IMG/VR virus record: IMGVR_UViG_3300033463_000046 | Origin: a virus | Taxonomy: Duplodnaviria; Heunggongvirae; Uroviricota; Caudoviricetes | Length of the DNA: 64,000 nt | Strand: one strand, 5' to 3' | In this document: in pieces, positions 1-64,000 of the stretch | Numbering within the stretch: position 1 is the first letter of the stretch | Layout of the letters: each line of letters begins with the position of its first letter | The notes under the pieces: generated by a model | What the model was told of the DNA's origin: nothing | What the model saw: the letters and a program-made list of their open reading frames with translations, nothing else | Databases searched by the model: none | Position numbers and translations under genes: made by a program

Positions 1-1970
<1,970 letters not shown>

Positions 1971-2069
1971 GTTTATCAGCTACTTCATTATTCTTACAAT
2001 ATTCTAAAACAGGCTTTCTAAATGCCTTACGTTTTACAATTACCTAACCATCGTAAATAAATATTGCTC

Positions 2070-2264
2070 TCATATTCTAATATGTGCTCTTTTATCCAAT
2101 AACTTCTTTAACTCTTGTGGAGTAACTTCTATTTGCTTCCACTCTTCATATTCATTTAAATCTCCTAATGTTCCATAGTGCAATAGAAATACCCACCTGG
2201 GTACAGATAAATCTATAAAGCACATACTGGGATAATCCATAATTTCTTGAATCCAAACTTTCAT
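2070..2264 (-). CDS. hypothetical small protein
   Basis: 64-aa ORF in track. Confidence 0.35.
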   Translation of the reverse strand: MKVWIQEIMDYPSMCFIDLSVPRWVFLLHYGTLGDLNEYEEWKQIEVTPQELKKLLDKRAHIRI

Positions 2265-2280
2265 AACTAATATTTTTAAT

Positions 2281-2370
2281 TGGTTGGGATAGTAGGATTC
2301 GAACCCACACTTACGCCTTCAGAGGGCTACGGATTTAGAGTCCGCTGTGCTACCATTACACCATATCCCA
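2281..2370 (-). tRNA. suppressor tRNA, anticodon CTA (reads UAG); type II, about 20-nt variable arm; CCA encoded
   Basis: Reverse complement folds as acceptor tgggata/tatccca, D-stem gtgt/gcac, anticodon stem gcgga/tccgt with loop ctCTAaa, long variable arm, T-arm gtggg-ttcgaat-cctac, discriminator a, then cca. Confidence 0.8.
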
Positions 2371-2419
2371 GTATTCCGGTAGCAGAGCTACCGTAACTAC
2401 AAAAATACCTTCCAACAAA

Positions 2420-2839
2420 TTAATTGCAAGAAGGTAAGATTGAGTTCAACTCAGTAAGTCTATCATTTACAACCTTTTTAAGGTATTTCTTAAACTTATG
2501 AATCCCAGCTCTGACTGATTCTAAATTCTCAGAAAATATACAGTCATTAATTTTCTTTACTTCATCTTCTCCCATAAAGTCTAATGTTGCAATAAATAAA
2601 TCATCCGGTAAAGTATTTATATACTCTTGGAATTTCTCTGATTCTATTTTTGCGGAATTATCTTCTAATACTTCGATTCTAATGTTGATTATTTTCTCTC
2701 CATCACTGGAAACAATTGCTTTTACTTTTTTATTTTCAAGATTAAAATCAGCTCCTACTTTCTTTAAAAGTTCTTCAATTTTTGACATAATAAATTTAAT
2801 TTTCTGTTTATATTTCTCATCTGGATTATTTCTATACAA
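2420..2839 (-). CDS. hypothetical protein
   Basis: 139-aa ORF in track. Confidence 0.45.
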   Translation of the reverse strand: MYRNNPDEKYKQKIKFIMSKIEELLKKVGADFNLENKKVKAIVSSDGEKIINIRIEVLEDNSAKIESEKFQEYINTLPDDLFIATLDFMGEDEVKKINDCIFSENLESVRAGIHKFKKYLKKVVNDRLTELNSILPSCN

Positions 2840-3122
2840 GTAATAATATCTTAATTGTTAATTCCAAATTAATTTAATATTAATTTTTGTTAAATATTAT
2901 TTTTACTCTATTTTGCTAAATTTTATGGAGTTAAGCTATACTGGGTACAGGTACTTATATATTTATCCCCCCCCCTATATTGTTAGTGTCTTTTTATATA
3001 TACGTATTCACTATTGCCAAAAATTTTCTGTGGTAGTAGAAAGGGGGTCCACAACCCCCTTAGTCCCCGGCACATACTTGGAATAAAAACAAAATATATT
3101 TACTTAATCACTTTTTAAGCGT

Positions 3123-3689
3123 ATGAAAGAAATAGTATCAAATTCAGCAATTCTGAGTGAGTTCAAGGAGCAGGCTGAGGCTCTTGGTCGTACCGTCAAC
3201 CTCGATGAGGAGAAGCGTGTGGGTTCTAACGGCTACAATATCGGGCAAACATTCACGCTCGATGGCACAATCAAGATTGCCAAGGTCAGCCGTAACGGCG
3301 AAACCACTGGCGTGTTCCTCGCACTCGGAACTAAGGAAGGCACTGACCTTTCCTTGCAGTCCTTGATGGGACTTTCCTCACTGCGTGGCTACGAGATGGA
3401 GGGCGAGGCTGATGACAGCACTGGCAACCACTATGATGCTGAAGTCGCCGCCGACGTCAAGAAGGACTTCGTAGGTTGGAAGAACCTCAAGACGCGTGAC
3501 CTCTATGAGATGGCTGCTCTGATCGAGTCGGGCGATGTCAACCTCAAGGACAAGAAGGTCACTTACAAGGGTCGCGTCTTCCGTAAGTGGACAGCCCGCA
3601 ATGCTGGCACTGACCTGACCACTGGACAGGCTTACGCCGAGGGCGATGCTCGTGTTTCACGCGTTCAGTTGTGGCACGTCGCTGCGTGA
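3123..3689 (+). CDS. hypothetical protein with strikingly GC3-rich codon usage
   Basis: 188-aa ORF. After about 10 AT-rich codons the codons switch to ctc/ggc/gtc/gac; the neighbours are AT-rich. Confidence 0.6.
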   Translation: MKEIVSNSAILSEFKEQAEALGRTVNLDEEKRVGSNGYNIGQTFTLDGTIKIAKVSRNGETTGVFLALGTKEGTDLSLQSLMGLSSLRGYEMEGEADDSTGNHYDAEVAADVKKDFVGWKNLKTRDLYEMAALIESGDVNLKDKKVTYKGRVFRKWTARNAGTDLTTGQAYAEGDARVSRVQLWHVAA

Positions 3690-3735
3690 GAGTAATGGGG
3701 AGAAATCCCCACTCTCACCCCTTTATTTGTAGGTG
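3690..3735 (+). terminator. intrinsic terminator
   Basis: Hairpin gagagt..gggga-GAAA-tcccc..actctc directly after the TGA, followed by a T-rich run. Confidence 0.5.
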
Positions 3736-3739
3736 TGAT

Positions 3740-4575
3740 GCTACTTTGTGTGAAAGGTAAAGTTGGAGGTATGACACTGATAAGCGATGATAACGGAAAA
3801 TCGTACAAGTTGCTCAACCTATGTGTACCTCCATACTTAAACTTTTCTGGATACTTTCAACTGCTCGAAAAGCCGAGAGGTTTCGAAGTGATTCGAGTAG
3901 TTAGATTGTAATACTATTTGTAGGCTGGGTGTTAAACGTTCGCAAAGAGTCGAATAGGCTCGAGCGTCGGCGCACGACTCCGACCCTACAAAACCCTGTT
4001 CTCCCGATTTCAAACAATCTTTGGGAATAGGGCGACCTTTATAGGTCAAACTCCGCTAAAGGCTCCAGGGCCCAAGTGAGCCAATAGTGGAACAACTCAA
4101 CAAACAACAAACAACAACAACAATTTAAAAATTCAAGTTTAACCCGTAGATGTATTTTGTCAATATTCCCTTAATATCAATCTGCTTTCGAGCAGTTTGT
4201 TGTTGAGAATAAACTCAATTTCTTAAGCAGTAATGCTTAGAGTTGCACTCCAGCGAGTGAATAACTTCCCAAGATCTTGAGGGCACCAGTTTCCCACCAA
4301 CTCCAAAGACTCTTTTAGAGCCTTTCTTGGTGGTTTTAGGTGTAAAAGACAACTTTTCTCGCTACAGAGAGAAGACCTTTTATAATGTGTAAATATAGCA
4401 ATAATCTGTACACATTATTAAGTCAGAGAGGATTTTGCTAAAGACTTTAAAAGCGGTTGAACCTCGCATTTACTCTGCAGAGTATTAAGGTCTCGAAGAA
4501 GTTGGAAGGACTTCAAGATCGGAAATGTAGCGCTAGGGCCGAGGAGAAATCCGAAGCTTCTCGGCTCGTTTTTTA
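3740..4575 (+). ncRNA. candidate large structured non-coding RNA
   Basis: About 840 nt with stops in all six frames and GC above the coding regions. Many local hairpins and a (CAA)n tract; bounded by terminators at 3690-3735 and 4538-4575. Confidence 0.3.
4538..4575 (+). terminator. intrinsic terminator
   Basis: Stem gccgag/ctcggc followed by tcgtttttt. Confidence 0.45.
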
Positions 4576-4612
4576 ACAATAACAAAAGCAAAAATTTTTA
4601 AAAACTCTCAGT

Positions 4613-4897
4613 ATGAAACAGAAAATTCAAGTCACAACTGCGGAGATTCATGCTCCTGCACAGGTTGTCCTGCCTAACACGTATTTCGTATCAAAGGCAG
4701 TTAAGGCACAGTTCGCAATCCAGCGTCTAAAGATTGAAGTTGAAGAACAGAAAAAGTTTGTTGCAGAGAATCATCGAGATGATCTCAAGTGCATCGAGAT
4801 TCCAATCGACTTCATCGACCAGGTTGTAGAAACCTCTGGAGATTTCCTCAATGAGCTCATTGATGCTCTCGAAGGTAAAGAATCTGAAAATGAATAA
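4613..4897 (+). CDS. hypothetical protein
   Basis: 94-aa ORF in track. Confidence 0.5.
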   Translation: MKQKIQVTTAEIHAPAQVVLPNTYFVSKAVKAQFAIQRLKIEVEEQKKFVAENHRDDLKCIEIPIDFIDQVVETSGDFLNELIDALEGKESENE

Positions 4898-4899
4898 CC

Positions 4900-6165
4900 C
4901 TTTAAAATTAATTATTCACCAGTTACCATTATAATGCGTAACTTATCATTCTTAAGTCTCGTAAGAGAAACTGAGAATTGTTTTTCTCTCATTGAGAGAA
5001 CTTATGAATACCTACAATTTTACAACATGCCGAGAAACTCTAGTATCTTGGTAATTTGACCAGTTGCCAGGAGAAATTCATGAGTACAAATTGTCCCCAT
5101 CGCCTAGTAGGCGTTTTAGGCTAAAGAAGTCTTGGTCAACACAAGAGTGTTTGTGTAGACTCTGATGCCTAGGGGAATCGTTGGCAGAGAACTGCAGGTT
5201 GAAGTTGAGAATAGTATTCTTAATGAAGTAGCTAGGGGATGTGTGGTAGCGTACATGTCTTTGACTTAAACAGCTAGGAATTAACTTGTCAACACTCTGA
5301 CAATTATTTCCGAACTTCTCAATATGATAAGTGGTATCCTCATGACCGGCCACATTTAAAATGGTTTTAAGAGGTGTAGTAACTGAGAGAAGTAAATCTC
5401 CGGACTTGTAGAAACCGAAAGGGAGTATGTAAGGAGGACTCTTTGCCCAGAAGAGGATAATAAAACTTGGTTAGTCATTAGGACTGGGCTAAATGCACGG
5501 TTTATGATGCTGAAAGAGCCGTAGAGGCATAATGTTATAGACAAGAACATAGGAATTACCAACTCCGAAAATATTGTTTAGGAACATTACATTGAAAGCT
5601 AAGGTCTGTGGATTGCTGTAAAATGTCAACAATCCTACATCGTGGTTGATGGGAGACACAGAGAAACACAGACCAAATACCATTTTGCGTGCAGCGACCT
5701 TCAATGCGTCAAAGCACTTTCCCAAGACAAAGAGGAGCATAATTGGGAATGGTACTTAAATTGCCGTAAAATAAAGAAACGGAGCTTCGCGAGCGGGGAC
5801 CTACGCGCAACCAATCAATGGTATGCTGGCCATCATGGAAACCGCTCACTTTTCTTTGAAAGTATGTTCAAATAACATATTACTCCGATCCAAGTGATCT
5901 CCCTACTTCGGAGGATCCCGCGATTGCTTGCGTACGAAGGCTTTCTTGGGACGAAATGTGGTTATGGCTTTTCAACTACTGATGTAAGTCTTGTAAAAAG
6001 TGGAACTCCCGCCAAAAAAGAGGGCAGTAAGGACCAACTGGAAACTATCTGAGAACCATTTCGGGGCAGCCTTGAGCTGATACCGTTTGGCAGGTTGATG
6101 AACGTAAGGTTAGCTAGGTCTATTGGGAGGTGATGCTATTCCTCCCGCTTTTGTGAGAAACCAAA
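4900..6165 (+). ncRNA. candidate large structured non-coding RNA
   Basis: About 1.27 kb with no frame open beyond about 90 codons and all three stops in every frame. CTAG/TAGG-rich, GC about 45-50%. Ends with hairpin gggagg/cctccc plus gcttttgtg at 6125-6155. Confidence 0.3.
6125..6155 (+). terminator. intrinsic terminator
   Basis: gggagg-tgatgctatt-cctccc then gcttttgtg. Confidence 0.4.
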
Positions 6166-6177
6166 AACTCGAGATAT

Positions 6178-6546
6178 ATGAAGGTAATTGTAACAAGCTG
6201 GATGTTTCCTAATGAAAATGGTGGAAACGATGATAGACCAAAGAGTATTGAGAGAATTTCTTCCTCAATCGAAGACTTAAAAAGATTTCTTAAGGATTAC
6301 TATCCTGAGAAAGATAAATTTGTCTTCAAGAAAACTCTCTTGCATCTGCAAGTGATGGGAACTCCTGATGAGAAGCTCTTCGCCGATAGTGATGATATCA
6401 CTCGTTATTACAACGGTGACGGATTTAAGTATCTGGAAGAATGTCTGAAGGATGACTCTCTTGGTCAGTGTGTTGCTAAGATCTACCGCGAAGGCTGGGA
6501 ACAGCATGCGACGTACTATCTCTTCCAGGTCAGGAATCTTCATTGA
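6178..6546 (+). CDS. hypothetical protein
   Basis: 122-aa ORF in track. Confidence 0.5.
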   Translation: MKVIVTSWMFPNENGGNDDRPKSIERISSSIEDLKRFLKDYYPEKDKFVFKKTLLHLQVMGTPDEKLFADSDDITRYYNGDGFKYLEECLKDDSLGQCVAKIYREGWEQHATYYLFQVRNLH

Positions 6547-6714
6547 CCTGGGAGATATTTCCGAAAATCCAAAAACTCTCAAACATATGAAGAAACTTCA
6601 AATCTCTCCGAAAGGACAAGGCGTCCCGCGCACCAGCTTTGCTGGTGTCGTGGCATGGTGCTTCTGTTCTTATGCTTTCGTGTTATTATGTGCAGTAATT
6701 TACATTTTTGTAAG

Positions 6715-6960
6715 ATGAGACCTAATCCGAAAGCTATGACCCTCATTAATCAGCTTATGGCTGAATCACATGAGGAGACGAAGAAAGCTGCGTATGCTTT
6801 CTTTAATAAGTGTGATTACGCTGATCTCATCAATGATGGATTGTGCGTAGTGGATATGGATCGTCGCGACTCTTTCTTAGAGTATGCGAAAGCTAAAGGT
6901 ATTACACCTTCTGGTGGTGCGTTTACACAGGACATGAAAGCTCAATACTTTTACGTATGA
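6715..6960 (+). CDS. hypothetical protein
   Basis: In-frame ATG at 6715 within track ORF 6655-6960 (MRPNPKAMTLINQL...). The upstream part overlaps a hairpin. Confidence 0.45.
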   Translation: MRPNPKAMTLINQLMAESHEETKKAAYAFFNKCDYADLINDGLCVVDMDRRDSFLEYAKAKGITPSGGAFTQDMKAQYFYV

Positions 6961-7061
6961 AAATTCTAGTCTTGTCAGCAATAATAACAGTAGCGTGCTT
7001 CTTGTTAGGTGCGCTACTTGGTTCATTTGTGTATAAAACCTTTAGAAGATGGCTAAGTTAA
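6957..7061 (+). CDS. small membrane peptide (34 aa)
   Basis: ATGA overlap with the previous stop; MKILVLSAIITVACFLLGALLGSFVYKTFRRWLS. Confidence 0.3.
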   Translation: MKILVLSAIITVACFLLGALLGSFVYKTFRRWLS

Positions 7062-7217
7062 AACACATGACAAGATCACAAGCAATTACAACTGCAGCTC
7101 GTTATGGTCTGCAGCGTGAAATCGCATATGAGATTGATCATAATAATCGTACTCCTGAGGAGGCACTTGCCGAATGGGATATTCTTTAGTATAAAAAATT
7201 TTAAACCAAAAACTCTC

Positions 7218-7649
7218 ATGGATTATAAGGAATTAACAAGAAAACTAAATGAGTTCCGTGAAAAAGCTCGCAAGGAAAGTAGAACTTTCACAAGTGTGCA
7301 GCTTTACGAGGAATTTGAGAAAATCGGCTTTAATGCTTCTATTGCTAAGCGTGTAGCTGCTCTTATGGAGTTTGAAAAAATCGGTACGGCAAAACTATAT
7401 AGTATGCCAGAAAAACCGATTCATCAGGCTCGGATTGAAACCTTGTATAAGGAAGCCCAAAAGTCTCACAAAAAGTACATTGCCAAGCGTGATCGTGTGA
7501 AGACTGAGGACATGACTGAAAAACAAGCTCTGGATATGCTGATCAAGAAGGGTTACAGAATCAAGAAAGCTGTCAAGTTTGACCTAGAGCGTTTCATGGT
7601 TGAGCAGCCTGAGATGTATCGTAGATATTGTATTTATGAATACATTTGA
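7218..7649 (+). CDS. hypothetical protein
   Basis: Internal ATG (MDYKELTRKLNEF...) of track ORF 7104-7649; the upstream part looks non-coding. Confidence 0.5.
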   Translation: MDYKELTRKLNEFREKARKESRTFTSVQLYEEFEKIGFNASIAKRVAALMEFEKIGTAKLYSMPEKPIHQARIETLYKEAQKSHKKYIAKRDRVKTEDMTEKQALDMLIKKGYRIKKAVKFDLERFMVEQPEMYRRYCIYEYI

Positions 7650-7815
7650 GATGGAAGACTTTCTGAAAACAAAGAGAGGCCTCGAGTATCTGCTCGAGAC
7701 CTCTCCTTCTGATATGCCAGTATTAACTGCTGTTCAGAAGGCTAAGGATGATTATCGTGATGCGGAAAATGACTATTTAATGCGTCAAGCTGAAGATACT
7801 TATTGTCATGGCTGA
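7600..7815 (+). CDS. hypothetical small protein
   Basis: 71-aa ORF. Confidence 0.35.
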   Translation: MSSLRCIVDIVFMNTFEMEDFLKTKRGLEYLLETSPSDMPVLTAVQKAKDDYRDAENDYLMRQAEDTYCHG

Positions 7816-8086
7816 AGTTAAACAGTATAATGCGGAATTAGAGTGGGTCAAGCGTGGTCAGTATCGCGCCTACGACGACATGCACTACATTTGTGAGATC
7901 CACACTGAAGAGGAGATTCCTGAAAAGGATATTCTCTTGCTAGTTGAGAACGGTCGAAGGCTGCCTAAAGATGAATGGGACATCCGTTCTAAGCAGTGCT
8001 TTGATGACATATTTAGGGGATATTATACCATTGAGAAAACTGATTATGGTTATCGATATTATGGTGTAGATCCTTACGATGACTAA
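7808..8086 (+). CDS. hypothetical protein
   Basis: 92-aa ORF; ATGA overlap with the upstream ORF. Confidence 0.5.
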   Translation: MAEVKQYNAELEWVKRGQYRAYDDMHYICEIHTEEEIPEKDILLLVENGRRLPKDEWDIRSKQCFDDIFRGYYTIEKTDYGYRYYGVDPYDD

Positions 8087-8099
8087 AATCTTTTGCGGT

Positions 8100-8225
8100 A
8101 TGGATATAAAGTTTTTAAAGGAACATGCTAATAGAATTGATCTTTCTGAAGCTGAGCTTAAAGAGCCAATGACTGAAGAAGATTATGATTTCGAAAGAGC
8201 TTGCGAAATGATTTTCCATATGTAA
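8100..8225 (+). CDS. hypothetical small protein (41 aa)
   Basis: ATG at 8100 to TAA at 8223. Confidence 0.3.
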   Translation: MDIKFLKEHANRIDLSEAELKEPMTEEDYDFERACEMIFHM

Positions 8226-8700
8226 ACGCGCTTGTATCGGCGCTATATAAGAGTGATCAAAGGGCAGAGATCCTAAGGACGTAAGTCCTAAGGTGACGTA
8301 AGGTCAAGCCCGCATCCGAGGTTGATGGACTAGCACTTCGGCCCTACCTTATCTTTTCATCTTTTGTGAAGGAGGTTCTCGATTTTCGTCTTGTTTGGGT
8401 TAATAAGATAGCTAAAGAGAACGGAGTAACCTCTGACTGATCTATGATCGGATATGTCGTAGGCAGGACAAATTCCGATCATTTTCGGCAACTAAGTTGC
8501 CAAAAATGGGTTGAAATTCCCAGACGTTGACAGCGCAATTACTCATTTATGACCCGAGTTATAGTTGACGTCTAAAATCCTATTCATGTTCTAACCTTCA
8601 CGTGGGAATAGGGTGAAAATTGAGATATTGTGATAATATCTTAATGAGTACATATAGAACATTTGCTAAATTCTATAAAATTGTTTATCATTGCATTAGA
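8226..8700. ncRNA. candidate structured non-coding region
   Basis: No ORF. Direct repeats cctaagg/acgtaag and perfect hairpins (ggcaac-ttag-gttgcc). Confidence 0.2.
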
Positions 8701-8731
8701 TAGTTTGATTAAATAATTTAACGTTAAAAAT

Positions 8732-10036
8732 ATGAAAGACAAGATTAAAGAGTTTAGAGACAAAAATCCTATATTGGATTTTGCAGCAGGCTTTATCCCA
8801 GGTGTGGGAGAAGCACAAGATGCTCATGATTTTGTACATGCTGCTAAAAAGAAAGACTTTGGAGGAATGGCATTAGCTTCTTTAGGTTTTATTATTCCAG
8901 GTGTAACTGGAGGACAATTCTTGAAGATACTTAGACCACTAACAAAAACATAGTGGGGAGCTTGGGCTGCTAAACATTTAGATGAGTTGTCTACTGTTAG
9001 ACCAAGACTTGCTGAAGGTGTTGCAAAAAATGAACCAGAAGCTGTAAAGATACATAAGACATTAGAAAAAATAGCTGATGGCAAAGTATATATTCCAGAA
9101 AAACGTGGCATTGTTAAAGATATTGACCCAGATACTCCTATTTTACCATTTGTAGATTAGAGAGGATATAACCTTACTCCTGAAGCTAGAGTAAATGCAG
9201 CTTTAGATTACGCTATAAGTACTGAAAAAGGGCGTGCTGTTCCTGGAATAATGGGAGGAGCAAAGGGAGTGCAAGGTGTAGAAGAATTAATACCAGGATT
9301 CCCAGCTTTTAAGAAAATAAATAATGTTAAAACTAGAATGGGACAATTCACTGGTGCTGACATTATTACTGCATTGTATTATAGTGGTCATGGTAAGATA
9401 AGATCTAGTAATGCTATATATGATGCTATTATGAAAGCTCCAGTATCTGGAAATGCTAAAGAATACGCCAAAGCTTAGTTAGAAGTTGTAGAAGGAATAC
9501 TATAGAAATACAGTAAAAACACTGATAAAGTTGGAGTGTTTAAAGCTACTAAATTAGCTAAGAAAGGTAGAGATAATGTTTCAGAAACAGAAAGAGCACA
9601 TTCATATGGTCTAATTCCAGATGAATTAGTTAATCCTAAAACTGATCAAGCTGTTAAAGATAGAATACATTTGGAAGAATCTTTAAACAATTTGAGTATA
9701 TGGTTTGGTTCTAAAAATGGTAATGGTGTTGCAGAATTTTATGGTCCTATTCCAATGAATTTATATTCTGGAAGTTATGGAGGAAAGAAATTTGGAGGTA
9801 GTGGTGATCATAAATTATTTGGATTTAATAATTCTATATTAGTAAAGAATTAGGATGATCTTGCAATACATATTGCTAATTCTAAAGATAAAACTATGGG
9901 ATTGGTAACTGATATTTAGGATGGTGCTGGTGTGACAAATGACGTAATATTCTAGCCATATAGGTATAGTTTAATAAGACAAAAGAAAGGTGGTCGGATT
10001 TGCCTAACTACTTCGAAGAAGCGAGGACCGTTTTAA
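8732..10036 (+). CDS. hypothetical protein carrying 8 in-frame TAG codons (amber read-through gene)
   Basis: Track ORFs 8732-8953, 9251-9478 and 9536-9853 are collinear in one frame, separated only by TAG triplets. The frame runs to TAA at 10034-10036 (1302 nt = 434 codons from 8732). The C-terminal 60 codons are less certain. Confidence 0.5.
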
Positions 10037-10110
10037 TCCGCCTGGATAATGAATCTACTTTCTGGTGAAAGTCAGTCAGTTAAGCACTTGGACTGCTGGA
10101 TTAAATACAA

Positions 10111-10692
10111 GTGCATTTTAAAACTCTCATTATGCAAATAGTAATTAAAAACAAAAAGTGTTCAATTGACAAAATCAAGAGAGAATATCCTGATTGCGTC
10201 ATTATTGATGTAACGAGTAAAGCTAAGGATGAGTTCAGAAAGCTTAGTCCTTTTTATCCTCATTGCAGTATTCCTGTTAATCCTATTTCTGAACAATTTT
10301 TATTTGGAGCGTCAGTAGAAGGAATTTGGCAAGGTTTGAAAGTATTTGAAGATGAAGGGCCAAGTCTATCTAGTCTTCATAATTCTTCAATGCGTGGATT
10401 AAAGAGAACAACTCGTGTACATGGTCGTTGCTTGGGACATGCTTATGGCGACATAATTGGCAAGAAATATACTTTACTTGGTTACGTAGAAGCTCGTAAG
10501 AAATTGTATGTTCCAGCCTATAAATGGGTGTTAGAGAATAAATGTGCTGATTTAGTTAATAAGATTCGTATCATAGCTCAACATAAGACAGTGATACTTC
10601 TTGATTATAATACTAATGAAGACATTGAAAATGGTAATAAACCGTTATCTCACGCTGCATTAATTAAAAAATATATTAATAAAGAAATTTAA
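10111..10692 (+). CDS. hypothetical protein
   Basis: 193-aa ORF in track. Confidence 0.55.
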   Translation: MHFKTLIMQIVIKNKKCSIDKIKREYPDCVIIDVTSKAKDEFRKLSPFYPHCSIPVNPISEQFLFGASVEGIWQGLKVFEDEGPSLSSLHNSSMRGLKRTTRVHGRCLGHAYGDIIGKKYTLLGYVEARKKLYVPAYKWVLENKCADLVNKIRIIAQHKTVILLDYNTNEDIENGNKPLSHAALIKKYINKEI

Positions 10693-11330
10693 GGTTGAAA
10701 TTCCTTGGACTACTGCCGGCCAATTCTTGTAGTCCTAAAATGCTCCCGTGGTTCACCTGCACGTTGCTTCAGTAATGAGGCGGTGGGAGTGCATGTGTTG
10801 CGAACACTCTATTGAAATATTATAGAGGACTGTGCGACGAACTGACGAACCAAATTTCCCAGCAATGGGCGGCAGGCATCGTGTCGTTAGGATAAACCAG
10901 TAATGGTATAAAGTGGTGAGACCTCTCACTGCACACCCTTTGCCGACTTGTCGGGAGGATGGCTAAAAGAATGCGCATTTATCGAAGTGATACATGGTGT
11001 AAGGACGGGCAGTCCTGATAGTGTTGATCGCTGGGCTCTGACTAAGCTCGGCTTAATCCGTAAGGAGGATAAGAGATAATTGCAAATGTTTCCCGAAGAC
11101 CGCAAATCTGAGAGAGCATTAAGTATGTAGTTTGTAAGCCTATGGGAGTAGCGTCCCACTCAGCCTGCTAAGCTGAGAGAACAGAAATGGTAGGTTTGTA
11201 GAACGGAGATACAGAGAAGTATGTGATTGCAAGCAGAAAATCATGGTGGGGCTGGTCCTGTAGCTGCTCAAAAGGCAGTATGGATACAAGTGCAGCCACC
11301 TCACCTTACAACTAGTCCTTCTTTAAAATA
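10693..11330. ncRNA. candidate structured non-coding region upstream of a tRNA
   Basis: No ORFs and higher GC. Perfect hairpins ggactac..gtagtcc, ctctat..atagag, gtgaga-cc-tctcac, ccgac-tt-gtcgg. Confidence 0.25.
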
Positions 11331-11333
11331 AAG

Positions 11334-11407
11334 AGTCGTTTAGCTCAATTGGTAGGAGCGCAACACTATTAATGTTGAGGCCGTCAGTTCAAGTCTGACA
11401 ACGAATT
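11334..11407 (+). tRNA. tRNA, Asn-like body with anticodon loop ctATTaa (anticodon ATT, atypical)
   Basis: Acceptor agtcgtt/aacgaat (one G-A mismatch), D-arm gctc-aattggta-gagc, anticodon stem caaca/tgttg, T-arm gtcag-ttcaagt-ctgac. Paralogous to tRNAs at 23372 and 30165. Confidence 0.6.
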
Positions 11408-11409
11408 AG

Positions 11410-12210
11410 GATCGCATAAGAAGAAGTAAAAAAAGCAAAAGCGCTGCACACGCTAGATTTAAAATGGTGGTTATCTCCGCTGCCTACCTTTCAAGCTTCG
11501 GCTGTGAGAGGGGAAGATGCGGGTGAGGAGGGGTCGCAAGCCCTGATTCAAGTATTGTGAATAGCAACAGGTATAAGAGGGGGCACCTTCTGTAACTTCC
11601 GGCAGGAGACCTGGGTTTGAAGCAGCTATGAAGTCTAGTGTAGTTTTCGCAAGTTTTTATGAAAGCTTGTCCCCATGACATCTACCAGCAGAAGTGTTGG
11701 TGTGTAAGTACCTCGTAAACAAGGGATATAATGGTGTCACAAAGAGTCATATACTCAGCTCTTTACTTGCCTAGTTAGCTCAGATACTATAAGAGCGTTT
11801 CCTGGATGGAAAAGGTCGGGGGTGTAAATCCTTCACTAGGCACATTGGATTTTTCTTTAAAGCCATTTAGTTCTTCACACTGTGAAGTATGATAGAACGG
11901 AAGGTAGTTTAAGTGACATTGGGATGTGCATATTTTAGTGTCCGAGTTAAAACACGATTTCTTATATAAATCGTATGAGAGGGGCGGATCCTCTCCCTTC
12001 CACAATTCCGAGTTTAAATAAATTGGAGAGTTCGGAACTCCAAAGAGTTTTTGGTAGCCTTGCCGATCGGTGAGGAAGTGTGTTCGCTTGCAAGAAGAAA
12101 CAGTTTCCATACTGGCTTTAGTTATTGTAAGAAAGCGTTCGCGCGTCCCCTCAGTCAGAAATGGCTGAGGGTTTTATTTGGTAATTTATTTACAATAACA
12201 TAAATTTATT
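11410..12210. ncRNA. candidate structured non-coding region
   Basis: About 800 nt without ORFs; track ORFs on the minus strand are short and stop-ridden. GC-rich hairpins. Confidence 0.25.
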
Positions 12211-12214
12211 TAGT

Positions 12215-12766
12215 ATGGAAGAAAAAACAGTAAAATTCAGAGTCCATGCCCAGGGTGAACTTGAATTAGCGGTATCTTGCCCTATAGGCAAATACTATGT
12301 GAACCTGGAAGACCAAATGTTCTATTTTGAACCTAAGTCCGATGAGAAACCTTATGAGTTTATGTCTTCGATTATCTCTATTGTTGTAGCTATGAAGGGT
12401 AGCAAAGTTGCCCAAATGATATTGCATATGCATGCTCATTTTCTTTCTCTCAAGAAGGAGAATGTTACAAAAGTAGACGATGAGAAATATACTTATGACA
12501 TCTCTGTAGAAGGAGAAATGCAGCCTCTTGTCGATTCTGCTTATGGAACGCTGTATGGTAATGCTGAGTACAAGTGCTGCTACTTCGAGTCAGCTCACAA
12601 AGGTTTCATGCAGCCAATAGAGAAAAAGAAATTCGTAAGTGGTTTGAAGAGTGATCTTGCTGGTGATGATGAAGAAAGAAAAGAAGCAGCTGAGACTGTT
12701 TTAGCTGTCATCAAAGAGTTCACAGAACTACATGATGAGGACATTGTTCACGACGAAGCATCGTAA
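12215..12766 (+). CDS. hypothetical protein
   Basis: 183-aa ORF. Confidence 0.55.
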   Translation: MEEKTVKFRVHAQGELELAVSCPIGKYYVNLEDQMFYFEPKSDEKPYEFMSSIISIVVAMKGSKVAQMILHMHAHFLSLKKENVTKVDDEKYTYDISVEGEMQPLVDSAYGTLYGNAEYKCCYFESAHKGFMQPIEKKKFVSGLKSDLAGDDEERKEAAETVLAVIKEFTELHDEDIVHDEAS

Positions 12767-12852
12767 TCTCTAAGTTTTAAACGTTTAACGAATTTTAACT
12801 TTGGCATCTCTCTGACTTGTAGTAGTTTGGGAGGTGCCTTAATTCTGAAACT

Positions 12853-13101
12853 ATGAAACTATTAGAAGGCTTACAAAATCAGATTTCTCACTATATTAAA
12901 GGCACACAAGTCTTTGATAAAAGTGAGTTACTTAGGGTCATTAAAGAACATAACATTGTTTTTGCTAACAGTGTAATGATTGATCAGGATGAACAGGGTG
13001 AACATCTTATTCTGACATTTGATGACCAAATGGTTTGCTTCGAACTAATCTGGAGACAAGAAGGTCCTAGATTTACTCTAATAGAACTAAGATTAGCTTA
13101 G
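12853..13101 (+). CDS. hypothetical protein; ends with tandem TAG TAG
   Basis: 82-aa ORF. TAG at 13099-13101 is immediately followed by TAG at 13102-13104. Confidence 0.5.
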   Translation: MKLLEGLQNQISHYIKGTQVFDKSELLRVIKEHNIVFANSVMIDQDEQGEHLILTFDDQMVCFELIWRQEGPRFTLIELRLA

Positions 13102-13107
13102 TAGGTC

Positions 13108-13193
13108 GGCGTGATGATGGAATTGGTAGACATGCCAGACTTAAAATCTTGTGGGCAGCAATGCCCGTGCGGGTTCGAGTCCCGCTCGCGCTA
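13108..13193 (+). tRNA. tRNA-Leu (anticodon TAA), type II
   Basis: Acceptor ggcgtga/tcgcgct with 2 GU pairs, 3-bp D-stem, anticodon loop ctTAAaa, variable arm gggcagcaatgccc, T-arm gcggg-ttcgagt-cccgc. Confidence 0.7.
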
Positions 13194-13219
13194 CAGTAAA
13201 ACTCTAATTAATAAGAAAT

Positions 13220-14140
13220 ATGCGAAAATTAAACGAAGTATTCTTCGCCAAGGACGGCGAGTATGGTTTGACTGAAACACAGGCAAGCCACCTTTGTGCT
13301 CTCGCAGCTCAAATCAAAGAACAATATGAAGCAACATTGCAGAATGTGAGCTTTGTAAACACTACGATGTCAATTGTAGGTGAGCAAGGAGAACACATAA
13401 CAGATGCAGGTTACACAGACTTGCAAATCATTGAAGAGGCTATTGCTAAGGTCTCAAGTATGAACGCATTTATCAGCTGGTTTGCTGAGGCACGTAAAGA
13501 GCTTGAAGAGTATCGTACTGCACGTACTCGTTACGATCTTACTGGATGGTGTGAGGAAGTTGGGAAGAAATATCCCGATTCTCCTGAGAACCACATTAAT
13601 GATGTAACAATGTCAACTCTCGAAGATATTGTCAACGAGATGAACATTAAGGACAGACAAACTTATCTTGCACTTGAGGCTAAGAGTGCAGTGTATGGTA
13701 AGTTTATCCATCCTCGCAATCCAATGGAACTTGCTCGTAACAAGATGCATAAGATTGCTAAGGCTCCTTATGCAACTCAAGGTAGTGGACGTGACACGCT
13801 CATTTATCATTATGAGCCATCTGTGAATGTTGAGAGTGTTGATACTCTGTACAACAAACTCCAAGCTGAGTATCGTGAAACAGAGCAGAAACTCAATCAC
13901 ATGAAATCCGACTTGCGTAAGAAGTTGGATGCCAAGAACATTGAGGAGAATAACAAGAAGCAAGAGAAGATCGCAGAATATCGCAAAGCTTATGATGATT
14001 ATCATAATGAGCTGACTCAGTTGACCGCAGAGTACAACAAGTGGTTAACTGAAGAGAATGCGAGAATTGCTCAGTATCGCTTCGTTATTCCTGAGAAACT
14101 TGCAGAGACTGAGAAGTATCTGAAGAATCTTGGGAAATAA
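13220..14140 (+). CDS. hypothetical protein
   Basis: 306-aa ORF. Confidence 0.6.
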   Translation: MRKLNEVFFAKDGEYGLTETQASHLCALAAQIKEQYEATLQNVSFVNTTMSIVGEQGEHITDAGYTDLQIIEEAIAKVSSMNAFISWFAEARKELEEYRTARTRYDLTGWCEEVGKKYPDSPENHINDVTMSTLEDIVNEMNIKDRQTYLALEAKSAVYGKFIHPRNPMELARNKMHKIAKAPYATQGSGRDTLIYHYEPSVNVESVDTLYNKLQAEYRETEQKLNHMKSDLRKKLDAKNIEENNKKQEKIAEYRKAYDDYHNELTQLTAEYNKWLTEENARIAQYRFVIPEKLAETEKYLKNLGK

Positions 14141-14492
14141 ATCCTCTAGGATAGGTTAAGAGACTTGACCTTGCCACTATTGGTTTTACAACCTTTGTGT
14201 GGGTCCAAGGTCTAACTCTTATTTGAGAAATGAAGGACTAGCACCCTACATTGTAAGTATCAGGACATTAAAGAATCTGCCCTTATAAGGCGGACTTATT
14301 CGATCAGAGATCGAATGTTACTTCTAGACAGCACATACGAAATACAACTTTTGGCTTTCGAGCTGCCCCAACGGAATTACTCTAAATCTTTCTTGTTGGG
14401 CTCAGTCTAAGTCTCAGTTGTATGTGCTGGTCTCAGTTCCTGATTCAGACTCAGACTGCACGCTGAGTCTTTCAGTTCTACTATCCTAACTA

Positions 14493-14564
14493 GCAGGTGT
14501 AGCACAATGGTTAGTGCATCAGTTTGCCATACTGGGGACGGGAGTTCGATTCTCCTCACCTGCT
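14493..14564 (+). tRNA. tRNA-Gly (GCC)
   Basis: Acceptor gcaggtg/cacctgc, D gcac-aatggtta-gtgc, anticodon loop ttGCCat, T-arm gggag-ttcgatt-ctcct. Confidence 0.8.
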
Positions 14565-14845
14565 CTAACTTTTATGTGGTATAGTGTAAGGGTAGTCTTA
14601 CATTATCTGGATAATGTTAAAATGGGTATAGTTACATGAGATAAGAGTAGTCCAGAATGCTCCTCTGAAGTTATGTACCTTGAAGATGTAGCACGATATG
14701 AGCGTATGCTCATATTGAGAGAGTTCGAGTCTCTCTACCACAACTAGATAATAGAAGTTAAACATTTAAAATAGTTATAATTATGAAGAAGTATTTACGA
14801 AAACGCTTGTTAGGTTACACCGAGATCTAACAGCTCCAATCGTAT

Positions 14846-14936
14846 ATCGGTAAGTGCGTGGAAACAGGCGGATTACATCGGGCTTTTAACCCGAATAGCA
14901 GGGTTCGACTCCCTGTTGGAGCACAAATCAACTCCT
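14846..14936 (+). tRNA. atypically long (91 nt) tRNA-Lys(TTT)-like gene with about 19 extra nt in the D region
   Basis: Perfect acceptor gctccaa/ttggagc; anticodon arm tcggg-ctTTTaa-cccga; T-arm caggg-ttcgact-ccctg. 36 nt lie between acceptor and anticodon stem where 17 are expected. Confidence 0.45.
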
Positions 14937-15460
14937 GCGAGGAAGATTAACGGCAGATTCTATCACTACTGGAGAAGTCATATTCTAGACTAAAACTTCT
15001 CATAACAGTATATTCAAATGGATGTGGTTAGACCTGATGTCAGTCTAGAATGACTGATGGAAGTTGAACATCTTAGAATTCACTGATCACCACCGCTAAC
15101 TGAGGTGGAGGAAGCAAGTTCGACTCTTGCCCTCGCAACATATTCCGAATAGTTATTCATAGTTGCCTATTGGAGACTGACTGCTCCTTTAGGAATGGGT
15201 GATTCAACGTTCAGAGTTAAACTCCTACTGTACAGTCAGATGGTAGGTGCTCCAGAGTTCGCCTGATGGGTTCAAGGAGCATTTTTAAAGAATCAACAAG
15301 TCCATTTACTTAAGTTGCAGTTGTTAAAATAATGAAGCTAACAAAAACAATGAACGCCTTAGTATAAACTTTTTTGAGATAAACTACTTACTCTTGCTTC
15401 AGAGAAGTGCATCTAAGTTGGGAAGACCATTGGGTTATGGTTCCGTTAGAAGATGCAATT

Positions 15461-15532
15461 GCGGGTATAGCACAACGGTTAGTGTAGGAGATTTCCAATC
15501 TTCTGATGTGGGTTCGATTCCCATTACCCGCT
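15461..15532 (+). tRNA. tRNA-Gly (TCC)
   Basis: Acceptor gcgggta/tacccgc, anticodon loop ttTCCaa, T-arm gtggg-ttcgatt-cccat. Confidence 0.8.
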
Positions 15533-15960
15533 CTATAATTTATGATGTATGATACGTAGAATTACAGAAGTTCGAGAAACTACTATTTATGTCGGAGACA
15601 AGCTGATAGTAGTGAAAGAAGAAGTCCACACAATTAGGATTCTTCCAGACACACCCGAGGATTAGCTGCATCTTCCTCGTTAAAATCGCGATGTAGCCGC
15701 AGAGATCCGGCACTGGTGTTAAGCGTCCGGTCATTCTTCGACCAGAATTTTCTTTTGAAATAAAGAAGCTGGCAGAGCTCAAAAGAGTGAATGCCTCTAG
15801 GATGGTAACCTGGAGGCTTTTTCTTTGAAAGTCTGATTTTGCTCATAATAGGTTGGAAAAGTTGAGAATTATCTATAATATCGCATGATATATCAATAGA
15901 TAATTTCTCAACTATTCCGGATTCATGTTGAGAACTAAATTAATTAAACGTTTAATTATT

Positions 15961-17190
15961 ATGAATGAAATTTAGAAATTTAAGCAAGGAAGAAAAGTAC
16001 TTTCTGCTAAATTCGGTGACAATTTTAAAAGAGTTGGCACAGCAAGTAATGGTTTATCTGGTATATATTTCAATCCTGACGATAATCAATTATGGAAAGG
16101 TGGATTAACTGGATATAGTAGAATAGGAGATACATATAGTTATTATTCAGGATTAGGAGGAGGTGTTATTAAAGCTTCTGACTACATTGAAAAGCCTAAG
16201 ACAGGAGTTACTACAAGAACTTCTAGTAATCCAGGTGAAATAGTAGTTAATGGTAAAAGATACGCCTCGAAAGCTGATTGGGTAAAAGAACAAAGAGCAC
16301 AAAGAGAACAACAACCATAGGAAGTAGTAATAACTGGTAGGGCTGGTAAAAGATCTGCTTCTAAAGTCACACCAAGAGGTCAGGGATATTGGGATAAACA
16401 ATACCAAGATTTCTTAGGTAAGATGACTGACGATTAGAAAGCGTGGTTAGCATAGAGAGGTATTGATTATAATTCTGCTCAACAAATGCAAACTTATTTA
16501 GCTAATCATGGTCAAGATCTTGGTAAATGGGGTGCTGATGGTAAATGGGCAGGTGCTTCCCAAGCAGCTTGGGATAATTTCGTTGCAACAACAATGAAGA
16601 ATAATCCTTTACAAACTCCTGTAAGAGATCCACAACCTACAGTTGAACCAGTAGTTGATGCTGCAGACCCATTCGGATATAAGACATCTAATCATTATGG
16701 TGATGGCTTTGCTTTAAAGAATATGGGATTCAGTAATTATGCTGGATTACAAAAATTTGCTATGGGTGATGATCAATTTGCTAAAGACTTACGTGAAAGA
16801 TTTGGTCAAGATGTAAGTCAGTGGGATCAAGCAGCTGTAGAAGGCGCATTGAATGTAAGTGGTCGTTATCGTGGTGGTAGAAGTGGCGACTTTGGTGATA
16901 TGGCTCGTAGTATGCAAGATTGGGCTGCTAAGAAAAATGCTGCATATGATCAAAAAGAATTAGCTTCTAGAACTGGTGCAAGTGGTACAACATATTCTTC
17001 TCCAGAAATGATGAAGAAATTTGAGAGTATTAAAATATCCCCAGAAGTTAAATATGGTTAGAGTACTAAGTTTGATTTTAGTAATATGAAGTTTAATTCT
17101 GGATTTGGTAATACTGGCACTAATACTCTTGGAGATGCTGGGGCAGGTACTATGAACAATCAAAAACAATTAGCATATGCGGATAAGTAA
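15961..17190 (+). CDS. peptidoglycan-binding-domain protein with in-frame TAG codons (recoded)
   Basis: One frame from ATG 15961 through track ORF 16486-17061 to TAA at 17188. In-frame TAG at codon 5 and four more. Motif MQTYLANHGQDLGKWGADGKWAGASQAAWDNFV resembles PG_binding_1. Confidence 0.5.
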
Positions 17191-18235
17191 ATTACAATAC
17201 GGAAATTCACTTTTGGAGGCAAGTAATCGACAAAGAGGAAAAGTTCAAGCTTGGGGTAATAGAGGTATTCAGCAAGTTGGTATGCAAGCTAAACAAGCTG
17301 AAGAAGAAGTTATTCAATATAAAAAAGCTACTGCTCGTGCTAATAAGAAGACAAAGACTCCTATGTAGTCAAATAACTTGGCTAAACTTCAAGACCAATT
17401 ATGGAGAATTGGAGCATTCAAAGGAGTTAAAGATAGAAGAGGAAATGAATCTACATACTAGACTGCTGTTGATGGTATCAAAGGTAATATGACCAATACT
17501 GCTATTGCTAATGCTCAGAAAATGGGTTTCACTATTAACAATGATGGTAGTCTTAGTAAGACATCTGATACATCATCAAAAGTCACAAGTACTGCTAAAA
17601 CACCAGAATAGTCTTCTAAAAAGACTAGATTTATGACATCTAGTGGTCCAATGATGCCTGCTCAAGTAATGGCACAAGCTTCAGAAGCTATTGCTAATAA
17701 CAAGACACTACAAAATACTGCAGACTTCTTAGGACATAATCCTGCTGCTATGGCTTTAGAAGATTTAGATAGAGCTACTTCAAACCGTTTAGCTGAATCA
17801 TTATTTGGTATAAGACCTTTCAAAGGTAGAACTGTTACTCGTTTACCTAATCTATAGACTGAGGAATTAAAGAAATAGGTTTTATTTGCTAGAAGTAAAG
17901 GTTAGAATAACTTTAATTCTGATATGTATAAAGCTATGTATGGTTATAATTATGCGTCTCGTAATGGAAAAGGTGGACAAGATAGAAGTGGATTTTGGAA
18001 TAGAATGGATACTCCTACGGGACGTCTTGAGCATACATTAGGTGCTTATGGTTTTTATGTAGATAATAATGGTGACACAATAGTTGAGGATACATACGAT
18101 TTTAATGTTGGACAAAAATAGGGAGGAGATGGAAGATATGCTGTAACCCGTAATTTCTTAGGAGAATTCGGAAGCAAATCTACTGATCCTAACGAGGGTA
18201 AAATCAAATATAGGATTAATTTAGGTAAATTATGA
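17177..18235 (+). CDS. peptidoglycan-binding-domain protein with multiple in-frame TAG codons (recoded)
   Basis: Track ORFs 17177-17368, 17633-17857 and 17924-18121 share one frame and are separated only by TAGs; the frame ends at TGA 18233-18235. LQDQLWRIGAFKG...DGIKGNMTNTAIANAQKMGF is PG_binding_1-like. Confidence 0.5.
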
Positions 18236-18528
18236 CGAATGATTTGATTTCTAATCCCAGTACTGAAGCAGATTACTACTGTAATTTAATTATTAAAACT
18301 TCTGATGATATCGCTAAAGATATAGGAGTTTCTTATAGTGAATTATGGATAGGAATTATGCTTCTCGTGATTACTATAATAGGCTATTATATTGTAGTAT
18401 CATGTGGTTCCCTCTATTCTAAATATAAAACACTATTTAAGTGGATGTTTTGGATAGGAATAATCTTTATAGGAGTATTGATATTCATCTTTATGAGTAT
18501 AGTATCGACACTCTACGTAAATCCTTGA
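18232..18528 (+). CDS. membrane protein (holin-like candidate)
   Basis: 98 aa with two hydrophobic segments; ATGA overlap with the upstream gene; adjacent to the amidase. Confidence 0.5.
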   Translation: MTNDLISNPSTEADYYCNLIIKTSDDIAKDIGVSYSELWIGIMLLVITIIGYYIVVSCGSLYSKYKTLFKWMFWIGIIFIGVLIFIFMSIVSTLYVNP

Positions 18529-18548
18529 ATAGCCAAGGATTTAATATC

Positions 18549-18621
18549 GCGGGATAACTGGAGGTGGTTCCCAGACTAGGCTCATAACCTAGAAACGTTG
18601 GTTCGAGTCCGACTCCCGCTA
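18549..18621 (+). tRNA. tRNA with CAT anticodon (Met/fMet/Ile-lysidine class)
   Basis: Acceptor gcgggat/ctcccgc (6 of 7 pairs), D ctgg-aggtggttc-ccag, anticodon arm ctagg-ctCATaa-cctag, T-arm gttgg-ttcgagt-ccgac. Confidence 0.65.
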
Positions 18622-18627
18622 CACATC

Positions 18628-18707
18628 GTGGTCGAGTGAAACTGGATAGTTATAAATCACACTAGTCTCATAAGCTAGGAATAACAGGTTCGACTCCTGT
18701 GACCGCA
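18628..18707 (+). tRNA. tRNA-like with CAT anticodon, 80 nt, extended D region
   Basis: Acceptor gtggtcg/tgaccgc (2 GU), anticodon arm ctagt-ctCATaa-gctag, T-arm cagg-ttcgact-cctg. About 7 extra nt lie 5' of the anticodon stem. Confidence 0.45.
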
Positions 18708-18819
18708 ACACTTATTAAAATTATTGTTAAACAACGGTGCTGTCGTGAGACAGTCGTGTTATCCTTTACGTCGCAAGACGTGCTTTGTCATAGGCTTTGG
18801 GGACAGTGGTCTCCTAAAT

Positions 18820-18892
18820 AGCAGTATAGCTTAGCGGCCTAAAGCGCAGCACTCATAATGCTGAGATCGTAGGTTCGAATCCAACTACTGCT
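18820..18892 (+). tRNA. tRNA with CAT anticodon
   Basis: Acceptor agcagta/tactgct, D gctt-agcggccta-aagc, anticodon arm cagca-ctCATaa-tgctg, T-arm gtagg-ttcgaat-ccaac. Confidence 0.75.
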
Positions 18893-18928
18893 ACGCTTTT
18901 GATTTTTGATAGGTATAGCATAAAAAAA

Positions 18929-18962
18929 GGTAGCCATTCGTGAGAACAGCTACCTTATTTTT
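18929..18962. terminator. bidirectional intrinsic terminator
   Basis: ggtagc-cattcgtgagaaca-gctacc flanked by an A-run upstream and ttattttt downstream. Sits between the convergent tRNA array and the amidase gene. Confidence 0.6.
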
Positions 18963-19556
18963 GTAAGTATTTTAAAATACCTTCAACATGAAGTCTTACA
19001 ATATCTTGAAAACCTCTGTCACTAAGGAGATAATCAACATCTGATTTATTATCTTGGAAGAAGTTTTCAGTAAGAACAGCAGGACAAATAGTATGTTTAA
19101 GAACATATAAATGTGCTTCCTTATCTGGATCTCCATCAGAAAAATCAGTGCGCATTCTTTTATCTTGTGCATTATATTTGGCAGCATTATACAAACAGGT
19201 AGCTAAATCATCTGCTTTTGTTTTACCAGGAGTAGTATAAACTTCCCAGCCTGTTCCAGTGTGCCATTTACCATCTGATGATGCAGCATTAACATGAATA
19301 CTTACATATATGCAATCCCCATATACTTTGCATAAATCATTTACAACCTTACAACGTAGACAAAGTTCCTATGATTGAGTAACATTTAAATCATCATCTT
19401 CAATGTCTATAAATACCTAATAACCATAATCCTATAGGATTGCTTTTACTGCTGCAACAATTTCTCTAGAATAAGCGTATTCTTTAAGTCTTTTGTCTGG
19501 TGAACATTTACCAGGTGTACTTTTTAAATGTGCAGTACCTAAAATAATTGTTTTCA
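18955..19556 (-). CDS. N-acetylmuramoyl-L-alanine amidase (Amidase_3-like endolysin) with 3 in-frame TAG codons
   Basis: Minus-strand ATG at 19556. MKTIILGTAHLKSTPGKCSPDKRLKEYAYSREIVAAVKAIL-x-DYGY-x-VFID...VSIHVNAASSDGKWHTGTGWEVYTTPGKTKADD..., where x marks a TAG. This continues into track ORF 18955-19194 and ends at TAA. Shows the Amidase_3 blocks. Confidence 0.75.
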
Positions 19557-19642
19557 TAGTAAAATAGTTATTTAATTTGTTTAACATAAATCTGAATACT
19601 AAATTAGTCAAAATTGTCTCTAACTAAAAATTATTTATTATT

Positions 19643-19861
19643 ATGATAGGAATTTATGTAATAGGAGTCGTTTTAACATTTATTATATCTATTGCTCTTT
19701 GTCGGTATGATGAAAAAAGATATAATAGCGACATGCAATATGAAATGTGTGCTGCAATCTCTCTATTCTCATGGATAGGATTAATAGGATTAGCAATAGC
19801 ATATAGAAATGAAATAAGAACAGTTCTGAGGACACGTAAGTGTAGCAATGTACCACGTTAA
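19643..19861 (+). CDS. small membrane protein
   Basis: 72 aa with two TM-like segments. Confidence 0.45.
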   Translation: MIGIYVIGVVLTFIISIALCRYDEKRYNSDMQYEMCAAISLFSWIGLIGLAIAYRNEIRTVLRTRKCSNVPR

Positions 19862-19994
19862 GAAGTACGCGTGAGTGGTACTACGCTGGTGGGCCGTCTC
19901 ATTAAACATCGAAATCCAAAATCGCGATACGGATTAGAGTCACTATTGAGATAGGAAAGGTGAAAGACCTTTAAGTAAGAACTGTTCTTTCCTC

Positions 19995-20066
19995 GGGAGT
20001 GTAGCGTAATTGGCTAACGTGCCTCCCTGTCACGGAGGAGTTCGGGGTTCGAGTCCCCCACTTCCG
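19995..20066 (+). tRNA. tRNA-Asp (GTC)
   Basis: Acceptor gggagtg/cacttcc, D gcgt-aattggcta-acgt, anticodon arm cctcc-ctGTCac-ggagg, T-loop ttcgagt. Confidence 0.75.
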
Positions 20067-20183
20067 GCTAAAAAACCAGTCCACGAGTTCCGTTGAAAGC
20101 TCGCATAGCATAGGACTTAATTTATACATCGTTAACGGAGATGTATGATTAGCAGGGTTTTGTGGTTATTCCCTGCAAAGCTT

Positions 20184-20257
20184 GCCCCAATAGCTTTAAT
20201 TGGTAGAGCAGCTGACTTGTAATCAGCAGGTTGTCGGTTCGAGTCCGGCTTGGGGCT
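20184..20257 (+). tRNA. tRNA-Thr (TGT)
   Basis: Acceptor gccccaa/ttggggc, D gctt-taattggta-gagc, anticodon arm gctga-ctTGTaa-tcagc, T-arm gtcgg-ttcgagt-ccggc. Confidence 0.85.
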
Positions 20258-20298
20258 CAATTTATTTATTTATTTATTAACTTAATTAATTATTTATT

Positions 20299-20688
20299 AT
20301 GGCTAATTTATTTATTTTAAAAACAGTTCATGACAATGGTGAGTACAACGTTTGCTTAGGAGAATCTTATAGCAAAATTCATTTAACTGGTATTAAAGAT
20401 ATATCAGATAATTGTGCTACACATGAGATTATTCGAGAGTGTGCAGAATATATTAATGAAACTGACCATCCTTTCGATACTTTAGATTTTGTTGTTTCTG
20501 GAGATGGTAATGTTTATGATTTGTCCAGAAATCCTTGGGGATTTGAAACTGGTGTTAAATGTTATTACATAACTTTAGGTGGAAATACTGTTGATAAAAT
20601 TGTCCCTAAAGAGTATGAGAAAGAAGAACTTGATGAAGTTTGGAAGGAACTCATTGATGATCCTGATTTAAATTGGGATTGGGATTAG
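20299..20688 (+). CDS. hypothetical protein
   Basis: 129-aa ORF. Confidence 0.55.
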   Translation: MANLFILKTVHDNGEYNVCLGESYSKIHLTGIKDISDNCATHEIIRECAEYINETDHPFDTLDFVVSGDGNVYDLSRNPWGFETGVKCYYITLGGNTVDKIVPKEYEKEELDEVWKELIDDPDLNWDWD

Positions 20689-20714
20689 TAATTTGTGGAT
20701 TAATTCCACAAACA

Positions 20715-20798
20715 GGGCACGCGCCGAAGTTGGAGAGTCGGGCTTGACTGTAAATCAAGTGCCTTACGGCTGAGTAGGTTCGAATCCTACCGGGCCCA
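20715..20798 (+). tRNA. tRNA-Tyr (GTA), type II
   Basis: Acceptor gggcacg/cgggccc (one mismatch), 3-bp D-stem, anticodon arm cttga-ctGTAaa-tcaag, long variable arm, T-arm gtagg-ttcgaat-cctac. Confidence 0.7.
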
Positions 20799-20827
20799 CA
20801 AAAAATACTTATCAAAAACTCTTAATT

Positions 20828-21088
20828 ATGAAAAGATTCTATTTCAAAAAGCTTAAGGGAAAAGTAAATCCCAATCCACGTAGGTTTACTCTAGACATTT
20901 ATGAGAGGTATCTTACTGAAGAAGACAAAGTTCATGTAATTCATTGCGTGAATAGAGTAGATTTCAATAAGACTTTAAACTTCTTAAAGATGCACATATT
21001 CTTAAACATTAGTACTGATGATAAAGAGTTGTTAATCTATATGCCAAAGAGTTATATCTTAATGGTGGAGAGTGTCTCAGATGTCTGA
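20828..21088 (+). CDS. hypothetical protein
   Basis: 86-aa ORF ending in hairpin gtctcag-atg-tctgagac. Confidence 0.5.
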   Translation: MKRFYFKKLKGKVNPNPRRFTLDIYERYLTEEDKVHVIHCVNRVDFNKTLNFLKMHIFLNISTDDKELLIYMPKSYILMVESVSDV

Positions 21089-21096
21089 GACATTTC

Positions 21097-21171
21097 GGAC
21101 GCTTAGTTCAGCTGGTTCAGAATACTAGTCCTACAAACTAGAGATCGATGGTTCGAATCCATCAGTGTCCA
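21097..21171 (+). tRNA. tRNA, anticodon loop ccTACaa (Val-TAC by standard numbering; C33 atypical)
   Basis: Acceptor ggacgct/agtgtcc, D gttc-agctggttca-gaat, anticodon stem ctagt/actag, T-arm gatgg-ttcgaat-ccatc. Confidence 0.65.
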
Positions 21172-21187
21172 CTTAAACTCTCTCATT

Positions 21188-21469
21188 ATGAAAATATTCA
21201 TTTTAAAAGTTAAAAGAGAAATACTTAGAATGCAGTTAAAGTATCTTTACTTTAGGTTGCTAATAGCAAGAATATCTATTTATGGTTTTATACCAGGATG
21301 TATGAAATGCAACGTTAATCCAATAATGTTTGTGTTACTCTTACTAATGATTCCGGTATTTATTCTTGGAAGTATTCTCAAACCAGTTGCAATTCCTTGT
21401 TATGGTACAATCATAGCTATACTATTGCCGATTGTAGTTATGCAAGAAATATCCTCACATAAGAAATAG
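21188..21469 (+). CDS. small membrane protein
   Basis: 93-aa hydrophobic ORF. Confidence 0.45.
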   Translation: MKIFILKVKREILRMQLKYLYFRLLIARISIYGFIPGCMKCNVNPIMFVLLLLMIPVFILGSILKPVAIPCYGTIIAILLPIVVMQEISSHKK

Positions 21470-21663
21470 GGGTACTATTCTCAGGTACAATACTAGTTAG
21501 GTTCTTAGAGGACTGGCCAGGGCTTGTGTACGGCTTACTAGAGCAGTATGTGCACAAATAAATCCAACAGCTAACTTGGTTTACAATTATTAGAGACTTA
21601 CTTAGAGAGGCTGTTGATCTAAGAAGTCTCAGGTTTTAGATGACTCAGTATTAACTAATACTA

Positions 21664-21900
21664 TTGCTTATGATAGTTATTTATTTGAGTGGTAATCTTT
21701 TAGCCTTATATATGGCTTATAGGATAATACGCCATGAATGTGAATCTGACTTTCATACAAGAGTAGGAATGATTATTGGGATGGCATTCTTTTCTTGGAT
21801 AGCAGTATCTTTAATGCTTACACATTTAAAACTGCATTATAAGTGGGAAATGCAAAGAATGTTAGAAACAGCAATTAAAGAAAAAATTTTACTTCTATAG
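21664..21900 (+). CDS. small membrane protein
   Basis: 78-aa ORF with two TM-like segments. Confidence 0.45.
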   Translation: MLMIVIYLSGNLLALYMAYRIIRHECESDFHTRVGMIIGMAFFSWIAVSLMLTHLKLHYKWEMQRMLETAIKEKILLL

Positions 21901-21906
21901 TAAAGA

Positions 21907-21979
21907 CGGGGCGTGGCGCAGTAGATAGCGCGCGGCATTTGGGATGCTGAGGTCGCAGGTTTGAGCCCTGTCGCCCCGA
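21907..21979 (+). tRNA. tRNA-Pro (TGG)
   Basis: Acceptor cggggcg/cgccccg, D gcgc-agtagata-gcgc, anticodon arm cggca-ttTGGga-tgctg, T-loop tttgagc. Confidence 0.8.
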
Positions 21980-21996
21980 CAATATAAGCTTCTCAT

Positions 21997-22842
21997 TTGA
22001 GGAGCTTTTATTATTTTAGATTTATAGTTATGAAGATGAACACTCTTCTGGCAAAAGTTGATCATGCGTCAGCTTCTGCCGCAGCTATGGTCAAGGACTA
22101 TGCTGCGTTCTTCAAAACCAAGCAAGGAGCATTCCGTGGTGAGAAGAACACGTATTCCGCTGTTAACGGATACGACGAGCGCCCTGAGCGCAACACACAG
22201 ACTCGCGTACAGACAACTGTACAAGAGAAATTAGACTGGTTCGAAGAAAGATACATTCCGTATCTGAAAGAACTATTTAGCATCGAGTCTACTAATTCTG
22301 GAGATGCTTATAAGGTTGAGTTAGTTGTTGATGGAATCTCATTCGGTAAGCTGAGTGCTATCGAGTTGATGAGACTTCGAAACATCTTAACCAGTCGTGA
22401 ACTCAATACTATGTATGAGAACATTCCTGTTCGTAGTGATGCAAAGATCTATGAGAAATGTGATGATGCACAGTATGAAGGTCGAGAGATCTTCCAAACT
22501 CCTGTTCTTAAGTCAGACGAGAGAACAACTGAGAAGGAAGAAATTATCCTGAAGGATCCAAACATCGATCCTCAGCATATGCCTGCTAACTATCGTGCAC
22601 AGGTAACAGTCAAGAACAAGACTGTCAAGGTTGCTGAGACAACACATCAGGAGTTCACTGGTGAATGGACACAACGTAAACGTGCAGAACTCTTACGTCG
22701 TAAGAGTGCTATTCTTAATGCTATCACAGTTGCTTTGAAAGAAGTAAATGAGGTAGAGGCTAAGGAAGCAAATCTGAACGTTGATGCTCTTATTTCTTAC
22801 ATCCACTACGGTGGTCCAGGTAAGAACGTAAAGGTACAGTAA
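21997..22842 (+). CDS. hypothetical protein
   Basis: 281-aa ORF; the start could be the internal MKMNTLL. Confidence 0.55.
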   Translation: MRSFYYFRFIVMKMNTLLAKVDHASASAAAMVKDYAAFFKTKQGAFRGEKNTYSAVNGYDERPERNTQTRVQTTVQEKLDWFEERYIPYLKELFSIESTNSGDAYKVELVVDGISFGKLSAIELMRLRNILTSRELNTMYENIPVRSDAKIYEKCDDAQYEGREIFQTPVLKSDERTTEKEEIILKDPNIDPQHMPANYRAQVTVKNKTVKVAETTHQEFTGEWTQRKRAELLRRKSAILNAITVALKEVNEVEAKEANLNVDALISYIHYGGPGKNVKVQ

Positions 22843-23371
22843 CGAATCGACATATAGCTTTAGCTTTAAACACAACCTTCGGGTCTCAGCTTTATTTGGA
22901 TACTAGATATTTAGATTTAGCATTGTGTCGAAAAGCTTCAGCCTTGAGATTCTTATGTGGAAACCCAACATCTATTTTTTAAACCGTAAATTCGGGGGTT
23001 CGAATCCCCCATTCCCCTCACTTGTCCACGGGTCCGTCTAGTAATAGACAATGGGACATTGTAGTATCACACCGCCTCTGATACTACACGCAACCTAGTA
23101 GTGTGTGTTCTTTCTCATGCTTTGAGATATAAAGTACTAGGAAAGCTTGGAAGGAGAAGAGACGTAGCAGGTTAACTGGGAATGCAGTGCGTATAATGGC
23201 AAAGAGTGAAGGCATTCTAATCCTGAAGATAAGTCCATTAATATCCTGCCTCCTTCCTAAATGGGGAATTAGTTAAGTGGATTAAAACATACGGGAAATT
23301 TAGCTTAAAGATGTTGAACGGTAGAAGCAAACTGTCAGGCTCTCATTGCTAGGATATTTGATTGAGAGTCT

Positions 23372-23444
23372 GGGGGGTCTAGCTCAGTTGGTAGAGCGCA
23401 ACACAGTTAATGTTGAAGTCGGAGGTTCGATTCCTCCGACCTCC
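23372..23444 (+). tRNA. tRNA-Asn-like (GTT) with A33 instead of U33
   Basis: Acceptor gggggtc/gacctcc, D gctc-agttggta-gagc, anticodon arm caaca-caGTTaa-tgttg, T-arm ggagg-ttcgatt-cctcc. Confidence 0.65.
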
Positions 23445-23689
23445 GCTATTATTCCAGTCCGAACTCAGAGCGGACTTTAAAATCTACTGAGCGCACAATG
23501 AGCAAGTGGCGGACAGCTTACTTCGTTGAAGACTGGCGGTTCGGTCGGAGGCTCTTCGGAGTATCAGGGAGAGAAGTGGAATACCTCTCCCTTTCGATTG
23601 ATGTAATTTAGTATTTGATAAAGGAAGCCAAAACTATAAGTATTAACAATACGTTTATAAATTCTGAATTAAAGTTAAGGCTTCCATTT

Positions 23690-23810
23690 GAAGGGGTGGT
23701 GGAATGGTAGACACGTATGTAAGTTGGTGCATATCCTAGTTATTCGTTTGAATCCGTTCTATATTCTAGTTGTTAGAGCGTTGGTTGAGAGTTCGAGTCT
23801 CTCCCCCTTC
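23690..23810 (+). tRNA. atypical 121-nt tRNA-like locus: type II 5' half and canonical T-arm/acceptor separated by extra sequence
   Basis: 5' gaagggg-tg-gtg-gaatggtaga-cac is a Leu/Ser-like start. 3' gagag-ttcgagt-ctctc plus ccccttc is perfectly complementary to gaagggg. The middle about 60 nt does not fold as a standard anticodon or variable arm. Confidence 0.35.
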
Positions 23811-23816
23811 ACAAAT

Positions 23817-23891
23817 TGGACCGGTAGCGCAGGTGGTCAGTTCGCGCCAGACTGAAAATCTGGAGATCGTGGTTCAACTCCACGTCGGTCC
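23817..23891 (+). tRNA. tRNA-Phe (GAA)
   Basis: Acceptor ggaccgg/tcggtcc, anticodon arm ccaga-ctGAAaa-tctgg, T-arm cgtgg-ttcaact-ccacg. The D-loop is slightly long. Confidence 0.7.
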
Positions 23892-23894
23892 GCA

Positions 23895-24596
23895 ATGATT
23901 GACAAAATTGTTAAATATGTACAGGGTAAATTACCTGTAACTGTTACTGAATCAGTATCTACCAATAGTAAATACATTAAGTATTCTGATGGTGGAAAAC
24001 AAGTAAGAGTATCTGATCATTTCGGTAACATTAAGGACAATGTAGATGTAACAATCATTGTTCCTGAGAACCCAGGACAATTTATAGTTGTAATGGGATT
24101 TAAGACTTTTATTTATAGTTCTTTTCAAAAGGTTGCAGAGTTCATTGTTACATATTTAATACTTGAAGATAATGTTCTTGGTAAAGAATCAACTAAGATT
24201 AAAAATCAATCTCAAGTTATCTATGATATGCAGGTAAAGATTGATAATTTAACTTCTGAAAATGTCAAACTTAAAAAGTTAAATGATCAATTACAGGCAT
24301 TAAATAAGAACTTAGCGAGCAACAATAAAGAATTAGAGCTTAGAAAGAAAGTTGAGCGTCAAGCTGCTGAAATTCAAATCTTGAATGAAAAGCAGGCTGA
24401 ATCCAAAAAGTTAATTAAGCAGAAAGATGATGCTATTAAAGAAGCTGCTGATTTACTTGAGGATCTCTCAACAAATCCAGAGTTACGAGAAATGTTATAT
24501 GATCGTAATTCAGGTAAGAAGTATTACATAGATAACTTTTCGGAAGAGATGCAAGATGTTGTTAAAGAATTAATTGCAAATTATTATAGCAAATGA
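23895..24596 (+). CDS. coiled-coil protein, hypothetical
   Basis: 233 aa; the C-terminal half is rich in heptad-like K/E/L. Confidence 0.55.
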   Translation: MIDKIVKYVQGKLPVTVTESVSTNSKYIKYSDGGKQVRVSDHFGNIKDNVDVTIIVPENPGQFIVVMGFKTFIYSSFQKVAEFIVTYLILEDNVLGKESTKIKNQSQVIYDMQVKIDNLTSENVKLKKLNDQLQALNKNLASNNKELELRKKVERQAAEIQILNEKQAESKKLIKQKDDAIKEAADLLEDLSTNPELREMLYDRNSGKKYYIDNFSEEMQDVVKELIANYYSK

Positions 24597-24811
24597 CAGT
24601 CAATGCGGTTAATGTAATACTTGAAAAGGCCTGGGAGATGAAGTCTCAGGCCTTAATATTTACAGACAAATTGTTTGCTATTTGGCCAAAAGACTATGAT
24701 TGGAAGGTATATGACAATTTGAAAATATTATGTATATTTGACAAAACCTCTAAAGCAGAATCATATTTGGATACAGATAGTATCAGAAAAATTGTAATAA
24801 AAGATGAGTAA
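24593..24811 (+). CDS. hypothetical small protein
   Basis: 72 aa; ATGA overlap with the upstream gene. Confidence 0.45.
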   Translation: MTVNAVNVILEKAWEMKSQALIFTDKLFAIWPKDYDWKVYDNLKILCIFDKTSKAESYLDTDSIRKIVIKDE

Positions 24812-26012
24812 CATTCATTGGTTAAAAACCAACAACACTTTTCGAAAGGTTGAAGGAGATTTCAGTACCATTGACTCAGTTCCAGTAGGTATTTATAATA
24901 TTGGATTGAGTATGACAGGTTGGTATCTGGAAAAGTACGCAGACAAATTCACTTTCGATTACAAAATGTACGGATTACAGACAGAGTTCTGTAAGCACGT
25001 ACTGAAGACTTATCACAACACTATTGGTAACTTTGGTATTATGTTAACTGGTACTAAAGGAACTGGTAAAACTGTAACAGCTAAAACTTTAGCAAATGAT
25101 TTTAATCTTCCAGTAATTATTGTCAAGGATATGGGAGATTCTAATCAAAGCATGATTGAGTTCCTGAGTGGATTCAATTTTGATTGTGTTTTATTCCTTG
25201 ACGAGTTTGAGAAGAATTTCTCTGATAAAGATTCTACTATCTTACAAATAATGGATGGTGTCTACAACATTGGTTATCGCAAGATATTCTTGTTAACAAC
25301 TAATGAGATGACAGTAAATGAGAATCTTATTGGTAGACCATCTCGTATTCGTTATGTAAAGAGATTCGGAAACTTGGACATCAAGACTGTTGAAGATTAT
25401 CTTAATGATGAACTTCAAGTTCCAGAGGCTCGTCAAGAGCTTATTGATTTCATTGATACCTTAACTATATCTACTATAGATATTCTTAAGACTATTGTCA
25501 ATGAGGTTAATATCCATGGAATGGCTGGTCTTCTTAAGGCTAAGGAATTCTTTAATGTTAGCACTCTTGAGTTTAACTATTCATGTGTTCGTGGATATGT
25601 TGAGGAAGGAGAAATGATGAATGAGCCTGACAAATATAACATGAAGAATTTCTTAAAGGATGTTGAGAAGTATGAGAATCCTATTTGGGAACCTGGTTTC
25701 TATCGTAGTACTCCGAAGGAACAGTGGACACAATCTCAACAGAAGGAATTTGATGAATGGCAAGAGAATCGTAGAAAGACCTTCAATGGTGTTCAACGTA
25801 TGAATTGTCATGCTAACTGTCGTTTTAACCATCTTAAGGTTGGAGGAGAATTTGATGGAGAAGAAATTGTGATTATTGATATTAAGAAGAATGTTGTTGT
25901 AACTCGTTATGATGACTACTTCTATTGGTATTACATTTCTAATCCTGCTAAGAAACCTTCATTATATGGTGGAGGATCAAGTGAAGACTTTGTAAGATTC
26001 TTAGACTATTAA
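24804..26012 (+). CDS. AAA+ family ATPase
   Basis: Walker A GIMLTGTKGTGKT and Walker B VLFLDEFEK. Confidence 0.7.
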   Translation: MSNIHWLKTNNTFRKVEGDFSTIDSVPVGIYNIGLSMTGWYLEKYADKFTFDYKMYGLQTEFCKHVLKTYHNTIGNFGIMLTGTKGTGKTVTAKTLANDFNLPVIIVKDMGDSNQSMIEFLSGFNFDCVLFLDEFEKNFSDKDSTILQIMDGVYNIGYRKIFLLTTNEMTVNENLIGRPSRIRYVKRFGNLDIKTVEDYLNDELQVPEARQELIDFIDTLTISTIDILKTIVNEVNIHGMAGLLKAKEFFNVSTLEFNYSCVRGYVEEGEMMNEPDKYNMKNFLKDVEKYENPIWEPGFYRSTPKEQWTQSQQKEFDEWQENRRKTFNGVQRMNCHANCRFNHLKVGGEFDGEEIVIIDIKKNVVVTRYDDYFYWYYISNPAKKPSLYGGGSSEDFVRFLDY

Positions 26013-26019
26013 AAATATA

Positions 26020-26490
26020 GAAGAGGGGATGTAGGCTTGAAAGCAGCCATCATCTAAGGAGTTCCGAGTGGAGAGCGTGGGTAAATACCCTTGAACCTGT
26101 AAGACTAGTATGCAGGGAAGATCGCTAAGTGCACCAGGAAGTAGTAGTGTGAGATGTCCTGGGAAACCACACGGATTTGAAGCGCGGATTTCAGCGAGTA
26201 ACCTTCCTCAAGTCTTTGGCAGCATAGCTGCCAAAGCAAGGCTGAAATGCTGAGGGTTCCGAGGTGGCTCAATGTATTATCTATGTTGTCGGAGATTGTT
26301 TATGTGTTAGGCCCGAAAGTACAGGCGGAACCTGGGCTTAAAAGAAAACACTACGTGATAGTGTATGGGAGTATACTCTGAAAGAAGCGGTATATGCTCG
26401 TCAGTTACTGCGAATCACCTCTGTCTGACACTCAATGCACATAAGCGCCGTTGGAGGATTAGGCGTAAAAGCACACCCTCTTCTTTTTAA
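26020..26490 (+). ncRNA. candidate structured ncRNA (about 470 nt) closed by a 9-bp terminal helix
   Basis: 5' gaagaggg (about 26024) pairs with 3' ccctcttc (about 26480) then ttttt. Internal perfect hairpins include ctttggcagc-atag-ctgccaaag. No ORF; GC-rich relative to the flanks. Confidence 0.35.
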
Positions 26491-26495
26491 TTATT

Positions 26496-26873
26496 ATGAA
26501 TTACCGTGATTTTCATCCAGGTGATATAGCTCTTGTATACGGTAGTCCTAAACGAATTGAACGTGTAGATAGAACACACGTTGCTACAAGAGCTGATAAT
26601 GATAATTTAGAACTGTGGGCATATTCTGAAGATCTACGACCTATAATCCACTCTGATAAGCTTTGGCTATTAGATTTGGGTTTTGCATACAAGGACGATT
26701 ATTATATCTATGATGTTAACGACAGGTACGTTGTTTATTGGAAACCAATTAACTGCATTGTAGAAGATCGTGAGGATACACATCCATATCGCAAAAGGTG
26801 TAGAACATTAGGAGATGTCCAACAGTTCTTTTATCAAATTGCTAATTTTGAATTACCATTACATGATAGCTGA
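26496..26873 (+). CDS. hypothetical protein
   Basis: 125-aa ORF. Confidence 0.5.
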   Translation: MNYRDFHPGDIALVYGSPKRIERVDRTHVATRADNDNLELWAYSEDLRPIIHSDKLWLLDLGFAYKDDYYIYDVNDRYVVYWKPINCIVEDREDTHPYRKRCRTLGDVQQFFYQIANFELPLHDS

Positions 26874-27159
26874 TCTTCTTACGATTCCAGAAGAAGTATA
26901 TCAATTTTCTGGAAAGAATAAACCGTGTGAAATAACAGATATTGATCTTCTTGATTATCTTTATGAAGTGCAATCTATGGAATTGCGTCCCAGAATATAT
27001 AGAGGTGATTATGGAGAAAGATTATGGTGTGTAGAAATCTATGACTGGTCTAAGAAGTTTGATAATCATATTAAAACTTTAGTAGGATATGTAACTAGGA
27101 AAGATGCTGTACACTATGCATTGTTATGGTATTTTGAAAGCTCTGTTAAAGAAAGTTAA
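26815..27159 (+). CDS. hypothetical protein
   Basis: 114-aa ORF, frame-shifted overlap with the previous ORF. Confidence 0.45.
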   Translation: MSNSSFIKLLILNYHYMIADLLTIPEEVYQFSGKNKPCEITDIDLLDYLYEVQSMELRPRIYRGDYGERLWCVEIYDWSKKFDNHIKTLVGYVTRKDAVHYALLWYFESSVKES

Positions 27160-27417
27160 AAATCTTGTCTTTTATATACTTAGCTGAGTAGTATAGACTT
27201 ACAACTTGGCAAGGTAGCGAAAAAGGGTTTATAGTAGCGTCCACAAACCAGAAACCCTGAGCCTCGTAAGTACAATTCAGTACGGAAGAGAGCAACAGTC
27301 CATTGGGTAATTCCATAGGAGTGCTGTTAGGTGGACATTTTTAAGACCAATTGATGGTAATTAACAATATAGTAAAGCTCGTAGAACTCTCGTCTGTGAA
27401 GATATAGAGTTCTTATT

Positions 27418-27491
27418 GGGGTCATAGCTCAGTTGACTAGAGCACCTCGTTTGCACCGAGGAGGTCGTGGGTTTGAGTCCCACTGGCTCCA
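27418..27491 (+). tRNA. tRNA-Ala (TGC)
   Basis: Acceptor ggggtca/tggctcc including G3-U70, D gctc-agttgacta-gagc, anticodon arm cctcg-ttTGCac-cgagg, T-loop tttgagt. Confidence 0.8.
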
Positions 27492-27511
27492 CATATCGTT
27501 AATCTATAGAT

Positions 27512-28600
27512 ATGACATTACAAGAAGAGAACGAAAAACTTAGAGAAAAACTAAGTGAGTATGAAGATTTACTGCTAAAAATGATGGAAGGACCGTATTC
27601 AAGTGGTACGATCATTTCAAAAACTGCTCTTAGTATGTATAGAGTAGCAACAGATGCAGGCACAGAAGTAATTATTACTGCACATCCTGAGATTAAAAGG
27701 AGTGACCTCAAAGAAGGGTGCAGAGTAATTATTAACACTAAGATGATTACAAATGTTCTTCCTGTAGAATTAGAAAAGACACCAGAAGAAGTTAAATTTG
27801 ATTTTATTGATTGGAGTCAAATTGCTGGTGTTAGGTCGCAGGTTGAACGAATTAAAGAAGCTGTCAATGCTCCATTACTATTCGGAAAGTATTACAAAGA
27901 ATATGGATTATCTCCATGTAAAGGTATTCTTTTGTATGGACCTCCGGGTTGTGGTAAAACTCTTATTGCAAGAGCAATTGCTACTAACTTCTTAAGAGGT
28001 AAGAACATTACTAAAGATTCTTTCATTTATATGAAAGGAGGAGAAATGTTAAGTCCATATGTAGGTGTTGCTGAAAATAATATTAAATCAGTGTTTACAA
28101 GGGCGAGACGTAATTTTGAGAAGAGTGGTAATAAGTCTGTTATCTTTATTGATGAAGCTGAAGCATTATTACCTGCAAGAGGTTCACGCAGAAGTTCAGA
28201 TGTAGAGACAACAATTGTTCCAACTTTCCTTTCTGAGATGGATGGATTTGAAGACAGCAGTACCTTTGTTATACTAGCAACTAATTACCCAGGACAAATT
28301 GATCCAGCTGTAATAAGACCAGGTAGAATTGATCTCCGAATAGAGATTGGTAGGCCTAATGTCGAGGATGCAGAAGAAATATTTGATCTTTATTTAAATA
28401 AAACCAAATGTGGAACTAACAAGTTAGCTCAGATGGCTGCTAAAAGACTATTTAAGTCTGATGTGGCTAAGAATGTATCAGGAGCACTTATTAAGAATGT
28501 TGTGGATAGAGCCACATTATCAGCAGTTAAACGTGCTGTAAATGGTGACAATAGTGGAGTAAACGAGAAAGACATAATCGTAGCAATAGAAGAGTTATGA
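27512..28600 (+). CDS. AAA ATPase (classical AAA domain, CDC48/FtsH-like)
   Basis: GILLYGPPGCGKTLIARAIA, Walker B VIFIDEAEAL, second region ATNYPGQIDPAVIRPGRIDLRIEIGRPN. Confidence 0.8.
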   Translation: MTLQEENEKLREKLSEYEDLLLKMMEGPYSSGTIISKTALSMYRVATDAGTEVIITAHPEIKRSDLKEGCRVIINTKMITNVLPVELEKTPEEVKFDFIDWSQIAGVRSQVERIKEAVNAPLLFGKYYKEYGLSPCKGILLYGPPGCGKTLIARAIATNFLRGKNITKDSFIYMKGGEMLSPYVGVAENNIKSVFTRARRNFEKSGNKSVIFIDEAEALLPARGSRRSSDVETTIVPTFLSEMDGFEDSSTFVILATNYPGQIDPAVIRPGRIDLRIEIGRPNVEDAEEIFDLYLNKTKCGTNKLAQMAAKRLFKSDVAKNVSGALIKNVVDRATLSAVKRAVNGDNSGVNEKDIIVAIEEL

Positions 28601-28863
28601 AGCAAGACAAATTAAAAGCAGCTACACTTCAGCAAACTAGAGAGGAAGATCTTAAATCCGAGTTTGAAGCAATTAAAAACAAGGATGTTGAGAAAGCAAC
28701 AACTAAGATTGTTAATATTAAAATCAGAGTAGGATGTGGCTGTGGAGGTTCTTATGACAGATATCATGTAGAAGTTCCAATTGATTCTGAAATTGAAGAC
28801 GGAGACTACTTTGATGGCTTTGAAGATTGGATGGATAATATTGAGGATGGATGGGTTTATTAG
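28597..28863 (+). CDS. hypothetical protein with CxC-rich segment
   Basis: 88 aa; ATGA overlap with the upstream gene. Confidence 0.45.
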   Translation: MKQDKLKAATLQQTREEDLKSEFEAIKNKDVEKATTKIVNIKIRVGCGCGGSYDRYHVEVPIDSEIEDGDYFDGFEDWMDNIEDGWVY

Positions 28864-29225
28864 AGTATTTAATATTGGTGGCATTATGTGCTGCTAGTAT
28901 TAGTTACACTATCAGCTACACCTCAATATTTCTTGGTTTTAGAGAATGGATTTCAAAGTTCCATCATAAGTTAGAAGAACTTATCCATTGTCCTTATTGT
29001 TTGAGTCATTACATAATACTTACAATAATGTTTACTACTAAGGATATTAGTAGTAAATTAGTACCAATAACAGATTTTATTATATATAATTTCTTATTTA
29101 CTTGGTTTTGTATTGTATGTATTACTAGTCTTTTACACTGCATAATGCTTATAGCATATCGTCCTATTATGCAATATATGGCTGATAGGAAAATTGCTAA
29201 AATCAAATTTAAAAAGGGGAAATAA
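28851..29225 (+). CDS. membrane protein
   Basis: 124 aa with multiple TM segments. Confidence 0.5.
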   Translation: MGLLEYLILVALCAASISYTISYTSIFLGFREWISKFHHKLEELIHCPYCLSHYIILTIMFTTKDISSKLVPITDFIIYNFLFTWFCIVCITSLLHCIMLIAYRPIMQYMADRKIAKIKFKKGK

Positions 29226-29238
29226 TTTTCCCCTAAAT

Positions 29239-29312
29239 GCGCCGGTAGTTCAGTAGGTTAGAATGGTGGTCTCCAAAACCATTGGTCGTGGGTTCGAATC
29301 CTTCCCGGCGTG
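29239..29312 (+). tRNA. tRNA-Trp (CCA)
   Basis: Acceptor gcgccgg/ccggcgt, D gttc-agtaggtta-gaat, anticodon arm gtggt-ctCCAaa-accat, T-arm gtggg-ttcgaat-ccttc. Confidence 0.75.
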
Positions 29313-29351
29313 CTACGCTTCTGCCTAAGAAGCGCGTACGAGAGTTTTTGA

Positions 29352-29385
29352 TAGTGCTTGCTCGTGAGAGTAGGCACTAGTTTTT
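29352..29385 (+). terminator. intrinsic terminator
   Basis: tagtgc-ttgctcgtgagagtag-gcacta followed by gttttt. A second hairpin cgcttc/gaagcg lies upstream at 29316-29337. Confidence 0.5.
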
Positions 29386-29405
29386 GAAAAAATTAATAAC
29401 AAGAT

Positions 29406-29699
29406 ATGGATAGTAGCCGTTTGAGAGGATTCTTAAAAGTACATGTATTTAAAGGATCTTTTTCTTTAAGAAAAGTTTCCGATGATGGAAATTTAAAAGT
29501 GTTTAGATCAGGTAGTATAATAGCAGCATGTTCCAGCGATACAGAAGTATCTAGAAAAGCTGTATTAGACTACGCTTTATCTGTAAGAGATAGTTTGTAC
29601 GCTCCTTATTTATTCCAAGGATTATCTGAGGAAGAGACATTGAAGATGATTGAGAGAAGAATCTTTAATATTAAGGAGGGCGGTGCATACTTTCTTTAA
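29406..29699 (+). CDS. hypothetical protein
   Basis: 97-aa ORF. Confidence 0.5.
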   Translation: MDSSRLRGFLKVHVFKGSFSLRKVSDDGNLKVFRSGSIIAACSSDTEVSRKAVLDYALSVRDSLYAPYLFQGLSEEETLKMIERRIFNIKEGGAYFL

Positions 29700-29837
29700 A
29701 AATCTATTCCGAACCAGTTGGCATTACGACGGTGGACCACAAGGAGAAGGACGTACGCTTCAGGCTTGTTGAATGCTGGTGTAAAGAGCCTCCAGTACTT
29801 ATGTATAATGCAACTTACTGTACAGGGTTCGGAATTT

Positions 29838-29912
29838 GGGGAGAAAGCTTAAGTGGTATACAGCAGAGGCCTGTTAAGCCTAAGATAGTGGGTTCGAATC
29901 CCTCTCTCCCCG
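29838..29912 (+). tRNA. tRNA-Asn (GTT)
   Basis: Acceptor ggggaga/tctcccc, anticodon arm gaggc-ctGTTaa-gcct, T-arm gtggg-ttcgaat-ccctc, 3-bp D-stem. Confidence 0.7.
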
Positions 29913-30164
29913 CTTTCTCCGTCCAAGTGGTGGGACGTATAAATAACACCATTCGTTCAGGCACCAACTGGGTACCACAGACTGCCGCACTAACGACATG
30001 AGTGCTGAAATGTTAACCACGTTCTAAAGAAGCATAAGATGTGGGTATGTGACTAGAGCAGAAACTCTAGCAGAACTGTTTGAAGAGGCACACGAATCGA
30101 CAGCGAATAGGACATGTGCTACCGTTACGATGAGAATAAGTTGACGGATGTTAGTGTCCTTTAT

Positions 30165-30236
30165 GGCTCTTTAGCTCAGTGGTAGAGCATCGCGCTGTTA
30201 ACGCGACGGTCGTCAGTTCGATCCTGACAGGGGCCT
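30165..30236 (+). tRNA. tRNA-Asn (GTT)
   Basis: Acceptor ggctctt/aggggcc with GU pairs, D gctc-agtggta-gagc, anticodon arm tcgcg-ctGTTaa-cgcga, T-arm gtcag-ttcgatc-ctgac. Confidence 0.8.
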
Positions 30237-30251
30237 CAACATTTATTAATT

Positions 30252-30491
30252 ATGAAGCAAATGACTGTACTTGCAAGAAAAATGACTGACTTGGAGAAGA
30301 GCAGACTTCGTAAATTTAAGAAGAATCATAAAGGTGCTAAAGCTTATTATTCTACAGACTATTCGTTAGGTGTAGGATATGATATTATAGCATCTACGCT
30401 CGATCTAACTCAAGAAAGAAATCGTCTCCTTATAGACGAAAGTAACAGTAAGTTTATTACTGATGAAGAAAACGAATTAAAGAATTTTTAA
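30252..30491 (+). CDS. hypothetical small protein
   Basis: 79-aa ORF. Confidence 0.45.
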   Translation: MKQMTVLARKMTDLEKSRLRKFKKNHKGAKAYYSTDYSLGVGYDIIASTLDLTQERNRLLIDESNSKFITDEENELKNF

Positions 30492-31013
30492 ATGGAACAA
30501 ATTTATTATGGTGTAGCTGTATTTGTATACAGCCTATTTATTGTCCGATTTATCCTTAGTTGGGTAGGTGGTGACTTTGATTTGGATATGGATGCCGATG
30601 GAGATATTGATTTAGGAGATGTAGTATCTTTTAAAGGTGCTACTCACTTTTTAATGGGATTTTCCGGTTGGTTGTCTGTGAAAAGTTTTACAACTCACAA
30701 TGTTATGTGGTATGATTATCTTATTGCATTTGCATTGGGAGTTATTTTCGTGATAATACTTTACTTCGTATACAAATTCATGATGTCTCTAGAAAAGAAG
30801 CCGCAAGTGCTTACAGGTAAACAATTGATTGGCAAGACTGCTAAGGTCTATTTAAGAACGGGTTATGATAGTATAGATGATACGTGCAAATATGTCATTA
30901 CCGTTGACAATAATGTCGGGACTATGGAGTATCCTGCTAAATCCAAATCTGTGTACAATGTAGGTGACAGTGTGACTATTTCTGATTTTGCAAACGCTTA
31001 TTACATTATTTAA
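30492..31013 (+). CDS. NfeD-like membrane protein (partner of SPFH/flotillin)
   Basis: 173 aa with N-terminal TM helices plus a C-terminal beta-rich soluble domain. Sits immediately upstream of the flotillin gene. Confidence 0.5.
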   Translation: MEQIYYGVAVFVYSLFIVRFILSWVGGDFDLDMDADGDIDLGDVVSFKGATHFLMGFSGWLSVKSFTTHNVMWYDYLIAFALGVIFVIILYFVYKFMMSLEKKPQVLTGKQLIGKTAKVYLRTGYDSIDDTCKYVITVDNNVGTMEYPAKSKSVYNVGDSVTISDFANAYYII

Positions 31014-31016
31014 AAA

Positions 31017-32990
31017 ATGACATTGACAACAATGATTATCGCGGCAGTTATTGTACTGCTTGTGATTTTAACAATTATCGGACTCTTGTCTCGTTATCGC
31101 AAGTGTCCAAGTGACCAACTCTTAGTTGTGTTTGGTAAAGTGGGTGGAAAATCTGCTGCCAAGATATATCCTGGAGGTGGTGTGTTTGTATGGCCTGTCA
31201 TTCAGGACTACAAAGTTATGTCGATGAAACCATTTCAGATTAACTCGGAAGTAGTTGGTCCTGATAGTGGTATGATTCAGACTCATGTGAAGGTAGCTTT
31301 AACTACTGCAATCTCTCAAGATCCCACTATTCAGCAAAATGCTGCTGCTCGTTTCTTAAGTGCTGACAAACAAGAAATTCAGAAACAGATTCAAACCATT
31401 CTTGAAGGTGAAGTAAGATTAATTATTGCTTCATTGTCAATTGAGGAGATTAACTCCAATCGAGATGCCTTTAAGACTAAGGTTAAAGATAGTCTTGGTA
31501 CTGAACTTGCTAAGGTTGGTTATGATATAACTAATATTAACATTCAGGAAATCACTGATGAACAAGACTACATTAAAAATCTATCTAAGAAGAAGGAAAC
31601 GGAGGCAAGAGCTAATGCTGAGGCTGATATTGCTGACAAGGAAAAAGATGGAGCTATTAGAAAAGCTAAGATTAGACAAGAGCAGGAAATCCAAGTAGCA
31701 ACTGCTGATAAGGAAAGAGAGACTACAGTTTCTCAAACTAAGCAGGAGCAGGCTGTAAGAGTAGCAGAAATTGAGAAAGAACAGGAAACTCAGATTGCCG
31801 AAACTCAGAAGGCAAAGGAAGTACAGCTTTCCGAAATTGAGAAGGAGAAGCAGACTGGTATCGCTAACCAGAAGGCTCTTCAGACTGCTGCTGTAGCAAA
31901 TGCTGATGCAGATGCTGAATCTAAGAAAGCAGAGGCTGATGCTCGTAAGGTTGCAGCTGTTGCTGAACAGAAGGCAAAGGCTGAATCTTCTAAGGCAGAA
32001 TCTGAAGCAACTCAGCGTAAAGCTGTAGCCGCTGCTCAGGCAGATGCTGAAGCTACTGAGAACGAGAAGGAAGCTTTAAAGCAGACTCGTATTGCTGAAG
32101 CTAATCAGAAGAAGGAAGCTGATATTGCTAAGGCAACTCAGGAGAAGGAAGCAAAGAAAGCTGAGTATGAGTCACAGAAGCAGATTCGTAAGGCTAAGGC
32201 TGACCAGGATGCAGGTGTAGCTGAGCAGAATGCAAAGATTCTTGTTGCTGAGGCTCGTGCGAAGGCTGGTCAGGCAGAAGCTGATGCTGACAAGACTGTC
32301 CAGGTTGCTAAGATTGAAGCTGATATGAAGGCTGCTAAGACTAAGCAAGAACGTCAGTTAGAGGTTAACGAGGCTGAAGCCAAGGCAGTTGAAGCTAAGT
32401 TAAATGCTGAGCAGGTTGTTCCAGCCGAGCAGTCTAAGAAGAAGACTATCATCGAAGCAGAAGCTATTAAAGAGAAGGCAATTCTCGAAGCTGAAGCAGA
32501 GAAACAGCGTATTCTTAAGAAGGCTGAAGCCGATTCTGAGGAAATCAAACTGAAGAAGTTAGCAGAAGCTGAGGGTACAAAGCAGATTAAGCTGGCTGAA
32601 GCTGAGGGTCAGAAGGCTCTGTGGTTTGCAGAGGCAGAGGCTCTTCAGAAGAAGGAAATGGCTCCTGCACTTGCTCTGGAGAAGATGGTACAGTCATTCG
32701 GTGGTAACCCAGATCTTCTTGTTCAATACAAGATGGTTGACCAGTATAAGGGTATTGCTGAAGCTTCTGAGAAGATGCTTGAGCATATTCAGCTTGGTAA
32801 TGTCACTGTTTATGGTGACGCTACAACTGGTGCGAAGTTTGCTAAGAGCTTTATTGAGATGTTCACTCCTGGTCTTGACATCGTTCAGAATGGTTTCAAA
32901 GACAAGTTTAAGGAAGTGTTCGGTCTTGATAAGAAGTCTGAAGAACTTCCCGAAGAGAAAACTGACGAAAACTTCGAGGAGGTTAAGTAA
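31017..32990 (+). CDS. flotillin-like SPFH/band-7 protein with long E/A/K coiled-coil
   Basis: 657 aa. N-terminal TM IIAAVIVLLVILTIIGLL, SPFH block LLVVFGKVGG...GPDSGMIQTHVKVALT, then about 300 aa of EA-rich heptad repeats. Confidence 0.75.
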   Translation: MTLTTMIIAAVIVLLVILTIIGLLSRYRKCPSDQLLVVFGKVGGKSAAKIYPGGGVFVWPVIQDYKVMSMKPFQINSEVVGPDSGMIQTHVKVALTTAISQDPTIQQNAAARFLSADKQEIQKQIQTILEGEVRLIIASLSIEEINSNRDAFKTKVKDSLGTELAKVGYDITNINIQEITDEQDYIKNLSKKKETEARANAEADIADKEKDGAIRKAKIRQEQEIQVATADKERETTVSQTKQEQAVRVAEIEKEQETQIAETQKAKEVQLSEIEKEKQTGIANQKALQTAAVANADADAESKKAEADARKVAAVAEQKAKAESSKAESEATQRKAVAAAQADAEATENEKEALKQTRIAEANQKKEADIAKATQEKEAKKAEYESQKQIRKAKADQDAGVAEQNAKILVAEARAKAGQAEADADKTVQVAKIEADMKAAKTKQERQLEVNEAEAKAVEAKLNAEQVVPAEQSKKKTIIEAEAIKEKAILEAEAEKQRILKKAEADSEEIKLKKLAEAEGTKQIKLAEAEGQKALWFAEAEALQKKEMAPALALEKMVQSFGGNPDLLVQYKMVDQYKGIAEASEKMLEHIQLGNVTVYGDATTGAKFAKSFIEMFTPGLDIVQNGFKDKFKEVFGLDKKSEELPEEKTDENFEEVK

Positions 32991-33140
32991 TGAGTTTATA
33001 CAAGTAAAGTATTATCCCTCTCTGAAAAGGGAGGGAACATGGGTCAATTAGTTCAACGGCTAGAATGAAGGTTTGTGGCACCTAAGACGTAGGTTCGACT
33101 CCTACATTGACCCCAATTAATTTTTAAAACGTTTTAAATT

Positions 33141-33338
33141 ATGGGATGGTTAAGCAAGAAAAAGAAATCTGAAGAAGATGAGAAGAAAGAATCTCTCATC
33201 AAGGAAGGAAAAGAACTCGGTCTCAATCTTGAGAAGAGTATGAGTGTTTATGAAATGGAACATCGAATCTCTGAGGAGAAGGAGAAGCAGAAGCCAACTC
33301 CTAAACCTCAGCCATCACCAAGACGAGGTGAGCACTAA
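33141..33338 (+). CDS. hypothetical small K/E-rich protein
   Basis: 65-aa ORF; the 3' end overlaps the next ORF in another frame. Confidence 0.3.
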   Translation: MGWLSKKKKSEEDEKKESLIKEGKELGLNLEKSMSVYEMEHRISEEKEKQKPTPKPQPSPRRGEH

Positions 33339-34293
33339 GATTGAGAAAATCCGATTTGCTATTATGCATAACCCTACGCTTATTCCTGCATTATTGAGGG
33401 ATACGTCGGTGAATAAAGGGTTAATCTACAGGGAATTGCGTAAAGCTCTTCCTTGTAGAATCGGAATAGAATTCGAAATGGGAGCAAGTTTTCTTACAGG
33501 TTTTCAATCCAAGTACAGTCAACCAAAAGCAACTGATAAAGAGATGCAAGAGCATTATGGAGTATTAGAAATAAGATCCGACAGTTCTTCCGTCACTTTA
33601 AATCAAGCCTTAACCAGAAGGGACAGAGTTCGCAGACAGCTTAATGATCCATTTATGGACGAGCCTGCTGACGATGCTGATCCTGATAGGTTGATTGAAA
33701 CTAGAGTATCTATTAAAGATTATTCTCAACTTGTTGGACTTTACAAATTTATGCAAGATTTACCTGAATTTTGTACTCTACACGAAGGAGGAGGAATTCA
33801 TATTCATATTGATATGTCTATGTTTCCGTATGAGAATACCAATAAAGAGAATGAAATTCATAAATGGATTACTCATAGATTGAATGAAGTAGGAAGCTTG
33901 TTCCCTGTTTATAAAGGAAAATATAATCGTAAGTTGGTAGGGATACGAGCAAAATCTACATGGGTGAATATTAGTAGACTACATACGCTTGAATTTCGTA
34001 CCCCGCCACTTACTTTTGACTACTACACACTTATGAGTTGGATAGTTGGAATTGTAAAGTTCCGTAATAAGCTGATTCATGAGTGTAGACTAAGGTCTAA
34101 GCTTTCTGCTAAGAATACAGTGGAAACTATAAATCAACTTATGATAGACCTTAATGAGATGCAGTGTAATCCACCAACCACCAATGTCATGGATGGTTAT
34201 GTTGCTGTAGCCAACAATAACAGAAGTGACGGAACTTATTGGACTTTCACTCAAGCTGACTCTGGCACCGTATGGACAGCTGAATCTCGTTAA
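33244..34293 (+). CDS. hypothetical protein
   Basis: 349-aa ORF in track. Confidence 0.55.
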   Translation: MFMKWNIESLRRRRSRSQLLNLSHHQDEVSTKIEKIRFAIMHNPTLIPALLRDTSVNKGLIYRELRKALPCRIGIEFEMGASFLTGFQSKYSQPKATDKEMQEHYGVLEIRSDSSSVTLNQALTRRDRVRRQLNDPFMDEPADDADPDRLIETRVSIKDYSQLVGLYKFMQDLPEFCTLHEGGGIHIHIDMSMFPYENTNKENEIHKWITHRLNEVGSLFPVYKGKYNRKLVGIRAKSTWVNISRLHTLEFRTPPLTFDYYTLMSWIVGIVKFRNKLIHECRLRSKLSAKNTVETINQLMIDLNEMQCNPPTTNVMDGYVAVANNNRSDGTYWTFTQADSGTVWTAESR

Positions 34294-34560
34294 GAAATGC
34301 TTTAGAAAGGACATTGCCGTCTTTTTAAAGTATTTTAACTTTGACATTAGGCAAGATGTCAGTAGTTTATCGTAGCACAGCTGAGGAATTGCAAACCTTG
34401 GTAATACTGCTATATCGTGCGGGTCTAGGCACACCACACATACCTAAGTGGTTAAATAAATGGGAAAAGCCTGGCTGGAGCTTTGTATGTTGTAGTCAGG
34501 TGCAATGGAGGAGTGGGAGAGTGGTTTATTCCAGCTGTCTTGAAAATTTATAATCTAATT

Positions 34561-35007
34561 ATGAATCCTTGGTCATCTAATTACAAATCGCATCAAGGGA
34601 ATGTAGGATTAGGTAGAGCTATAGCATACTATACAGCTCAATGTGTACCTGTCTTACTCCCACTAAATGATACTTAGAAGTATGATTTAGCAGTCGATAA
34701 AGATGGTAAGTTACAAAGAGTATCTGTAAAGACAACTCAAGGAAAGAATAAAACAGGAACTTATTATACTGTTCAATTAAAGAATAGTGGAGGAGCCTCT
34801 GGAAAGTCTGTTATAAGACATTTCGATAATAGTTCTTGTGATATTTTATTCATTGTAACTGTAGAAGGAACTATGTATGAAATACCTTCCTCTTTAATAA
34901 ATGTTAGTGCTCAACTAACTTTAACTGAAGATTGGGATGATTATATAGTCACATTAGATTGGGGTACGAGTGCTCCTGAGGAAACTCAGGAAGTAGAAGC
35001 AGGCTAA
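34561..35007 (+). CDS. PD-(D/E)XK-type nuclease-like protein with one in-frame TAG (recoded)
   Basis: MNPWSSNYKSHQGNVGLGRAIAYYTAQCVPVLLPLNDT-TAG-KYDLAVDKDGKLQRVSVKTTQGK... The frame reads through TAG at 34675-34677 to TAA at 35005. The G-x-G...YDL...VxVK pattern is typical of Hjc/Mrr-like nucleases. Confidence 0.5.
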
Positions 35008-35377
35008 TTCGGTGAAGGTTATAGCCCTATAAATATAAATAACGCCGAGCTAAATTAAGAGAACTATCGAGATTGGTAGGGATAGTACTGAAGTAGGGTA
35101 CCGATAAGCATGGGTCACAAAACCCTGAATATGTCGCAATCTATCCTATAGTTCTCTTATAAATGTGTACAGACTATACACCTGCAACCTAAACACTTTA
35201 TGTGCATGGTTAAGACATAGTCGGTCTGTTCGTAAGAACAGAGGAAAACAGCCGACCGCTAACACCGGTCCGTCGGTTCGAATCCGGCCTCCTCCGCTAT
35301 CCGAGGTTGAGGTACATACTCGATTTGTACTGTAATTGGAGGTGGTTCCTTAATAGTTTAAGGGTGTAGGATTGATT

Positions 35378-35495
35378 GGTGATATAAGACGGTATGTTGG
35401 TTAACCGAACCCTGTAGGAGGGCATAGTAGGATGTAAGCACCGTTACTTACTTAATAATACTACTATTACGAAGGTTCAATTCCTTCTATCACCA
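35378..35495 (+). tRNA. atypical 118-nt tRNA-like locus (perfect acceptor halves ggtgata/tatcacc, canonical T-arm)
   Basis: T-arm gaagg-ttcaatt-ccttc. The intervening about 85 nt contains hairpin gtaag-caccgtta-cttac but no standard D or anticodon arms. Confidence 0.3.
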
Positions 35496-35500
35496 CCTTC

Positions 35501-35588
35501 GGAGAGTTGGGTGAGTGGTTTAAACCACCGACCTGCTAAGTCGGTGTCCGCTAACAACGGGCCACTAGTTCGAATCTAGTACTCTCCG
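35501..35588 (+). tRNA. tRNA-Ser (GCT), type II
   Basis: Acceptor ggagagt/actctcc, D ggtg-agtggtttaaa-ccac, anticodon arm ccgac-ctGCTaa-gtcgg, variable hairpin ccg-ctaacaa-cgg, T-arm actag-ttcgaat-ctagt. Confidence 0.8.
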
Positions 35589-35605
35589 CAATAAATTTTT
35601 AATCT

Positions 35606-35776
35606 ATGGTACTAACAACTTATTTAGTAGGAGTTATTGTTGCCCTTTACCTTATAGGAAAACTCTTATATGAAAGAGATGAAAGTGAAGGTGGTGTAGT
35701 ATGTTATACATTTGCCATTTTCTCATGGGTGACAGTATTAATATTAGTGATTGCCAAAAAGTTTGATAGATTATGA
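35606..35776 (+). CDS. small membrane protein (56 aa)
   Basis: MVLTTYLVGVIVALYLIGKLLYERDESEGGVVCYTFAIFSWVTVLILVIAKKFDRL. Confidence 0.3.
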   Translation: MVLTTYLVGVIVALYLIGKLLYERDESEGGVVCYTFAIFSWVTVLILVIAKKFDRL

Positions 35777-35865
35777 GCTGGCAGGAAATAATCTTCTATT
35801 GTGCTATAATAGCTGGACAAATAGCTATTATTTGGATATTATTTAACGAAAGAAATTTTTAAAAT

Positions 35866-36102
35866 ATGGAGGTAAATAATCGAATTGTAGAAATTCTTAA
35901 AGACAAATTGATGGTTGATGAAATCAGCTCTGATGATAATTTAATAATTGATCTGAAAGCAGATAGTCTTGACATAATCGAGTTAGTCATGGAATTAGAA
36001 CATGAATTTGATATTGTTATCTTAGACGAAGAAGTAGATCCTAACTTTGATAGTGTAGGTCATTTAATAGATTTCATACAAACCAAAGTAAATAACAAAT
36101 AA
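35866..36102 (+). CDS. acpP: acyl carrier protein
   Basis: 78 aa, acidic, with motif DLKADSLDIIELVMELEHEFDIVILDEE containing the phosphopantetheine-attachment DSL. Confidence 0.75.
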   Translation: MEVNNRIVEILKDKLMVDEISSDDNLIIDLKADSLDIIELVMELEHEFDIVILDEEVDPNFDSVGHLIDFIQTKVNNK

Positions 36103-36209
36103 TGGAAAATATAATTAATATTAACGAACCTTGTATTCAAGATCTTATAATCCAGAAAGGAGAATAGGATTTATGTCTTACGACAAAAGATGGTCAAATT
36201 GAGTATAAA

Positions 36210-38168
36210 TTGTTTTTAGGTGACAAAGATTCGGTGATGTTAACTCTCAACTTTGGAGATGTCTCCAGTATAGGTTGGGGTGGTACAGATAACTGGGGTA
36301 AAGATAAGCTTCCTCTATACTTAGAAAGTAATAAAGGTGCTGAGAATTATGACAGTGTATTTGTTGATAATATCACTATTCAGGAGTATGCCGGAGAAGG
36401 AAATTGGTGTAAATGCGAACTTATAAATAAAGGTAAAACGGTTCATTACGTGGCTGTAAACGAAAATCGATTGGATAAGGAACGCGTAGCATATTTCTGG
36501 CATACTACTACTGACTCTGTAGTTAATAATGGATTTAATAAAGGAAAACCAGTTGCAAAGAAATGGTGTGTGACTGTTATTCAAAATCCAGGAAAAGCAC
36601 AAGAATAGCCAAAAGAAGAAGAAAAGAAAGTTGATCTCGGAAAATATCTTTATTCAGTAGGATTATTATCGGATTTACATATTTGTAAAGCTAATAATAA
36701 TGATTCGTTAAACTGGTGGGATGAAGATGACTTTAAGAGAGCAATGAATTTATATGTAAATGATAAAAATATTAAGTTTATTGCATCTTGTGGTGATATT
36801 TCCGAAGCACAAACTAATGATAATATTAAACACCCAGAATCAACAGCAGAAACTGATTATGCTGAGTTTACAGAAATGTATGATGTACCTTATTGGCAAG
36901 TAGCAGGATTAAGATTCTTTAGTCCATTAGGTAATCATGATTTCTATGGAATGTTTGAAGGTAGACAAGGAGACACAATAACTAAAAAGAAAAACTCAGA
37001 AACTATAAACGGTTACAATGCTGGAGTAAAAGAACGTATAGGTAATTGGATTACAGGACAACAAATAAATGGAATTGTTCCAGGTAGAGGAAGAATTCAA
37101 TTTGAACTTGAGAATGGTAAGAGTACTGCAAATGGTCAAGCAGATATGAGATTCTTCTCATATAACGATTATGTAGACTTGTACGCAAAAGAAAATGGTT
37201 ATACAGGTTCAATATGGGATTCTTCTAAAGGTGGAATATCTGACAAAGCAATCGAAACTGCAAAGAAATATGTCAATAGTAATTGGAATAAAGTAAAAGA
37301 CAATTTAACTATGTGGAATGATGGCGGAGGTCACGGTCGTAATGGTTATTCTAAATTAAACTATTGGATGAAAAAAGACAATGATATTTACATATTCTTA
37401 TCAGTAGATTATGGCGATGATATATGGGGCATTAAAAGTGGTTGGCATGATAGAATGATTCATGCAAGAACTATTATTAATCTTAATGAAGATGATCCAT
37501 ATGTCAAGAGAATGAAAGAGTATGTTGGAGATACTGGTTATTCAAAAGCTGATGAAGCTTATAACTATCAGTATTATAGTCCTAACACTCTTATATGGTT
37601 GAAGGAACTTCTTGAGAATAATAAGGATAAGAAGATTTACATCTTCACTCATCACTTTATGCCTAATCGTGTTGGTAATGGTGTTGGACTTGCTAAAGAT
37701 GGAAATTGGTATTACTCTGTAATCAATCCTGATGGAGTAAAAGAGAATGGTTATAATAAGGGATCTAATGCATTAACTGGTATTGAGTTCTGGTTTATTG
37801 ATAAGCTTATGAATCAATATAATAATGTGATATGGTTCAGTGGTCATTCTCATATAAGTTTTGCATCTGGTGCTAACTTTGATAATCATGATTACTCTAT
37901 AGTAAATCCATCTGAGAAAAGTGAATATGTATATACTAAGAGTAATACAATTCCAACTAAAGAATCAGCATGGTGTGTAGCACTTCCATCACTTTCTAAA
38001 CCAAGAGGTATTGATAATGGTCAATCAGTAAGACATTATGAAGATGCTGAAATGGGTATTATGGAAGTATATGAGAAAGGTGTTAAGATAAAAGGATATA
38101 AAATCCGAGAAAATAACAAAGATGTCAACGAGTTACTTGTTGAAAAAGAAATTCAATTAATCAATTAA
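36210..38168 (+). CDS. calcineurin-like metallophosphoesterase with N-terminal extension; one in-frame TAG (recoded)
   Basis: Track ORFs 36210-36608 and 36744-38168 are in the same frame (534 nt apart), joined through TAG 36606-36608. The connecting segment encodes GLLSDLHI (motif I). Downstream: GNHDF and GHSH motifs. Confidence 0.6.
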
Positions 38169-38273
38169 CAATTATGAAACGTTTGTGAACACGTAACAAG
38201 GGTCCGGACAATCAAGTTAATATTTTGACTATTCGTAGATAATTTATTAACTAATTTTTAAAATGATTGTATT

Positions 38274-38546
38274 ATGAGACCAAATGTATTTAAATTTCAA
38301 AGTGATATTAAGATCTTAGTTGCTAAACAGAAAGGGACTGGAGATTGCGGAGTATGGATGCATCCAATGTACTGTGCTTATTATTTAATAAAGCATAATG
38401 TTCAAGAAATTGATAAGTTCATTGAAGATGATATTAAGAAATCCTATAAAGCATTACCAGATGAATATTCTAAGAAAGCTTTTCGCAAGAAAGTCGAAGA
38501 CTACTATATTCAATACGGAGAAGAGACTGTACGTGCTGATAGATAA
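38274..38546 (+). CDS. hypothetical protein
   Basis: 90-aa ORF. Confidence 0.45.
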   Translation: MRPNVFKFQSDIKILVAKQKGTGDCGVWMHPMYCAYYLIKHNVQEIDKFIEDDIKKSYKALPDEYSKKAFRKKVEDYYIQYGEETVRADR

Positions 38547-38802
38547 AGAACTTGATTCAATCTATGGATGTGTTCAAGGAGGACACGTAGTAGCTGAATG
38601 GCTTTTAAAGCATCCTCAGCAAGATTGGAACAATAGTTACCTTATCTATGTGTCAGCAGATGTAATAATGTGGAAAGAGAAATTAGATATTCTCGAAATA
38701 GATTATACAGAGTTTCGTGAACCTGACCTTAATAATAAGGTAACAGCATTAGCAATTCTGAATAATGACAGACTCTTTAAGAAACTAAGATTGATAAAAT
38801 AA
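38398..38802 (+). CDS. hypothetical protein (start uncertain, overlaps previous ORF)
   Basis: 134-aa ORF in another frame; the plausible start is near 38540. Confidence 0.4.
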   Translation: MFKKLISSLKMILRNPIKHYQMNILRKLFARKSKTTIFNTEKRLYVLIDKELDSIYGCVQGGHVVAEWLLKHPQQDWNNSYLIYVSADVIMWKEKLDILEIDYTEFREPDLNNKVTALAILNNDRLFKKLRLIK

Positions 38803-38943
38803 TATCTTCCGAGGTAGTGGCGAGGAGCAGCTAGTTGACAACAAGACGTAGCTGTGCGAACAAAGCGTAGGGGCTGAATACAACCGAGAAGTTGTACGAG
38901 AGCTGTGTAGGAAGATACCCTCTATCTGCAGGTAGAGGGACTT

Positions 38944-39015
38944 GATCGTATAGCTCAATGATAGAGCAGCGGTCCTCAAAACCGAAGGTTTAGGGTTTGA
39001 ATCCCTATACGATCA
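38944..39015 (+). tRNA. tRNA with anticodon loop ccTCAaa (anticodon UCA, reads UGA/UGG); candidate opal suppressor or Trp-UCA
   Basis: Acceptor gatcgta/tacgatc, D gctc-aatgata-gagc, anticodon stem cggt/accg (4 bp), T-arm taggg-tttgaat-cccta. Position 33 is C. Confidence 0.6.
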
Positions 39016-39094
39016 CTCCCCACTGTGAAGTGGCATCTCCTTTCATTAAAAACAAATGTCACTAAATTTCTCGGGACTCAGAGGAGTCCCACTT

Positions 39095-39168
39095 GGGTAC
39101 ATAGCTCAGTAGGTTAGAGCACTGCCCTGATAAGGCAGAGGTCACAGGTTCAAGTCCTGTTGTACCCA
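39095..39168 (+). tRNA. tRNA-Ile (GAT)
   Basis: Acceptor gggtaca/tgtaccc, D gctc-agtaggtta-gagc, anticodon arm ctgcc-ctGATaa-ggcag, T-arm acagg-ttcaagt-cctgt. Confidence 0.85.
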
Positions 39169-39169
39169 C

Positions 39170-39319
39170 ATGACGAAACAAGAAGCAGTTAAAGAAATAC
39201 GTTCTAAGACAGGAGTACCACTAACGTGGTGCAAAGAAGCTTACGATAAATGTAAAGGTGATATACAATTGTCTGTAGAATGGATACATAAGCACTATGG
39301 TAATCATTGGGCTATGTAA
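39170..39319 (+). CDS. hypothetical small protein (49 aa)
   Basis: MTKQEAVKEIRSKTGVPLTWCKEAYDKCKGDIQLSVEWIHKHYGNHWAM. Confidence 0.3.
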   Translation: MTKQEAVKEIRSKTGVPLTWCKEAYDKCKGDIQLSVEWIHKHYGNHWAM

Positions 39320-39458
39320 GACTTCCAAGAGAGTACAAGGCTAAAACCGGGATTGGACACTTACCCTACGTGTAGGGGGAGGACAGTATAGCCAATAAAG
39401 TAAGGATGAAACCGCCTGAAGCCGTGGAAGACGTATGATTCATATATTACTCTCATTA

Positions 39459-39532
39459 GGGCCCTTAGCTCAGTTGGTCAGAGCAGCAGACTCATAATCT
39501 GAAGGTCGGGGGATCATAACCCTCAGGGCCCA
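39459..39532 (+). tRNA. tRNA-like with CAT anticodon and non-canonical T-loop (atcataa)
   Basis: Acceptor gggccct/agggccc perfect, D gctc-agttggtca-gagc, anticodon arm gcaga-ctCATaa-tctga, T-stem ggggg/ccctc but loop ATCATAA. Confidence 0.5.
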
Positions 39533-39550
39533 CCCTAAACTTATAAATAT

Positions 39551-40672
39551 ATGAGTGAAAAGAAATGGTCAGTAAAGTATCGAGATCATAGCTTCCGCGG
39601 TAAACGCGGAAAGAAGGGAGGTTCACAATTCCCACGTCATGCTATGAAACTATTTGAGGGAACTCATTTAGGAATGAAGAAAAAGTATTATTCAAAGAGT
39701 CACATGGGTGCTGGTTGGCATTACGGTGGTGCTGGTCTTAACTCTAAGTATATTATAGGACTCTTGAATAAATTTGTAGGTAAACCCTACGAAGATTTCA
39801 AACAGATATTCGATAACAAACTTAGACAAATTAAAAAGAAGTATGACATTCATTGGTGTAAGTTAGAAGATTATTTACACGATGAACCAAAGACCTGTTA
39901 TTGGAAACAAGAGTTTTATCTTGATGATAATGGTTTGATTCAGCGTTGTAAATTAATTTCTCGTCACAGTATGTGGCTTAAACTCACCAAGAAACAACAA
40001 AAGTTTAATGAGAGAGTTAAAATACCTAATCTAGGAGTATGTAGAGATGATGTTCATTATCCAGTAAAGAAAAGTTACTGGGGCAATTATGAAGATGAAT
40101 CATCTACATTTGGAATGCATAAGCATAAAAAGAAAGGTCCGATTCTTCTCGGAGAATTTTGGGTAATAGTTAATAAAAAAGTATTAAAATTACCAGTATA
40201 TACATATAATGATGGTTATATGGTTGAGTATTATAATTATCAAGATACTCATTATGATTATCGTTTGAGAAAGTATATAACAACTCCATTTGAAGATTAT
40301 GTTCCTTATTATGCCAAGTATGATGAATCTATTCGTAAGAAGCGTGCTCAAGTAGTTAATGATTGGATACCTATTAAAACTAACATTAGTAATAAAATGA
40401 AGGGACAAGACTGTTGGGTTATTGCTGATAATCCAGAAGTTATTGATGCTAAAAGGAATATCCATAATTTAGAAGTACAACTTAGGAAACAGCAAGGTTC
40501 TGAGAATATCGAAGCATTGATTAAAAAATTAGAAGAAGAGCGAAAGAAAATAGAATCTCTTCCGGCAAAGAAACATATCAATTTAGGTTATGGTAAATTT
40601 TATCTCTTTGTAAAGAAAGCTGATTATGAAAGAAAAATTGAAAGATTGGTGGCGAAAAATCAACCATGCTAA
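39551..40672 (+). CDS. hypothetical protein
   Basis: 373-aa ORF. Confidence 0.6.
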   Translation: MSEKKWSVKYRDHSFRGKRGKKGGSQFPRHAMKLFEGTHLGMKKKYYSKSHMGAGWHYGGAGLNSKYIIGLLNKFVGKPYEDFKQIFDNKLRQIKKKYDIHWCKLEDYLHDEPKTCYWKQEFYLDDNGLIQRCKLISRHSMWLKLTKKQQKFNERVKIPNLGVCRDDVHYPVKKSYWGNYEDESSTFGMHKHKKKGPILLGEFWVIVNKKVLKLPVYTYNDGYMVEYYNYQDTHYDYRLRKYITTPFEDYVPYYAKYDESIRKKRAQVVNDWIPIKTNISNKMKGQDCWVIADNPEVIDAKRNIHNLEVQLRKQQGSENIEALIKKLEEERKKIESLPAKKHINLGYGKFYLFVKKADYERKIERLVAKNQPC

Positions 40673-40887
40673 ATATCAACACTACTTTGAAGAGTGGTAT
40701 TCAAATCTAACGGAGGGCCAACTTAGTTGGCTCTCTGCTCATTTTTAGTAATGCTGGTCAACGAGTGAAAGCTGTAGAGCAGGGCAACTAGTATTAGTCC
40801 CATGAAATAACCTCGATGGTTATGAAGCTGGTGAGTGTAACTAAGTAAGGTATAGGAAAGCTATACACGATGGAAGGCATTACTAAC

Positions 40888-40958
40888 GTGCTCATAGCTC
40901 AATGGTAGAGCCTCGGACTTTTAATCCGGTGATCTGGGTTCGATTCCCAGTGGGCACA
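40888..40958 (+). tRNA. tRNA-Lys (TTT)
   Basis: Acceptor gtgctca/tgggcac, D gctc-aatggta-gagc, anticodon arm tcgga-ctTTTaa-tccgg, T-arm ctggg-ttcgatt-cccag. Confidence 0.85.
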
Positions 40959-41153
40959 CAATGGGCAAATCAAACCCCTCACTTATATATCAACGTATAG
41001 CGTAAACACGTAAGAATATATAAACATAGAGTCCCTGATTATTTGTCCTTGGAGATATAAACATTGAACCTGGTTTGACCGCGCGGAGTTGTAGGGGTCG
41101 CTCCCCGAAAAAACATCCAGTTTGCCCAGTCAATATGTTTTATCTCCTAAAAA

Positions 41154-41225
41154 GCCCCTATGGCAGAAGGGTTTATGCACCAGACTCTTAATCTGGCTAT
41201 CAAGGTTCGAGTCCTTGTGGGGGTA
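41154..41225 (+). tRNA. tRNA-Lys (CTT)
   Basis: Acceptor gccccta/tgggggt (2 GU), anticodon arm ccaga-ctCTTaa-tctgg, T-arm caagg-ttcgagt-ccttg. Confidence 0.7.
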
Positions 41226-41245
41226 CAATAAAAAATTTTAAAGAT

Positions 41246-41464
41246 ATGATTAGTTATGAAGGTCATGGATGTTCAGCTGTTGTTGCTGTTTTAATATTAG
41301 TAGCAGCTGCACTATTCTTACAGGCATGGTTAGTCCAATTATTATGGAATTGGTTAGTTCCTATGTTTTGGACAAGTGCACCTATCTTAACTTACTGGCA
41401 ATCATTTGGTTGCTGTGTATTGTTGGGAATTATAGGTAGCAAATTTAGATCCTCTAGTAAATAA
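41246..41464 (+). CDS. small membrane protein
   Basis: 72 aa with two TM segments. Confidence 0.45.
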   Translation: MISYEGHGCSAVVAVLILVAAALFLQAWLVQLLWNWLVPMFWTSAPILTYWQSFGCCVLLGIIGSKFRSSSK

Positions 41465-41482
41465 TTAAACTGTCGGAAAATA

Positions 41483-42550
41483 ATGATGTACAGAGTAATT
41501 ACAATTGTTTACACTAGGCGAAAACTGTCAGCATTAGAAATAGCTGAACAGAAGAAGTACCTATTTATTTGTGACTATGAAGTAAAGATTGGAGATATGT
41601 TAGATTCTCCTGTCTACGCTACTCCATGTCAGGTTGTGGATGTTACTTGGAAGAGTTCTAAACCAATGAACCCTCGAGGGCAATATCTAAAAACTCTCAT
41701 TGTAGAAAGAATTAACGGTAAATCAGTAAATGATGAACCAGAAGTTATTAATCCATCTAAAAGTAAAGAAATGAAGGACAATTCAATGTTCAGTGGAATT
41801 ATGTCTAAGTATTCTGGACAATTCATTCCACAAAAGGAAGACAAAGTGCGTATGTCACTTAATGGTCTATTGTGTGTTCCTCAGGATGGAGAGTATGTTG
41901 GTGTAAATGGAGAAGAGCTTGTATCTTTCCCACCAGAAATGACTCTTCAGATTCCTGTGTATTCTATTATTAAAGCTAACTCAGCTGTAGTTCCTGGAGA
42001 CATTATCAAGAATGGTAACAACTATTCTAAGGTAATTGGAATTAATCCTGATGGAAGCTTAAAGATCTTGTCGTTTACCGGTTTCACTCACAATAAGAAG
42101 CCTGTTACAGACTTCATTATGGGTGCTGCTACTACTCGTGTGCTTATCAATATGTTTAACTTCGATGAGAAGTCTGGATTCAATCCTATCTTCTTTGCTA
42201 TGGCAAGTGGAGAATCTATCGATGTTAACTCATTGATGATGCTTTCTATGACTCCTCAGGGTAAGAACCTCTTCAGCAATGCTGGTGGTGGTTTCAATCC
42301 TGCTATGTTATGGATGCTTGATAAGAACCGTCAAGAGAATGGTGGTGGAATGGACATGATGTCAATGTTTATGATGTCCTCTATGATGGGCGGACAGAAT
42401 CCATTTGGTAACATGTTTGGAGCAGCTCCTCAACCAGCTCCTCAGCCAGCAACTAAACCAGCTGAGCCATCTGCAGATGAAGCCTTGAATATTATTCTCA
42501 AGGATCCTGATGCTTTAGCTAAATTAAAGGACGCATTAAAAGCTGAGTAA
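41483..42550 (+). CDS. hypothetical protein with Met/Gly-rich low-complexity C-terminus
   Basis: 355-aa ORF. Confidence 0.6.
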   Translation: MMYRVITIVYTRRKLSALEIAEQKKYLFICDYEVKIGDMLDSPVYATPCQVVDVTWKSSKPMNPRGQYLKTLIVERINGKSVNDEPEVINPSKSKEMKDNSMFSGIMSKYSGQFIPQKEDKVRMSLNGLLCVPQDGEYVGVNGEELVSFPPEMTLQIPVYSIIKANSAVVPGDIIKNGNNYSKVIGINPDGSLKILSFTGFTHNKKPVTDFIMGAATTRVLINMFNFDEKSGFNPIFFAMASGESIDVNSLMMLSMTPQGKNLFSNAGGGFNPAMLWMLDKNRQENGGGMDMMSMFMMSSMMGGQNPFGNMFGAAPQPAPQPATKPAEPSADEALNIILKDPDALAKLKDALKAE

Positions 42551-42551
42551 T

Positions 42552-43367
42552 ATGGGTGGTGGTAGTTACGATCCGATAGCGTCTCGTAGTAGATCTACGA
42601 CGTATTATCAAAATAGGTCTCGAGAAGAAGTATTCTCTCAGCGTCATATGGATCCTTTAATGAATCCGAAGGGTGTAGCATATCGTGAAGCCCGTGACTC
42701 TGAAGAACATCCAGAATCGTTCCCAATTATTATTGCTCTCGATGAGACTGGTAGTATGGGACGTATTCCCGAAATTATTATCAAGAAGATTCTTCCTGAC
42801 ATTATGGAATCCATAATGAATGCAGGAGTTAAGGATCCTCAAGTAATGTTTATGGGAATTGGAGACTGTGCTAACTATGAAGAGGCTCCTCTTCAAGTTG
42901 GTCAGTTTGAAAGTTCCGACGAACTTATAGAAAAGTGGCTTACTAAAGTCTACTTGGAACATAAGGGAGGCGGAAACGGTTTCGAGTCCTATCCTCTAGC
43001 ATGGTATTTTGCTGCTCACCATATCGTTACAGATTCGTGGGAAAAGAGACAGCAGAAAGGTGTTCTTATCACTATTGGTGATGAGAGTTATCAGCAACGT
43101 CTCTTAGCAGAACAGATTACACGCTATATTGGCGACACCCCCGAAGTCGATATAGTTGCGTCTGAACTGCTTGAACGTGTTCGTGAACAGTGGAATGTAT
43201 TCCATATCCATTGTAATGGTGGCAGCTACCGTGCTTCTGAAACTAAATGGGAGAAACTCCTCGGTCCAAATCTCGTTGTCTCCGTAGATAATGATGGTAT
43301 GGATATTAAGGATATTATCCCTCGTATTGTAGTTGGTTGTTATCGTAAACCAGAAGATGATGCGTAA
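42552..43367 (+). CDS. von Willebrand factor A (vWA) domain protein
   Basis: MIDAS-like IIIALDETGSMG (D-x-S-x-S) followed by a Rossmann-like fold pattern. Confidence 0.65.
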   Translation: MGGGSYDPIASRSRSTTYYQNRSREEVFSQRHMDPLMNPKGVAYREARDSEEHPESFPIIIALDETGSMGRIPEIIIKKILPDIMESIMNAGVKDPQVMFMGIGDCANYEEAPLQVGQFESSDELIEKWLTKVYLEHKGGGNGFESYPLAWYFAAHHIVTDSWEKRQQKGVLITIGDESYQQRLLAEQITRYIGDTPEVDIVASELLERVREQWNVFHIHCNGGSYRASETKWEKLLGPNLVVSVDNDGMDIKDIIPRIVVGCYRKPEDDA

Positions 43368-44487
43368 AACTCAAATAGTACTGGGAGCCCTTTTCGGAGA
43401 CGAAGGAAAGGGTTCCACAGTACAGTTTCTTTGTAAAGAACAATTAAGAAAAGGAATTACACCTTTAGTTATAAGGTTTAGTGGAGGACCACAAGCAGGA
43501 CATCGTGTAATGTATAATGGTATTGATCACGTATGTTCTCTTTTAGGTTCAGGTGTTCTATTGGGCTGTCCTACATATCTTGATAAAGATGTTATGATTG
43601 ATCCAATTTCTCTAATGAAAGAAGTGCAATCTCTTCAACAATTCGGAATAAACCCAGACATATACGTTCATCCATATTGCCGAGTTATTTTCCCTGATGA
43701 TATTATAAAGAATCAGAGTAATAAAAAGACAATACAGGATGGTACTTGTGGTTGTGGCATATTTGAATGTTTTGATAGAAATCGTAAAAATCCAGATATA
43801 CTTAGATGTATTGCTAGTGCAACTGTAGCTCCTGAGGATTATGTAGATCTTTATGGAGTTAAACACAATAGAGAGCAGTTTATTGAAGCGTGTAAATGGA
43901 TGGATAACTATTGTCATATTCGTATGCTAGAAGAATTGGCAGAGATGCATAGTTCTCTAATATTTGAAGGAAGTCAAGGATTATTACTTGATATGGAAGG
44001 TGGTTTTATGCCTAATTGTACTCCTAGTATGGTTGGCTTAAATGGAGTAAGAGAAGAATTTCTTGAAAATGCTGAAGTTTTCTTAGTAATGAGAAGTTAT
44101 CTTACTCGACATGGTAATGGTTATGATCCTGTTGGTGAATCATTTGTACGAAAGTATTTTACAAACTTAGAAGAACCTACAAATTTGAATGATGGTCCAC
44201 AAGGACAATTCAAACTTGGTGTCCTTGATTTAGATCTAGTAATTCGCTCTTTTGACCGAAATCGTTTGGACAATTATAAAAGAATGTATAATATTGAATA
44301 CAACGCAGTGATAACACACATGGATTGTAGTCCATATCCGACTATTATTCCTGCATTCTTCAATTATAGTAAAATTGATTATATTGATATTGATAAAGCA
44401 ATGCAATATTGTTTTAGGCACATATCTCTTAAAAATACTTACTTAGGACTAGGTCCTGAGTCTGAAATCGTCCTCTTCAATAGATAA
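43357..44487 (+). CDS. adenylosuccinate synthetase family protein (PurA/PurZ-like)
   Basis: LGALFGDEGKGSTVQF (PurA P-loop GDEGKGK-like), FSGGPQAGHRV (GG-N-AGH block), FEGSQGLLLDMEGG (FEGAQG block). Starts at ATG 43357, overlapping the vWA stop. Confidence 0.65.
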   Translation: MMRKTQIVLGALFGDEGKGSTVQFLCKEQLRKGITPLVIRFSGGPQAGHRVMYNGIDHVCSLLGSGVLLGCPTYLDKDVMIDPISLMKEVQSLQQFGINPDIYVHPYCRVIFPDDIIKNQSNKKTIQDGTCGCGIFECFDRNRKNPDILRCIASATVAPEDYVDLYGVKHNREQFIEACKWMDNYCHIRMLEELAEMHSSLIFEGSQGLLLDMEGGFMPNCTPSMVGLNGVREEFLENAEVFLVMRSYLTRHGNGYDPVGESFVRKYFTNLEEPTNLNDGPQGQFKLGVLDLDLVIRSFDRNRLDNYKRMYNIEYNAVITHMDCSPYPTIIPAFFNYSKIDYIDIDKAMQYCFRHISLKNTYLGLGPESEIVLFNR

Positions 44488-44518
44488 TTTAATTTTTGAA
44501 CTTGAAATTCAAATTGTT

Positions 44519-44626
44519 ATGAAAAGAGTAAAGCATTTGATTGGAAGAATAGGCCGCGCTTATCTTAATGGTATGGTTGAAATGTATCGTCCAGCCTTAG
44601 AGCATAACGTTCCTATTATTTTCTAA
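44519..44626 (+). CDS. hypothetical small protein (35 aa)
   Basis: MKRVKHLIGRIGRAYLNGMVEMYRPALEHNVPIIF. Confidence 0.25.
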   Translation: MKRVKHLIGRIGRAYLNGMVEMYRPALEHNVPIIF

Positions 44627-44658
44627 TCTCGCAATGCGGAGTGACGATCCGCATTACT

Positions 44659-44732
44659 GCTCCCATAGACGAATTGGTCAAGTCGTCACACTCTCAATGT
44701 GGAGATTCCGAGTTCGATCCTCGGTGGGAGTA
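44659..44732 (+). tRNA. tRNA-Glu (CTC), probable
   Basis: Acceptor gctccca/tgggagt, 3-bp D-stem with long loop, anticodon arm tcaca-ctCTCaa-tgtgg, T-arm ccgag-ttcgatc-ctcgg. Confidence 0.6.
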
Positions 44733-44826
44733 CAAAGTCCGAAGAAATTCGGCCAACCAGTCGGGATCCCCAGAGGTGGTAGTTATCTGTGCACGGAAGG
44801 ACGCCATCGTGTTGGCTGGTTGAGAT

Positions 44827-44899
44827 GCCCCTTTAGTTCAGTGAATAGAACGCTTCGCTACGAACGAAGAGGTCAGCGGTTTGAATCCGTTAAGGGGTA
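44827..44899 (+). tRNA. tRNA-Arg (ACG)
   Basis: Acceptor gcccctt/aaggggt, D gttc-agtgaata-gaac, anticodon arm cttcg-ctACGaa-cgaag, T-arm agcgg-tttgaat-ccgtt. Confidence 0.85.
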
Positions 44900-45013
44900 C
44901 AATGAGGAGTACTTACCTCAGCACTCTTGGCGATAGCCCTTGAAAGCCATTTACACTGCAATGTATTTCGGCAAGTATCGTGATGTTATCAAAAGAGATG
45001 TAGTTGCAGCTAC

Positions 45014-45117
45014 ATAGGTGTAGTTCATGGGAATAGAACGTTGCTCAGCAGCAGACGGTAAGAAGTTATCGTGGTGTGGTGACGAGAAAGAACCAGGTTC
45101 GAGTCCTGGCACCTAGC
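45014..45117 (+). tRNA. atypical ~103-nt tRNA-like locus
   Basis: 5' ataggtg-ta-gttc-atgggaata-gaac (canonical acceptor plus D-arm). 3' ccagg-ttcgagt-cctgg plus cacctag. The middle region does not form a standard anticodon arm. Confidence 0.3.
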
Positions 45118-45341
45118 AATTTGTTTACAAAATTAAGAATGTGAGAATAATGCACTCACATGAAATCCTACAAGCATTAGTAGGGAGTCTTTATGCGTAC
45201 AAGACTATAACAAAGACACACGTTTTTGAGACAACGTAATAAACTCACGTTTAGAGTAACGTAATAAGCTCCAACTTTGTGGTAAGTTGTAAATACAAGC
45301 CAAGAGCCTTCTCAAATGGAGGCTCACTTTTATTGACTCTT

Positions 45342-46508
45342 ATGCATAAGATATTATATTTACTAATCGCAGCACTAATGCTCGTCGGATGTTCACATGA
45401 GACAGGTATAGATAATACCGAATATGTGACAAATAAGTATAACACCGCATTTGTGCAAACATTTGGACAACCTGCTCCTAATCAGACTTGGGGATTCTCA
45501 GAGTCCGCAAATACTAGGACAACTCAGCCAGAAAGTAATATGTGGGAGAGCTGGGGATACGTTGTTCCAAGTGCTATTACTGCAGATGAAATTACAGAGG
45601 TAAAGAAGGTATTTGATAAGAAGGGTGAAGCTTCTTATGAGTCATTAGTAGATTGGGATTGCTTCTTTGTTCAGCATGTTTATGGTAATCATGGTAATAT
45701 GGATTATTTATGTTCATATTTACCTGGAGGAAAAGAAGAGACGATTTATCCAGACTGGAACAATTGGCAACCTACAGTCGTTACTAATTACGACGACCAT
45801 ATCTTTAACTTTAATGCAACAAGTGGAAGTATTCAACTAATGGTTGAAAGTTCTACTCAGAGATTTGGTTTCCATTCATCTCAAGATAGTCAAATGCACT
45901 ATTGGTTTAGGATGGAAGAGATTAATGGTGCTTATTATGTAGGTATTGATTACGAAGCAACTGGACAATGGGATAATCAAAAAGAGGCTCGTGACTTTAT
46001 CTACAATGACTGGGTAATCAAGATTGTTCCAGGAAAAGGAAGTACTCCTCCAGTTAACAATGTAAGAATTATGGTGGAAGACTTATCTGCTTCTAGTGGA
46101 ACTGACTTTGATTTTAATGACGCAGTATTTGATGTAAACATTGTTAATGGTAATGCTGAATGTATTTTACAGGCTGCAGGAGGTATTCTACCATTAAAGA
46201 TTGAGGGATATGAAGTACATCAATTATTTGGTCAACCTGAACAAGAAGAGTACCCAATGATTAATACTGGTGCTGGACCTACACATGCTCCTGTTCCATT
46301 TACACTTACAGGTAAATCTAATCCTAAGGACATCCATATATATGTAAATAAGAATGGTAATTGGATTGAAATATCTGCAAATAAGGGACAACCTGCTTCC
46401 AAGATTGCAACTTGGCAAAATAAAGCGTGGTGTACTGAAAGGCAACCAATTTCTGAGAGATATCCTGGATTCCCATTATGGGTAAGTAATCCAGACATCG
46501 TTTGGTGA
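45342..46508 (+). CDS. lipoprotein, hypothetical
   Basis: MHKILYLLIAALMLVGCSHE, a signal peptide with lipobox LVGC. The track ORF starts 21 codons upstream (45279). Confidence 0.6.
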   Translation: MHKILYLLIAALMLVGCSHETGIDNTEYVTNKYNTAFVQTFGQPAPNQTWGFSESANTRTTQPESNMWESWGYVVPSAITADEITEVKKVFDKKGEASYESLVDWDCFFVQHVYGNHGNMDYLCSYLPGGKEETIYPDWNNWQPTVVTNYDDHIFNFNATSGSIQLMVESSTQRFGFHSSQDSQMHYWFRMEEINGAYYVGIDYEATGQWDNQKEARDFIYNDWVIKIVPGKGSTPPVNNVRIMVEDLSASSGTDFDFNDAVFDVNIVNGNAECILQAAGGILPLKIEGYEVHQLFGQPEQEEYPMINTGAGPTHAPVPFTLTGKSNPKDIHIYVNKNGNWIEISANKGQPASKIATWQNKAWCTERQPISERYPGFPLWVSNPDIVW

Positions 46509-46523
46509 GTAATCACCAAACCT

Positions 46524-46597
46524 GGCCCTGTGGTCTAATAGGTAAGGACGTCACTCTTTCAAGGTGGAAATGCCGGGTTCGATTCCCGCCGGGGCTG
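46524..46597 (+). tRNA. tRNA-Glu (TTC)
   Basis: Acceptor ggccctg/cggggct (2 GU), D gtct-aataggtaa-ggac, anticodon arm tcact-ctTTCaa-ggtgg, T-loop ttcgatt. Confidence 0.7.
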
Positions 46598-46617
46598 CTA
46601 ACTTAAAATTATAGATT

Positions 46618-47199
46618 ATGTTAAAGGTTGGAGATTATGTAACGCTCAAAAAAGGACTTGTTCTAGGCAAGAAATATGGAACTGTGACTTTTGGTCTTAG
46701 ACATTCTCAATATAATGGAATGTTATTAAAGATAGTTAAGATCAGTTCTACAGGAACCGCATATTGTACTCATTCTGGTTATGCATGTGAATGTGGAACT
46801 ATACATGAAAGTATGCTAAATACTGCTAAGTTTAAAGAAGGTGATAAAGTTCATATTTGGAACCTTCGTTTAACTAGTAAGAGTTATACTGTAGGAATGA
46901 TACAATATGCTGATCAAGAAGCTACTGTTGAAAAAGTAAAGATGGGTGAGGATGGATTTGCATATCTTTTGGATATTGACGAACATCTAAACCTATGGCC
47001 AGAACAAGCACTTAGTAATGAAGACAGTTTACTAGAAGACTTAAAAGATTCTCTAGACAATGAAAATCGATTACAAAAACAAGAGACTCTTATCCGCAAC
47101 GGAGAAGGAATCAAAGGAAGTCGAGTACTTGGTAGGCTCGGCAAAACTTCAATTCGAAGCAGACCTCTTAGAAACCCGCAGAGGGTTAGAGGAAAGTAA
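46618..47199 (+). CDS. hypothetical protein
   Basis: 193-aa ORF; the C-terminal third overlaps the next ORF in another frame. Confidence 0.5.
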   Translation: MLKVGDYVTLKKGLVLGKKYGTVTFGLRHSQYNGMLLKIVKISSTGTAYCTHSGYACECGTIHESMLNTAKFKEGDKVHIWNLRLTSKSYTVGMIQYADQEATVEKVKMGEDGFAYLLDIDEHLNLWPEQALSNEDSLLEDLKDSLDNENRLQKQETLIRNGEGIKGSRVLGRLGKTSIRSRPLRNPQRVRGK

Positions 47200-47338
47200 G
47201 GCTAAGGTTGAAGATCTTAAAACAGAACATCCTTTGGATGTAAAAGCTATTATTGAAGCCGAAATTGATGTGGAAGCATATCAAGACGGAATTAGTCGCC
47301 TAACTAAGTTAGGAAAAGAATTAGGTTTTATTGAGTAA
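47060..47338 (+). CDS. hypothetical protein
   Basis: 92-aa ORF. Confidence 0.4.
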   Translation: MKIDYKNKRLLSATEKESKEVEYLVGSAKLQFEADLLETRRGLEESKAKVEDLKTEHPLDVKAIIEAEIDVEAYQDGISRLTKLGKELGFIE

Positions 47339-47727
47339 TGGAACAAGATCCAAAGAGAGCGGCGCAAGAAATGTTCGTAAAGTTCATGGAGACGACGCTT
47401 AAACATTCTAGGATTTGTGTGCCACAGCCTCTTCCTTTAGTAGAAGAGAAGGCCACAAAACGTCTGGACACAGACGACCTTATATCCTGGAAGGTTATTT
47501 TGAAAGAGTGGGAGAAGGTATCACCAGAGGGTAAGAAAGAGATTTCTTTACTTTTAACTCTCAACTCCTATGATTTAATCGAGTGTATTAATCTCAGAGA
47601 AAAGCTTGCCGATGAAGCTAGGGACACTGGAGACTATGTTCATCAGCATCCAGAATTCGGAAAGTCTGATGAGCAGATCGATAGTGAAAGCATCGTTGAC
47701 GATTTTAAAAGCATGCTAGGCATGTAA
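47338..47727 (+). CDS. hypothetical protein
   Basis: 129-aa ORF. Confidence 0.5.
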   Translation: MEQDPKRAAQEMFVKFMETTLKHSRICVPQPLPLVEEKATKRLDTDDLISWKVILKEWEKVSPEGKKEISLLLTLNSYDLIECINLREKLADEARDTGDYVHQHPEFGKSDEQIDSESIVDDFKSMLGM

Positions 47728-47977
47728 TTCTGCAGAGCGTCATTACTGTTTTCGACGTTAAATTTAAGCAGTAGGTGATTCTCGGCCTCTTAAGTACAAT
47801 GATTGTATGATAGTTAACAGCCCTCGCAAAGGGCGAGAAGTTAGTCATTCAAAGCTAAACCTTAGTCCGAATAAGGGAGCCTTTCTAGCATCAAATGTTA
47901 GAAACTGCAAGCAAGGATGCATTATTAATAGCCTCATGAACTATTAATATTAGGAATGCCCATTTAGTTGGGCATTT

Positions 47978-48058
47978 GCCCCTTTGGCGTAATTGGTAGC
48001 CGCGCTAGACTTAGGATCTAGTCCTTCTTGGGTAGGAGTTCGAGTCTCCTAGGGGGCA
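47978..48058 (+). tRNA. tRNA-Leu (TAG), type II
   Basis: Acceptor gcccctt/agggggc, 3-bp D-stem, anticodon arm ctaga-ctTAGga-tctag, variable arm, T-arm aggag-ttcgagt-ctcct. Confidence 0.75.
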
Positions 48059-48077
48059 CTACTAATTTTTTAAATCT

Positions 48078-48203
48078 ATGGTAATTAATTGTCCAAAATG
48101 TAAAGAACCGACAGAATTCAGAATATCAGACGCACAAGACTCTGAAGGAGAAGTATTTAAGTGTCTGTATTGTGGTTATAAATTTAGATATGCAGAAAGA
48201 TGA
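48078..48203 (+). CDS. small zinc-ribbon protein (41 aa)
   Basis: CPKC...CLYC pairs. Confidence 0.35.
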   Translation: MVINCPKCKEPTEFRISDAQDSEGEVFKCLYCGYKFRYAER

Positions 48204-48430
48204 GTAAAGGTAGAGGAACCCTTGTGGTTCGACAAAAGGCTGCGTTAGCCAGGTTGGAGGAAGCCTACGAAAAGTTTAAGGCTGCCAAAGAAGACAAGAA
48301 ACCTTGGGATTCAACGCGAAATGGTAGAGTAATTCGCCATCAGGGACGTAAGTATGCTGATGAATGTGCGCGTATGGCCAATGAGATTAAGATTCTCAAG
48401 GCTAAACTCTCTAAGCAATTCAAGACATGA
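48200..48430 (+). CDS. hypothetical protein
   Basis: 76-aa ORF; ATGA overlap with the upstream ORF. Confidence 0.45.
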   Translation: MSKGRGTLVVRQKAALARLEEAYEKFKAAKEDKKPWDSTRNGRVIRHQGRKYADECARMANEIKILKAKLSKQFKT

Positions 48431-48582
48431 TTGCTTCTGAAACTCCATTTAAGGAGTTTGAATACGATGATAATGGCGAGTTAGTATGTTCCAAATGTGG
48501 ATCAAGGGACATATCTTTAATTCCAAAAATGTACACAACTTATTATATGTGCAATGGATGCGGAAACGAAGAAAGGATATGA
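48427..48582 (+). CDS. small zinc-ribbon protein (51 aa)
   Basis: CSKCGS...CNGCG. Confidence 0.35.
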   Translation: MIASETPFKEFEYDDNGELVCSKCGSRDISLIPKMYTTYYMCNGCGNEERI

Positions 48583-48787
48583 AGCTAATTTGCAAAGAAT
48601 TAAACAAAGGCAAACAGCTAATTTGGAGATTCTAAAAATCTTGAATATGATTGTTAATCGGTTTCCAGACTTGAGATTTACTCAAATTTTAACAAATCTT
48701 AACTTAGATAAAGACTTGTTTTATGAAGAAAGTGTGGATACATTAGAACATATCAAGAAACAACTTGAAGGGAAGATCTCGTTATGA
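48554..48787 (+). CDS. hypothetical protein
   Basis: 77-aa ORF overlapping the previous one in another frame. Confidence 0.4.
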   Translation: MDAETKKGYEANLQRIKQRQTANLEILKILNMIVNRFPDLRFTQILTNLNLDKDLFYEESVDTLEHIKKQLEGKISL

Positions 48788-49369
48788 GGTCTTCCTATTA
48801 AATGGGGCTGACAGGATTAGACGGATAATGAAGGTAATAAGAACATGCAAAGGCTGTATGGAAAGACATACAAATCAATTAAATGGCAAGAACAATGTTT
48901 CTTTCGCCATCACAAGCTACAGAGTAGCTGCGTGAGGCGTGGGGTCGTGATTAACCCTATCATCCAATAATCACAAAGTCTACGATTCTCAGTGTCTCCG
49001 ACTATAAACACAGCAACTGAGTGGTGGCAGGTGCGACTTCGGTCAATCCCCCAGTCATTGCCTAAGACTTTAAAAAAGGCACTGGTGAAGAAAACACTCC
49101 AAATTGAAAAGCATGTACAATTCTTATAGAATAGTTGTTGCGGACGGCGGTTCGATTCCGCCCAGTTCCACTCCTGTGATCTGACGGAGCATGCGGTCAC
49201 TAAAAGGCATGCGTCAATTCTCACTTAGACTCAAGAAGTGATAGGTTGTACAACTGAAGGGAATGAATTTTTTGCAGGTAAGGAAACCGCCATCTCAAGT
49301 TTTCTAATCTATAAATCATAAAACTAGAGAAAAGGGTAAGTAGGTGTACGGGACACCTACGTAAATATA

Positions 49370-49443
49370 CTCCGATTGGTGTGAGTTGGTTTAGCCACCG
49401 GTCTGCAAAACCGGGCACGTCAGTTCGAATCTGACATCGGAGT
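49370..49443 (+). tRNA. tRNA-Cys (GCA)
   Basis: Acceptor ctccgat/atcggag, anticodon arm ccggt-ctGCAaa-accgg, T-arm gtcag-ttcgaat-ctgac. The D region is 2 nt long. Confidence 0.7.
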
Positions 49444-49464
49444 CAATAGCTAATTATTAGCACT

Positions 49465-49794
49465 ATGAAATTTAAAGATAACTTAAACTGTGTTCACTGC
49501 GAGCTCAACAATTGGGACTATGATAAAGATGGCCTCATGTATCCGATCGCCTATGAGCTTGCTTTTAAATTCTATGGAACAGATGTAACTGCTTGTATTA
49601 CAGCTGAGGAGTTACAAAATGATGCTGAAGGCGCTTTTGCTTCTGTAGAAACTGATGGCGAATTGTTAACCTCTTTTGAAGAAGTCTTTGAAGACAATGA
49701 TTACTTCAGAGACAAAGTCAGAGAAGTATGTAAAGAATGCTGGGATGATAACCTTAACAGCAATGACTACGATTATCAAGGATTAAAGTTATGA
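49465..49794 (+). CDS. hypothetical protein
   Basis: 109-aa ORF. Confidence 0.5.
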   Translation: MKFKDNLNCVHCELNNWDYDKDGLMYPIAYELAFKFYGTDVTACITAEELQNDAEGAFASVETDGELLTSFEEVFEDNDYFRDKVREVCKECWDDNLNSNDYDYQGLKL

Positions 49795-49931
49795 AGTACG
49801 TAGTTGAGTACGAGTATGGTCCAATGGACGACAAGCAGTTAAACGAATACTGCGAAGAGAATCAGTGTGAACTGGTTACAATTGTAAGAGATCAATTTGA
49901 TGTGTATGCTCATTATTTTAGATTAATCTAA
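49791..49931 (+). CDS. hypothetical small protein (46 aa)
   Basis: ATGA overlap with the upstream ORF. Confidence 0.3.
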   Translation: MKYVVEYEYGPMDDKQLNEYCEENQCELVTIVRDQFDVYAHYFRLI

Positions 49932-49954
49932 TACAAATTAAATTTTTTAATGAA

Positions 49955-50614
49955 ATGAAGAAATTTTTAGGTTTCTTAATGTTAATGTGTATGAGCCTAA
50001 TCATGGCATCATGCAATGGTTGTAGTCAACCACAAGATCAGCCAAGTGTCGATTCTACTTTGATTGATACTATTAGTATTAAAAATGTTATTGATGTAGA
50101 TCACGCAATTGCTACAGATAGACAAGCAATGTATATGAACTATAAAGATGATTATCGTTGGTTTGAAACGGAAATTCTTCTTCCAGAGTTTATAGATTCT
50201 GATAGTGCAACAAGTAACCCAGAAATGGTTGTAAATATTTTACAAAGCATTGTTGAGAAGGGTAATGGTGCTGATGTGTGGGTACACAAATTCCAACACT
50301 TTAATGATGGAACAATTGTACACGACTCTATTCAAGGTTTTTGGATTGAAAATTATGCACTAAATGATGAAGTAATTAAACTTAATTATACAGAAGCTTG
50401 GGATAGAATGATGGCTGTTAATTATCCTAAACCACATTCAAAACATGTTACTTTAAGAAATCCTATTGGTCCTGTTGCAGTTAATACACAATGGATCTTT
50501 GGTAATATTCATGAACAAATCTGGATTGATGCTGTAACAGGTAATGCTAGAAATTCTAATCCAGCATTCCCAGAAGAGAAAGGATTTAAGATGCCACTGG
50601 GAGAGTGGCCCTAA
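49955..50614 (+). CDS. lipoprotein, hypothetical
   Basis: MKKFLGFLMLMCMSLIMASCNG, a signal peptide with a lipobox. Confidence 0.6.
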   Translation: MKKFLGFLMLMCMSLIMASCNGCSQPQDQPSVDSTLIDTISIKNVIDVDHAIATDRQAMYMNYKDDYRWFETEILLPEFIDSDSATSNPEMVVNILQSIVEKGNGADVWVHKFQHFNDGTIVHDSIQGFWIENYALNDEVIKLNYTEAWDRMMAVNYPKPHSKHVTLRNPIGPVAVNTQWIFGNIHEQIWIDAVTGNARNSNPAFPEEKGFKMPLGEWP

Positions 50615-50708
50615 TTTTACCATAATTAAATAATTTAGAAAGGTTAATGTTTTAGGAGCCGGGTTCGCTCAGACCGGACTTTAACCTTGCCCCTATAAGG
50701 GGGCTAAA

Positions 50709-50780
50709 CTGGCCCTTTGTGTAATGGTTAGCACACGGGACTTTGACTCCCGTAGTACAGGTTCGAATCCTGTAGGGCCA
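50709..50780 (+). tRNA. tRNA-Gln (TTG)
   Basis: Acceptor tggccct/agggcca (U1-A72), D gtgt-aatggtta-gcac, anticodon arm cggga-ctTTGac-tcccg, T-arm acagg-ttcgaat-cctgt. Confidence 0.85.
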
Positions 50781-50827
50781 ACGTTCTGTTTGAACATAGG
50801 TTTTAAGTTTTTAGTTATTTATTTGCG

Positions 50828-50852
50828 GGGAGACAGCGGTCTCCCAATTTTT
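50828..50852 (+). terminator. intrinsic terminator
   Basis: gggagac-agcg-gtctccc followed by aattttt. Confidence 0.5.
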
Positions 50853-50926
50853 GGGCTTTGTGGTGTAAATGGCTAACACACTTCTCTTGCAAGGAAGAGT
50901 TTAGGGTTCGAATCCCTCATCGTCCA
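50853..50926 (+). tRNA. tRNA-like (anticodon loop ctTGCaa, Ala-like); acceptor pairing unresolved
   Basis: D gtgt-aaatggcta-acac, anticodon arm cttct-ctTGCaa-ggaag, T-arm taggg-ttcgaat-ccctc. No good complement to the 3' acceptor atcgtcc was found. Confidence 0.35.
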
Positions 50927-50928
50927 CT

Positions 50929-51072
50929 ATGAAAAAGCGATACCAATACTGGAGTAAAGAAGGTCTAGTATGGACTGATTGGTTTAATTGGGATTCTGAC
51001 TATATGCCAGAATTACAAATGAATGACCACAGAATCTTTTGTAGACTAAAAAACGAATATAAAGATGATTAA
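50929..51072 (+). CDS. hypothetical small protein (47 aa)
   Basis: MKKRYQYWSKEGLVWTDWFNWDSDYMPELQMNDHRIFCRLKNEYKDD. Confidence 0.3.
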   Translation: MKKRYQYWSKEGLVWTDWFNWDSDYMPELQMNDHRIFCRLKNEYKDD

Positions 51073-51412
51073 CATGATAAGTGTTAAGGAGGGAAAAATT
51101 ATAGACTTTGGAGATTACTTAGTAATAGCAGTCAAAGAAGAAGAGAGGAGAGCTTGTACTGGATGTTATTTCTCCAAAACAAACTGTTCTAAGATAATGA
51201 ATTGTCCTTCTAATAAATTAATCTTTAAAAAGATACAATACACTATGAAGGTTAAGTGTATAAAAGAATTACAGACCAAACACACAACATTTAAAGTGAA
51301 TGAAGAATATAATGCTCAAAAGGTTAATGAGCATTGGTATTGTGTTGATGCTGTAGGAATAAAAAACATAGACTTTAACGAACATTTTAAGCTAGAGGAG
51401 GGTGGCCTCTAG
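51065..51412 (+). CDS. hypothetical protein
   Basis: 115-aa ORF. Confidence 0.5.
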   Translation: MINMISVKEGKIIDFGDYLVIAVKEEERRACTGCYFSKTNCSKIMNCPSNKLIFKKIQYTMKVKCIKELQTKHTTFKVNEEYNAQKVNEHWYCVDAVGIKNIDFNEHFKLEEGGL

Positions 51413-51807
51413 TCAGCCGTAGCTCAGCTACGGTGAATGCTCCGAAGCTAGCAACTATCAAACTAGTTAGGAGCCATAATAAGATTGGTGGGTGTTTTAT
51501 TATGTTACACTAACCCACGAACCTCTTTTATATTGGGATAAATAATTGAGGTTTTCAGGATAGCATATCCCCATTAGCTATATGGTGAACAAGAAACGTA
51601 CAAATGGTTAGTCCTTATTCCGGATTTATTCGGAAGTACTTGTTCTCTGCCGACATAAGACTGTTATACGTAAACACGAGCGTGAACATATAGTTAATGT
51701 TTTTTAGCTCAAAGTAAAAAATTTTTACATCTATCCATTTGGACTATTTATAAATATTTAATATAATTGTATTAGATAAAACAAGTTTAATTCTAATACT
51801 AAATTAT

Positions 51808-52347
51808 ATGATAAGTGAAATAAAAATATGTCCGATTCATGGAGAAACAGAATTTCATTATTATGAAAAGCAAGGAAGATCAGGACAATGGAAATGTTTA
51901 AAATGTGAAGCAGAAAATGCTGTATTAAAAAAGCAAAAATACAAGTATAAAGCTGTTTTGCAAAAAGGTGGAAAATGTGAAATATGTGGATATGATAAAA
52001 ATGTAGGAGCATTAGAATTCCATCATATTGATCCATCTACTAAAAGTTTTACTATTTCTGATACTCAACACTCTTGGGAAGATACCTTAAAAGAGTTAGA
52101 TAAGTGTATACTAATATGTGCTAATTGCCATAGAGAAATACATAATCCATTGGCCACTTTCGAAAATATAGAAAGAATTTTAGAAGAACATAATAAAAAG
52201 ATTTCTAAACCAAAAGAATTTCCATACACCCTAGAGGAGCTTTTACAAAAAAGGTCTGAATGCAATAATTGGGAGGAAGTTGCTAAATTTTATGGAGTAA
52301 GTTTAGCTACAATTAAGAGACATAAAAAAATACTTGAAGAAAAATAA
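51808..52347 (+). CDS. HNH endonuclease with N-terminal zinc ribbon
   Basis: CPIHGETEF...CLKCEAEN; core EFHHIDPSTKSF...CANCHREIH. Extremely AT-rich. Confidence 0.75.
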   Translation: MISEIKICPIHGETEFHYYEKQGRSGQWKCLKCEAENAVLKKQKYKYKAVLQKGGKCEICGYDKNVGALEFHHIDPSTKSFTISDTQHSWEDTLKELDKCILICANCHREIHNPLATFENIERILEEHNKKISKPKEFPYTLEELLQKRSECNNWEEVAKFYGVSLATIKRHKKILEEK

Positions 52348-52421
52348 GCATCCTTAGCTCAACTGCATAGAGCATAGCACTTCTAATGCTACGGTTCCGG
52401 GTTGGAGCCCCGGAGGATGTA
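52348..52421 (+). tRNA. tRNA-Arg (TCT) with unusual T-loop ttggagc
   Basis: Acceptor gcatcct/aggatgt, D gctc-aactgcata-gagc, anticodon arm tagca-ctTCTaa-tgcta, T-stem ccggg/cccgg. Confidence 0.7.
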
Positions 52422-52445
52422 CAATCACTTTAACATTTATTAATT

Positions 52446-52679
52446 ATGGCAAAAGTTAAAACACATTGGACAAAGACGTCTCCTTGGGGACATTATGGTA
52501 TGACTCATGACAGATTGTCAGCGAGAACAAACAGAACTACACAAGTAATTCGTCAGGCTCGGGCACTTGGCGTATGTGGTAAACATGCTGGTTCCAAGCC
52601 ATTAGGTAGACTTCTTAAAGGTATTCGTACTGTAGAGATGGCTGTCAGAGCTATGAAAGTAGCAGCAAATAAGTCCTGA
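52446..52679 (+). CDS. hypothetical basic protein, GC-richer than its neighbours
   Basis: 77-aa ORF between two tRNAs. Confidence 0.4.
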   Translation: MAKVKTHWTKTSPWGHYGMTHDRLSARTNRTTQVIRQARALGVCGKHAGSKPLGRLLKGIRTVEMAVRAMKVAANKS

Positions 52680-52782
52680 TAAAACCGTAAATTCGTGATC
52701 ACACGGTATTAAACAGGCAGGCGTTTCACGTGCGCTTGAACTCCTGGGATCCAGGTTTGTTCGTAGGGGAGTGAAACCCTAT

Positions 52783-52854
52783 ACTCTGATAGCTCAATGG
52801 ATAGAGCATCAGTTTCCTAAACTGAGTATCTACGTTCGATTCGTAGTCGGAGTA
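52783..52854 (+). tRNA. tRNA-Arg (CCT)
   Basis: Acceptor actctga/tcggagt, D gctc-aatggata-gagc, anticodon arm tcagt-ttCCTaa-actga, T-arm ctacg-ttcgatt-cgtag. Confidence 0.8.
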
Positions 52855-52886
52855 CCACATTCTTGATTGTTTTTTCATTTATTTTT

Positions 52887-52922
52887 CCCTCTCTTGTCTG
52901 TGAAGACAGGGGAGGGTTTTTT
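52887..52922 (+). terminator. strong intrinsic terminator
   Basis: ccctctc..gtctg-tgaa-gacag..ggaggg followed by tttttt. Confidence 0.65.
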
Positions 52923-52927
52923 GTGTT

Positions 52928-53467
52928 ATGGAATCAATAACTATTGATGGAAAACTTTACAAACTAGTTCCTGTTGATAATCCTTTCGAGCAACTCGATA
53001 GGGGTTATGAGTTTTCAACACTTGCTGCAAAAGAGAAGGCAGACCTCTATAAAAGCAAGTACAATGATTACAAAAATATTCCGACAAATGAACTAGTAAG
53101 CCGTATTATTAAGATTGACCAAATGTCTGAGTTAGATTACTGTTTGTATGCAGTTGATACTTGGACAAATTGGGAAGAACTTTATAAAGCGGTAAAAACC
53201 CAGATTCATTGTCCTTACAAGTCTTTAACACAATTTAGACAAATGGGACTAGACTTAGTAAAAGAATCATTTGAGAGAAAAGAATCTATCGCTACTGGCT
53301 ACTTTGAAGTTAAGTATTATGATGGGTATGAGGATAATGACCATGAATGGTGCTATCCTGAAATTTCTCTTAATGTTGTCTTTTATGGAGCGACACATCA
53401 ATTAGATAATAAGGATAGAGATTATTTAGTTCCTGGAGATGATCAAACTTACAACAACGCAGGCTAG
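52928..53467 (+). CDS. hypothetical protein
   Basis: 179-aa ORF. Confidence 0.55.
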   Translation: MESITIDGKLYKLVPVDNPFEQLDRGYEFSTLAAKEKADLYKSKYNDYKNIPTNELVSRIIKIDQMSELDYCLYAVDTWTNWEELYKAVKTQIHCPYKSLTQFRQMGLDLVKESFERKESIATGYFEVKYYDGYEDNDHEWCYPEISLNVVFYGATHQLDNKDRDYLVPGDDQTYNNAG

Positions 53468-53867
53468 AGCTGTTGCCTCTAAAATCAGAGAGAGACTTAT
53501 AGATCATGATTCGCAAGTGAGAAAAGATCTAAGAGAAGAATACATGAACTCTGATGATTACAAAAACATGCTCAAAGAAGCACACGAAGTTGCTATCACT
53601 ATGCGTCAAGCTAGTCTAAAACTCGGAATAACTATGGGAGTAGGTATATCTGGAAGATATAGTACTCATTATATTTATGAGGAGGAGGACGTTAAAAAAG
53701 TGGAAGAAAATATTGTAAGTCCACTTGTTGACAAATATGTTGAAGAGCATCGTAATTTTAAAGGTATCCCATCTGAGGATAAATTAGTTACTGACTTGAT
53801 TTTTGAGTCATTAACAAGTGAAGGAATTGAAGACTTAATGAACAAATTTATAGAACAATATCTATGA
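53439..53867 (+). CDS. hypothetical protein
   Basis: 142-aa ORF. Confidence 0.5.
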   Translation: MIKLTTTQARAVASKIRERLIDHDSQVRKDLREEYMNSDDYKNMLKEAHEVAITMRQASLKLGITMGVGISGRYSTHYIYEEEDVKKVEENIVSPLVDKYVEEHRNFKGIPSEDKLVTDLIFESLTSEGIEDLMNKFIEQYL

Positions 53868-54367
53868 AAGAGAAAATCGTAACCGTAGTTAGTGAATTTA
53901 CAGACTTTAAGGGTTTGGTTCACAAGTTTGTAGTAGCTGCTGTAAGCATGCCAGTAGATGCCGAAATCGATATTTACGAGGACGACAAAATTGTTGGCTG
54001 GACAAGTGCTGAGAAGGCAGTTAAGTTAGGAGTAGCTGTATGTAATCCAACAGATGAGTACAGTGAAGAAAAGGGTAAGATGATTGCTATTAACAAAGCT
54101 CGTAACAGTGTTGACTATGCTTTGTATGCAACACTTCCTGGCATGATTAACACCGCTGTAGTCAATGCTCTTATCAAGCAAGAGGTAGAGTTCATCAAGA
54201 ACAATCCTGCTAGAGTTATTCCTGGCTACATTGATGAGAAAGAGAAGTTTGAGAAGCGTCAAGCTTTCACTGCTGCTCTAGATGCCCTTACTGAGGAGGA
54301 ACGCTCAGTATATGAGGCAATGAAAGAACATAAGTTCCCAAAGGTTGAGGCCCTACTCAACGCTTAA
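53864..54367 (+). CDS. hypothetical protein
   Basis: 167-aa ORF; ATGA overlap with the upstream ORF. Confidence 0.55.
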   Translation: MKEKIVTVVSEFTDFKGLVHKFVVAAVSMPVDAEIDIYEDDKIVGWTSAEKAVKLGVAVCNPTDEYSEEKGKMIAINKARNSVDYALYATLPGMINTAVVNALIKQEVEFIKNNPARVIPGYIDEKEKFEKRQAFTAALDALTEEERSVYEAMKEHKFPKVEALLNA

Positions 54368-54506
54368 TGCTTTTTAGTTGTTTTAGGTTGGCACCTCAAG
54401 AACGAAGGATAGTAGTTCTTGGCTGAAAAACAACTTGGAGTGCCCGACGAAAGACGGGAATTAACATAGTTTAACTTGGAATCTCTGACTATGCAGAGTA
54501 AATTAG

Positions 54507-54839
54507 ATGGTTGAGTACATCAAATTGCCCAATGGTCGATGTGACTTGAAGTTTCACCAGCAAATGAAGAATTTCAAAGGAATCTTCAAATTGAATCATG
54601 GTAAGAAACATTTTGAGCTTCACATCGACAAGAACAATCAGGTCTATGACGTATTACAATGTATTGTTAAGACCTGGAAGGCTATCGAGAAAGGCAAACG
54701 TAAGTTTACAGTACCTGATGTGATAGTCAAGAAGCGTGCAGTAGAGTTATTCAGTCTTGTTAAGGGACGACCGATAAAGTCAGCCGTTGAGAAGATTAAA
54801 ACCATTTTAGATCGTGCTTCAGTTGAGGGTAATCTCTAA
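54507..54839 (+). CDS. hypothetical protein
   Basis: 110-aa ORF. Confidence 0.5.
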   Translation: MVEYIKLPNGRCDLKFHQQMKNFKGIFKLNHGKKHFELHIDKNNQVYDVLQCIVKTWKAIEKGKRKFTVPDVIVKKRAVELFSLVKGRPIKSAVEKIKTILDRASVEGNL

Positions 54840-54987
54840 ACCCTATGGCTATTATCCGGAATTCTCGATAAGATGAAAATGGAGGTTGGCTAACCTAATA
54901 ATAGTACAGGCCGTAAGGTGACAATAGGAGGGAATAATGTATTGGAAGCATGGACATTTGAACCTCCTATTTTTAACTAAATTTATT

Positions 54988-55416
54988 ATGGCAGAAATAT
55001 CTTGCTACACAGATGGCGCTTATAGCCCACTTCGAGACAAAGGCGGAATCGGAATAGTATTTGTAAAAAATGGTAATGTGATTCACAAATTTAGTAAGAT
55101 GTTTGAAAAAACAACTAACAATAAATGTGAAATCATGGCTGTAATTTATGCTTTACATGCTATTAGCAAACCCATTGACAAATTAACTATTTATTCGGAT
55201 TCCCAGTACGTAATTGGATGCGCTACTCTAGGATGGAAGCGAAAAAAGAATCCAGAATATTGGGCTCTATATGATAGGACTTTAGAAAAGGCTAAAGGCT
55301 TTTGTCCGAATATCGAGTTTAAGTGGGTTCGTGGTCATACATCTAACAAAGATTTCGATTCTCAGATGAATGATTTAGCCGATAAATTAGCAGTAGAAGC
55401 CAGTAACGAAATTTAA
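54988..55416 (+). CDS. rnhA: ribonuclease H (RNase HI)
   Basis: MAEISCYTDGAY...GIGIVF...CEIMAVIYAL...IYSDSQYV...VRGHTSNKDFDSQMNDLADKLA: DEDD catalytic residues in RNase H order. The internal ATG was chosen over the track start 54937. Confidence 0.75.
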   Translation: MAEISCYTDGAYSPLRDKGGIGIVFVKNGNVIHKFSKMFEKTTNNKCEIMAVIYALHAISKPIDKLTIYSDSQYVIGCATLGWKRKKNPEYWALYDRTLEKAKGFCPNIEFKWVRGHTSNKDFDSQMNDLADKLAVEASNEI

Positions 55417-55418
55417 TT

Positions 55419-55532
55419 ATGAAAGCAAAAAACAGAATGAAGTATCTCATTGGTAAACAGAACTGGTGGGATAAATTACCTAAAGATGTTCAAGCCGCAA
55501 CTACCCGTCCAGGATCAGTTAAGACAGCATGA
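55419..55532 (+). CDS. hypothetical small protein (37 aa)
   Basis: Short ORF. Confidence 0.25.
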   Translation: MKAKNRMKYLIGKQNWWDKLPKDVQAATTRPGSVKTA

Positions 55533-55681
55533 TTTGGTTCTTAGTCCTATTAGTAATTATACTATTGGCTGGAAAAGTTTTCTTCGATGTGAAGTTTGAC
55601 TTTAAGAAACAGTATGGTGTTATCTGGTATTCTTATAAGGGTAAGAGAGACGGGCTCGTATTATGGGGATCTAAGTACTAA
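55529..55681 (+). CDS. small membrane protein (50 aa)
   Basis: MIWFLVLLVIILLAGKVFF... Confidence 0.3.
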   Translation: MIWFLVLLVIILLAGKVFFDVKFDFKKQYGVIWYSYKGKRDGLVLWGSKY

Positions 55682-55683
55682 CT

Positions 55684-56148
55684 ATGACTACCATTAGGAA
55701 GTTAGTAAATGATTTGAACACTCTTTGTGACAGATTAGATGAAGATTATAATATTAACTATGGTGGTTGTTGTTTTGTTGCGTACATTCTAATGAAGAAT
55801 TTTGAATCTATTGGTATAAATCCTATTCTAGTAATAGAAAGTGATTGTAATGAAATCGATGGAGGAGAATTTCTTGATAAAGTACATGATAGAAATACAG
55901 AGTGTAGTGGCTTAGGTTTTAACACTTGCTATCATTACTTCGTATCAATTCCGAAAATTGGTTATGTAAATGCTGGAGATTATTGTAGAGATAGTCTTAA
56001 CAAATTTAGAGGTTTATCTTCTAAAGATGTTCAATGGATTTACAAAACTGGTGATTGGAATAGTTGTTATGAAACAAAAAACAACGCTATGGTTGGTAGA
56101 AGAATTAAACAAGTCTTCCGAAAATATGAGGACTTATTTAAAGGATGA
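55684..56148 (+). CDS. hypothetical protein
   Basis: 154-aa ORF. Confidence 0.55.
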   Translation: MTTIRKLVNDLNTLCDRLDEDYNINYGGCCFVAYILMKNFESIGINPILVIESDCNEIDGGEFLDKVHDRNTECSGLGFNTCYHYFVSIPKIGYVNAGDYCRDSLNKFRGLSSKDVQWIYKTGDWNSCYETKNNAMVGRRIKQVFRKYEDLFKG

Positions 56149-56383
56149 TGAGGTAGTCGGTGTAAATGATAAATTTATATATCATATTGAAACATATGTA
56201 ACTTGGAAAGGTGGAGTTGCTCTTTTTGATGAGAAATGGTATTCGACTGATAAACCATTAAAGTTTAAGAAGAAAGACAATGTCTTAAAAAGGAAAAAGT
56301 ATAAGTTATTCAGAATAGTTACACTTGATTACGCACCTCAGAGCTATTTAGAAAGAAATGGGTATTATGAAGATAAATGGTAA
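56126..56383 (+). CDS. hypothetical protein
   Basis: Internal ATG (MRTYLKDDEVVGVNDKF...) of track ORF 55970-56383. Confidence 0.4.
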   Translation: MRTYLKDDEVVGVNDKFIYHIETYVTWKGGVALFDEKWYSTDKPLKFKKKDNVLKRKKYKLFRIVTLDYAPQSYLERNGYYEDKW

Positions 56384-56690
56384 AACTTATTTAATAATAT
56401 CTGCCATTCTGATAGCTTCATTCTTACTGGGTTACGTCTTAGGGTGCAATAAAAAACCTAAAGAAATCGTTGTACCTTCCACTCCTGTGACGATAATCAA
56501 AGATTCTATAATCAGAGAAGAAATCGTTAAGGAGAATGAAGTTATCAAATGGAAGATAAAAGACGCCAAAAAACAGTATGATAAAGAGGTATCTATTATT
56601 CTGTCTAATACTGATAGTGCCAATCTTATCTATTTCTCAGACTACGTCCGACAGTATCAAAATCAGCACGGAGCAATTAAGAGTGACTAA
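56358..56690 (+). CDS. membrane-anchored hypothetical protein
   Basis: 110 aa with an N-terminal TM segment. Confidence 0.5.
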   Translation: MGIMKINGKTYLIISAILIASFLLGYVLGCNKKPKEIVVPSTPVTIIKDSIIREEIVKENEVIKWKIKDAKKQYDKEVSIILSNTDSANLIYFSDYVRQYQNQHGAIKSD

Positions 56691-56937
56691 CTTGATATTT
56701 GCAGAGCATAGCAAATTATCTAAGGAAAATACTCTTCTTAAATCTCAAATTGTTAATCTTGAAAAGGTTGATAGTATTTGGGTACATACTGATTCTGTTC
56801 GTAGAGAACAAATAACTCAGTATGCTACTGTTGTAAAACAGCAAGAGAATCAAATTAAAAAGGTTAAAAAATGGTCTAGAATCAAAGATTACGTAATTGG
56901 TGGACTAACTATTCTTAGTGTATGCCTGTTATTGTAA
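56578..56937 (+). CDS. hypothetical membrane protein
   Basis: 119 aa; overlaps the previous ORF in another frame. Confidence 0.4.
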   Translation: MIKRYLLFCLILIVPILSISQTTSDSIKISTEQLRVTNLIFAEHSKLSKENTLLKSQIVNLEKVDSIWVHTDSVRREQITQYATVVKQQENQIKKVKKWSRIKDYVIGGLTILSVCLLL

Positions 56938-57091
56938 ATTTTAAAGACAAAGATGGTTTTAGATATAAACATCCTGAACGTAGTTGTAAACGTTGCACAA
57001 AGTATCCATGTCTGCCAAAAATGAGTTTACTCAATGGGGATTTTGCTGCATATGGTTGTACTATGTTTGAGGATAATAATACCTTTGAAGT

Positions 57092-57409
57092 ATGACCGAA
57101 GTTACTTATCATGTTAAGTTTCTTGCGGAAAGTATGGATTGTATGAATTATCATTCATATGTTTTTGAGAATCTTGATTATACTGATTGGGATAACCATT
57201 ATATAATGTGTGTAAGATTTCCAAATTGGGATCAAGCACCATTTAATATTGGTGATGTTGGTTTTCTTAATGTAAGGTATGTAGAAGCAGGAATTGATAA
57301 ATGGTTTGATGGAAAAGACTTCAATTTTTATCGCTATACTAATGTAATATTTATGAAATTTATATTAGAAAAACCAATGGTGATAACGAATGAAGTTATT
57401 TTAGATTAA
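57092..57409 (+). CDS. hypothetical protein
   Basis: 105-aa ORF. Confidence 0.5.
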   Translation: MTEVTYHVKFLAESMDCMNYHSYVFENLDYTDWDNHYIMCVRFPNWDQAPFNIGDVGFLNVRYVEAGIDKWFDGKDFNFYRYTNVIFMKFILEKPMVITNEVILD

Positions 57410-57453
57410 AAATTTAAAGATAATAATTATGACGTAAAAAGAGAAAGTAATTT

Positions 57454-58323
57454 ATGGCTAATATTTTAGGCGAAAAATTAAAGGAGAAGTTAGCTGAAAA
57501 AGCAAACGACATTACTACTTATGTATGGAAAGGACCAAAGGTTAATGGAGTTCAAGAAGAAGTAAAGCTTATTGACGCAAGTTTTGAGCAACTTCAGAAA
57601 TATTATGAGCATTGTGAACAAATGCTTTATAATACTGATTCTAAGAATCCAGGTCGTGTAACCTTACAGAAGATCGTTGATGACCAAATACAAAGATGTC
57701 GTGCAGAACTTCTTATCAGATGGCTTCGTTCCGAGAAGCATTATACTAATACTAGTTGTTTAGAAGATTTAAAGAATATTATTCATAACAATCGTGAGGT
57801 ATTCACAAATGAATCCATAAAGGTTATTCCTATTAGCGAAGTTATGAGTGGTCTTCCAATTGAATTCGAGAGAATTCCAATTAGTCTAGTTATGGATGCT
57901 TGTCTTGATTCGCTTGGTCAATTCGATAATTCTCATTTAACTCTTAGTTTCATTGTTAAGATGGGCTTATGGTTTACTAACCAAGAGATGCAAAAGGATT
58001 TATATCGTAAAGACCCTGTGACTGGCAAGGCAATGAACCGTCTGGAGATCGTTAGCAAGGAACTTCGTTTGAATCCTTCTATAGTTCTTAAGGTTAGTGA
58101 CACTGGACTTACTTATGCTGAGTTCCGTTCTATGTGTCGTCTTAAGAGAGATAAGTATGCTAATCTAACTAGCGATCAATTAAGACTACTATCTAACAAA
58201 GTATTATACCGATTCCAAGATCAGTGTGCTAAACAGGCACAGCAATGGCTGGATAAGGAAGAGGAAATTAAGAAGGTCGCTGAGTCTAAAGGCTGGGATG
58301 TTACCCGTGCCGTAGATGCGTGA
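57454..58323 (+). CDS. hypothetical protein
   Basis: 289-aa ORF. Confidence 0.6.
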   Translation: MANILGEKLKEKLAEKANDITTYVWKGPKVNGVQEEVKLIDASFEQLQKYYEHCEQMLYNTDSKNPGRVTLQKIVDDQIQRCRAELLIRWLRSEKHYTNTSCLEDLKNIIHNNREVFTNESIKVIPISEVMSGLPIEFERIPISLVMDACLDSLGQFDNSHLTLSFIVKMGLWFTNQEMQKDLYRKDPVTGKAMNRLEIVSKELRLNPSIVLKVSDTGLTYAEFRSMCRLKRDKYANLTSDQLRLLSNKVLYRFQDQCAKQAQQWLDKEEEIKKVAESKGWDVTRAVDA

Positions 58324-59590
58324 TCTATTCGAGCCTATTTCTCGGGATGAGAGGCAGGCAGAATCAGTTCGAAAGTGGTTAAAAGCTAAAGGCAGAGGAA
58401 CTCTCGAGTGTTGTACAGGATATGGTAAAACTCGTTGTGCTTTTATTATTATAAAGAAAGTACTATCTCGCTATCCTAATTTAAAGATATGGGTGGTAGT
58501 TCCTACAGAGCTTTTAAAGAAGCAGTGGGAAAAATTGATAGAAGAAAATCAATTACAATTCAGCGTTGAAGTATATATTATAAACTCCGCTGCAAAAAAT
58601 GGAGGACAATGTGATTTTCTTATTATTGATGAAATACATACAGCAGGGGCAAACCTGCTGATTCAAGTATTTGAAACGATCAAATACAAATTAATCCTCG
58701 GCCTTACTGCTACTTTCGAAAGATTAGACGAACGACATAAACTTATTGCTAAATATTGTCCTATAGTTGATACTGTAACACTTCAAGAAGCACAATTGAA
58801 TGGTTGGGTATCTAACTATAAAGAGTATCTGGTATTGATTGATGTAGAAGATATTAATGTTTACCAAGACTATAACAAGCAATTCACAGAGCATTTTGAA
58901 TTCTTTAACTATGATTTCAATTTAGCAATGAGTATGTTAGGTCCGCAAGGTTTTAAGAAAAAGATTGAATATAGGGATGAGTTGTGTAAGGATAATCCTG
59001 ATATGAAGTCTGAAATACTTAAAGCTATTACGTACCACGCAAATGGTTTTATTAGAGCCATACAAAATCGTAAAAAGTTCGTCTATGAACATCCAGAAAA
59101 AATCCGATTAACACAAGAGATTATTAACCATCGTCCCAATAGTAAGATTGTAACCTTTTCAGCAAATACTAAGATGGCTGAAGCTATTGGTGTAGGGTAT
59201 ATCTATACAGGCAAAGAAGGTAAAAAGAAGAATCGTATAACTCTTCAGGAGTTTTCTGCTATGCCTAGCGGAGTTCTTAATACCTGTAAACTTGCTGAAG
59301 CTGGTATGGATATACCTGGATTGTCAGTCGGAATAATGTTAGGAGTTAATTCTAGCGAGACAAAAGCACAACAAACAAGAGGACGTATCATAAGAAAAGA
59401 AGGTGATAAGGAAGCTGAATATTTTACCCTTGTAATTAATGATACAATAGAAAGTAAATGGTGGCAGAACTCTCATAAAAACGATACTAACATTATTAAA
59501 ATTGATTCTGAGAATCTAATTAAAGTTCTCAATGGAGAACCATATGAAACTTACACAAAGAAATTAAAGAATTACACTTATCGATTTTAA
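58316..59590 (+). CDS. superfamily-2 DNA/RNA helicase (DEAH-like)
   Basis: Motif I CCTGYGKT, motif II FLIIDEIHTAG, motif III LTATFER. Confidence 0.7.
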   Translation: MRDLFEPISRDERQAESVRKWLKAKGRGTLECCTGYGKTRCAFIIIKKVLSRYPNLKIWVVVPTELLKKQWEKLIEENQLQFSVEVYIINSAAKNGGQCDFLIIDEIHTAGANLLIQVFETIKYKLILGLTATFERLDERHKLIAKYCPIVDTVTLQEAQLNGWVSNYKEYLVLIDVEDINVYQDYNKQFTEHFEFFNYDFNLAMSMLGPQGFKKKIEYRDELCKDNPDMKSEILKAITYHANGFIRAIQNRKKFVYEHPEKIRLTQEIINHRPNSKIVTFSANTKMAEAIGVGYIYTGKEGKKKNRITLQEFSAMPSGVLNTCKLAEAGMDIPGLSVGIMLGVNSSETKAQQTRGRIIRKEGDKEAEYFTLVINDTIESKWWQNSHKNDTNIIKIDSENLIKVLNGEPYETYTKKLKNYTYRF

Positions 59591-59593
59591 ATT

Positions 59594-59821
59594 ATGGAGA
59601 CTTATTATACTAAAAAGGAATATAATGAGATGAAATCCATACTCAATCGTAAGCTCAAAGCTGCTGAAAAGAAACTTACTGCTGCTGAGAAGGAAAATGA
59701 ACTTCTTAAGACACAGGTTAAAGGTTTAGAGCAGAAAATCCATGACCTTGAGTATCCTCTTGAGGTAACAGTGGACTTAGAAGAGCCTACAGAGGAGGAG
59801 ACCCACGTAACCGAAGAATAA
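59594..59821 (+). CDS. small coiled-coil protein
   Basis: 75-aa ORF. Confidence 0.45.
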   Translation: METYYTKKEYNEMKSILNRKLKAAEKKLTAAEKENELLKTQVKGLEQKIHDLEYPLEVTVDLEEPTEEETHVTEE

Positions 59822-59886
59822 GTTCGTAACTGACGCAAACTTTTCGGTGTATAGAGATTAGTTAATAATCATTTAAATCTATACAC

Positions 59887-60492
59887 GTGAGGAATTTAGA
59901 AATTGAACAGCAACTCATATTCTGTGAGAAATATAGTATTAATCCCAGTGAGTTGTTACTACTGGAAATTATTCTGCTAGCTCAAGAGGACGATGATCCT
60001 GAGCTAGTCCAATTATATTTTAAATCTCGTATGTGTGCTCGTGGTAGCACAATAGATCTTTTACAAGGTTTGCAAGATGCAGGCGTAATACTTAAGACAT
60101 ATAAAATCCCTGAGAAGGGACAAAAGTTTGACATATTCTCAGTACCTATCAATAAGAATTTAGTGAAAGATTTTCACAAAAGTTCTTTTGAAATGGGAGA
60201 AGAACTGTTTGAGAATTATCCACTCTCTACAGTTGTCAATGGTCTTGAGTATAAATTACGAAGAATTAGTAAGAAGTTTGATTCTCTTGAAGATGCTTAT
60301 AGAGCATATGGTAAAGCTATTAGGTGGAAACCTGAAGCCCATGAGAGAGTACTCGAACTTATAAAGCAGGGCAAGGAGAATGGTTATCAATTTACTAATC
60401 TGGGAGACTTTATAGTTGACCACGATTGGTTAAATATGGAAGCCATTTCTAAAGATGGTGTCATGTCTAACTCTAATATGACCATGCTATGA
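59887..60492 (+). CDS. hypothetical protein (replication module)
   Basis: 201-aa ORF immediately upstream of the DnaB-like helicase. Confidence 0.5.
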   Translation: MRNLEIEQQLIFCEKYSINPSELLLLEIILLAQEDDDPELVQLYFKSRMCARGSTIDLLQGLQDAGVILKTYKIPEKGQKFDIFSVPINKNLVKDFHKSSFEMGEELFENYPLSTVVNGLEYKLRRISKKFDSLEDAYRAYGKAIRWKPEAHERVLELIKQGKENGYQFTNLGDFIVDHDWLNMEAISKDGVMSNSNMTML

Positions 60493-61577
60493 CAATAGCG
60501 GAGAAACTCCGCAATGAAATAGATAGAGGTAGATTAGGATTAAATCATGGCATATCTATGGGTCTTCCTAAACTTGAAAGTGTTATTGATGGAGTAACTA
60601 AGGAAACTTATACTCTAATCATTAGTAATTCAGGTGCAGGTAAGACTTCTTTTGCCTTGTATGCGTATGTTTATAAACCTATCATGGAACATCTAGATGA
60701 TGATGACTTTAAAGTTCTCTATTTCTCAATGGAAATGAATGAAGTTAGTTTGTATATCAAGCTACTTTCTATTTATATCTTTGAAACATATGGAATAGAG
60801 TTATCTTATAAAGAAATTTTATCTAGAAAACGTGAATATATATTATCTGATGAACACTACCACTTAATATTGGAGTGTATGCCTTGGATAGAGAAAGTTA
60901 GTCAGAAACTTGAGATATATGATAAATCTTTAAATGCTAAGAGAGCTTATGCAATTCTTAAGACTCGTCTTGAAGCATTAGGAGAGTTTGAGGAAACTGA
61001 GACTCGAATGGTATATCATCCCAAGAATCCTAATTTAATCTATGCAGTAGTCTTTGATCATATTGGTCTAATTAAACCTACTTCTGGTAATCTTAAAGCG
61101 GAAATTGATACTTTATCAGCGTATCTCGTAACTTTAAGAGAGAAGTGCCTTATTTCTCCTGTAGTGATACAGCAAGCTAATAGGGAGCAAGGTAACATAG
61201 AAAGATTTAAACAAGGTAAGAGTGCATTTACTATTAATGATGCAAAAGATTCAGGTAATACTGTACAGGATTGTAATGTGATGATTGCATTATATAATCC
61301 TTTCAGAGATGGTTTAAAGACATATAAAAAGTATAACATTGAAATCCTACAATCTAATTTCCGAAGTATTATGGTACTGAAAAATAGATATGGTGATTGT
61401 GACGTTGAGATTGGTTGTAACTTCTTCGGAGCAATTAATATGTTTCATGAGCTTCCAAAGCCAGATGAAATATATGATTATCAACGTTATACAGATGCTA
61501 ATTACCTATTAGAAAAAGAAGATGAAGTTAAGCAAGTAGATGAAACATCGATTAGTAACTTTGATTTTATTTTATAA
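60489..61577 (+). CDS. DnaB-family replicative helicase (RecA-like C-terminal domain)
   Basis: Walker A LIISNSGAGKTSF, Walker B VVFDHIGLI, VVIQQANRE (DnaB VxxSQLNR-like). Confidence 0.7.
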   Translation: MTIAEKLRNEIDRGRLGLNHGISMGLPKLESVIDGVTKETYTLIISNSGAGKTSFALYAYVYKPIMEHLDDDDFKVLYFSMEMNEVSLYIKLLSIYIFETYGIELSYKEILSRKREYILSDEHYHLILECMPWIEKVSQKLEIYDKSLNAKRAYAILKTRLEALGEFEETETRMVYHPKNPNLIYAVVFDHIGLIKPTSGNLKAEIDTLSAYLVTLREKCLISPVVIQQANREQGNIERFKQGKSAFTINDAKDSGNTVQDCNVMIALYNPFRDGLKTYKKYNIEILQSNFRSIMVLKNRYGDCDVEIGCNFFGAINMFHELPKPDEIYDYQRYTDANYLLEKEDEVKQVDETSISNFDFIL

Positions 61578-61578
61578 T

Positions 61579-62277
61579 ATGGCTGCAGAAACAATTGCAC
61601 TTGTAGGAGAATCTGGTACTGGTAAAAGTACCGCTTTAAGAAATCTCAATCCTGAAGAAACATTTATTATATCAACTACTGGTAAACCACTTCCATTCCG
61701 TGCTTGGAAGAAGAAGTATACACCACTTAAGAAAGATGAGGAAGGTAACTGGTCTGGTAACTATTATGTAAGTTCTAAATGGGATGCTATCATTAAGATA
61801 CTTACTATTGTTAACAAGAAGATGCCTCATATTAAGCAAGTAGTAATAGATGATTTCCAATATGTATTATCTTATGAATTTGTAGATAGAGCGACTGAAG
61901 TTGGTTATACCAAATTCTCAGAATTAGCTCAACATGCTATGGAGATATTAAGATATTCAGAGCAAATGAGAGATGATTGTAAAATGATTTTCTTAACTCA
62001 CTCTGAGAATGTTGGAGACGCTATGAATCCTAAATATGTCATTAAGACTGTAGGAAAGCTTCTTGCTGAGAAGGTAACTCTAGAAGGCCTATTTACTTAT
62101 ATCTTCTTTACTAAGGTGACAGAAGGTGATGATGGTAAGATGCAATATAAACTATTAACTAATAGTGATGGTACTTGTATTGCTAAAACATCATTCGGTA
62201 TGTTTGAAGATATGGAGATTGATAATGATTTAGCTGAGATTATTAAAGTTATTGATGCTTATAATGAAGGTGAATAA
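61579..62277 (+). CDS. P-loop NTPase (Sak4-like or AAA-like ATPase)
   Basis: MAAETIALVGESGTGKST Walker A; hhhDD Walker B VVIDDF. Confidence 0.55.
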   Translation: MAAETIALVGESGTGKSTALRNLNPEETFIISTTGKPLPFRAWKKKYTPLKKDEEGNWSGNYYVSSKWDAIIKILTIVNKKMPHIKQVVIDDFQYVLSYEFVDRATEVGYTKFSELAQHAMEILRYSEQMRDDCKMIFLTHSENVGDAMNPKYVIKTVGKLLAEKVTLEGLFTYIFFTKVTEGDDGKMQYKLLTNSDGTCIAKTSFGMFEDMEIDNDLAEIIKVIDAYNEGE

Positions 62278-62846
62278 TGAAATTGGATATTTTAATGCAC
62301 TATGATGTCGATGAGACAACAGGCGAGATAAAGTTTATTGGTAAGGAAGAAATTACAGTTGACTCTGCTGGTAGCAGCAAGTCATCTACTACCAAGAAGA
62401 GCACTTCTAAAGTAGATGAGAATCCAGAGCCTCTGATTACGCTTGAGGCTAACAAGTTAGTTCTAACTAAGGGAGCAGTTGAAGCACTCGATCCGTGTGA
62501 AGACTGTCGTATAGACATCAAGTATAAGAAGAAGGACAAGAAGCTCGTACCAGTGATTGGTACTGATGCTGCTTTTGGAACTAAAGCAGGTAATAAGTTA
62601 ACAAAGACTAACACAGTTAGTTATCGTGGTGCAGCTAATGATAAGTTAGCAGCTTATGGTACAGTATTTAAACTTGTACCAACTGAAGAAGATGGTATCT
62701 TCTATATGGTTGGAGATAAGACACCACATGAGCCTGAAGCTCCAAAAGAATTAGTAGATATAGAGTCTGAACTAGAGGTTCCTAGTTTAGAAGACTTAGA
62801 AAACGCAGATGATAAAGAATTAGGAAGTTTTGATTTTAATCTTTAA
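62277..62846 (+). CDS. hypothetical protein
   Basis: 189-aa ORF. Confidence 0.5.
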   Translation: MKLDILMHYDVDETTGEIKFIGKEEITVDSAGSSKSSTTKKSTSKVDENPEPLITLEANKLVLTKGAVEALDPCEDCRIDIKYKKKDKKLVPVIGTDAAFGTKAGNKLTKTNTVSYRGAANDKLAAYGTVFKLVPTEEDGIFYMVGDKTPHEPEAPKELVDIESELEVPSLEDLENADDKELGSFDFNL

Positions 62847-62851
62847 TCATT

Positions 62852-63544
62852 ATGGCATTTAATTTTGGTATTGACGACAAACCAGCTGTAAGAAGCACTA
62901 GACAGCAATTAAAGCCCTGGAACATTTACGATGTAAAGTTTACAGGTTGTGAGATTCGTGAGTTCAATGGTAAGAAGGATCCTTCTGCCCACTATAAGGT
63001 ACTCGCTATTAACTTCGAGAATGAGGATGGAGTATTCTCTGTAACAAACTTCTTCCCGAAGGAGGGTGACGATGAGCGTCATTCTTATGATGGTAAGAAC
63101 GGTGGAAAGGTAGAGATGCCTTCTAACTTCGAGACACTTATGGCAATTGTTAAGCAGACCGCTATGGTTCTTAATCCCAAGGGATTTGAGGCTATGCAGG
63201 CTGCAAGTTCTAAGTTCAAGAGCTTTGATGATGTAGCTGCTGCTCTTATCAAGATTACCGATAAGGTAAAGGGTACAGAGACAAAACTTAAGTTGATTGG
63301 TCGCAATCGTGACGGTAAGGTTGTAGCTGAGATTCCTCGTATCCTTGGTATCAACAAGGAAGGAGAAGCTTTCGTAGCTGACAATTATATTGGCAGTAAG
63401 TTATTCTTTTCTGATTATGAGGAGGGTAAGAGAGCTGAGTATCTTGGTAGCAAACCTACCGATATGAGCAAAAAGGATGATCTTGGAGAAATCGCAGATG
63501 AACAAGAAAAGAATGACGATGAATTCGATTTAGCCAATCTTTAA
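62852..63544 (+). CDS. putative single-stranded DNA-binding protein (acidic C-terminal tail)
   Basis: 230 aa ending ...EQEKNDDEFDLANL. Sits in the replication gene block. The fold is not verifiable from sequence alone. Confidence 0.35.
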   Translation: MAFNFGIDDKPAVRSTRQQLKPWNIYDVKFTGCEIREFNGKKDPSAHYKVLAINFENEDGVFSVTNFFPKEGDDERHSYDGKNGGKVEMPSNFETLMAIVKQTAMVLNPKGFEAMQAASSKFKSFDDVAAALIKITDKVKGTETKLKLIGRNRDGKVVAEIPRILGINKEGEAFVADNYIGSKLFFSDYEEGKRAEYLGSKPTDMSKKDDLGEIADEQEKNDDEFDLANL

Positions 63545-63563
63545 TAAATAATACTCCCTAGTA

Positions 63564-64000
63564 ATGCTTGACTTTACTATTGAGCCTAAGATTACTAGGG
63601 AGTTCCTATTATCGAAGGCTAATCAAGAAACTTATATGTCTTACTACCTAGGTATACCAGTAAAGAAAGGATTGTTTACTAATCCATTGAGAAGTGATAA
63701 TCACGTTACTTGCTCATTTTTTACTGGAAAATCTGGAACATTATATTTTAAGGATTTTGCCACTGGAGAATGTTTATCATTTGAAAGTGTAGTGATGAAG
63801 AAATTTGGTTGCAAATATTATGAAGCATTAAAAGTAATCGCAAGAGATTTTGGATATATCAAAGGAGAAAGTAAGCCTAAAGTAATACCTATTCAGCCAA
63901 AATTTGATGAAGAACGTCAGACTATTATTCAAGCTGAGGTAAAAGAATATACTCCCGCAGAACTTAAATGGTGGGAAAGCTTTGGTATAACGAAATCTAT
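63564..64000 (+). CDS. hypothetical protein, 3' end off window (possible primase-like Cys-rich N-terminus)
   Basis: The ORF from ATG 63564 is open to the window end. Contains HVTCSFFTGKSGTLYF...GECLSF. Confidence 0.4.
   Translation, partial: MLDFTIEPKITREFLLSKANQETYMSYYLGIPVKKGLFTNPLRSDNHVTCSFFTGKSGTLYFKDFATGECLSFESVVMKKFGCKYYEALKVIARDFGYIKGESKPKVIPIQPKFDEERQTIIQAEVKEYTPAELKWWESFGITKS

What the first reader, a model, noticed from the sequence alone, without database searches (positions are those of the whole stretch)
2281..2370. Suppressor tRNA (anticodon CUA) with a long variable arm
A well-formed tRNA on the minus strand has anticodon loop ctCTAaa, cognate to UAG. Its D-arm (gtgt-aatggta-gcac) and U1-A72 acceptor resemble the window's tRNA-Gln(TTG) at 50709-50780. 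It nevertheless has a 20-nt variable arm, which in bacteria is restricted to Leu, Ser and Tyr tRNAs. The amino acid inserted at TAG is therefore not obvious from the sequence. CCA is genomically encoded.
Basis: seen in the sequence. Interest (0 to 1): 0.8.

Follow-up and report, generated by a model that had tools for sequence, protein, structure and literature searches.

The report
Amber suppressor tRNA with two anticodon arms
This phage tRNA reads the stop codon TAG as glutamine, and its odd "long variable arm" is a leftover second anticodon hairpin that still displays the normal glutamine anticodon, a design shared by dozens of related phages and apparently not described before.

Summary
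ARAGORN and Rfam (64.2 bits) call a 90-nt tRNA at 2281-2370 (-) with anticodon CUA, U1-A72, A73, an encoded CCA and a 20-nt variable region.

The amino acid can be inferred, and it is glutamine. In DNA-level alignments of the window's TAG-interrupted late genes with orthologues, TAG alternates with CAA/CAG. Three invariant columns hold only TAG, CAA or CAG. A self-calibrated likelihood over 276 TAG sites puts Gln more than 200 lnL units ahead of any other residue.

With the insert removed, the body is closest to the window's own tRNA-Gln(UUG).

The arm is not a class-II variable arm. It is a 3-bp hairpin whose 7-nt loop, CUCUGAA, is a canonical tRNA-Gln(CUG) anticodon loop. It sits exactly 5+4 nt before the T stem.

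- Deleting the CUA hairpin in silico gives a tRNA-Gln call in 24 of 31 family members.
- In a scan that did not constrain the arm, 16 of 17 long-arm CUA tRNAs carry this loop.
- Similar two-arm designs exist for UGA/Trp and AUA/Ile tRNAs.

The likely purpose of the arm, which is inferred and untested, is to keep the cognate anticodon available to the glutamine-charging enzymes. TAG-to-Gln recoding is known. I found no description of this architecture in the library I could search.

The parts
2281..2370 (-). Whole tRNA gene (90 nt including the encoded CCA at 2281-2283). It has five arms: acceptor, D, CUA arm, CUG arm and T.
   Evidence: ARAGORN; Rfam tRNA 64.2 bits; minimum-free-energy fold; covariation in 26 relatives.
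2329..2345 (-). Decoding anticodon arm (H1): GCGGA-CUCUAAA-UCCGU. The anticodon CUA is at 2336-2338.
   Evidence: Sequence. The helix is 100% paired with changes on both sides at all 4 counted pairs. The loop is invariant in the family. In some relatives a group I intron interrupts this loop.
2315..2327 (-). Extra arm (H2): GCC-CUCUGAA-GGC. This is a truncated tRNA-Gln anticodon stem-loop, with CUG at 2320-2322.
   Evidence: All 31 unique relatives have a Y-Y-CUG/UUG-A-R type loop. The G-C to U-A change at the outer pair is compensatory. The loop end lies 9 nt before the T stem in 28 of 31. Deleting H1 gives a tRNA-Gln call.
2309..2314 (-). GUAAGU tail. The first two nt are the unpaired remains of the old 3' stem strand (A.G and U.U layers). 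The last four are the class-I variable loop, comparable to UAGU in the window's tRNA-Gln.
50710..50782 (+). tRNA-Gln(UUG), the closest paralogue of the suppressor body in the window (U1-A72, A73, near-identical D arm).
   Evidence: alignment score 30 against at most 22 for every other window tRNA.
18955..19557 (-). N-acetylmuramoyl-L-alanine amidase gene with 3 in-frame TAG codons. It is a client of the suppressor.
   Evidence: Pfam Amidase_3, E = 9e-19. Codon alignments.
17177..18235 (+). Late gene of unknown function with 7 in-frame TAG codons. Three of them lie in invariant columns where relatives have CAA or CAG.
15904..17190 (+). TAG-interrupted ORF (5 TAG) with a peptidoglycan-binding-like repeat. 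The start codon is uncertain.
8732..10036 (+). TAG-interrupted ORF (7 TAG), function unknown.
36096..38168 (+). Metallophosphoesterase-like ORF. Two TAGs lie in its N-terminal extension. The standard-code ATG at 36744 would lie downstream of the 'LLSDLH' stretch that I read as the first metal-binding motif. No Pfam family matched this protein. Whether the TAGs are inside the real gene was not settled.
   Evidence: no Pfam hit.

Best explanation
The element is a phage-encoded amber suppressor tRNA descended from tRNA-Gln. Its 5-bp anticodon arm carries CUA. On the ribosome it reads UAG in a subset of late and lysis genes, namely the amidase and three neighbouring ORFs. The rest of the window is written without in-frame TAG.

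The tRNA inserts glutamine. This step is shown at codon level.

Its 20-nt 'variable arm' is the remnant of a second anticodon stem-loop. The gene is a tRNA-Gln(CUG) with two anticodon arms in tandem. The 5' copy became CUA, which is one transition away from CUG, and kept a full stem. The 3' copy kept the Gln anticodon loop (C/U-U-CUG-A-A/G) and its exact spacing to the T arm, but its stem shrank to 2-3 Watson-Crick pairs plus A.G and U.U layers. This is shown by comparative anatomy. The origin, either duplication of the arm or a deletion between tandem paralogues, is inferred.

The reason the loop is conserved is inferred and not tested. The two hairpins leave the same junction, so either could stack under the D stem. 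The CUG loop could therefore offer the glutamine-charging machinery (GlnRS, or non-discriminating GluRS plus GatCAB) the anticodon it needs. This would compensate for the loss of G36 in the decoding arm. Any decoding by the CUG arm would still give Gln.
For: 1. It is a real tRNA.

2. TAG is a sense codon in 4-5 window genes. ORFs of 350-440 aa appear only when TAG is read through. One of them is a Pfam Amidase_3 protein.

3. TAG means Gln, from DNA-level evidence:
- The amidase motif ENFF[TAG]DNK in L005-L011 aligns with CAA/CAG Gln in the window and in most of the other aligned homologues; three have Met.
- A likelihood test with substitution frequencies taken from the same alignments, over 276 TAG sites, puts Gln first, Lys at -215 lnL, and Leu, Ser and Tyr below -426.
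- In the window's own genes, 10 of 16 TAG sites have a CAA/CAG partner.
- Three invariant columns contain only TAG, CAA or CAG.
- CAA, which is two mutations away from TAG, is the commonest partner codon, 44 of the counted codons.

4. The body is Gln-type:
- With the insert removed it aligns best to the window's tRNA-Gln(UUG), score 30 against at most 22 for the others.
- The 1-72 pair is U-A, or a mismatch in 8 of 26 relatives.

5. The arm is a Gln anticodon arm:
- The loop 7-mers in 31 unique relatives are CTCTGAA (19), TTCTGAG (5), CCCTGAA (3), CTTTGAA, TTCTGAA, TGCTGAG and GGCTGAC.
- CTCTGAA and TTCTGAG also occur as real anticodon loops of phage tRNA-Gln(CUG) in L156 and L158.
- The loop end lies 9 nt before the T stem in 28 of 31.
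- Deleting the 17-nt CUA hairpin makes ARAGORN call tRNA-Gln(CTG/TTG) of 71-76 nt in 24 of 31.

6. Sampling bias was checked. A scan constrained only on CTCTAAA, a 26-34-nt gap and GGTTCGA returned 17 long-arm CUA tRNAs. Sixteen have this loop and one is an ordinary class-II type.

7. There are parallel designs:
- UCA tRNAs with a second arm carrying the Trp anticodon CCA. Deleting the first arm gives tRNA-Trp in 4 of 6.
- A UAU tRNA-Ile with a GAU extra arm, found without any constraint on the arm.

8. In some alleles a group I intron sits in the CUA loop, the usual site for tRNA introns. This marks that arm as the working anticodon arm.
Against: - No experimental data exist. Charging, maturation and decoding are all inferred.
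- The window is only part of a genome of roughly 180-190 kb. Another CUA tRNA could lie outside it. Relatives L003, L196, L220, L232 and L292 carry a normal-length CUA tRNA next to the long one, and L005 and L011 have a normal-length one at the amidase locus. The long-arm form is therefore not indispensable for TAG recoding.
- For the identity-mimic idea, a 2-3-bp stem is a poor anticodon arm. In the canonical fold a variable-region hairpin points away from where the anticodon-binding domain of a class I synthetase sits.
- The host, and so the charging route, is unknown. MAG bin labels point mostly to Bacillota, many of which lack GlnRS.
- Family members are phylogenetically related, so loop conservation is not a set of independent events.
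- Members L140-L169 were found with a pattern that forced TGA in the loop.
- The Trp examples were found with a pattern that forced the CCA loop.
- Six of the 16 aligned window TAG sites have no Gln partner. They lie in variable columns holding K, R, E, N and A.
Confidence: 0.8

Rival explanations
1. A class-II-type suppressor. The long arm would recruit SerRS, LeuRS or TyrRS, so that TAG is read as Ser, Leu or Tyr.
For: Bacterial long variable arms are otherwise confined to Leu, Ser and Tyr tRNAs (established knowledge). A73 fits Leu and Tyr. A Tyr GUA anticodon is one change away from CUA. A real class-II-type CUA tRNA does exist in another phage contig, L280.
Against: - Codon evidence favours Gln by more than 400 lnL units over Ser, Leu and Tyr.
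- No conserved TAG column aligns with Ser, Leu or Tyr codons.
- The D arm is class-I and near-identical to that of tRNA-Gln. Alignment scores to the window's Leu, Tyr and Ser tRNAs are 15.5, 12 and 10.5, against 30 for Gln.
- The arm has 3 bp and a 7-nt anticodon-type loop, followed by 6 unpaired nt.
Confidence: 0.03
2. It is really a tRNA-Gln(CUG) that reads CAG. The CUA hairpin would be the supernumerary arm, inserted between positions 26 and 27, and another tRNA would read TAG.
For: Deleting the CUA hairpin leaves a canonical tRNA-Gln in 24 of 31 members. The 3' side of the CUG arm is in perfect register. Several genomes carry a separate normal-length CUA tRNA.
Against: - The CUA arm has a full 5-bp stem with compensatory changes and an invariant CUCUAAA loop. 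The CUG arm is reduced to 2-3 pairs.
- ARAGORN, the Rfam model and the minimum-free-energy fold all take the CUA arm as the anticodon arm.
- Group I introns interrupt the CUA loop.
- The family sits in TAG-recoded phages, and the window holds no other CUA tRNA.
Confidence: 0.07
3. The extra arm is a neutral relic of a duplication or fusion event and has no present function.
For: The stem has decayed, with A.G in layer 4 in 18 of 31 members and U.U in layer 5 in 13 of 31. The 5' linker varies from 3 to 8 nt. Normal-length suppressors appear to suffice in related phages.
Against: - Loop positions 35-37 (U, G, A) are invariant and position 34 is C or U in all 31 unique sequences. Meanwhile the acceptor, D, anticodon and T stems have all turned over.
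- The single change at position 34, in L001, gives UUG, which is still a Gln anticodon.
- The architecture recurs with Trp and Ile anticodons.
Confidence: 0.3
4. A pyrrolysine tRNA, as ARAGORN labels it.
For: Only the CUA anticodon.
Against: - It has none of the tRNA-Pyl hallmarks, which I recall as a 6-bp anticodon stem, a 3-nt variable loop, a 5-nt D loop, one nucleotide between the acceptor and D stems, and no G18G19 or T-psi-C.
- This tRNA has 5 bp, 20 nt, 7 nt, two nucleotides, GG and TTCGAAT respectively.
- No Pyl genes were seen among 56 window ORFs.
- TAG aligns with Gln codons.
Confidence: 0.005

Closest known systems
Phage-encoded Sup-tRNA(CUA) of TAG-recoded (code 15) gut phages (Borges et al., bioRxiv 10.1101/2021.08.26.457843; Peters et al., PMC9523058)
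   Same: It is a phage tRNA with anticodon CUA. TAG is read as Gln. Recoding is confined to late, structural and lysis genes while the rest of the genome is compatible with the standard code. No dedicated synthetase was seen in the window, so host enzymes are presumed to charge it.
   Different: The papers I could read do not mention any extra arm in these tRNAs. This tRNA and at least 30 distinct relatives carry a second, Gln-anticodon hairpin in the variable region.
E. coli supE (tRNA-Gln with anticodon CUA) and glutamine mischarging of amber suppressors by GlnRS (textbook knowledge, from memory)
   Same: It has a tRNA-Gln body, a weak 1-72 pair, G2-C71/G3-C70, G10, and a CUG-to-CUA change that gives Gln insertion at UAG.
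   Different: supE is a plain 75-nt class-I tRNA. It loses G36 as an identity element and is a poorer GlnRS substrate. Here the lost anticodon is retained in cis on a second hairpin.
Class-II tRNAs (Leu, Ser, Tyr) with long variable arms
   Same: A stem-loop emerges between the anticodon arm and the T arm. Total length is about 85-93 nt.
   Different: Class-II arms have loops of variable sequence and a characteristic D arm. Here the D arm is class-I, the arm loop is a conserved 7-nt anticodon loop, and the spacing to the T stem equals a stem strand plus a 4-nt variable loop.
allo-tRNAs and other irregular tRNAs (Mukai et al., PMC5389517)
   Same: They are non-canonical tRNAs from metagenomes and phages. 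Some are natural nonsense suppressors with long variable arms.
   Different: allo-tRNAs have 8/4 or 9/3 acceptor/T geometry and Ser (or Ala) identity conferred by the arm. This tRNA is 7/5, has Gln identity, and its arm derives from an anticodon arm.
tRNA genes with group I introns in the anticodon loop
   Same: Some alleles of this family (L143, L157) have an insert of roughly 175 nt in the CUA loop that matches Rfam Intron_gpI (40.4 bits, E = 4.6e-9, below the gathering score of 50).
   Different: The window copy has no intron. The 17-nt extra arm is not an intron.

Membership tests
tRNA (Rfam RF00005) | Cloverleaf with a 7-bp acceptor stem, D arm with G18G19, 5-bp anticodon stem with a 7-nt loop, and T arm with T-psi-C. 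Score above the gathering threshold. | tested here: met
   64.2 bits against a gathering score of 29; ARAGORN call; 94% of pair cells paired in 26 relatives.
Amber suppressor of a TAG-to-Gln (code 15) phage | Anticodon CUA together with in-frame TAG codons in otherwise intact genes of the same genome. | tested here: met
   There are 4-5 genes with 2-8 in-frame TAGs, and no in-frame TAG in most of the large ORFs.
Amber suppressor of a TAG-to-Gln (code 15) phage | TAG positions correspond to Gln in homologues. | tested here: met
   DNA-level codon alignments. Protein-database homologues were excluded because they were pre-translated with TAG = Q.
Amber suppressor of a TAG-to-Gln (code 15) phage | Gln actually incorporated at UAG (proteomics). 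| not testable with these tools
   This needs LC-MS/MS of infected material, as in PMC9523058.
tRNA-Gln identity set (E. coli GlnRS paradigm, from memory) | Weak U1-A72 pair. | tested here: met
   U1-A72 in the window. The 1-72 position is unpaired in 8 of 26 relatives.
tRNA-Gln identity set (E. coli GlnRS paradigm, from memory) | G73 discriminator. | tested here: not met
   The window has A73, as does its own tRNA-Gln(UUG). Many relatives have G73.
tRNA-Gln identity set (E. coli GlnRS paradigm, from memory) | G2-C71, G3-C70 and G10. | tested here: met
   Present in the window copy. Positions 2-71 and 3-70 vary in relatives.
tRNA-Gln identity set (E. coli GlnRS paradigm, from memory) | Anticodon Y34-U35-G36 with A37. 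| tested here: inconclusive
   The decoding arm has C34-U35-A36, so G36 is lost. The extra arm displays C-U-G-A in a 7-nt loop. Whether an enzyme reads that loop is untested.
Class-II tRNA (Leu/Ser/Tyr) | Class-II D arm, body similarity to Leu, Ser or Tyr tRNAs, and a variable arm with a non-conserved loop. | tested here: not met
   The D arm is near-identical to that of tRNA-Gln, with one fewer D-loop base. Scores are 30 for Gln against 15.5, 12 and 10.5 for Leu, Tyr and Ser. The arm loop is conserved.
tRNA-Pyl | 6-bp anticodon stem, 3-nt variable loop, small D loop without GG, one nucleotide between the acceptor and D stems, and pyl genes nearby. | tested here: not met
   Sequence. No such Pfam families among 56 ORFs.
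allo-tRNA / tRNA-Sec-like | 8/4, 9/3 or 8/5 acceptor/T-stem geometry. | tested here: not met
   7/5 geometry.

The most novel reading that the evidence does not exclude
A class of 'two-anticodon-arm' tRNAs may exist. When a mobile element needs a tRNA whose decoding anticodon is one the cognate synthetase would reject, it keeps the cognate anticodon loop on a second hairpin at the same junction. Examples are CUA for Gln, UCA for Trp and UAU for Ile. The second hairpin would act as a cis identity element, possibly by swapping which hairpin stacks on the D stem. Identity and decoding would then be physically separated on one tRNA.
Probability: 0.35. Interest if true: 0.9.

Novelty: new variant of a known kind. 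Interest (0 to 1): 0.78.

Why it matters
Phages that reassign stop codons face a known problem. The synthetases for Gln and Trp read the anticodon, so a suppressor tRNA is a poor substrate. Published surveys leave open how these tRNAs get charged.

A conserved second hairpin that still shows the cognate anticodon offers a concrete and testable answer.

- It is a natural example of separating tRNA identity from decoding, which is what genetic-code engineers try to build.
- It matters for annotation. These genes can be called Sup, Pyl or SeC, or Gln or Trp with an insertion, depending on the tool.
- Protein databases already hold many homologues silently translated with TAG = Q. Residue-level inference of the code from those proteins is therefore circular.

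Tried and rejected
**Searches that found nothing useful**
- PDB homologues of the amidase were too distant to be informative at the TAG columns.
- tblastn of two recoded proteins against 50,697 phage records gave no match.
- The search for related loci for the 17156-18235 protein family found nothing in three attempts. These used a single sequence in viral contigs, an alignment in viral contigs and an alignment in JGI metagenomes. The family was reachable only through ENA and Logan contigs.

**Evidence discarded**
- The protein-level alignment with database homologues looked decisive, with Q in every homologue at three TAG columns. I dropped it as circular once look-up of encoding contigs showed that those proteins do not translate from their DNA under the standard code.

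**Features looked for around the tRNA and not found**
- No theta or HDV-like ribozyme or other Rfam family within 2150-2500.
- No promoter or terminator signal above shuffle expectation.
- No synthetase, amidotransferase or release-factor domains in 56 window ORFs.
- TGA recoding in the window is not supported, because many ORFs end in TGA.

**Readings rejected**
- The Pyl, class-II and allo-tRNA readings were rejected on anatomy.

**Literature**
- Searches for two-anticodon-arm or long-arm Gln suppressors found nothing relevant. Only open-access papers and bioRxiv preprints were searched.

Full report
**1. Observation**

ARAGORN finds 35 RNA genes in the window, 34 tRNAs and a tmRNA. One is a 90-nt tRNA at 2281-2370 on the minus strand with anticodon CTA. 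The Rfam tRNA model scores it at 64.2 bits (gathering score 29) and places a 17-nt insertion in the variable region.

Read directly, the gene is: TGGGATA TG GTGT AATGGTA GCAC A GCGGA CTCTAAA TCCGT AGCCCTCTGAAGGCGTAAGT GTGGG TTCGAAT CCTAC TATCCCA A CCA.

- U1-A72, A73 and an encoded CCA;
- a Gln-like D arm;
- a 20-nt variable region.

The minimum-free-energy fold is a five-arm cloverleaf.

**2. Context**

The window has 37% G+C and looks like part of a large phage genome. It has a long tRNA array, a tmRNA, a chaperonin, helicases and RNase H.

Most large ORFs contain no in-frame TAG. Five become long only when TAG is read through:
- 8717-10036 (7 TAG);
- 15904-17190 (5 TAG);
- 17156-18235 (8 TAG);
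- the amidase at 18955-19653 (-), a Pfam Amidase_3 protein with E = 9e-19;
- possibly the metallophosphoesterase-like ORF at 36096-38168.

TGA is not recoded. This matches the published picture of TAG recoding confined to late and lysis genes (10.1101/2021.08.26.457843).

**3. Which amino acid**

A trap had to be avoided first. Database homologues of the 17156-18235 protein show Q at every TAG column. However, the look-up of encoding contigs reports that those proteins do not translate from their own DNA. The DNA has TAG at many of those Qs. The gene caller had therefore already assumed TAG = Q. I used DNA only from then on.

- **Amidase family, 80 IMG/VR loci.** The motif ENFF-X-DNK has TAG in L005-L011. 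In the window and in most of the other aligned homologues it has a genuine Gln codon; three have Met.
- **All-against-all ORF comparison of these loci.** Substitution frequencies were taken from the same alignments. Over 276 TAG sites Gln is the best fit. Lys is at -215 lnL, and Leu, Ser and Tyr are below -426.
- **The window's own genes against six related phages.**
  - Ten of 16 aligned TAG sites have a CAA or CAG partner.
  - Three invariant columns (LPNL-X, ELKK-X, QK-X-GG) contain only TAG, CAA or CAG.
  - In many columns the window has CAA where relatives have TAG.
  - CAA is two substitutions from TAG and is the commonest partner codon (44 counts), so mutational proximity does not explain the pattern.

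TAG is therefore read as glutamine.

**4. What kind of tRNA**

With the 17-nt insert removed, the body aligns best to the window's own tRNA-Gln(UUG) at 50710-50782. The score is 30, against at most 22 for the other window tRNAs and 10-15.5 for Leu, Tyr and Ser.

Relatives were first found by exact matches to the D arm and anticodon arm. They keep the body while their acceptor stems turn over with compensatory changes. Position 1 is U or A. The 1-72 pair is U-A, or a mismatch in 8 of 26 relatives. A weak first pair is typical of tRNA-Gln (textbook knowledge).

The ARAGORN 'Pyl' label reflects the anticodon only. None of the tRNA-Pyl features is present.

**5. The arm is a second anticodon arm**

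The hairpin is GCC-CUCUGAA-GGC. Its 7-nt loop has the form of an anticodon loop (Y32, U33, CUG, A37, R38) and carries the Gln anticodon CUG.

I collected 31 distinct long-arm sequences.
- The loops are CTCTGAA (19), TTCTGAG (5), CCCTGAA (3), TTCTGAA, TGCTGAG and GGCTGAC. L001 has CTTTGAA, which is UUG, also a Gln anticodon.
- CTCTGAA and TTCTGAG are also the real anticodon loops of phage tRNA-Gln(CUG) genes in L156 and L158.
- The distance from the loop end to the T stem is 9 nt in 28 of 31 members. That equals a 5-nt stem strand plus a 4-nt class-I variable loop.
- The 5' side varies from 3 to 8 nt.
- The two inner stem layers are always Watson-Crick, and the third is in 23 of 31. The fourth is A.G in 18 of 31 and the fifth is U.U in 13 of 31.
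- The outer pair changes from G-C to U-A in a compensatory way.
- In L092 either hairpin can be removed to leave a canonical 72-nt tRNA.
- Deleting the 17-nt CUA hairpin in silico makes ARAGORN call tRNA-Gln(CTG/TTG) of 71-76 nt in 24 of 31 members, the window copy included.

The gene is therefore a tRNA-Gln with two anticodon arms in tandem. The 5' arm became CUA, one transition from CUG. The 3' arm kept its loop but lost most of its stem.

**6. Sampling bias**

The pattern used forced TGA in the loop. Of the 17 long-arm CUA tRNAs it returned, 16 have the Gln-type loop in register. One, L280, is an ordinary class-II type.

Within the family the central loop positions are as conserved as the universal tRNA positions, while every stem has diverged. 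Sequences are related, so this counts lineages and not independent events.

**7. Which arm decodes**

The CUA arm is the working anticodon arm, for these reasons:
- It has a full 5-bp stem that is 100% paired, with changes on both sides at all counted pairs, and an invariant loop.
- Every predictor takes it as the anticodon arm.
- In some alleles (L143, L157) an insert of roughly 175 nt that matches Rfam Intron_gpI interrupts exactly this loop (40.4 bits, E = 4.6e-9, below the gathering score of 50). This is the usual site of tRNA group I introns.

**8. Why keep the second loop**

This part is inferred. GlnRS relies heavily on U35 and G36, and CUA suppressors lose G36 (textbook knowledge). The two hairpins emerge from the same junction, so either could stack on the D stem. 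The A.G and U.U layers would give the CUG arm the length of a normal 5-layer stem. The CUG loop could then serve as a cis identity element for the glutamine-charging enzymes. Decoding by that arm would in any case still insert Gln.

Two further observations fit this idea:
- **tRNA-Ile(UAU) in L240.** It was found with no constraint on its arm and has an extra arm GCGC-CAGATTA-GCGC in the same register. Deleting the UAU hairpin gives tRNA-Ile(GAT).
- **tRNA(UCA) genes in metagenomes.** They have a class-I body with G73, or A1-U72 with G73, and a second arm whose loop is the Trp anticodon loop CUCCAAA or UUCCAAA. L348 and L374 have complete 5-bp second arms. Deleting the UCA hairpin gives tRNA-Trp(CCA) in 4 of 6. 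Several of these loci gain long-ORF coverage when TGA is read as sense.

The Trp set was retrieved with a pattern that required the CCA loop. It shows that such genes exist, not how common they are.

Points against the idea:
- The stem is short.
- In the canonical fold a variable-region hairpin points away from the synthetase's anticodon-binding domain.
- The host is unknown. GTDB MAG contigs carrying the tRNA are mostly labelled Bacillota or Erysipelotrichaceae. Many Bacillota use GluRS plus GatCAB rather than GlnRS.
- Related phages manage with, or additionally carry, a normal-length CUA tRNA.

**9. Comparison with what is known**

TAG-to-Gln recoding with phage suppressor tRNAs is established (PMC9523058). 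None of the papers I could read mentions an extra arm in these tRNAs, or natural tRNAs with two anticodon arms. allo-tRNAs (PMC5389517) are a different design. The searchable library excludes most subscription journals, so the claim of novelty is provisional.

**10. Verdict**

It is a Gln-type amber suppressor, but the amino acid is determinable (Gln), and the arm is a vestigial Gln anticodon arm rather than a class-II arm.
- The recoding system is known. The five-arm architecture, its breadth and its possible role in tRNA identity appear to be new.

Noticed in passing
window 38944-39016 (+): A 73-nt tRNA with anticodon TCA, which ARAGORN labels 'SeC', would read UGA. Yet many window ORFs end in TGA, and reading TGA through creates no convincing long genes. 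Its loop is CCUCAAA, with C rather than U at position 33.
   Followed up: partly
window 14833-14924 (+): A 92-nt tRNA-like element that ARAGORN calls tRNA-Ala(GGC). Rfam scores it at only 26.4 bits, below the gathering score of 29, and takes TCGGG-CTTTTAA-CCCGA (Lys UUU) as the anticodon arm. About 20 extra nt sit where the D arm should be. The fold z-score is -3.65. It may be another tRNA with an inserted arm, or a decayed gene.
   Followed up: partly
window 11333-11408 (+): A tRNA-Asn with anticodon ATT (A34), which is unusual for bacteria and phages. The relative L085 has the same gene.
   Followed up: no
window 48804-49171 (+): A phage-encoded tmRNA with tag peptide GKNNVSFAITSYRVAA sits inside the tRNA array.
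   Followed up: no
window 2376-2390 (-): A perfect 6-bp hairpin, GGTAGC-TCT-GCTACC, ends 5 nt upstream of the tRNA 5' end. It is not followed by a T run. It could be a processing signal or the end of the upstream ORF's transcript.
   Followed up: no
L143 7561-7830; L157 around 5565-5790: These are intron-bearing alleles of the long-arm CUA tRNA. The 5' half ends ...CCGGTCTCTA. About 175 nt follow that match Rfam Intron_gpI (40.4 bits, E = 4.6e-9, below the gathering score of 50). The gene then resumes with AAACCGT and the CUG arm. Intron-less alleles of the same tRNA exist in L145 and L167.
   Followed up: partly
L240 6110-6201: A 92-nt tRNA-Ile(TAT) whose extra arm is GCGC-CAGATTA-GCGC, carrying the Ile anticodon GAT in canonical register. 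Deleting the UAU hairpin gives an ARAGORN call of tRNA-Ile(GAT), 75 nt.
   Followed up: partly
L348, L374, L303, L371, L407, L388, L321, L306 (metagenome contigs): These are tRNA(UCA) genes with Trp-type acceptor ends and a second arm whose loop is the Trp anticodon loop. L348 and L374 have complete 5-bp second arms. They were retrieved with a pattern that forced the CCA loop, so their prevalence is unknown.
   Followed up: partly
L003 5232-5319 and 9226-9298; L196 270-438; L220 3019-3613; L232 1226-1394; L292 387-553: Long-arm and normal-length CUA tRNAs occur together in one genome. In L196, L232 and L292 they lie only 3-5 nt apart.
   Followed up: partly
L280 2334-2420: A class-II-type CUA tRNA with a long D loop, a 5-bp variable arm with a GCGA loop, and G73. 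Some phage may read TAG with a Ser-like tRNA.
   Followed up: no
Proteins P0001-P0022 and their contigs L085-L090, L134-L139: The large protein database stores these phage proteins translated with TAG = Q, and the encoding DNA has TAG at many Q positions. Any inference of the code from those protein sequences is circular.
   Followed up: yes
L164 9820-9897 and 10129-10203; L143 7110-7174; L157 6612-6679: Rfam finds two RAGATH-1 hammerhead ribozymes, a 'cow-rumen-4' RNA and a 'skipping-rope' RNA near the tRNA arrays of related phages. The cow-rumen-4 match hints at a rumen or gut origin for the clade.
   Followed up: no

What the first reader, a model, noticed from the sequence alone, without database searches (positions are those of the whole stretch)
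3740..6165. Two long stop-saturated GC-enriched non-coding stretches flanking a small ORF: candidate large structured RNAs
Regions 3740-4575 and 4900-6165 have all three stop codons in every frame and CTAG/TAGG-rich composition. Their GC is clearly above the roughly 33% of the coding DNA. They have many perfect local hairpins and are delimited by intrinsic terminators. In phages, tRNA-adjacent RNAs of this size are typified by GOLLD/ROOL-class ornate RNAs. Whether these belong to a known class cannot be decided by eye.
Basis: partly seen in the sequence, partly recalled or inferred. Interest (0 to 1): 0.7.

Follow-up and report, generated by a model that had tools for sequence, protein, structure and literature searches.

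The report
Two new large structured phage RNAs
The two gene-less stretches encode two unrelated, large, intricately folded non-coding RNAs (about 660 and 830-870 bases) of a roughly 190-kb crAss-like phage; they match no catalogued RNA family, and new RNAs of this size and complexity are rare.

Summary
Positions 3738-3911 are a conserved 57-aa protein gene, not non-coding DNA. Positions 5857-6152 are a lineage-specific insertion with no sign of structure.

Between them lie two real structured RNAs on the + strand. R1 is about 3914-4574. R2 is about 5010/5024-5857. Each ends in a conserved intrinsic terminator.

In relatives from about 20 metagenomic contigs, both keep their helices through compensatory changes:
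- R1: 34 of 75 pairs change on both sides, against 23.1±2.1 in shuffles and 4-9 in slid controls.
- R2 5' domain: 19 of 40 pairs, against 7.7±1.8 in shuffles and 1-7 in slid controls.

G·U pairs far outnumber A·C pairs. Substitutions show no codon periodicity, and indels break the reading frame. The R2 core is 89% identical to a locus where the neighbouring protein is only 44% identical.

Neither RNA matches any of the 4227 Rfam 15 families. The same kind of scan finds a sub-threshold GOLLD-like RNA 5 kb downstream (11244-11761). R1 and R2 are unrelated to each other, single-copy, and R2 is built from modules that come and go.

I read them as two new families of stable, trans-acting ornate phage RNAs, in the GOLLD/ROOL style. 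Their function is unknown. An invariant GGGCCC loop in R1 suggests self-association.

The parts
3697..3710 (+). Hairpin GGGGAGAAATCCCC directly after the stop codon of the 188-aa gene (3123-3689). It probably terminates or punctuates the upstream unit.
   Evidence: Sequence. Conserved in win, L002, L011, L016 (alignment A1).
3724..3733 (+). First copy of the invariant decanucleotide TATTTGTAGG, 4 nt before the small ORF. Candidate promoter or processing signal (inferred).
   Evidence: Exact copies occur only at 3724 and 3915 in the 64-kb window. Invariant in 8 relatives. A similar TAT(A/T)T.GTAGG lies upstream of the 188-aa gene leader.
3738..3911 (+). Conserved small protein gene, 57 aa (MLLCVKGKVGGMTLISDDNGKSYKLLNLCVPPYLNFSGYFQLLEKPRGFEVIRVVRL). 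It is coding, and not part of the RNA.
   Evidence: An intact ORF ends 7-10 nt before the second motif in all 11 lineages examined, with protein-level conservation down to about 30% identity. One database homologue, P0049, is 75% identical. No Pfam match. The AF2 model has low confidence and is all-beta.
3914..4574 (+). R1 RNA, about 660 nt: a multi-domain structured non-coding RNA. Its 5' helix pairs UUUGUAGG with CCUACAAA (3918-3925 with 3988-3995).
   Evidence: Alignment A5 of 12 distinct sequences. RNAalifold predicts 75 pairs, 34 with changes on both sides. 95.3% of cells are paired. 34 covarying pairs against 23.1±2.1 in shuffles (0/500) and 4-9 in slid controls. G·U 122 against A·C 11. 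No codon periodicity, p=0.9. One copy per locus by covariance model.
4066..4077 (+). Invariant 12-nt hairpin loop CAGGGCCCAAGU of R1, holding the palindrome GGGCCC (4068-4073). It is closed by a covarying stem (GGCUC/GAGCC in the window, UGCCU/AGGCA in L011). Candidate symmetric kissing loop (inferred).
   Evidence: GGGCCCAA is present in every R1 homologue. The stem pairs at columns 161-165 with 178-182 covary. Precedent: palindromic loops bridge the protomers of OLE and GOLLD (PMC12286853).
4538..4574 (+). Intrinsic terminator of R1: GCCGAG...CTCGGC followed by a T-run.
   Evidence: Sequence. Conserved in win, L002, L011, L017, L026, L028, L029, L044.
4613..4897 (+). 94-aa ORF between the two RNAs. 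It is replaced by other genes in relatives, so it is not part of either RNA.
   Evidence: No Pfam or PHROG match.
5010..5857 (+). R2 RNA, about 830-850 nt in the window and 503-830 nt in relatives. The 5' end is only approximate, somewhere in 5010-5040. The 3' end is the conserved stem GAGCGG (5791-5796) / CCGCTC (5842-5847) followed by a T-run.
   Evidence: Core blocks 4991-5314, 5394-5460 and 5727-5865 are 75-90% identical to loci whose neighbouring protein is 42-44% identical. Lengths. Further covarying helices and GNRA/UUCG tetraloop swaps in the 3' half.
5024..5205 (+). R2 5' core domain: seven helices around a multi-way junction.
   Evidence: Alignment A4 of 11 distinct sequences. 40 pairs, 19 with changes on both sides. 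94.3% of cells paired. 19 covarying pairs against 7.7±1.8 in shuffles (0/500) and 1-7 in slid controls. The covariance model scores 140-212 bits in 14 loci and finds a single copy in the window.
5055..5061 (+). Invariant hairpin loop UUUGACC of R2. It is complementary to the invariant GGUCAA at 5134-5139. Candidate pseudoknot or loop-loop contact (inferred).
   Evidence: Both stretches are invariant in all 11 sequences of A4. Because neither varies, covariation cannot test the contact.
5317..5393 (+). Optional R2 hairpin module of about 77 nt, with conserved loop CCACAUUUAAAA. Present in the win, L002, L028 and L044 lineages and absent in L016, L017, L029 and L030. In L050 it lies 5' of the core instead.
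   Evidence: The closing stem CUUCUC/GAGAAG becomes UCUCC/GGGAGA in L050.
5461..5726 (+). Variable expansion segment of R2. Present in the window and L044, mostly deleted in L002 (5498-5687), and replaced by about 35 nt in L029.
5857..6152 (+). Unassigned 296-nt insertion between the R2 terminator and the 122-aa gene, with its own terminator-like hairpin (6126-6152). No evidence that it is a structured RNA.
   Evidence: Present only in the window and L002 lineages at 98-100% identity. In L028, L044 and L029 the next gene starts about 30 nt after the R2 terminator. Fold z-score +0.71 on the + strand and +0.45 on the - strand.

Best explanation
The finding covers two independent genes for large, highly structured, non-coding RNAs. 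They sit at the head of the rightward gene block of a roughly 190-kb crAss-like phage that infects Bacteroidota.

R1 (about 3914-4574, 660 nt) always follows a conserved pair of genes: a GC-rich 188-aa gene and a 57-aa gene. R2 (about 5010/5024-5857) is a self-contained cassette. Its flanking genes differ between lineages, and its periphery gains and loses whole hairpin modules around an almost invariant core.

Shown: both are read from the + strand, fold into many helices kept by compensatory mutation, end at conserved intrinsic terminators, match no Rfam 15 family, and are unrelated to each other.

Inferred: they accumulate as stable trans-acting RNAs during infection, as the early and persistent long non-coding RNAs of crAss-like phage phi14:2 do. 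They act through their three-dimensional shape. R2 would be locked by a UUUGACC/GGUCAA loop contact. R1 would pair with a second copy of itself through its invariant GGGCCC loop. This would place them in the same functional niche as GOLLD and ROOL, the ornate phage RNAs that self-assemble and sit among phage tRNA genes. The molecular target is not known.
For: No coding potential:
- Stops of all three kinds occur in all six frames.
- Substitutions show no 3-nt periodicity (p=0.5-0.9). The adjacent 188-aa gene, as a control, gives p=2e-14. Gap lengths are 1, 2, 4, 7, 8, 10 and 19 nt.

Covariation:
- R1: 34 of 75 pairs change on both sides; 114 such cells against 42.9±4.9 in shuffles.
- R2 5' domain: 19 of 40 pairs; 35 cells against 11.0±2.8.
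- Slid controls collapse to 31-52% of cells paired, against 94-95% for the real structures.
- A base pair is inserted on both strands at once in L029: UCUCC/GGAGG becomes UCAUCU/GGAUGG.
- GAAA, UUCG and other tetraloops replace each other on the same stems.

Strand: G·U against A·C is 122:11 in R1 and 37:8 in R2. The terminators are on the + strand.

Conservation above that of the proteins: R2 positions 4991-5314 are 89% identical to L029/L030, where the 188-aa homologue is 44% identical and its DNA no longer aligns.

Autonomy:
- The gene upstream of R2 is 94, 142, 139 or 188 aa, and the gene downstream is 122, 132 or 94 aa, depending on lineage.
- R2 is absent from the L011-L015 lineage.
- In L050 R2 sits where R1 sits elsewhere.

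No known family: Rfam at E<=10 over 3600-6300, at E<=0.05 over the whole window and at E<=1 over four relatives.

Host virus: the DnaB-like helicase finds crAss-like phages as its best hits. The contigs are 184-197 kb.

Precedents: the phi14:2 long non-coding RNAs (bioRxiv 10.1101/2020.03.07.982082) and palindromic kissing loops in OLE and GOLLD assemblies (PMC12286853).
Against: - There are no expression data, so the 5' ends, abundance and stability are all inferred.
- The alignments hold only 11-12 distinct sequences in two or three clades, so many of the covarying cells are inherited events. One measure, the number of further pair types, does not exceed the shuffles.
- The proposed tertiary contacts (GGGCCC, and UUUGACC/GGUCAA) are invariant and therefore untested by covariation.
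- The high identity of R2 relative to neighbouring proteins could partly reflect recent transfer of the cassette between phages rather than selection alone.
- The structures of phi14:2's RNAs are not known. One of those two regions matches tmRNA, and neither matches R1 or R2.
Confidence: 0.82

Rival explanations
1. They are long cis-acting leaders or 3' UTRs (riboswitch-like or attenuator-like) that control the neighbouring protein genes, not free-standing RNAs.
For: R1 always follows the 188-aa and 57-aa gene pair on the same strand, with only a weak terminator between them. All units point the same way. No promoter has been mapped, and the sigma-70 scan is not informative for Bacteroidota or for a phage RNA polymerase.
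Against: Both RNAs end in strong conserved terminators before the next gene. The downstream gene differs between lineages for both RNAs, and the upstream gene differs for R2. Sizes of 500-850 nt with more than 10 helices far exceed known bacterial cis-regulators. No riboswitch or leader family matches.
Confidence: 0.08
2. They are divergent members of a known large RNA class (GOLLD, ROOL, a group I or II intron, RNase P, tmRNA) that the Rfam models fail to recognise.
For: The phage context with many tRNAs is typical of GOLLD and ROOL (PMC12286853). This phage clade carries divergent versions of known RNAs that score below the gathering threshold: GOLLD-like at 54-66 bits and group-I-like at 46 bits.
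Against: The same permissive scans that pick up those divergent RNAs give nothing for R1 or R2, in the window or in four relatives. GOLLD and tmRNA are already accounted for elsewhere in the window (11244-11761 and 48804-49171). No split host gene and no homing-endonuclease or reverse-transcriptase ORF lies nearby. No tRNA is embedded.
Confidence: 0.05
3. The conservation reflects DNA-level function (replication origin, packaging site, protein-binding arrays), or the regions are decaying gene remnants; the RNA is incidental.
For: The locus lies 0.7-3 kb to the right of the GC-skew minimum and strand switch at about 2900-3100. A decanucleotide recurs three times. 5857-6152 looks like plain inserted DNA.
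Against: Compensatory changes keep Watson-Crick and G·U pairs on one strand only, and a DNA element would not select for that. Terminator hairpins with T-runs close each unit. There is no repeat array. No residual protein similarity or periodicity is seen.
Confidence: 0.04
4. The regions are translated under a further alternative genetic code, or as many tiny ORFs.
For: The phage encodes CUA and UCA suppressor tRNAs. One genuine small gene (57 aa) was hidden inside the first interval.
Against: TAA occurs 5-13 times in every frame of both regions. Indels break the frame and there is no third-position bias. The window's long ORFs are open under the standard code.
Confidence: 0.01

Closest known systems
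GOLLD RNA (Rfam RF02032)
   Same: A large (over 500 nt), multi-domain, phage-borne non-coding RNA of unknown function in a genome rich in tRNA genes. It has a conserved core with variable periphery, and conserved loops suited to loop-loop contacts. A GOLLD-like RNA co-resides in the same phage, 5 kb downstream.
   Different: R1 and R2 give no covariance-model match even at E<=10. They hold no embedded tRNA and have different helices and conserved sequences. Oligomerisation is not shown for R1 or R2.
ROOL RNA (rumen-originating, ornate, large)
   Same: Similar size (about 580 nt for ROOL), phage or prophage location near tRNA islands, and an ornate secondary structure with probable pseudoknots (PMC12286853).
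   Different: No Rfam family other than tRNA, tmRNA, the GOLLD-like RNA and a group-I-like intron matches anywhere in the window at E<=0.05, so ROOL is absent. The architecture is different.
Early, persistent long non-coding RNAs of crAss-like phage phi14:2 (g004-g005 and g005-g006 junctions)
   Same: Two long ORF-free regions flank one small gene at the start of the rightward early block of a crAss-like phage. In phi14:2 they are transcribed more strongly than most genes, from the earliest time point to late infection.
   Different: No detectable homology: the covariance models of R1 and R2 find nothing in phi14:2 positions 1-12000. One of the phi14:2 regions matches tmRNA (46 bits). Expression of R1 and R2 is unknown.
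OLE RNA
   Same: A non-coding RNA of about 600 nt with many conserved helices. It dimerises through a palindromic kissing loop (GGCC, GAUC or AGCU), comparable to the invariant GGGCCC loop of R1.
   Different: OLE is a chromosomal RNA of anaerobic Firmicutes that works with the OapA/B/C proteins. There is no Rfam match here and no such proteins nearby.

Membership tests
Structured non-coding RNA (generic) | Base pairs maintained by compensatory substitutions beyond what relatedness explains | tested here: met
   R1: 34 of 75 pairs, shuffles 23.1±2.1, slid controls 4-9. R2 5' domain: 19 of 40 pairs, shuffles 7.7±1.8, slid controls 1-7.
Structured non-coding RNA (generic) | No protein-coding signal | tested here: met
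   Stops in all frames. No codon periodicity, and indels break the frame, against a coding control at p=2e-14. Exception: 3738-3911 is coding.
Structured non-coding RNA (generic) | Transcribed as a discrete RNA | not testable with these tools
   Only indirect signs: conserved + strand terminators and an excess of G·U pairs.
GOLLD (RF02032) | Match to the family covariance model (conserved 3' domain) | tested here: not met
   No hit at E<=10 in 3600-6300. The same kind of scan finds a GOLLD-like RNA at 11244-11761 with 54 bits, itself below the gathering score of 150.
GOLLD (RF02032) | Phage or prophage location close to tRNA genes, sometimes with a tRNA inside the RNA | tested here: inconclusive
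   The genome is a phage with 33 tRNAs, but there is no tRNA inside R1 or R2 and the nearest tRNAs are 1.4 kb and 5 kb away.
GOLLD / ROOL / OLE | RNA-only homo-oligomeric assembly | not testable with these tools
   Only a lead: the invariant palindromic GGGCCC in an R1 hairpin loop.
ROOL | Match to the family covariance model | tested here: not met
   No match.
Group I / group II introns | Catalytic-core match and insertion into a host gene | tested here: not met
   No Intron_gpI or group II hit in R1 or R2, although an intron-like element at 34929-35242 is detected. The flanking genes are intact and differ between lineages.
tmRNA, RNase P RNA, 6S, SRP RNA, HEARO and other Rfam families | Covariance-model match | tested here: not met
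   The phage's tmRNA is at 48804-49171.
phi14:2-type early long non-coding RNAs of crAss-like phages | Long ORF-free regions flanking a small gene at the head of the rightward early block of a crAss-like phage | tested here: met
   Layout. crAss-like affinity. phi14:2 layout.
phi14:2-type early long non-coding RNAs of crAss-like phages | Sequence or structure homology to the phi14:2 regions | tested here: not met
   The covariance models of R1 and R2 give only noise on NC_021806 positions 1-12000.
phi14:2-type early long non-coding RNAs of crAss-like phages | High expression, early and persistent | not testable with these tools
   No transcript data for this phage.

The most novel reading that the evidence does not exclude
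R1 and R2 are two previously undescribed classes of ornate RNA. Together with the GOLLD-like RNA 5 kb downstream, they would form a three-RNA toolkit that crAss-like phages deploy from the start of infection. R1 would self-associate through its GGGCCC loop into an RNA-only or RNA-protein assembly, with the co-conserved 188-aa and 57-aa proteins as possible partners. R2 would be a modular scaffold, or even a new ribozyme, acting on host translation, tRNAs or defence systems.
Probability: 0.25. Interest if true: 0.85.

Novelty: new variant of a known kind. Interest (0 to 1): 0.7.

Why it matters
Bacterial and phage non-coding RNAs longer than about 500 nt with ornate, covariation-supported structure are very few: rRNAs, group II introns, OLE, GOLLD, ROOL, HEARO. 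Each new one has opened a line of work. GOLLD, ROOL and OLE were recently shown to form unprecedented RNA-only cages and dimers (PMC12286853).

Here two further unrelated families sit side by side, next to a GOLLD-like RNA, in an uncultured clade of large crAss-like phages. This gives three things:
- two new targets for structure determination;
- a natural system in which to ask why phages carry several giant RNAs;
- a possible structural explanation for the unexplained, highly expressed early non-coding RNAs already seen in crAss-like phage phi14:2.

It also corrects gene calls. Automatic callers placed spurious ORFs inside R2 (for example the 73-aa minus-strand ORF at L029 2757-2978) and missed the 57-aa gene.

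Tried and rejected
- Rfam at gathering thresholds over the window, and at E-value thresholds over the region, four relatives and the whole window. Nothing for R1 or R2. The weak hits (Ref84, ZNRD1-AS1, snoRNAs; E 0.2-8) are noise.
- blastn of 3000-7000 against GenBank phages: no match.
- IMG/VR scans with the two flanking proteins: no relatives.
- IMG/VR DNA patterns. L024 and L025 are chance matches. L036 is chance (14.6 bits). Only L035 is a true R2 homologue.
- The genome-contig scan with a 19-mer from R2 returned seven hits. None shows R2 similarity beyond the 19-mer. The one read, L037, labelled a Prevotella MAG, is GC-rich coding DNA. It gives no host clue.
- Recoding by the phage's suppressor tRNAs: rejected.
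- Pfam and PHROGs on seven neighbouring proteins plus the 57-aa protein and relatives' neighbours: nothing usable.
- The AF2 model of the 57-aa protein was too poor (pLDDT 54) to search with.
- Homology of R1 or R2 with the non-coding regions of phi14:2: rejected.
- R1 against R2: no similarity. They are not paralogues.
- Reading the motif TATTTGTAGG as a Bacteroides -7 box (TAnnTTTG): the spacing does not fit. It also pairs within the first helix of R1, so its role stays open.
- Reading the optional R2 module as a box C/D k-turn: the bulge length does not fit. Dropped.
Full report
**What is in the sequence.**
The longest open stretches are 219 nt and 393 nt. TAA is in all frames, so the phage's own suppressor tRNAs (CUA at 2281-2370, UCA at 38944-39016) cannot open them. 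The window's long ORFs are open under the standard code.
- GC is 41.5% (3914-4575), 41.4% (4991-5855) and 45.5% (5856-6152). The window mean is 37.1%, and the flanking genes are 40-54% GC. The GC argument is therefore weak.
- CTAG is enriched only in the second region (5.8/kb against 2.0/kb).
- The window holds 33 tRNAs, a tmRNA and several other ORF-free gaps.

**Which virus it is.**
- The DnaB-like helicase (60477-61577) finds crAss-like phages as its best relatives.
- Contigs carrying the identical locus are 184-197 kb.
- The window also encodes an SNF2-type helicase, AAA+ ATPases and a group-I-like intron.
- I take it to be a large crAss-like phage. Several ENA assembly names suggest ruminant or gut samples, but that rests on my memory of those names and is unverified.
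- GC skew and gene orientation both switch at about 2900-3100. The finding therefore lies at the head of the rightward gene block.

**Relatives.**
- Exact and homologous copies of the 188-aa protein (3123-3689) led to about 30 contigs, with protein identity from 100% down to 37%.
- Homologues of a gene that precedes R2 in other lineages gave eight more loci.
- One DNA-pattern scan of JGI metagenomes gave three loci.
- IMG/VR gave a single distant R2 copy, L035.
- GenBank phages contain nothing similar.

**Anatomy of the first interval.** Alignment A1 shows four parts.
- A hairpin lies directly after the 188-aa gene (3697-3710).
- The invariant decanucleotide TATTTGTAGG is at 3724.
- An ORF at 3738-3911 is conserved as a 57-67-aa protein in all 11 lineages, ending 7-10 nt before a second copy of the motif. 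This part is coding, contrary to the finding.
- From the second motif (3914) to a conserved terminator (4538-4574) lies an ORF-free stretch of about 660 nt, here called R1.

**Evidence that R1 is a structured RNA.**
- On 12 distinct sequences RNAalifold predicts 75 pairs, 34 of them with changes on both sides.
- Against controls, 95.3% of cells are paired. There are 34 covarying pairs against 23.1±2.1 in shuffles (0/500). There are 114 covarying cells against 42.9±4.9. With the partners slid by 1-3 columns, only 4-9 pairs covary and 33-49% of cells pair.
- The first helix pairs the motif's UUUGUAGG with CCUACAAA, and it extends into two covarying pairs.
- A 12-nt loop, CAGGGCCCAAGU (4066-4077), is invariant on a covarying stem.

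**Anatomy of the second interval.**
- Blocks 4991-5314, 5394-5460 and 5727-5865 recur at 75-90% identity in loci whose 188-aa homologue is only 42-44% identical. In L029, blastn reports matches only within the second interval and none in the coding flanks.
- The 5' domain (5024-5205) aligns cleanly in 11 distinct sequences. It has 40 pairs in seven helices, 19 with changes on both sides.
- 94.3% of cells are paired. There are 19 covarying pairs against 7.7±1.8 in shuffles (0/500), and 1-7 in the slid controls.
- The 3' half shows further covarying helices, swaps between GAAA, UUCG and other tetraloops, and a base pair inserted on both strands at once in L029/L030.
- The RNA ends in the conserved stem GAGCGG...CCGCTC plus a T-run (5791-5857). 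In L028, L044 and L029 the next gene starts about 30 nt later.
- From the start of the core to the terminator, R2 measures 503-830 nt.
- The size range comes from modules. A 77-nt hairpin (5317-5393) is present in four lineages and absent in four, and in L050 it sits on the other side of the core. A 266-nt expansion (5461-5726) is shared with L044 but largely deleted in L002.
- The hairpin loop UUUGACC (5055-5061) and the stretch GGUCAA (5134-5139) are both invariant and complementary to each other. That makes a plausible pseudoknot, which covariation cannot test.

**The tail of the second interval.**
- Positions 5857-6152 are a 296-nt insertion found only in the window and L002 lineages, at 98-100% identity.
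- It has its own terminator-like hairpin.
- Its folding energy is no better than that of shuffled sequence (z = +0.7 and +0.45).
- I leave it unassigned.

**Strand and coding tests.**
- In the predicted helices G·U cells outnumber A·C cells 122:11 in R1 and 37:8 in R2. The RNAs are therefore read from the + strand, in agreement with the terminators.
- Substitutions between the window and relatives are spread evenly over the three codon positions (p=0.5-0.9). Gap lengths are 1, 2, 4, 7, 8, 10 and 19 nt. The adjacent 188-aa gene, as a control, gives 29/18/88 substitutions by codon position, p=2e-14.

**Identity.**
- Neither RNA matches any of the 4227 Rfam 15 families. This holds at E<=10 over the region, at E<=0.05 over the window and at E<=1 over four relatives.
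- Those scans are sensitive enough to find, below the gathering threshold, a GOLLD-like RNA with a tRNA inside it at 11244-11761 (54 bits, E=2.7e-11), its counterparts in L016 and L050, and a group-I-like intron at 34929-35242.
- My own covariance models find exactly one R1 and one R2 per locus. No second copy exists in the window. R1 is missing from L023, L035 and L050. R2 is missing from the L011-L015 lineage. R1 and R2 share no similarity with each other.

**Autonomy.**
- R1 always follows the 188-aa and 57-aa gene pair, but the gene downstream of it varies (94, 142, 86, 85 or 186 aa).
- Both neighbours of R2 vary.
- Together with the terminators, this argues against cis-regulatory leaders and for free-standing RNA genes. 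R2 behaves as a movable cassette.

**How it probably works.**
- Shown: two large, terminator-bounded, + strand RNAs whose folds are under selection.
- Inferred, step 1: they accumulate as stable trans-acting RNAs. In the crAss-like phage phi14:2, two long ORF-free regions flank a small gene at the same genomic position. They are transcribed above most genes, from the earliest time point onwards, and their function is unknown (bioRxiv 10.1101/2020.03.07.982082). I could not link them by homology, and one of them matches tmRNA.
- Inferred, step 2: they act through their three-dimensional shape. Cryo-EM of OLE, ROOL and GOLLD showed RNA-only dimers and cages held together by kissing loops. Palindromic loops (GGCC, GAUC or AGCU) covary in OLE and GOLLD (PMC12286853). 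The invariant GGGCCC loop of R1 is the same kind of element, so a symmetric R1 dimer or multimer is my favoured, untested mechanism.
- A ribonucleoprotein with the co-conserved 188-aa and 57-aa proteins is an alternative. The 188-aa protein folds confidently (pLDDT 84) but resembles nothing in the PDB. It resembles only one uncharacterised gut podovirus protein in BFVD.

**Comparison and novelty.**
- In kind, these are closest to GOLLD and ROOL: large, ornate, phage-borne RNAs in tRNA-rich genomes, with a conserved core, a variable periphery and unknown function.
- In membership they fail the defining test, the covariance-model match, for every catalogued family.
- I therefore rate them as new families within a known kind of element.
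- Caveats: 11-12 distinct sequences in a few clades, no transcript data, and a literature search limited to open-access text. That search found no description of these RNAs.

Noticed in passing
window 11244-11761 (+); also L016 8650-9123 and L050 7815-8080: A sub-threshold but significant GOLLD-like RNA (RF02032; 54 bits against a gathering score of 150; E=2.7e-11), with a tRNA (11334-11407, called Asn-ATT by ARAGORN) embedded in it. It lies in a GC-rich ORF-free gap, 10693-12214. Relatives carry the same RNA.
   Followed up: partly
window 34929-35242 (+): A group I intron-like element just below the Rfam threshold (46 bits against 50; E=1.5e-8), inside the ORF-free gap 34678-35865 next to tRNA-Ser.
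   Followed up: no
window 2281-2370 (-), 38944-39016 (+), 48804-49171 (+): Amber (CUA) and opal (UCA) suppressor tRNAs and a phage tmRNA. The genes of this window nevertheless read well under the standard code, so any recoding probably applies to genes outside the window.
   Followed up: partly
window 3123-3689 (+): The 188-aa gene has 54% GC in a 37% GC genome. It is conserved in all relatives and has no Pfam or PHROG match. Its AF2 model is confident (pLDDT 84) but has no PDB fold match. Its only structural relative is an uncharacterised protein of Podoviridae sp. ctz6O13.
   Followed up: partly
window 2960-3122 (+): The leader of the 188-aa gene (GTGGTAGTAGAGAG, then hairpin GGGGGTCCACAACCCCC, then TTAGTCCCCGGC...) is conserved at DNA level even in L023, where the protein is only 37% identical. 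It coincides with the GC-skew minimum and the strand switch, so it may be an origin or a strong early promoter and 5' UTR element.
   Followed up: partly
window ~2975-2990, 3724-3733, 3915-3924: The motif TAT(T/A)T.GTAGG, often preceded by a C-run, recurs before the 188-aa gene leader, the 57-aa ORF and R1. It could be a phage-specific promoter or an RNA-processing signal. It does not fit the Bacteroides -7 consensus.
   Followed up: partly
window 43333-44487 (+): An adenylosuccinate synthetase-like gene (Pfam Adenylsucc_synt, E=1e-28). I did not check whether it is a PurZ-type enzyme for modified bases.
   Followed up: no
window 8087-8731, 14141-16485, 18529-19642, 22843-23894: Further long ORF-free gaps on the coding strand. 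The 2.3-kb gap at 14141-16485 contains only three tRNAs. None has an Rfam hit other than tRNA, so they may hide more non-coding RNAs.
   Followed up: no
L052 (phi14:2, NC_021806) 4031-4502: One of the two highly transcribed 'long non-coding' regions reported for crAss-like phage phi14:2 scores 46 bits (E=2.7e-16) against the tmRNA model, one bit below the gathering threshold.
   Followed up: partly
window 4598-4612 and 6163-6177: A shared sequence, AAAACTC(T/G)....ATG, precedes the start codons of the 94-aa and 122-aa genes and of their counterparts in relatives. It may be a translation-initiation or promoter-proximal motif.
   Followed up: no

What the first reader, a model, noticed from the sequence alone, without database searches (positions are those of the whole stretch)
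8732..10036. Second recoded gene: 434-codon ORF with 8 in-frame TAGs
Three track ORFs (8732-8953, 9251-9478, 9536-9853) and the pieces between them share one frame and are separated only by TAG. The frame reaches TAA at 10034. The density of TAG with total absence of TAA/TGA over 1.3 kb is not expected by chance in an AT-rich genome.
Basis: seen in the sequence. Interest (0 to 1): 0.6.

Follow-up and report, generated by a model that had tools for sequence, protein, structure and literature searches.

The report
Amber-recoded phage gene, TAG read as glutamine
This is one real 434-codon gene of a large gut phage in which seven TAG "stop" codons are read as glutamine by the phage's own suppressor tRNA, a known kind of recoding; the protein's function is unknown.

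Summary
The frame 8732-10036 (+) is as described, except that it holds 7 in-frame TAGs, not 8. The eighth stop is the terminal TAA at 10034.

It is one gene:
- Full-length homologues of 410-468 aa align from end to end.
- All eight TAG-delimited pieces are under purifying selection (dN/dS 0.06-0.31).
- Eight homologous genes read as DNA carry 5-11 TAGs each, mostly at other positions, and never TAA or TGA.

TAG means glutamine. An otherwise invariant Gln column is CAA here and TAG in five of nine genes. The window also encodes a tRNA(CUA) at 2281-2370 (-) whose 5' half matches the phage's own tRNA-Gln.

This is genetic code 15, already described for gut phages, so the recoding is a new member of a known kind.

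The protein matches no family or fold. About 50 N-terminal residues recur in phage ADP-ribosyltransferase and tail-lysozyme proteins. The gene is always followed by a NADAR-fold gene. I infer, weakly, a late-made delivered effector.

The most novel point lies outside the finding. The suppressor tRNA carries a second hairpin that looks like a glutamine anticodon loop. All 46 Gln-bodied long-arm amber suppressors sampled from IMG/VR have it.

The parts
8732..10036 (+). The recoded gene: ATG, 434 sense positions (7 of them TAG), stop TAA.
   Evidence: Full-length homologues P0001-P0012 (42-98% identity). dN/dS 0.08-0.20.
8951..9955 (+). Span holding the seven in-frame TAG codons: 8951-8953, 9158-9160, 9476-9478, 9503-9505, 9851-9853, 9917-9919 and 9953-9955, read as Gln.
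   Evidence: One search gives the positions. In some searches the TAGs at 9503 and 9851 align with CAA in homologues, and an otherwise invariant Gln column (codon 29, CAA here) is TAG in five of the nine genes.
8771..8929 (+). N-terminal conserved module (about residues 14-66: LDFAAGFIPGVGEAQDAHDF...GMALASLG..P..GG). It is shared with many otherwise unrelated proteins.
   Evidence: hhalign probability 96% to residues 467-516 of P0097, an ART-PolyVal protein. Also found inside 1.4-2.1 kaa proteins with Phage_lysozyme2.
8930..10033 (+). C-terminal region of about 370 residues with no family or fold match. It ends in a conserved KKGG[RKN] motif.
   Evidence: no match. (the motif recurs in divergent subfamilies).
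2281..2370 (-). Suppressor tRNA with anticodon CUA, 90 nt, Gln-derived. It has an extra arm, GCC-CUCUGAA-GGC, in the variable region.
   Evidence: Its D-arm and U1/G2 match the window's tRNA-Gln(UUG). It is syntenic in related loci.
50710..50782 (+). The phage's ordinary tRNA-Gln(UUG), the closest relative of the suppressor within the window.
10132..10692 (+). Downstream gene with no TAG: DUF6939, NADAR fold. It is the conserved neighbour of the recoded gene.
15925..18235 (+). Two further TAG-containing genes: 15925-17190 with 5 TAG and 17177-18235 with 7 TAG. Function unknown.
18955..19587 (-). Amidase_3 endolysin gene with 3 in-frame TAGs. This is independent proof that TAG is sense in this genome.
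   Evidence: The Pfam Amidase_3 match (8e-20) covers residues 14-205 and runs across the TAG positions.

Best explanation
The window comes from a large phage of the human or animal gut. Related contigs are 135-195 kb. The window holds 34 tRNA genes and a tmRNA gene, and its replicative helicase is distantly crAss-like.

In this phage TAG is a glutamine codon (genetic code 15). The stretch 8732-10036 is one 434-residue gene with seven such codons.

On a host ribosome alone the mRNA would end at codon 74. It yields the full protein only when the phage's Gln-derived tRNA(CUA) (2281-2370, - strand) is made and charged.

The reading frame, the Gln meaning and the presence of the decoder are shown here. 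That this makes the gene a late gene is inferred from the published model for such phages.

The product's function is not established. My best guess, about 0.3, is a delivered or late-acting effector. It joins a short adaptor module, shared with phage 'polyvalent' ADP-ribosyltransferase and tail-lysozyme proteins, to a swappable C-terminal domain. It may work together with the NADAR-fold protein encoded just downstream.
For: Single gene:
- Homologues P0001-P0012 cover 97-100% of the protein.
- Coding score is positive in seven of the eight pieces; the last 26 codons score -0.23 and rest on conservation and selection.
- dN/dS is 0.08 to a 98% relative and 0.20 to an 83% relative. Every piece is at 0.31 or below.

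TAG is sense in relatives:
- Eight homologous genes read as DNA hold 5-11 TAGs each, no TAA/TGA, and all end in TAA.

TAG means Gln:
- With TAG masked as X during alignment, Gln is the most enriched residue opposite TAG (5.3-fold), followed by His, Glu, Met and Lys.
- An otherwise invariant Gln column reads QQXXXXQXQ across the nine genes.
- CAA and TAG swap between 83-98% identical strains.
- CAG is absent from this gene, which has 6 CAA and 7 TAG.

Decoder:
- The tRNA(CUA) scores 64 bits in Rfam and is closest to the window's tRNA-Gln.
- A tRNA(CUA) gene was found in 8 of 10 related loci, in seven of them on the - strand upstream of the gene as here.

Genome-wide use:
- No long gene in the window depends on TAG to stop. 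Three TAGs at gene ends are backed by TAA within 0-4 codons.
- The Amidase_3 endolysin has 3 TAGs inside its Pfam match.
- Published background: Borges et al. preprint 10.1101/2021.08.26.457843 and Peters et al. PMC9523058.

Function:
- The N-module is shared with ART-PolyVal and Phage_lysozyme2 proteins.
- Different C-domains sit in the same genomic slot with different downstream genes: DUF6939 in 9 distinct loci, DUF1810 in 3.
- DUF6939 has the NADAR fold.
Against: Recoding:
- There is no protein-level evidence. No peptides spanning a TAG have been examined.
- BLOSUM scoring alone cannot separate Gln from Lys or Glu.
- The suppressor's 16-18 nt variable arm is unusual for a Gln tRNA and is a normal feature of Ser, Leu and Tyr tRNAs.

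Timing:
- Nothing here measures expression. No virion structural genes were recognised near the gene.

Function:
- No profile similarity to ART-PolyVal domains.
- The structure model is only moderate (pLDDT 64).
- DUF6939 is a very large family (7476 hits). Phages are known to carry orphan NADAR-like genes as counter-defence (PMC11825919), so the adjacency may not mean partnership.
- In one relative with a third C-domain class, DUF6939 lies 2.9 kb away rather than adjacent.
Confidence: 0.85

Rival explanations
1. A decayed pseudogene that has accumulated nonsense mutations.
For: Seven stop codons in 1.3 kb under the standard code.
Against: All stops are TAG and none is TAA or TGA (P about 1e-4 given 7 stops). 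dN/dS is 0.08-0.20 in every piece. Eight further genes keep the same open frame with TAGs at other positions. A functional endolysin domain in the same window also carries TAGs.
Confidence: 0.01
2. Several independent small genes in the standard code that happen to share a frame, with TAG as a true stop.
For: ORFs of 57-105 aa with their own start codons exist at 8732, 8987, 9251 and 9536.
Against: Conservation and coding signal run through the stretches between these ORFs and across each TAG. TAG positions are not conserved between homologues, whereas the protein is. Pieces of 8, 11 and 21 codons cannot be genes.
Confidence: 0.01
3. TAG is sense but codes for something other than Gln. Candidates are Ser, Leu or Tyr (suggested by the long variable arm), pyrrolysine (ARAGORN's label), or Lys/Glu.
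For: The suppressor has a long variable arm like class II tRNAs. Lys and Glu are also frequent opposite TAG. 18 of 64 long-arm amber suppressors in IMG/VR do have Ser/Leu/Tyr-like bodies.
Against: The body of this tRNA (U1, G2, D-arm) matches tRNA-Gln and not the window's Ser, Leu or Tyr tRNAs. Ser, Leu and Tyr are not enriched opposite TAG (0.64, 0.94 and 0.42-fold). An otherwise invariant Gln column alternates CAA and TAG. The extra arm itself displays a Gln anticodon triplet. No Pyl-tRNA features were seen, and no pyl genes were seen in the window proteins that were scanned.
Confidence: 0.05
4. On function: the protein belongs to the lysis machinery or is a membrane protein, not a delivered effector. 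The hydrophobic N-module would anchor it in the membrane.
For: Lysis genes are the class most biased toward recoded stops. Endolysin genes lie 2-9 kb away in this and related loci. The N-module has two hydrophobic stretches.
Against: The N-module's conserved positions are Asp, Gln, Gly and Pro with charged spacers, which is unlike a transmembrane helix. The same module occurs inside giant soluble-type proteins and next to ART domains. No holin or spanin family match was found.
Confidence: 0.15

Closest known systems
Genetic code 15 (TAG to Gln) in gut phages: crAss-like phages, Lak megaphages and other clades (Ivanova 2014 from my own knowledge; Borges et al. 2021/22; Peters et al. 2022, PMC9523058).
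   Same: In-frame TAG occurs in only some genes, including the endolysin. A phage-encoded tRNA(CUA) is present. The genome has low GC. TAG is avoided as a terminator. The replication genes at 57-62 kb are essentially TAG-free.
   Different: This phage lineage has no relative in the INPHARED collection for this gene. Its helicase is only 28-31% identical to crAss-like ones. Its suppressor tRNA has an extra Gln-anticodon-like arm that I did not find described.
Polyvalent proteins and virion-packaged effectors of phages, such as T4 Alt and ART-PolyVal proteins (Iyer et al. 2017, PMC5512222).
   Same: It shares a module of about 50 residues that sits next to ART-PolyVal domains and inside giant Phage_lysozyme2 proteins.
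   Different: It has only one recognisable module plus one unknown domain, not 2-15 known domains. No ART signature was found. Packaging into virions was not tested.
Polymorphic toxin-immunity cassettes and DarT1-NADAR toxin-antitoxin pairs (Schuller et al. 2023, PMC11543638).
   Same: The N-terminus is conserved, the C-terminal domain is swappable, and the downstream small gene changes with it (DUF6939/NADAR fold versus DUF1810). A NADAR-fold gene lies directly downstream.
   Different: No toxin domain was identified. DUF6939 is widespread on its own. A 96-nt gap separates the two genes here. One C-domain class lacks an adjacent partner.
E. coli supE-type amber suppressors derived from tRNA-Gln (own knowledge).
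   Same: Both are Gln tRNA bodies with a CUA anticodon that insert Gln at UAG.
   Different: The phage tRNA keeps a second hairpin showing CUG or UUG, the normal Gln anticodons.

Membership tests
Code-15 (TAG to Gln) recoded phage gene | A conserved ORF interrupted only by TAG, under purifying selection. | tested here: met
Code-15 (TAG to Gln) recoded phage gene | TAG aligns with Gln codons in homologues. | tested here: met
   An otherwise invariant Gln column alternates CAA and TAG. Gln is 5.3-fold enriched opposite TAG.
Code-15 (TAG to Gln) recoded phage gene | A suppressor tRNA with anticodon CUA is available. | tested here: met
   It is Gln-derived. A tRNA(CUA) gene was found in 8 of 10 related loci.
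Code-15 (TAG to Gln) recoded phage gene | TAG is not relied on as a terminator. | tested here: met
   (window only). Every TAG after a good ORF is followed either by more coding sequence or by TAA within 0-4 codons.
Code-15 (TAG to Gln) recoded phage gene | Gln is found at TAG positions in the protein. | not testable with these tools
   This needs proteomics.
Polyvalent / virion-injected effector proteins | Shares domains with known polyvalent proteins. | tested here: met
   (the N-module only).
Polyvalent / virion-injected effector proteins | Several catalytic domains of disparate activity in one polypeptide. | tested here: not met
   No known catalytic domain was detected.
Polyvalent / virion-injected effector proteins | [quoted passage not shown] | not testable with these tools
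   No structural genes were recognised in the neighbourhood.
ADP-ribosyltransferase toxin with NADAR antidote (DarT1-NADAR-like) | The neighbouring gene has the NADAR fold. | tested here: met
ADP-ribosyltransferase toxin with NADAR antidote (DarT1-NADAR-like) | The protein has an ART fold or ART motifs. | tested here: not met
   The only hint is a BFVD hit to a PolyVal ART protein at E 0.085 over 83 columns. I did not see which residues aligned; it may reflect the shared N-module.
Polymorphic toxin-immunity cassette | Conserved N-terminus, variable C-terminus, and a downstream gene that co-varies. | tested here: inconclusive
   Class A C-domains pair with DUF6939 in 9 distinct loci. Class B pairs with DUF1810 in 3 loci. 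Class C has no adjacent partner.
Pyrrolysine decoding | A tRNA-Pyl architecture and pyl genes. | tested here: not met
   ARAGORN's 'Pyl' label only reflects the CUA anticodon. The tRNA body is Gln-like. No pyl domain was found in the window proteins scanned.

The most novel reading that the evidence does not exclude
The seven TAGs are decoded by an unusual kind of suppressor. It is a tRNA-Gln derivative that reads UAG with a CUA anticodon. It also keeps a second, miniature anticodon arm in its variable region, whose loop reads like Y32-U33-CUG/UUG-A37.

This second arm could serve as the glutamine identity signal for the host's glutaminyl-tRNA synthetase. It might do so directly, or through an alternative cloverleaf used during charging. 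That would address the open question of how recoded phages get their suppressors charged.

In a pattern scan of IMG/VR that left the arm free, all 46 Gln-bodied long-arm amber suppressors had CUG (37) or UUG (9) at the hairpin apex. They carried 16 different closing stems and 29 different acceptor stems. Only 2 of 18 Ser/Leu/Tyr-bodied suppressors had the motif.
Probability: 0.4. Interest if true: 0.8.

Novelty: new member of a known kind. Interest (0 to 1): 0.42.

Why it matters
- Annotation: a standard-code gene caller would split this gene into fragments. Read correctly, it shows that the window belongs to a code-15 phage lineage that is absent from isolate and reference phage collections.
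- The gene family: it marks a hypervariable slot in these phages. A fixed adaptor module is joined to exchangeable C-terminal domains, and the neighbouring gene changes with them. That is where host-manipulating or conflict functions are usually found.
- The decoder tRNA: its conserved glutamine-anticodon-like extra arm gives a concrete, testable idea of how such phages get a stop-codon-reading tRNA charged with glutamine.

Tried and rejected
No result for the protein:
- Pfam and PHROGs gave no significant hit.
- tblastn against 50,697 phage records found nothing for the protein, for its N-module, or for an N-module+ART protein.
- A pattern-based search of IMG/VR found nothing.
- A PDB sequence profile search found nothing.
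- BFVD Foldseek gave E 0.085 or worse.
- The afdb50 library was not available.

Rejected ideas:
- The C-domain as an ART: hhalign against an alignment of N-module-linked ART-like domains gave probability 0.2%. The LYYSGHGK / SSNAIY motifs do not have ART-PolyVal spacing and are modelled as helices.
- TGA recoding, despite a tRNA(UCA) at 38944-39016: no frame has two well-coding pieces joined by TGA.
- A second copy of the N-module near the gene: none within about 10 kb in any locus.

Other dead ends:
- The closest INPHARED relatives of the suppressor tRNA are ordinary tRNA-Leu(CAA) genes of jumbo phages and are not informative.
- Promoter and terminator scans around the gene did not differ from shuffles.

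Full report
**Observation.** Translating 8732-10036 (+) gives 434 sense positions and eight stops. Counting codons shows that seven are TAG (8951, 9158, 9476, 9503, 9851, 9917, 9953) and the eighth is the terminal TAA at 10034. Everything else is as described, including the three listed ORFs.

The frame is not a chance feature. The region's composition predicts a TAA or TGA every 16 codons. That gives P about 8e-13 for 434 codons without one. None of 2000 shuffles was free of them. The five other frames of the same stretch carry 13-46 TAA/TGA each.

**One gene.** A search of 5.8 billion proteins returned 12 homologues covering 97-100% of the recoded translation (410-468 aa, 42-98% identity). 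The alignment runs through every TAG junction and into the last 26 codons, which hold a conserved KKGGR motif.

A codon log-odds model trained on the window's long standard ORFs scores the finding's frame positive in seven of the eight pieces. The last 26 codons score -0.23 and rest on conservation and selection instead. Over the whole gene the two other + frames score negative; the complementary frame 1 is also positive (0.40 against 0.68), an antisense echo that 13 TAA/TGA close. Against a 98% and an 83% identical relative, dN/dS is 0.08 and 0.20. Each of the eight pieces lies between 0.06 and 0.31. Differences fall mainly on codon position 3. This excludes both a pseudogene and a row of separate small genes.

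**TAG means glutamine.** I fetched the DNA of eight homologous genes. Each holds 5-11 in-frame TAGs, no TAA or TGA, and ends in TAA. Most TAGs are at different positions from ours.

- When TAG was masked as X before alignment, Gln was the most enriched residue opposite TAG (5.3-fold). His, Glu, Met and Lys followed. Ser, Leu and Tyr were not enriched.
- The most telling column is an otherwise invariant Gln in the GEAQD motif. It is CAA here and TAG in five of the nine genes.
- Our TAGs at 9503 and 9851 align with CAA in relatives. CAA and TAG swap even between strains that are 83-98% identical.
- CAG is absent from this gene, which has 6 CAA and 7 TAG.
- Across the window, TAG-containing genes have few CAG codons (10% of CAA+CAG, against 38% in TAG-free genes, p = 7e-6) and lower GC3 (0.185 against 0.314).

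**The decoder.** The window holds 34 tRNA genes and a tmRNA gene. One tRNA, at 2281-2370 on the - strand, has anticodon CUA. ARAGORN labels it "Pyl" only because of that anticodon. Its U1, G2 and D-arm match the window's own tRNA-Gln(UUG) at 50710-50782, which is its closest relative in the window. A tRNA(CUA) gene is present in 8 of 10 related loci, and in seven of them it lies on the - strand upstream of the gene, as here.

**Whole-genome picture.**
- Other genes in the window also carry TAGs: 15925-17190 (5), 17177-18235 (7), 36102-38168 (2), and the Amidase_3 endolysin at 18955-19587 on the - strand (3). The endolysin's Pfam match spans its TAGs.
- No well-coding ORF depends on TAG to stop. 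Coding either continues past the TAG, or a TAA follows within 0-4 codons.
- TGA is not recoded, although a tRNA(UCA) is present.

This matches the published picture of code-15 gut phages. In those phages structural and lysis genes are recoded, replication genes are not, and a phage suppressor tRNA is thought to switch on late translation (Borges et al. preprint; proteomic validation in Peters et al., PMC9523058). The timing is inferred here, not measured.

**Which phage.** The gene, its N-module and the suppressor tRNA have no useful match in 50,697 deposited phage records. The DnaB-like helicase is 74% identical to an unannotated human faecal contig. It is only 28-31% identical to crAss-like Bacteroides phages. 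Related contigs are 135-195 kb long.

The first 65 residues or so are different. They are 60-88% identical in dozens of proteins that have other C-terminal regions. A profile search of 1.8 billion representatives found the same module in two further settings:
- directly upstream of ART-PolyVal domains;
- inside 1.4-2.1 kaa proteins that carry a phage tail lysozyme domain.

These are the "polyvalent" proteins that Iyer et al. (PMC5512222) predict to be packaged in virions and injected.

In related phages the same genomic slot holds this module fused to different C-domains, and the next gene changes with them:
- Our C-domain class, including 27-31% identical variants, is followed by DUF6939 in 9 distinct loci.
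- A second class is followed by DUF1810 in 3 loci, with overlapping stop and start codons in two of them.
- A third class has no adjacent partner.

This suggests an effector-plus-antidote pair. I could not show it, for three reasons:
- The C-domain has no detectable similarity to ART domains.
- DUF6939 is a very large family in its own right.
- Phages are known to carry orphan NADAR-like counter-defence genes (PMC11825919).

I therefore rate the effector reading at about 0.3.

**Side observation on the suppressor tRNA.** The 90-nt suppressor has a 16-18 nt insert in its variable region. The insert folds as GCC-CUCUGAA-GGC. Its 7-nt loop reads like a canonical anticodon loop with the Gln anticodon CUG.

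I ran two scans of IMG/VR that left the arm unconstrained. They gave 64 distinct long-arm tRNA(CUA) genes.
- All 46 with a Gln-like body show CUG (37) or UUG (9) at the apex of the extra hairpin, and 45 of them have an A next.
- These 46 carry 16 different closing stems, 29 different acceptor stems and 14 different anticodon stems.
- Of the 18 with Ser/Leu/Tyr-like bodies, which have GNRA-type loops, only 2 contain the motif.

Related suppressors of 74-75 nt lack the arm. The papers on phage recoding that I searched do not mention it.

GlnRS depends on U35 and G36 (own knowledge; Jahn et al. 1991 is cited in PMC8629427). A CUA suppressor loses G36. A retained Gln-anticodon mimic is therefore a plausible identity element, but this is a hypothesis only.

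**Verdict.** The recoding is a further example of a known phenomenon. The protein is an uncharacterised, modular family of moderate interest. The tRNA that reads these codons is the part most worth following up.

Noticed in passing
window 2281-2370 (-); also L001:3239-3326, L003:821-909, L005:2078-2165, L007:2948-3037 and IMG/VR loci L014-L126: The amber suppressor tRNA has a second hairpin in its variable region whose loop looks like a glutamine anticodon loop (C-U-CUG-A-A). All 46 Gln-bodied long-arm tRNA(CUA) genes sampled from IMG/VR show CUG or UUG there, despite many different stems. I did not find this described in the papers searched.
   Followed up: partly
IMG/VR loci (for example tRNAs numbered 13, 22, 28, 31, 32): 18 of the 64 long-arm tRNA(CUA) genes have Ser/Leu/Tyr-like bodies. 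Some phages may therefore read TAG as something other than Gln.
   Followed up: no
window, whole (gene lists): There are two codon-usage classes. TAG-containing genes have GC3 0.185, an AAG share of 0.27 and a CAG share of 10%. TAG-free genes have 0.314, 0.56 and 38%. TAG looks like a replacement for CAG in one set of genes.
   Followed up: partly
window 38944-39016 (+): A tRNA with anticodon UCA (a TGA reader, labelled SeC by ARAGORN) is present. However, TGA ends 17 of the 60 genes called, and no ORF shows coding sequence continuing across a TGA.
   Followed up: partly
window 20686-20691, 28861-28872, 53465-53482: Three genes end with TAG followed by TAA within 0-4 codons. This looks like a back-up stop for former TAG terminators.
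   Followed up: no
window 48804-49171 (+): The phage encodes a tmRNA (tag peptide GKNNVSFAITSYRVAA) in the middle of an array of more than 30 tRNA genes that spans about 11-53 kb. A relative (L012) also has one.
   Followed up: no
window 11333-11408, 14833-14924, 29838-29912: The tRNA callers disagree. ARAGORN alone calls a tRNA-Asn with the unusual anticodon ATT (also present in L001 and L005) and a 92-nt 'Ala GGC' tRNA. Rfam alone calls a tRNA at 29838-29912.
   Followed up: no
window 31017-32990 (+): A 657-aa SPFH/Band_7 protein with a long Ala/Glu/Lys/Gln-rich tail uses CAG 40 times and CAA 11 times, the opposite of the rest of the window. It may have been acquired recently.
   Followed up: no
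window 9995-10009 (KKGGR); 15961-15999 and 17177-17206; P0008, P0011, P0097: Short Gly-Gly motifs recur at module edges. KKGG[RKN] sits near the C-terminus of divergent family members. K[FY]QQGG sits just before the N-module in P0008 and P0011. Similar motifs occur at the N-termini of the two neighbouring TAG-rich genes. [FY]A.GG motifs flank each module in P0097. They may be processing sites.
   Followed up: no
window 36102-38168 (+): A 688-aa protein with 2 TAGs and motifs that look like a calcineurin-type phosphoesterase (GNHDF, SGHSH) has no Pfam or PHROG hit.
   Followed up: no
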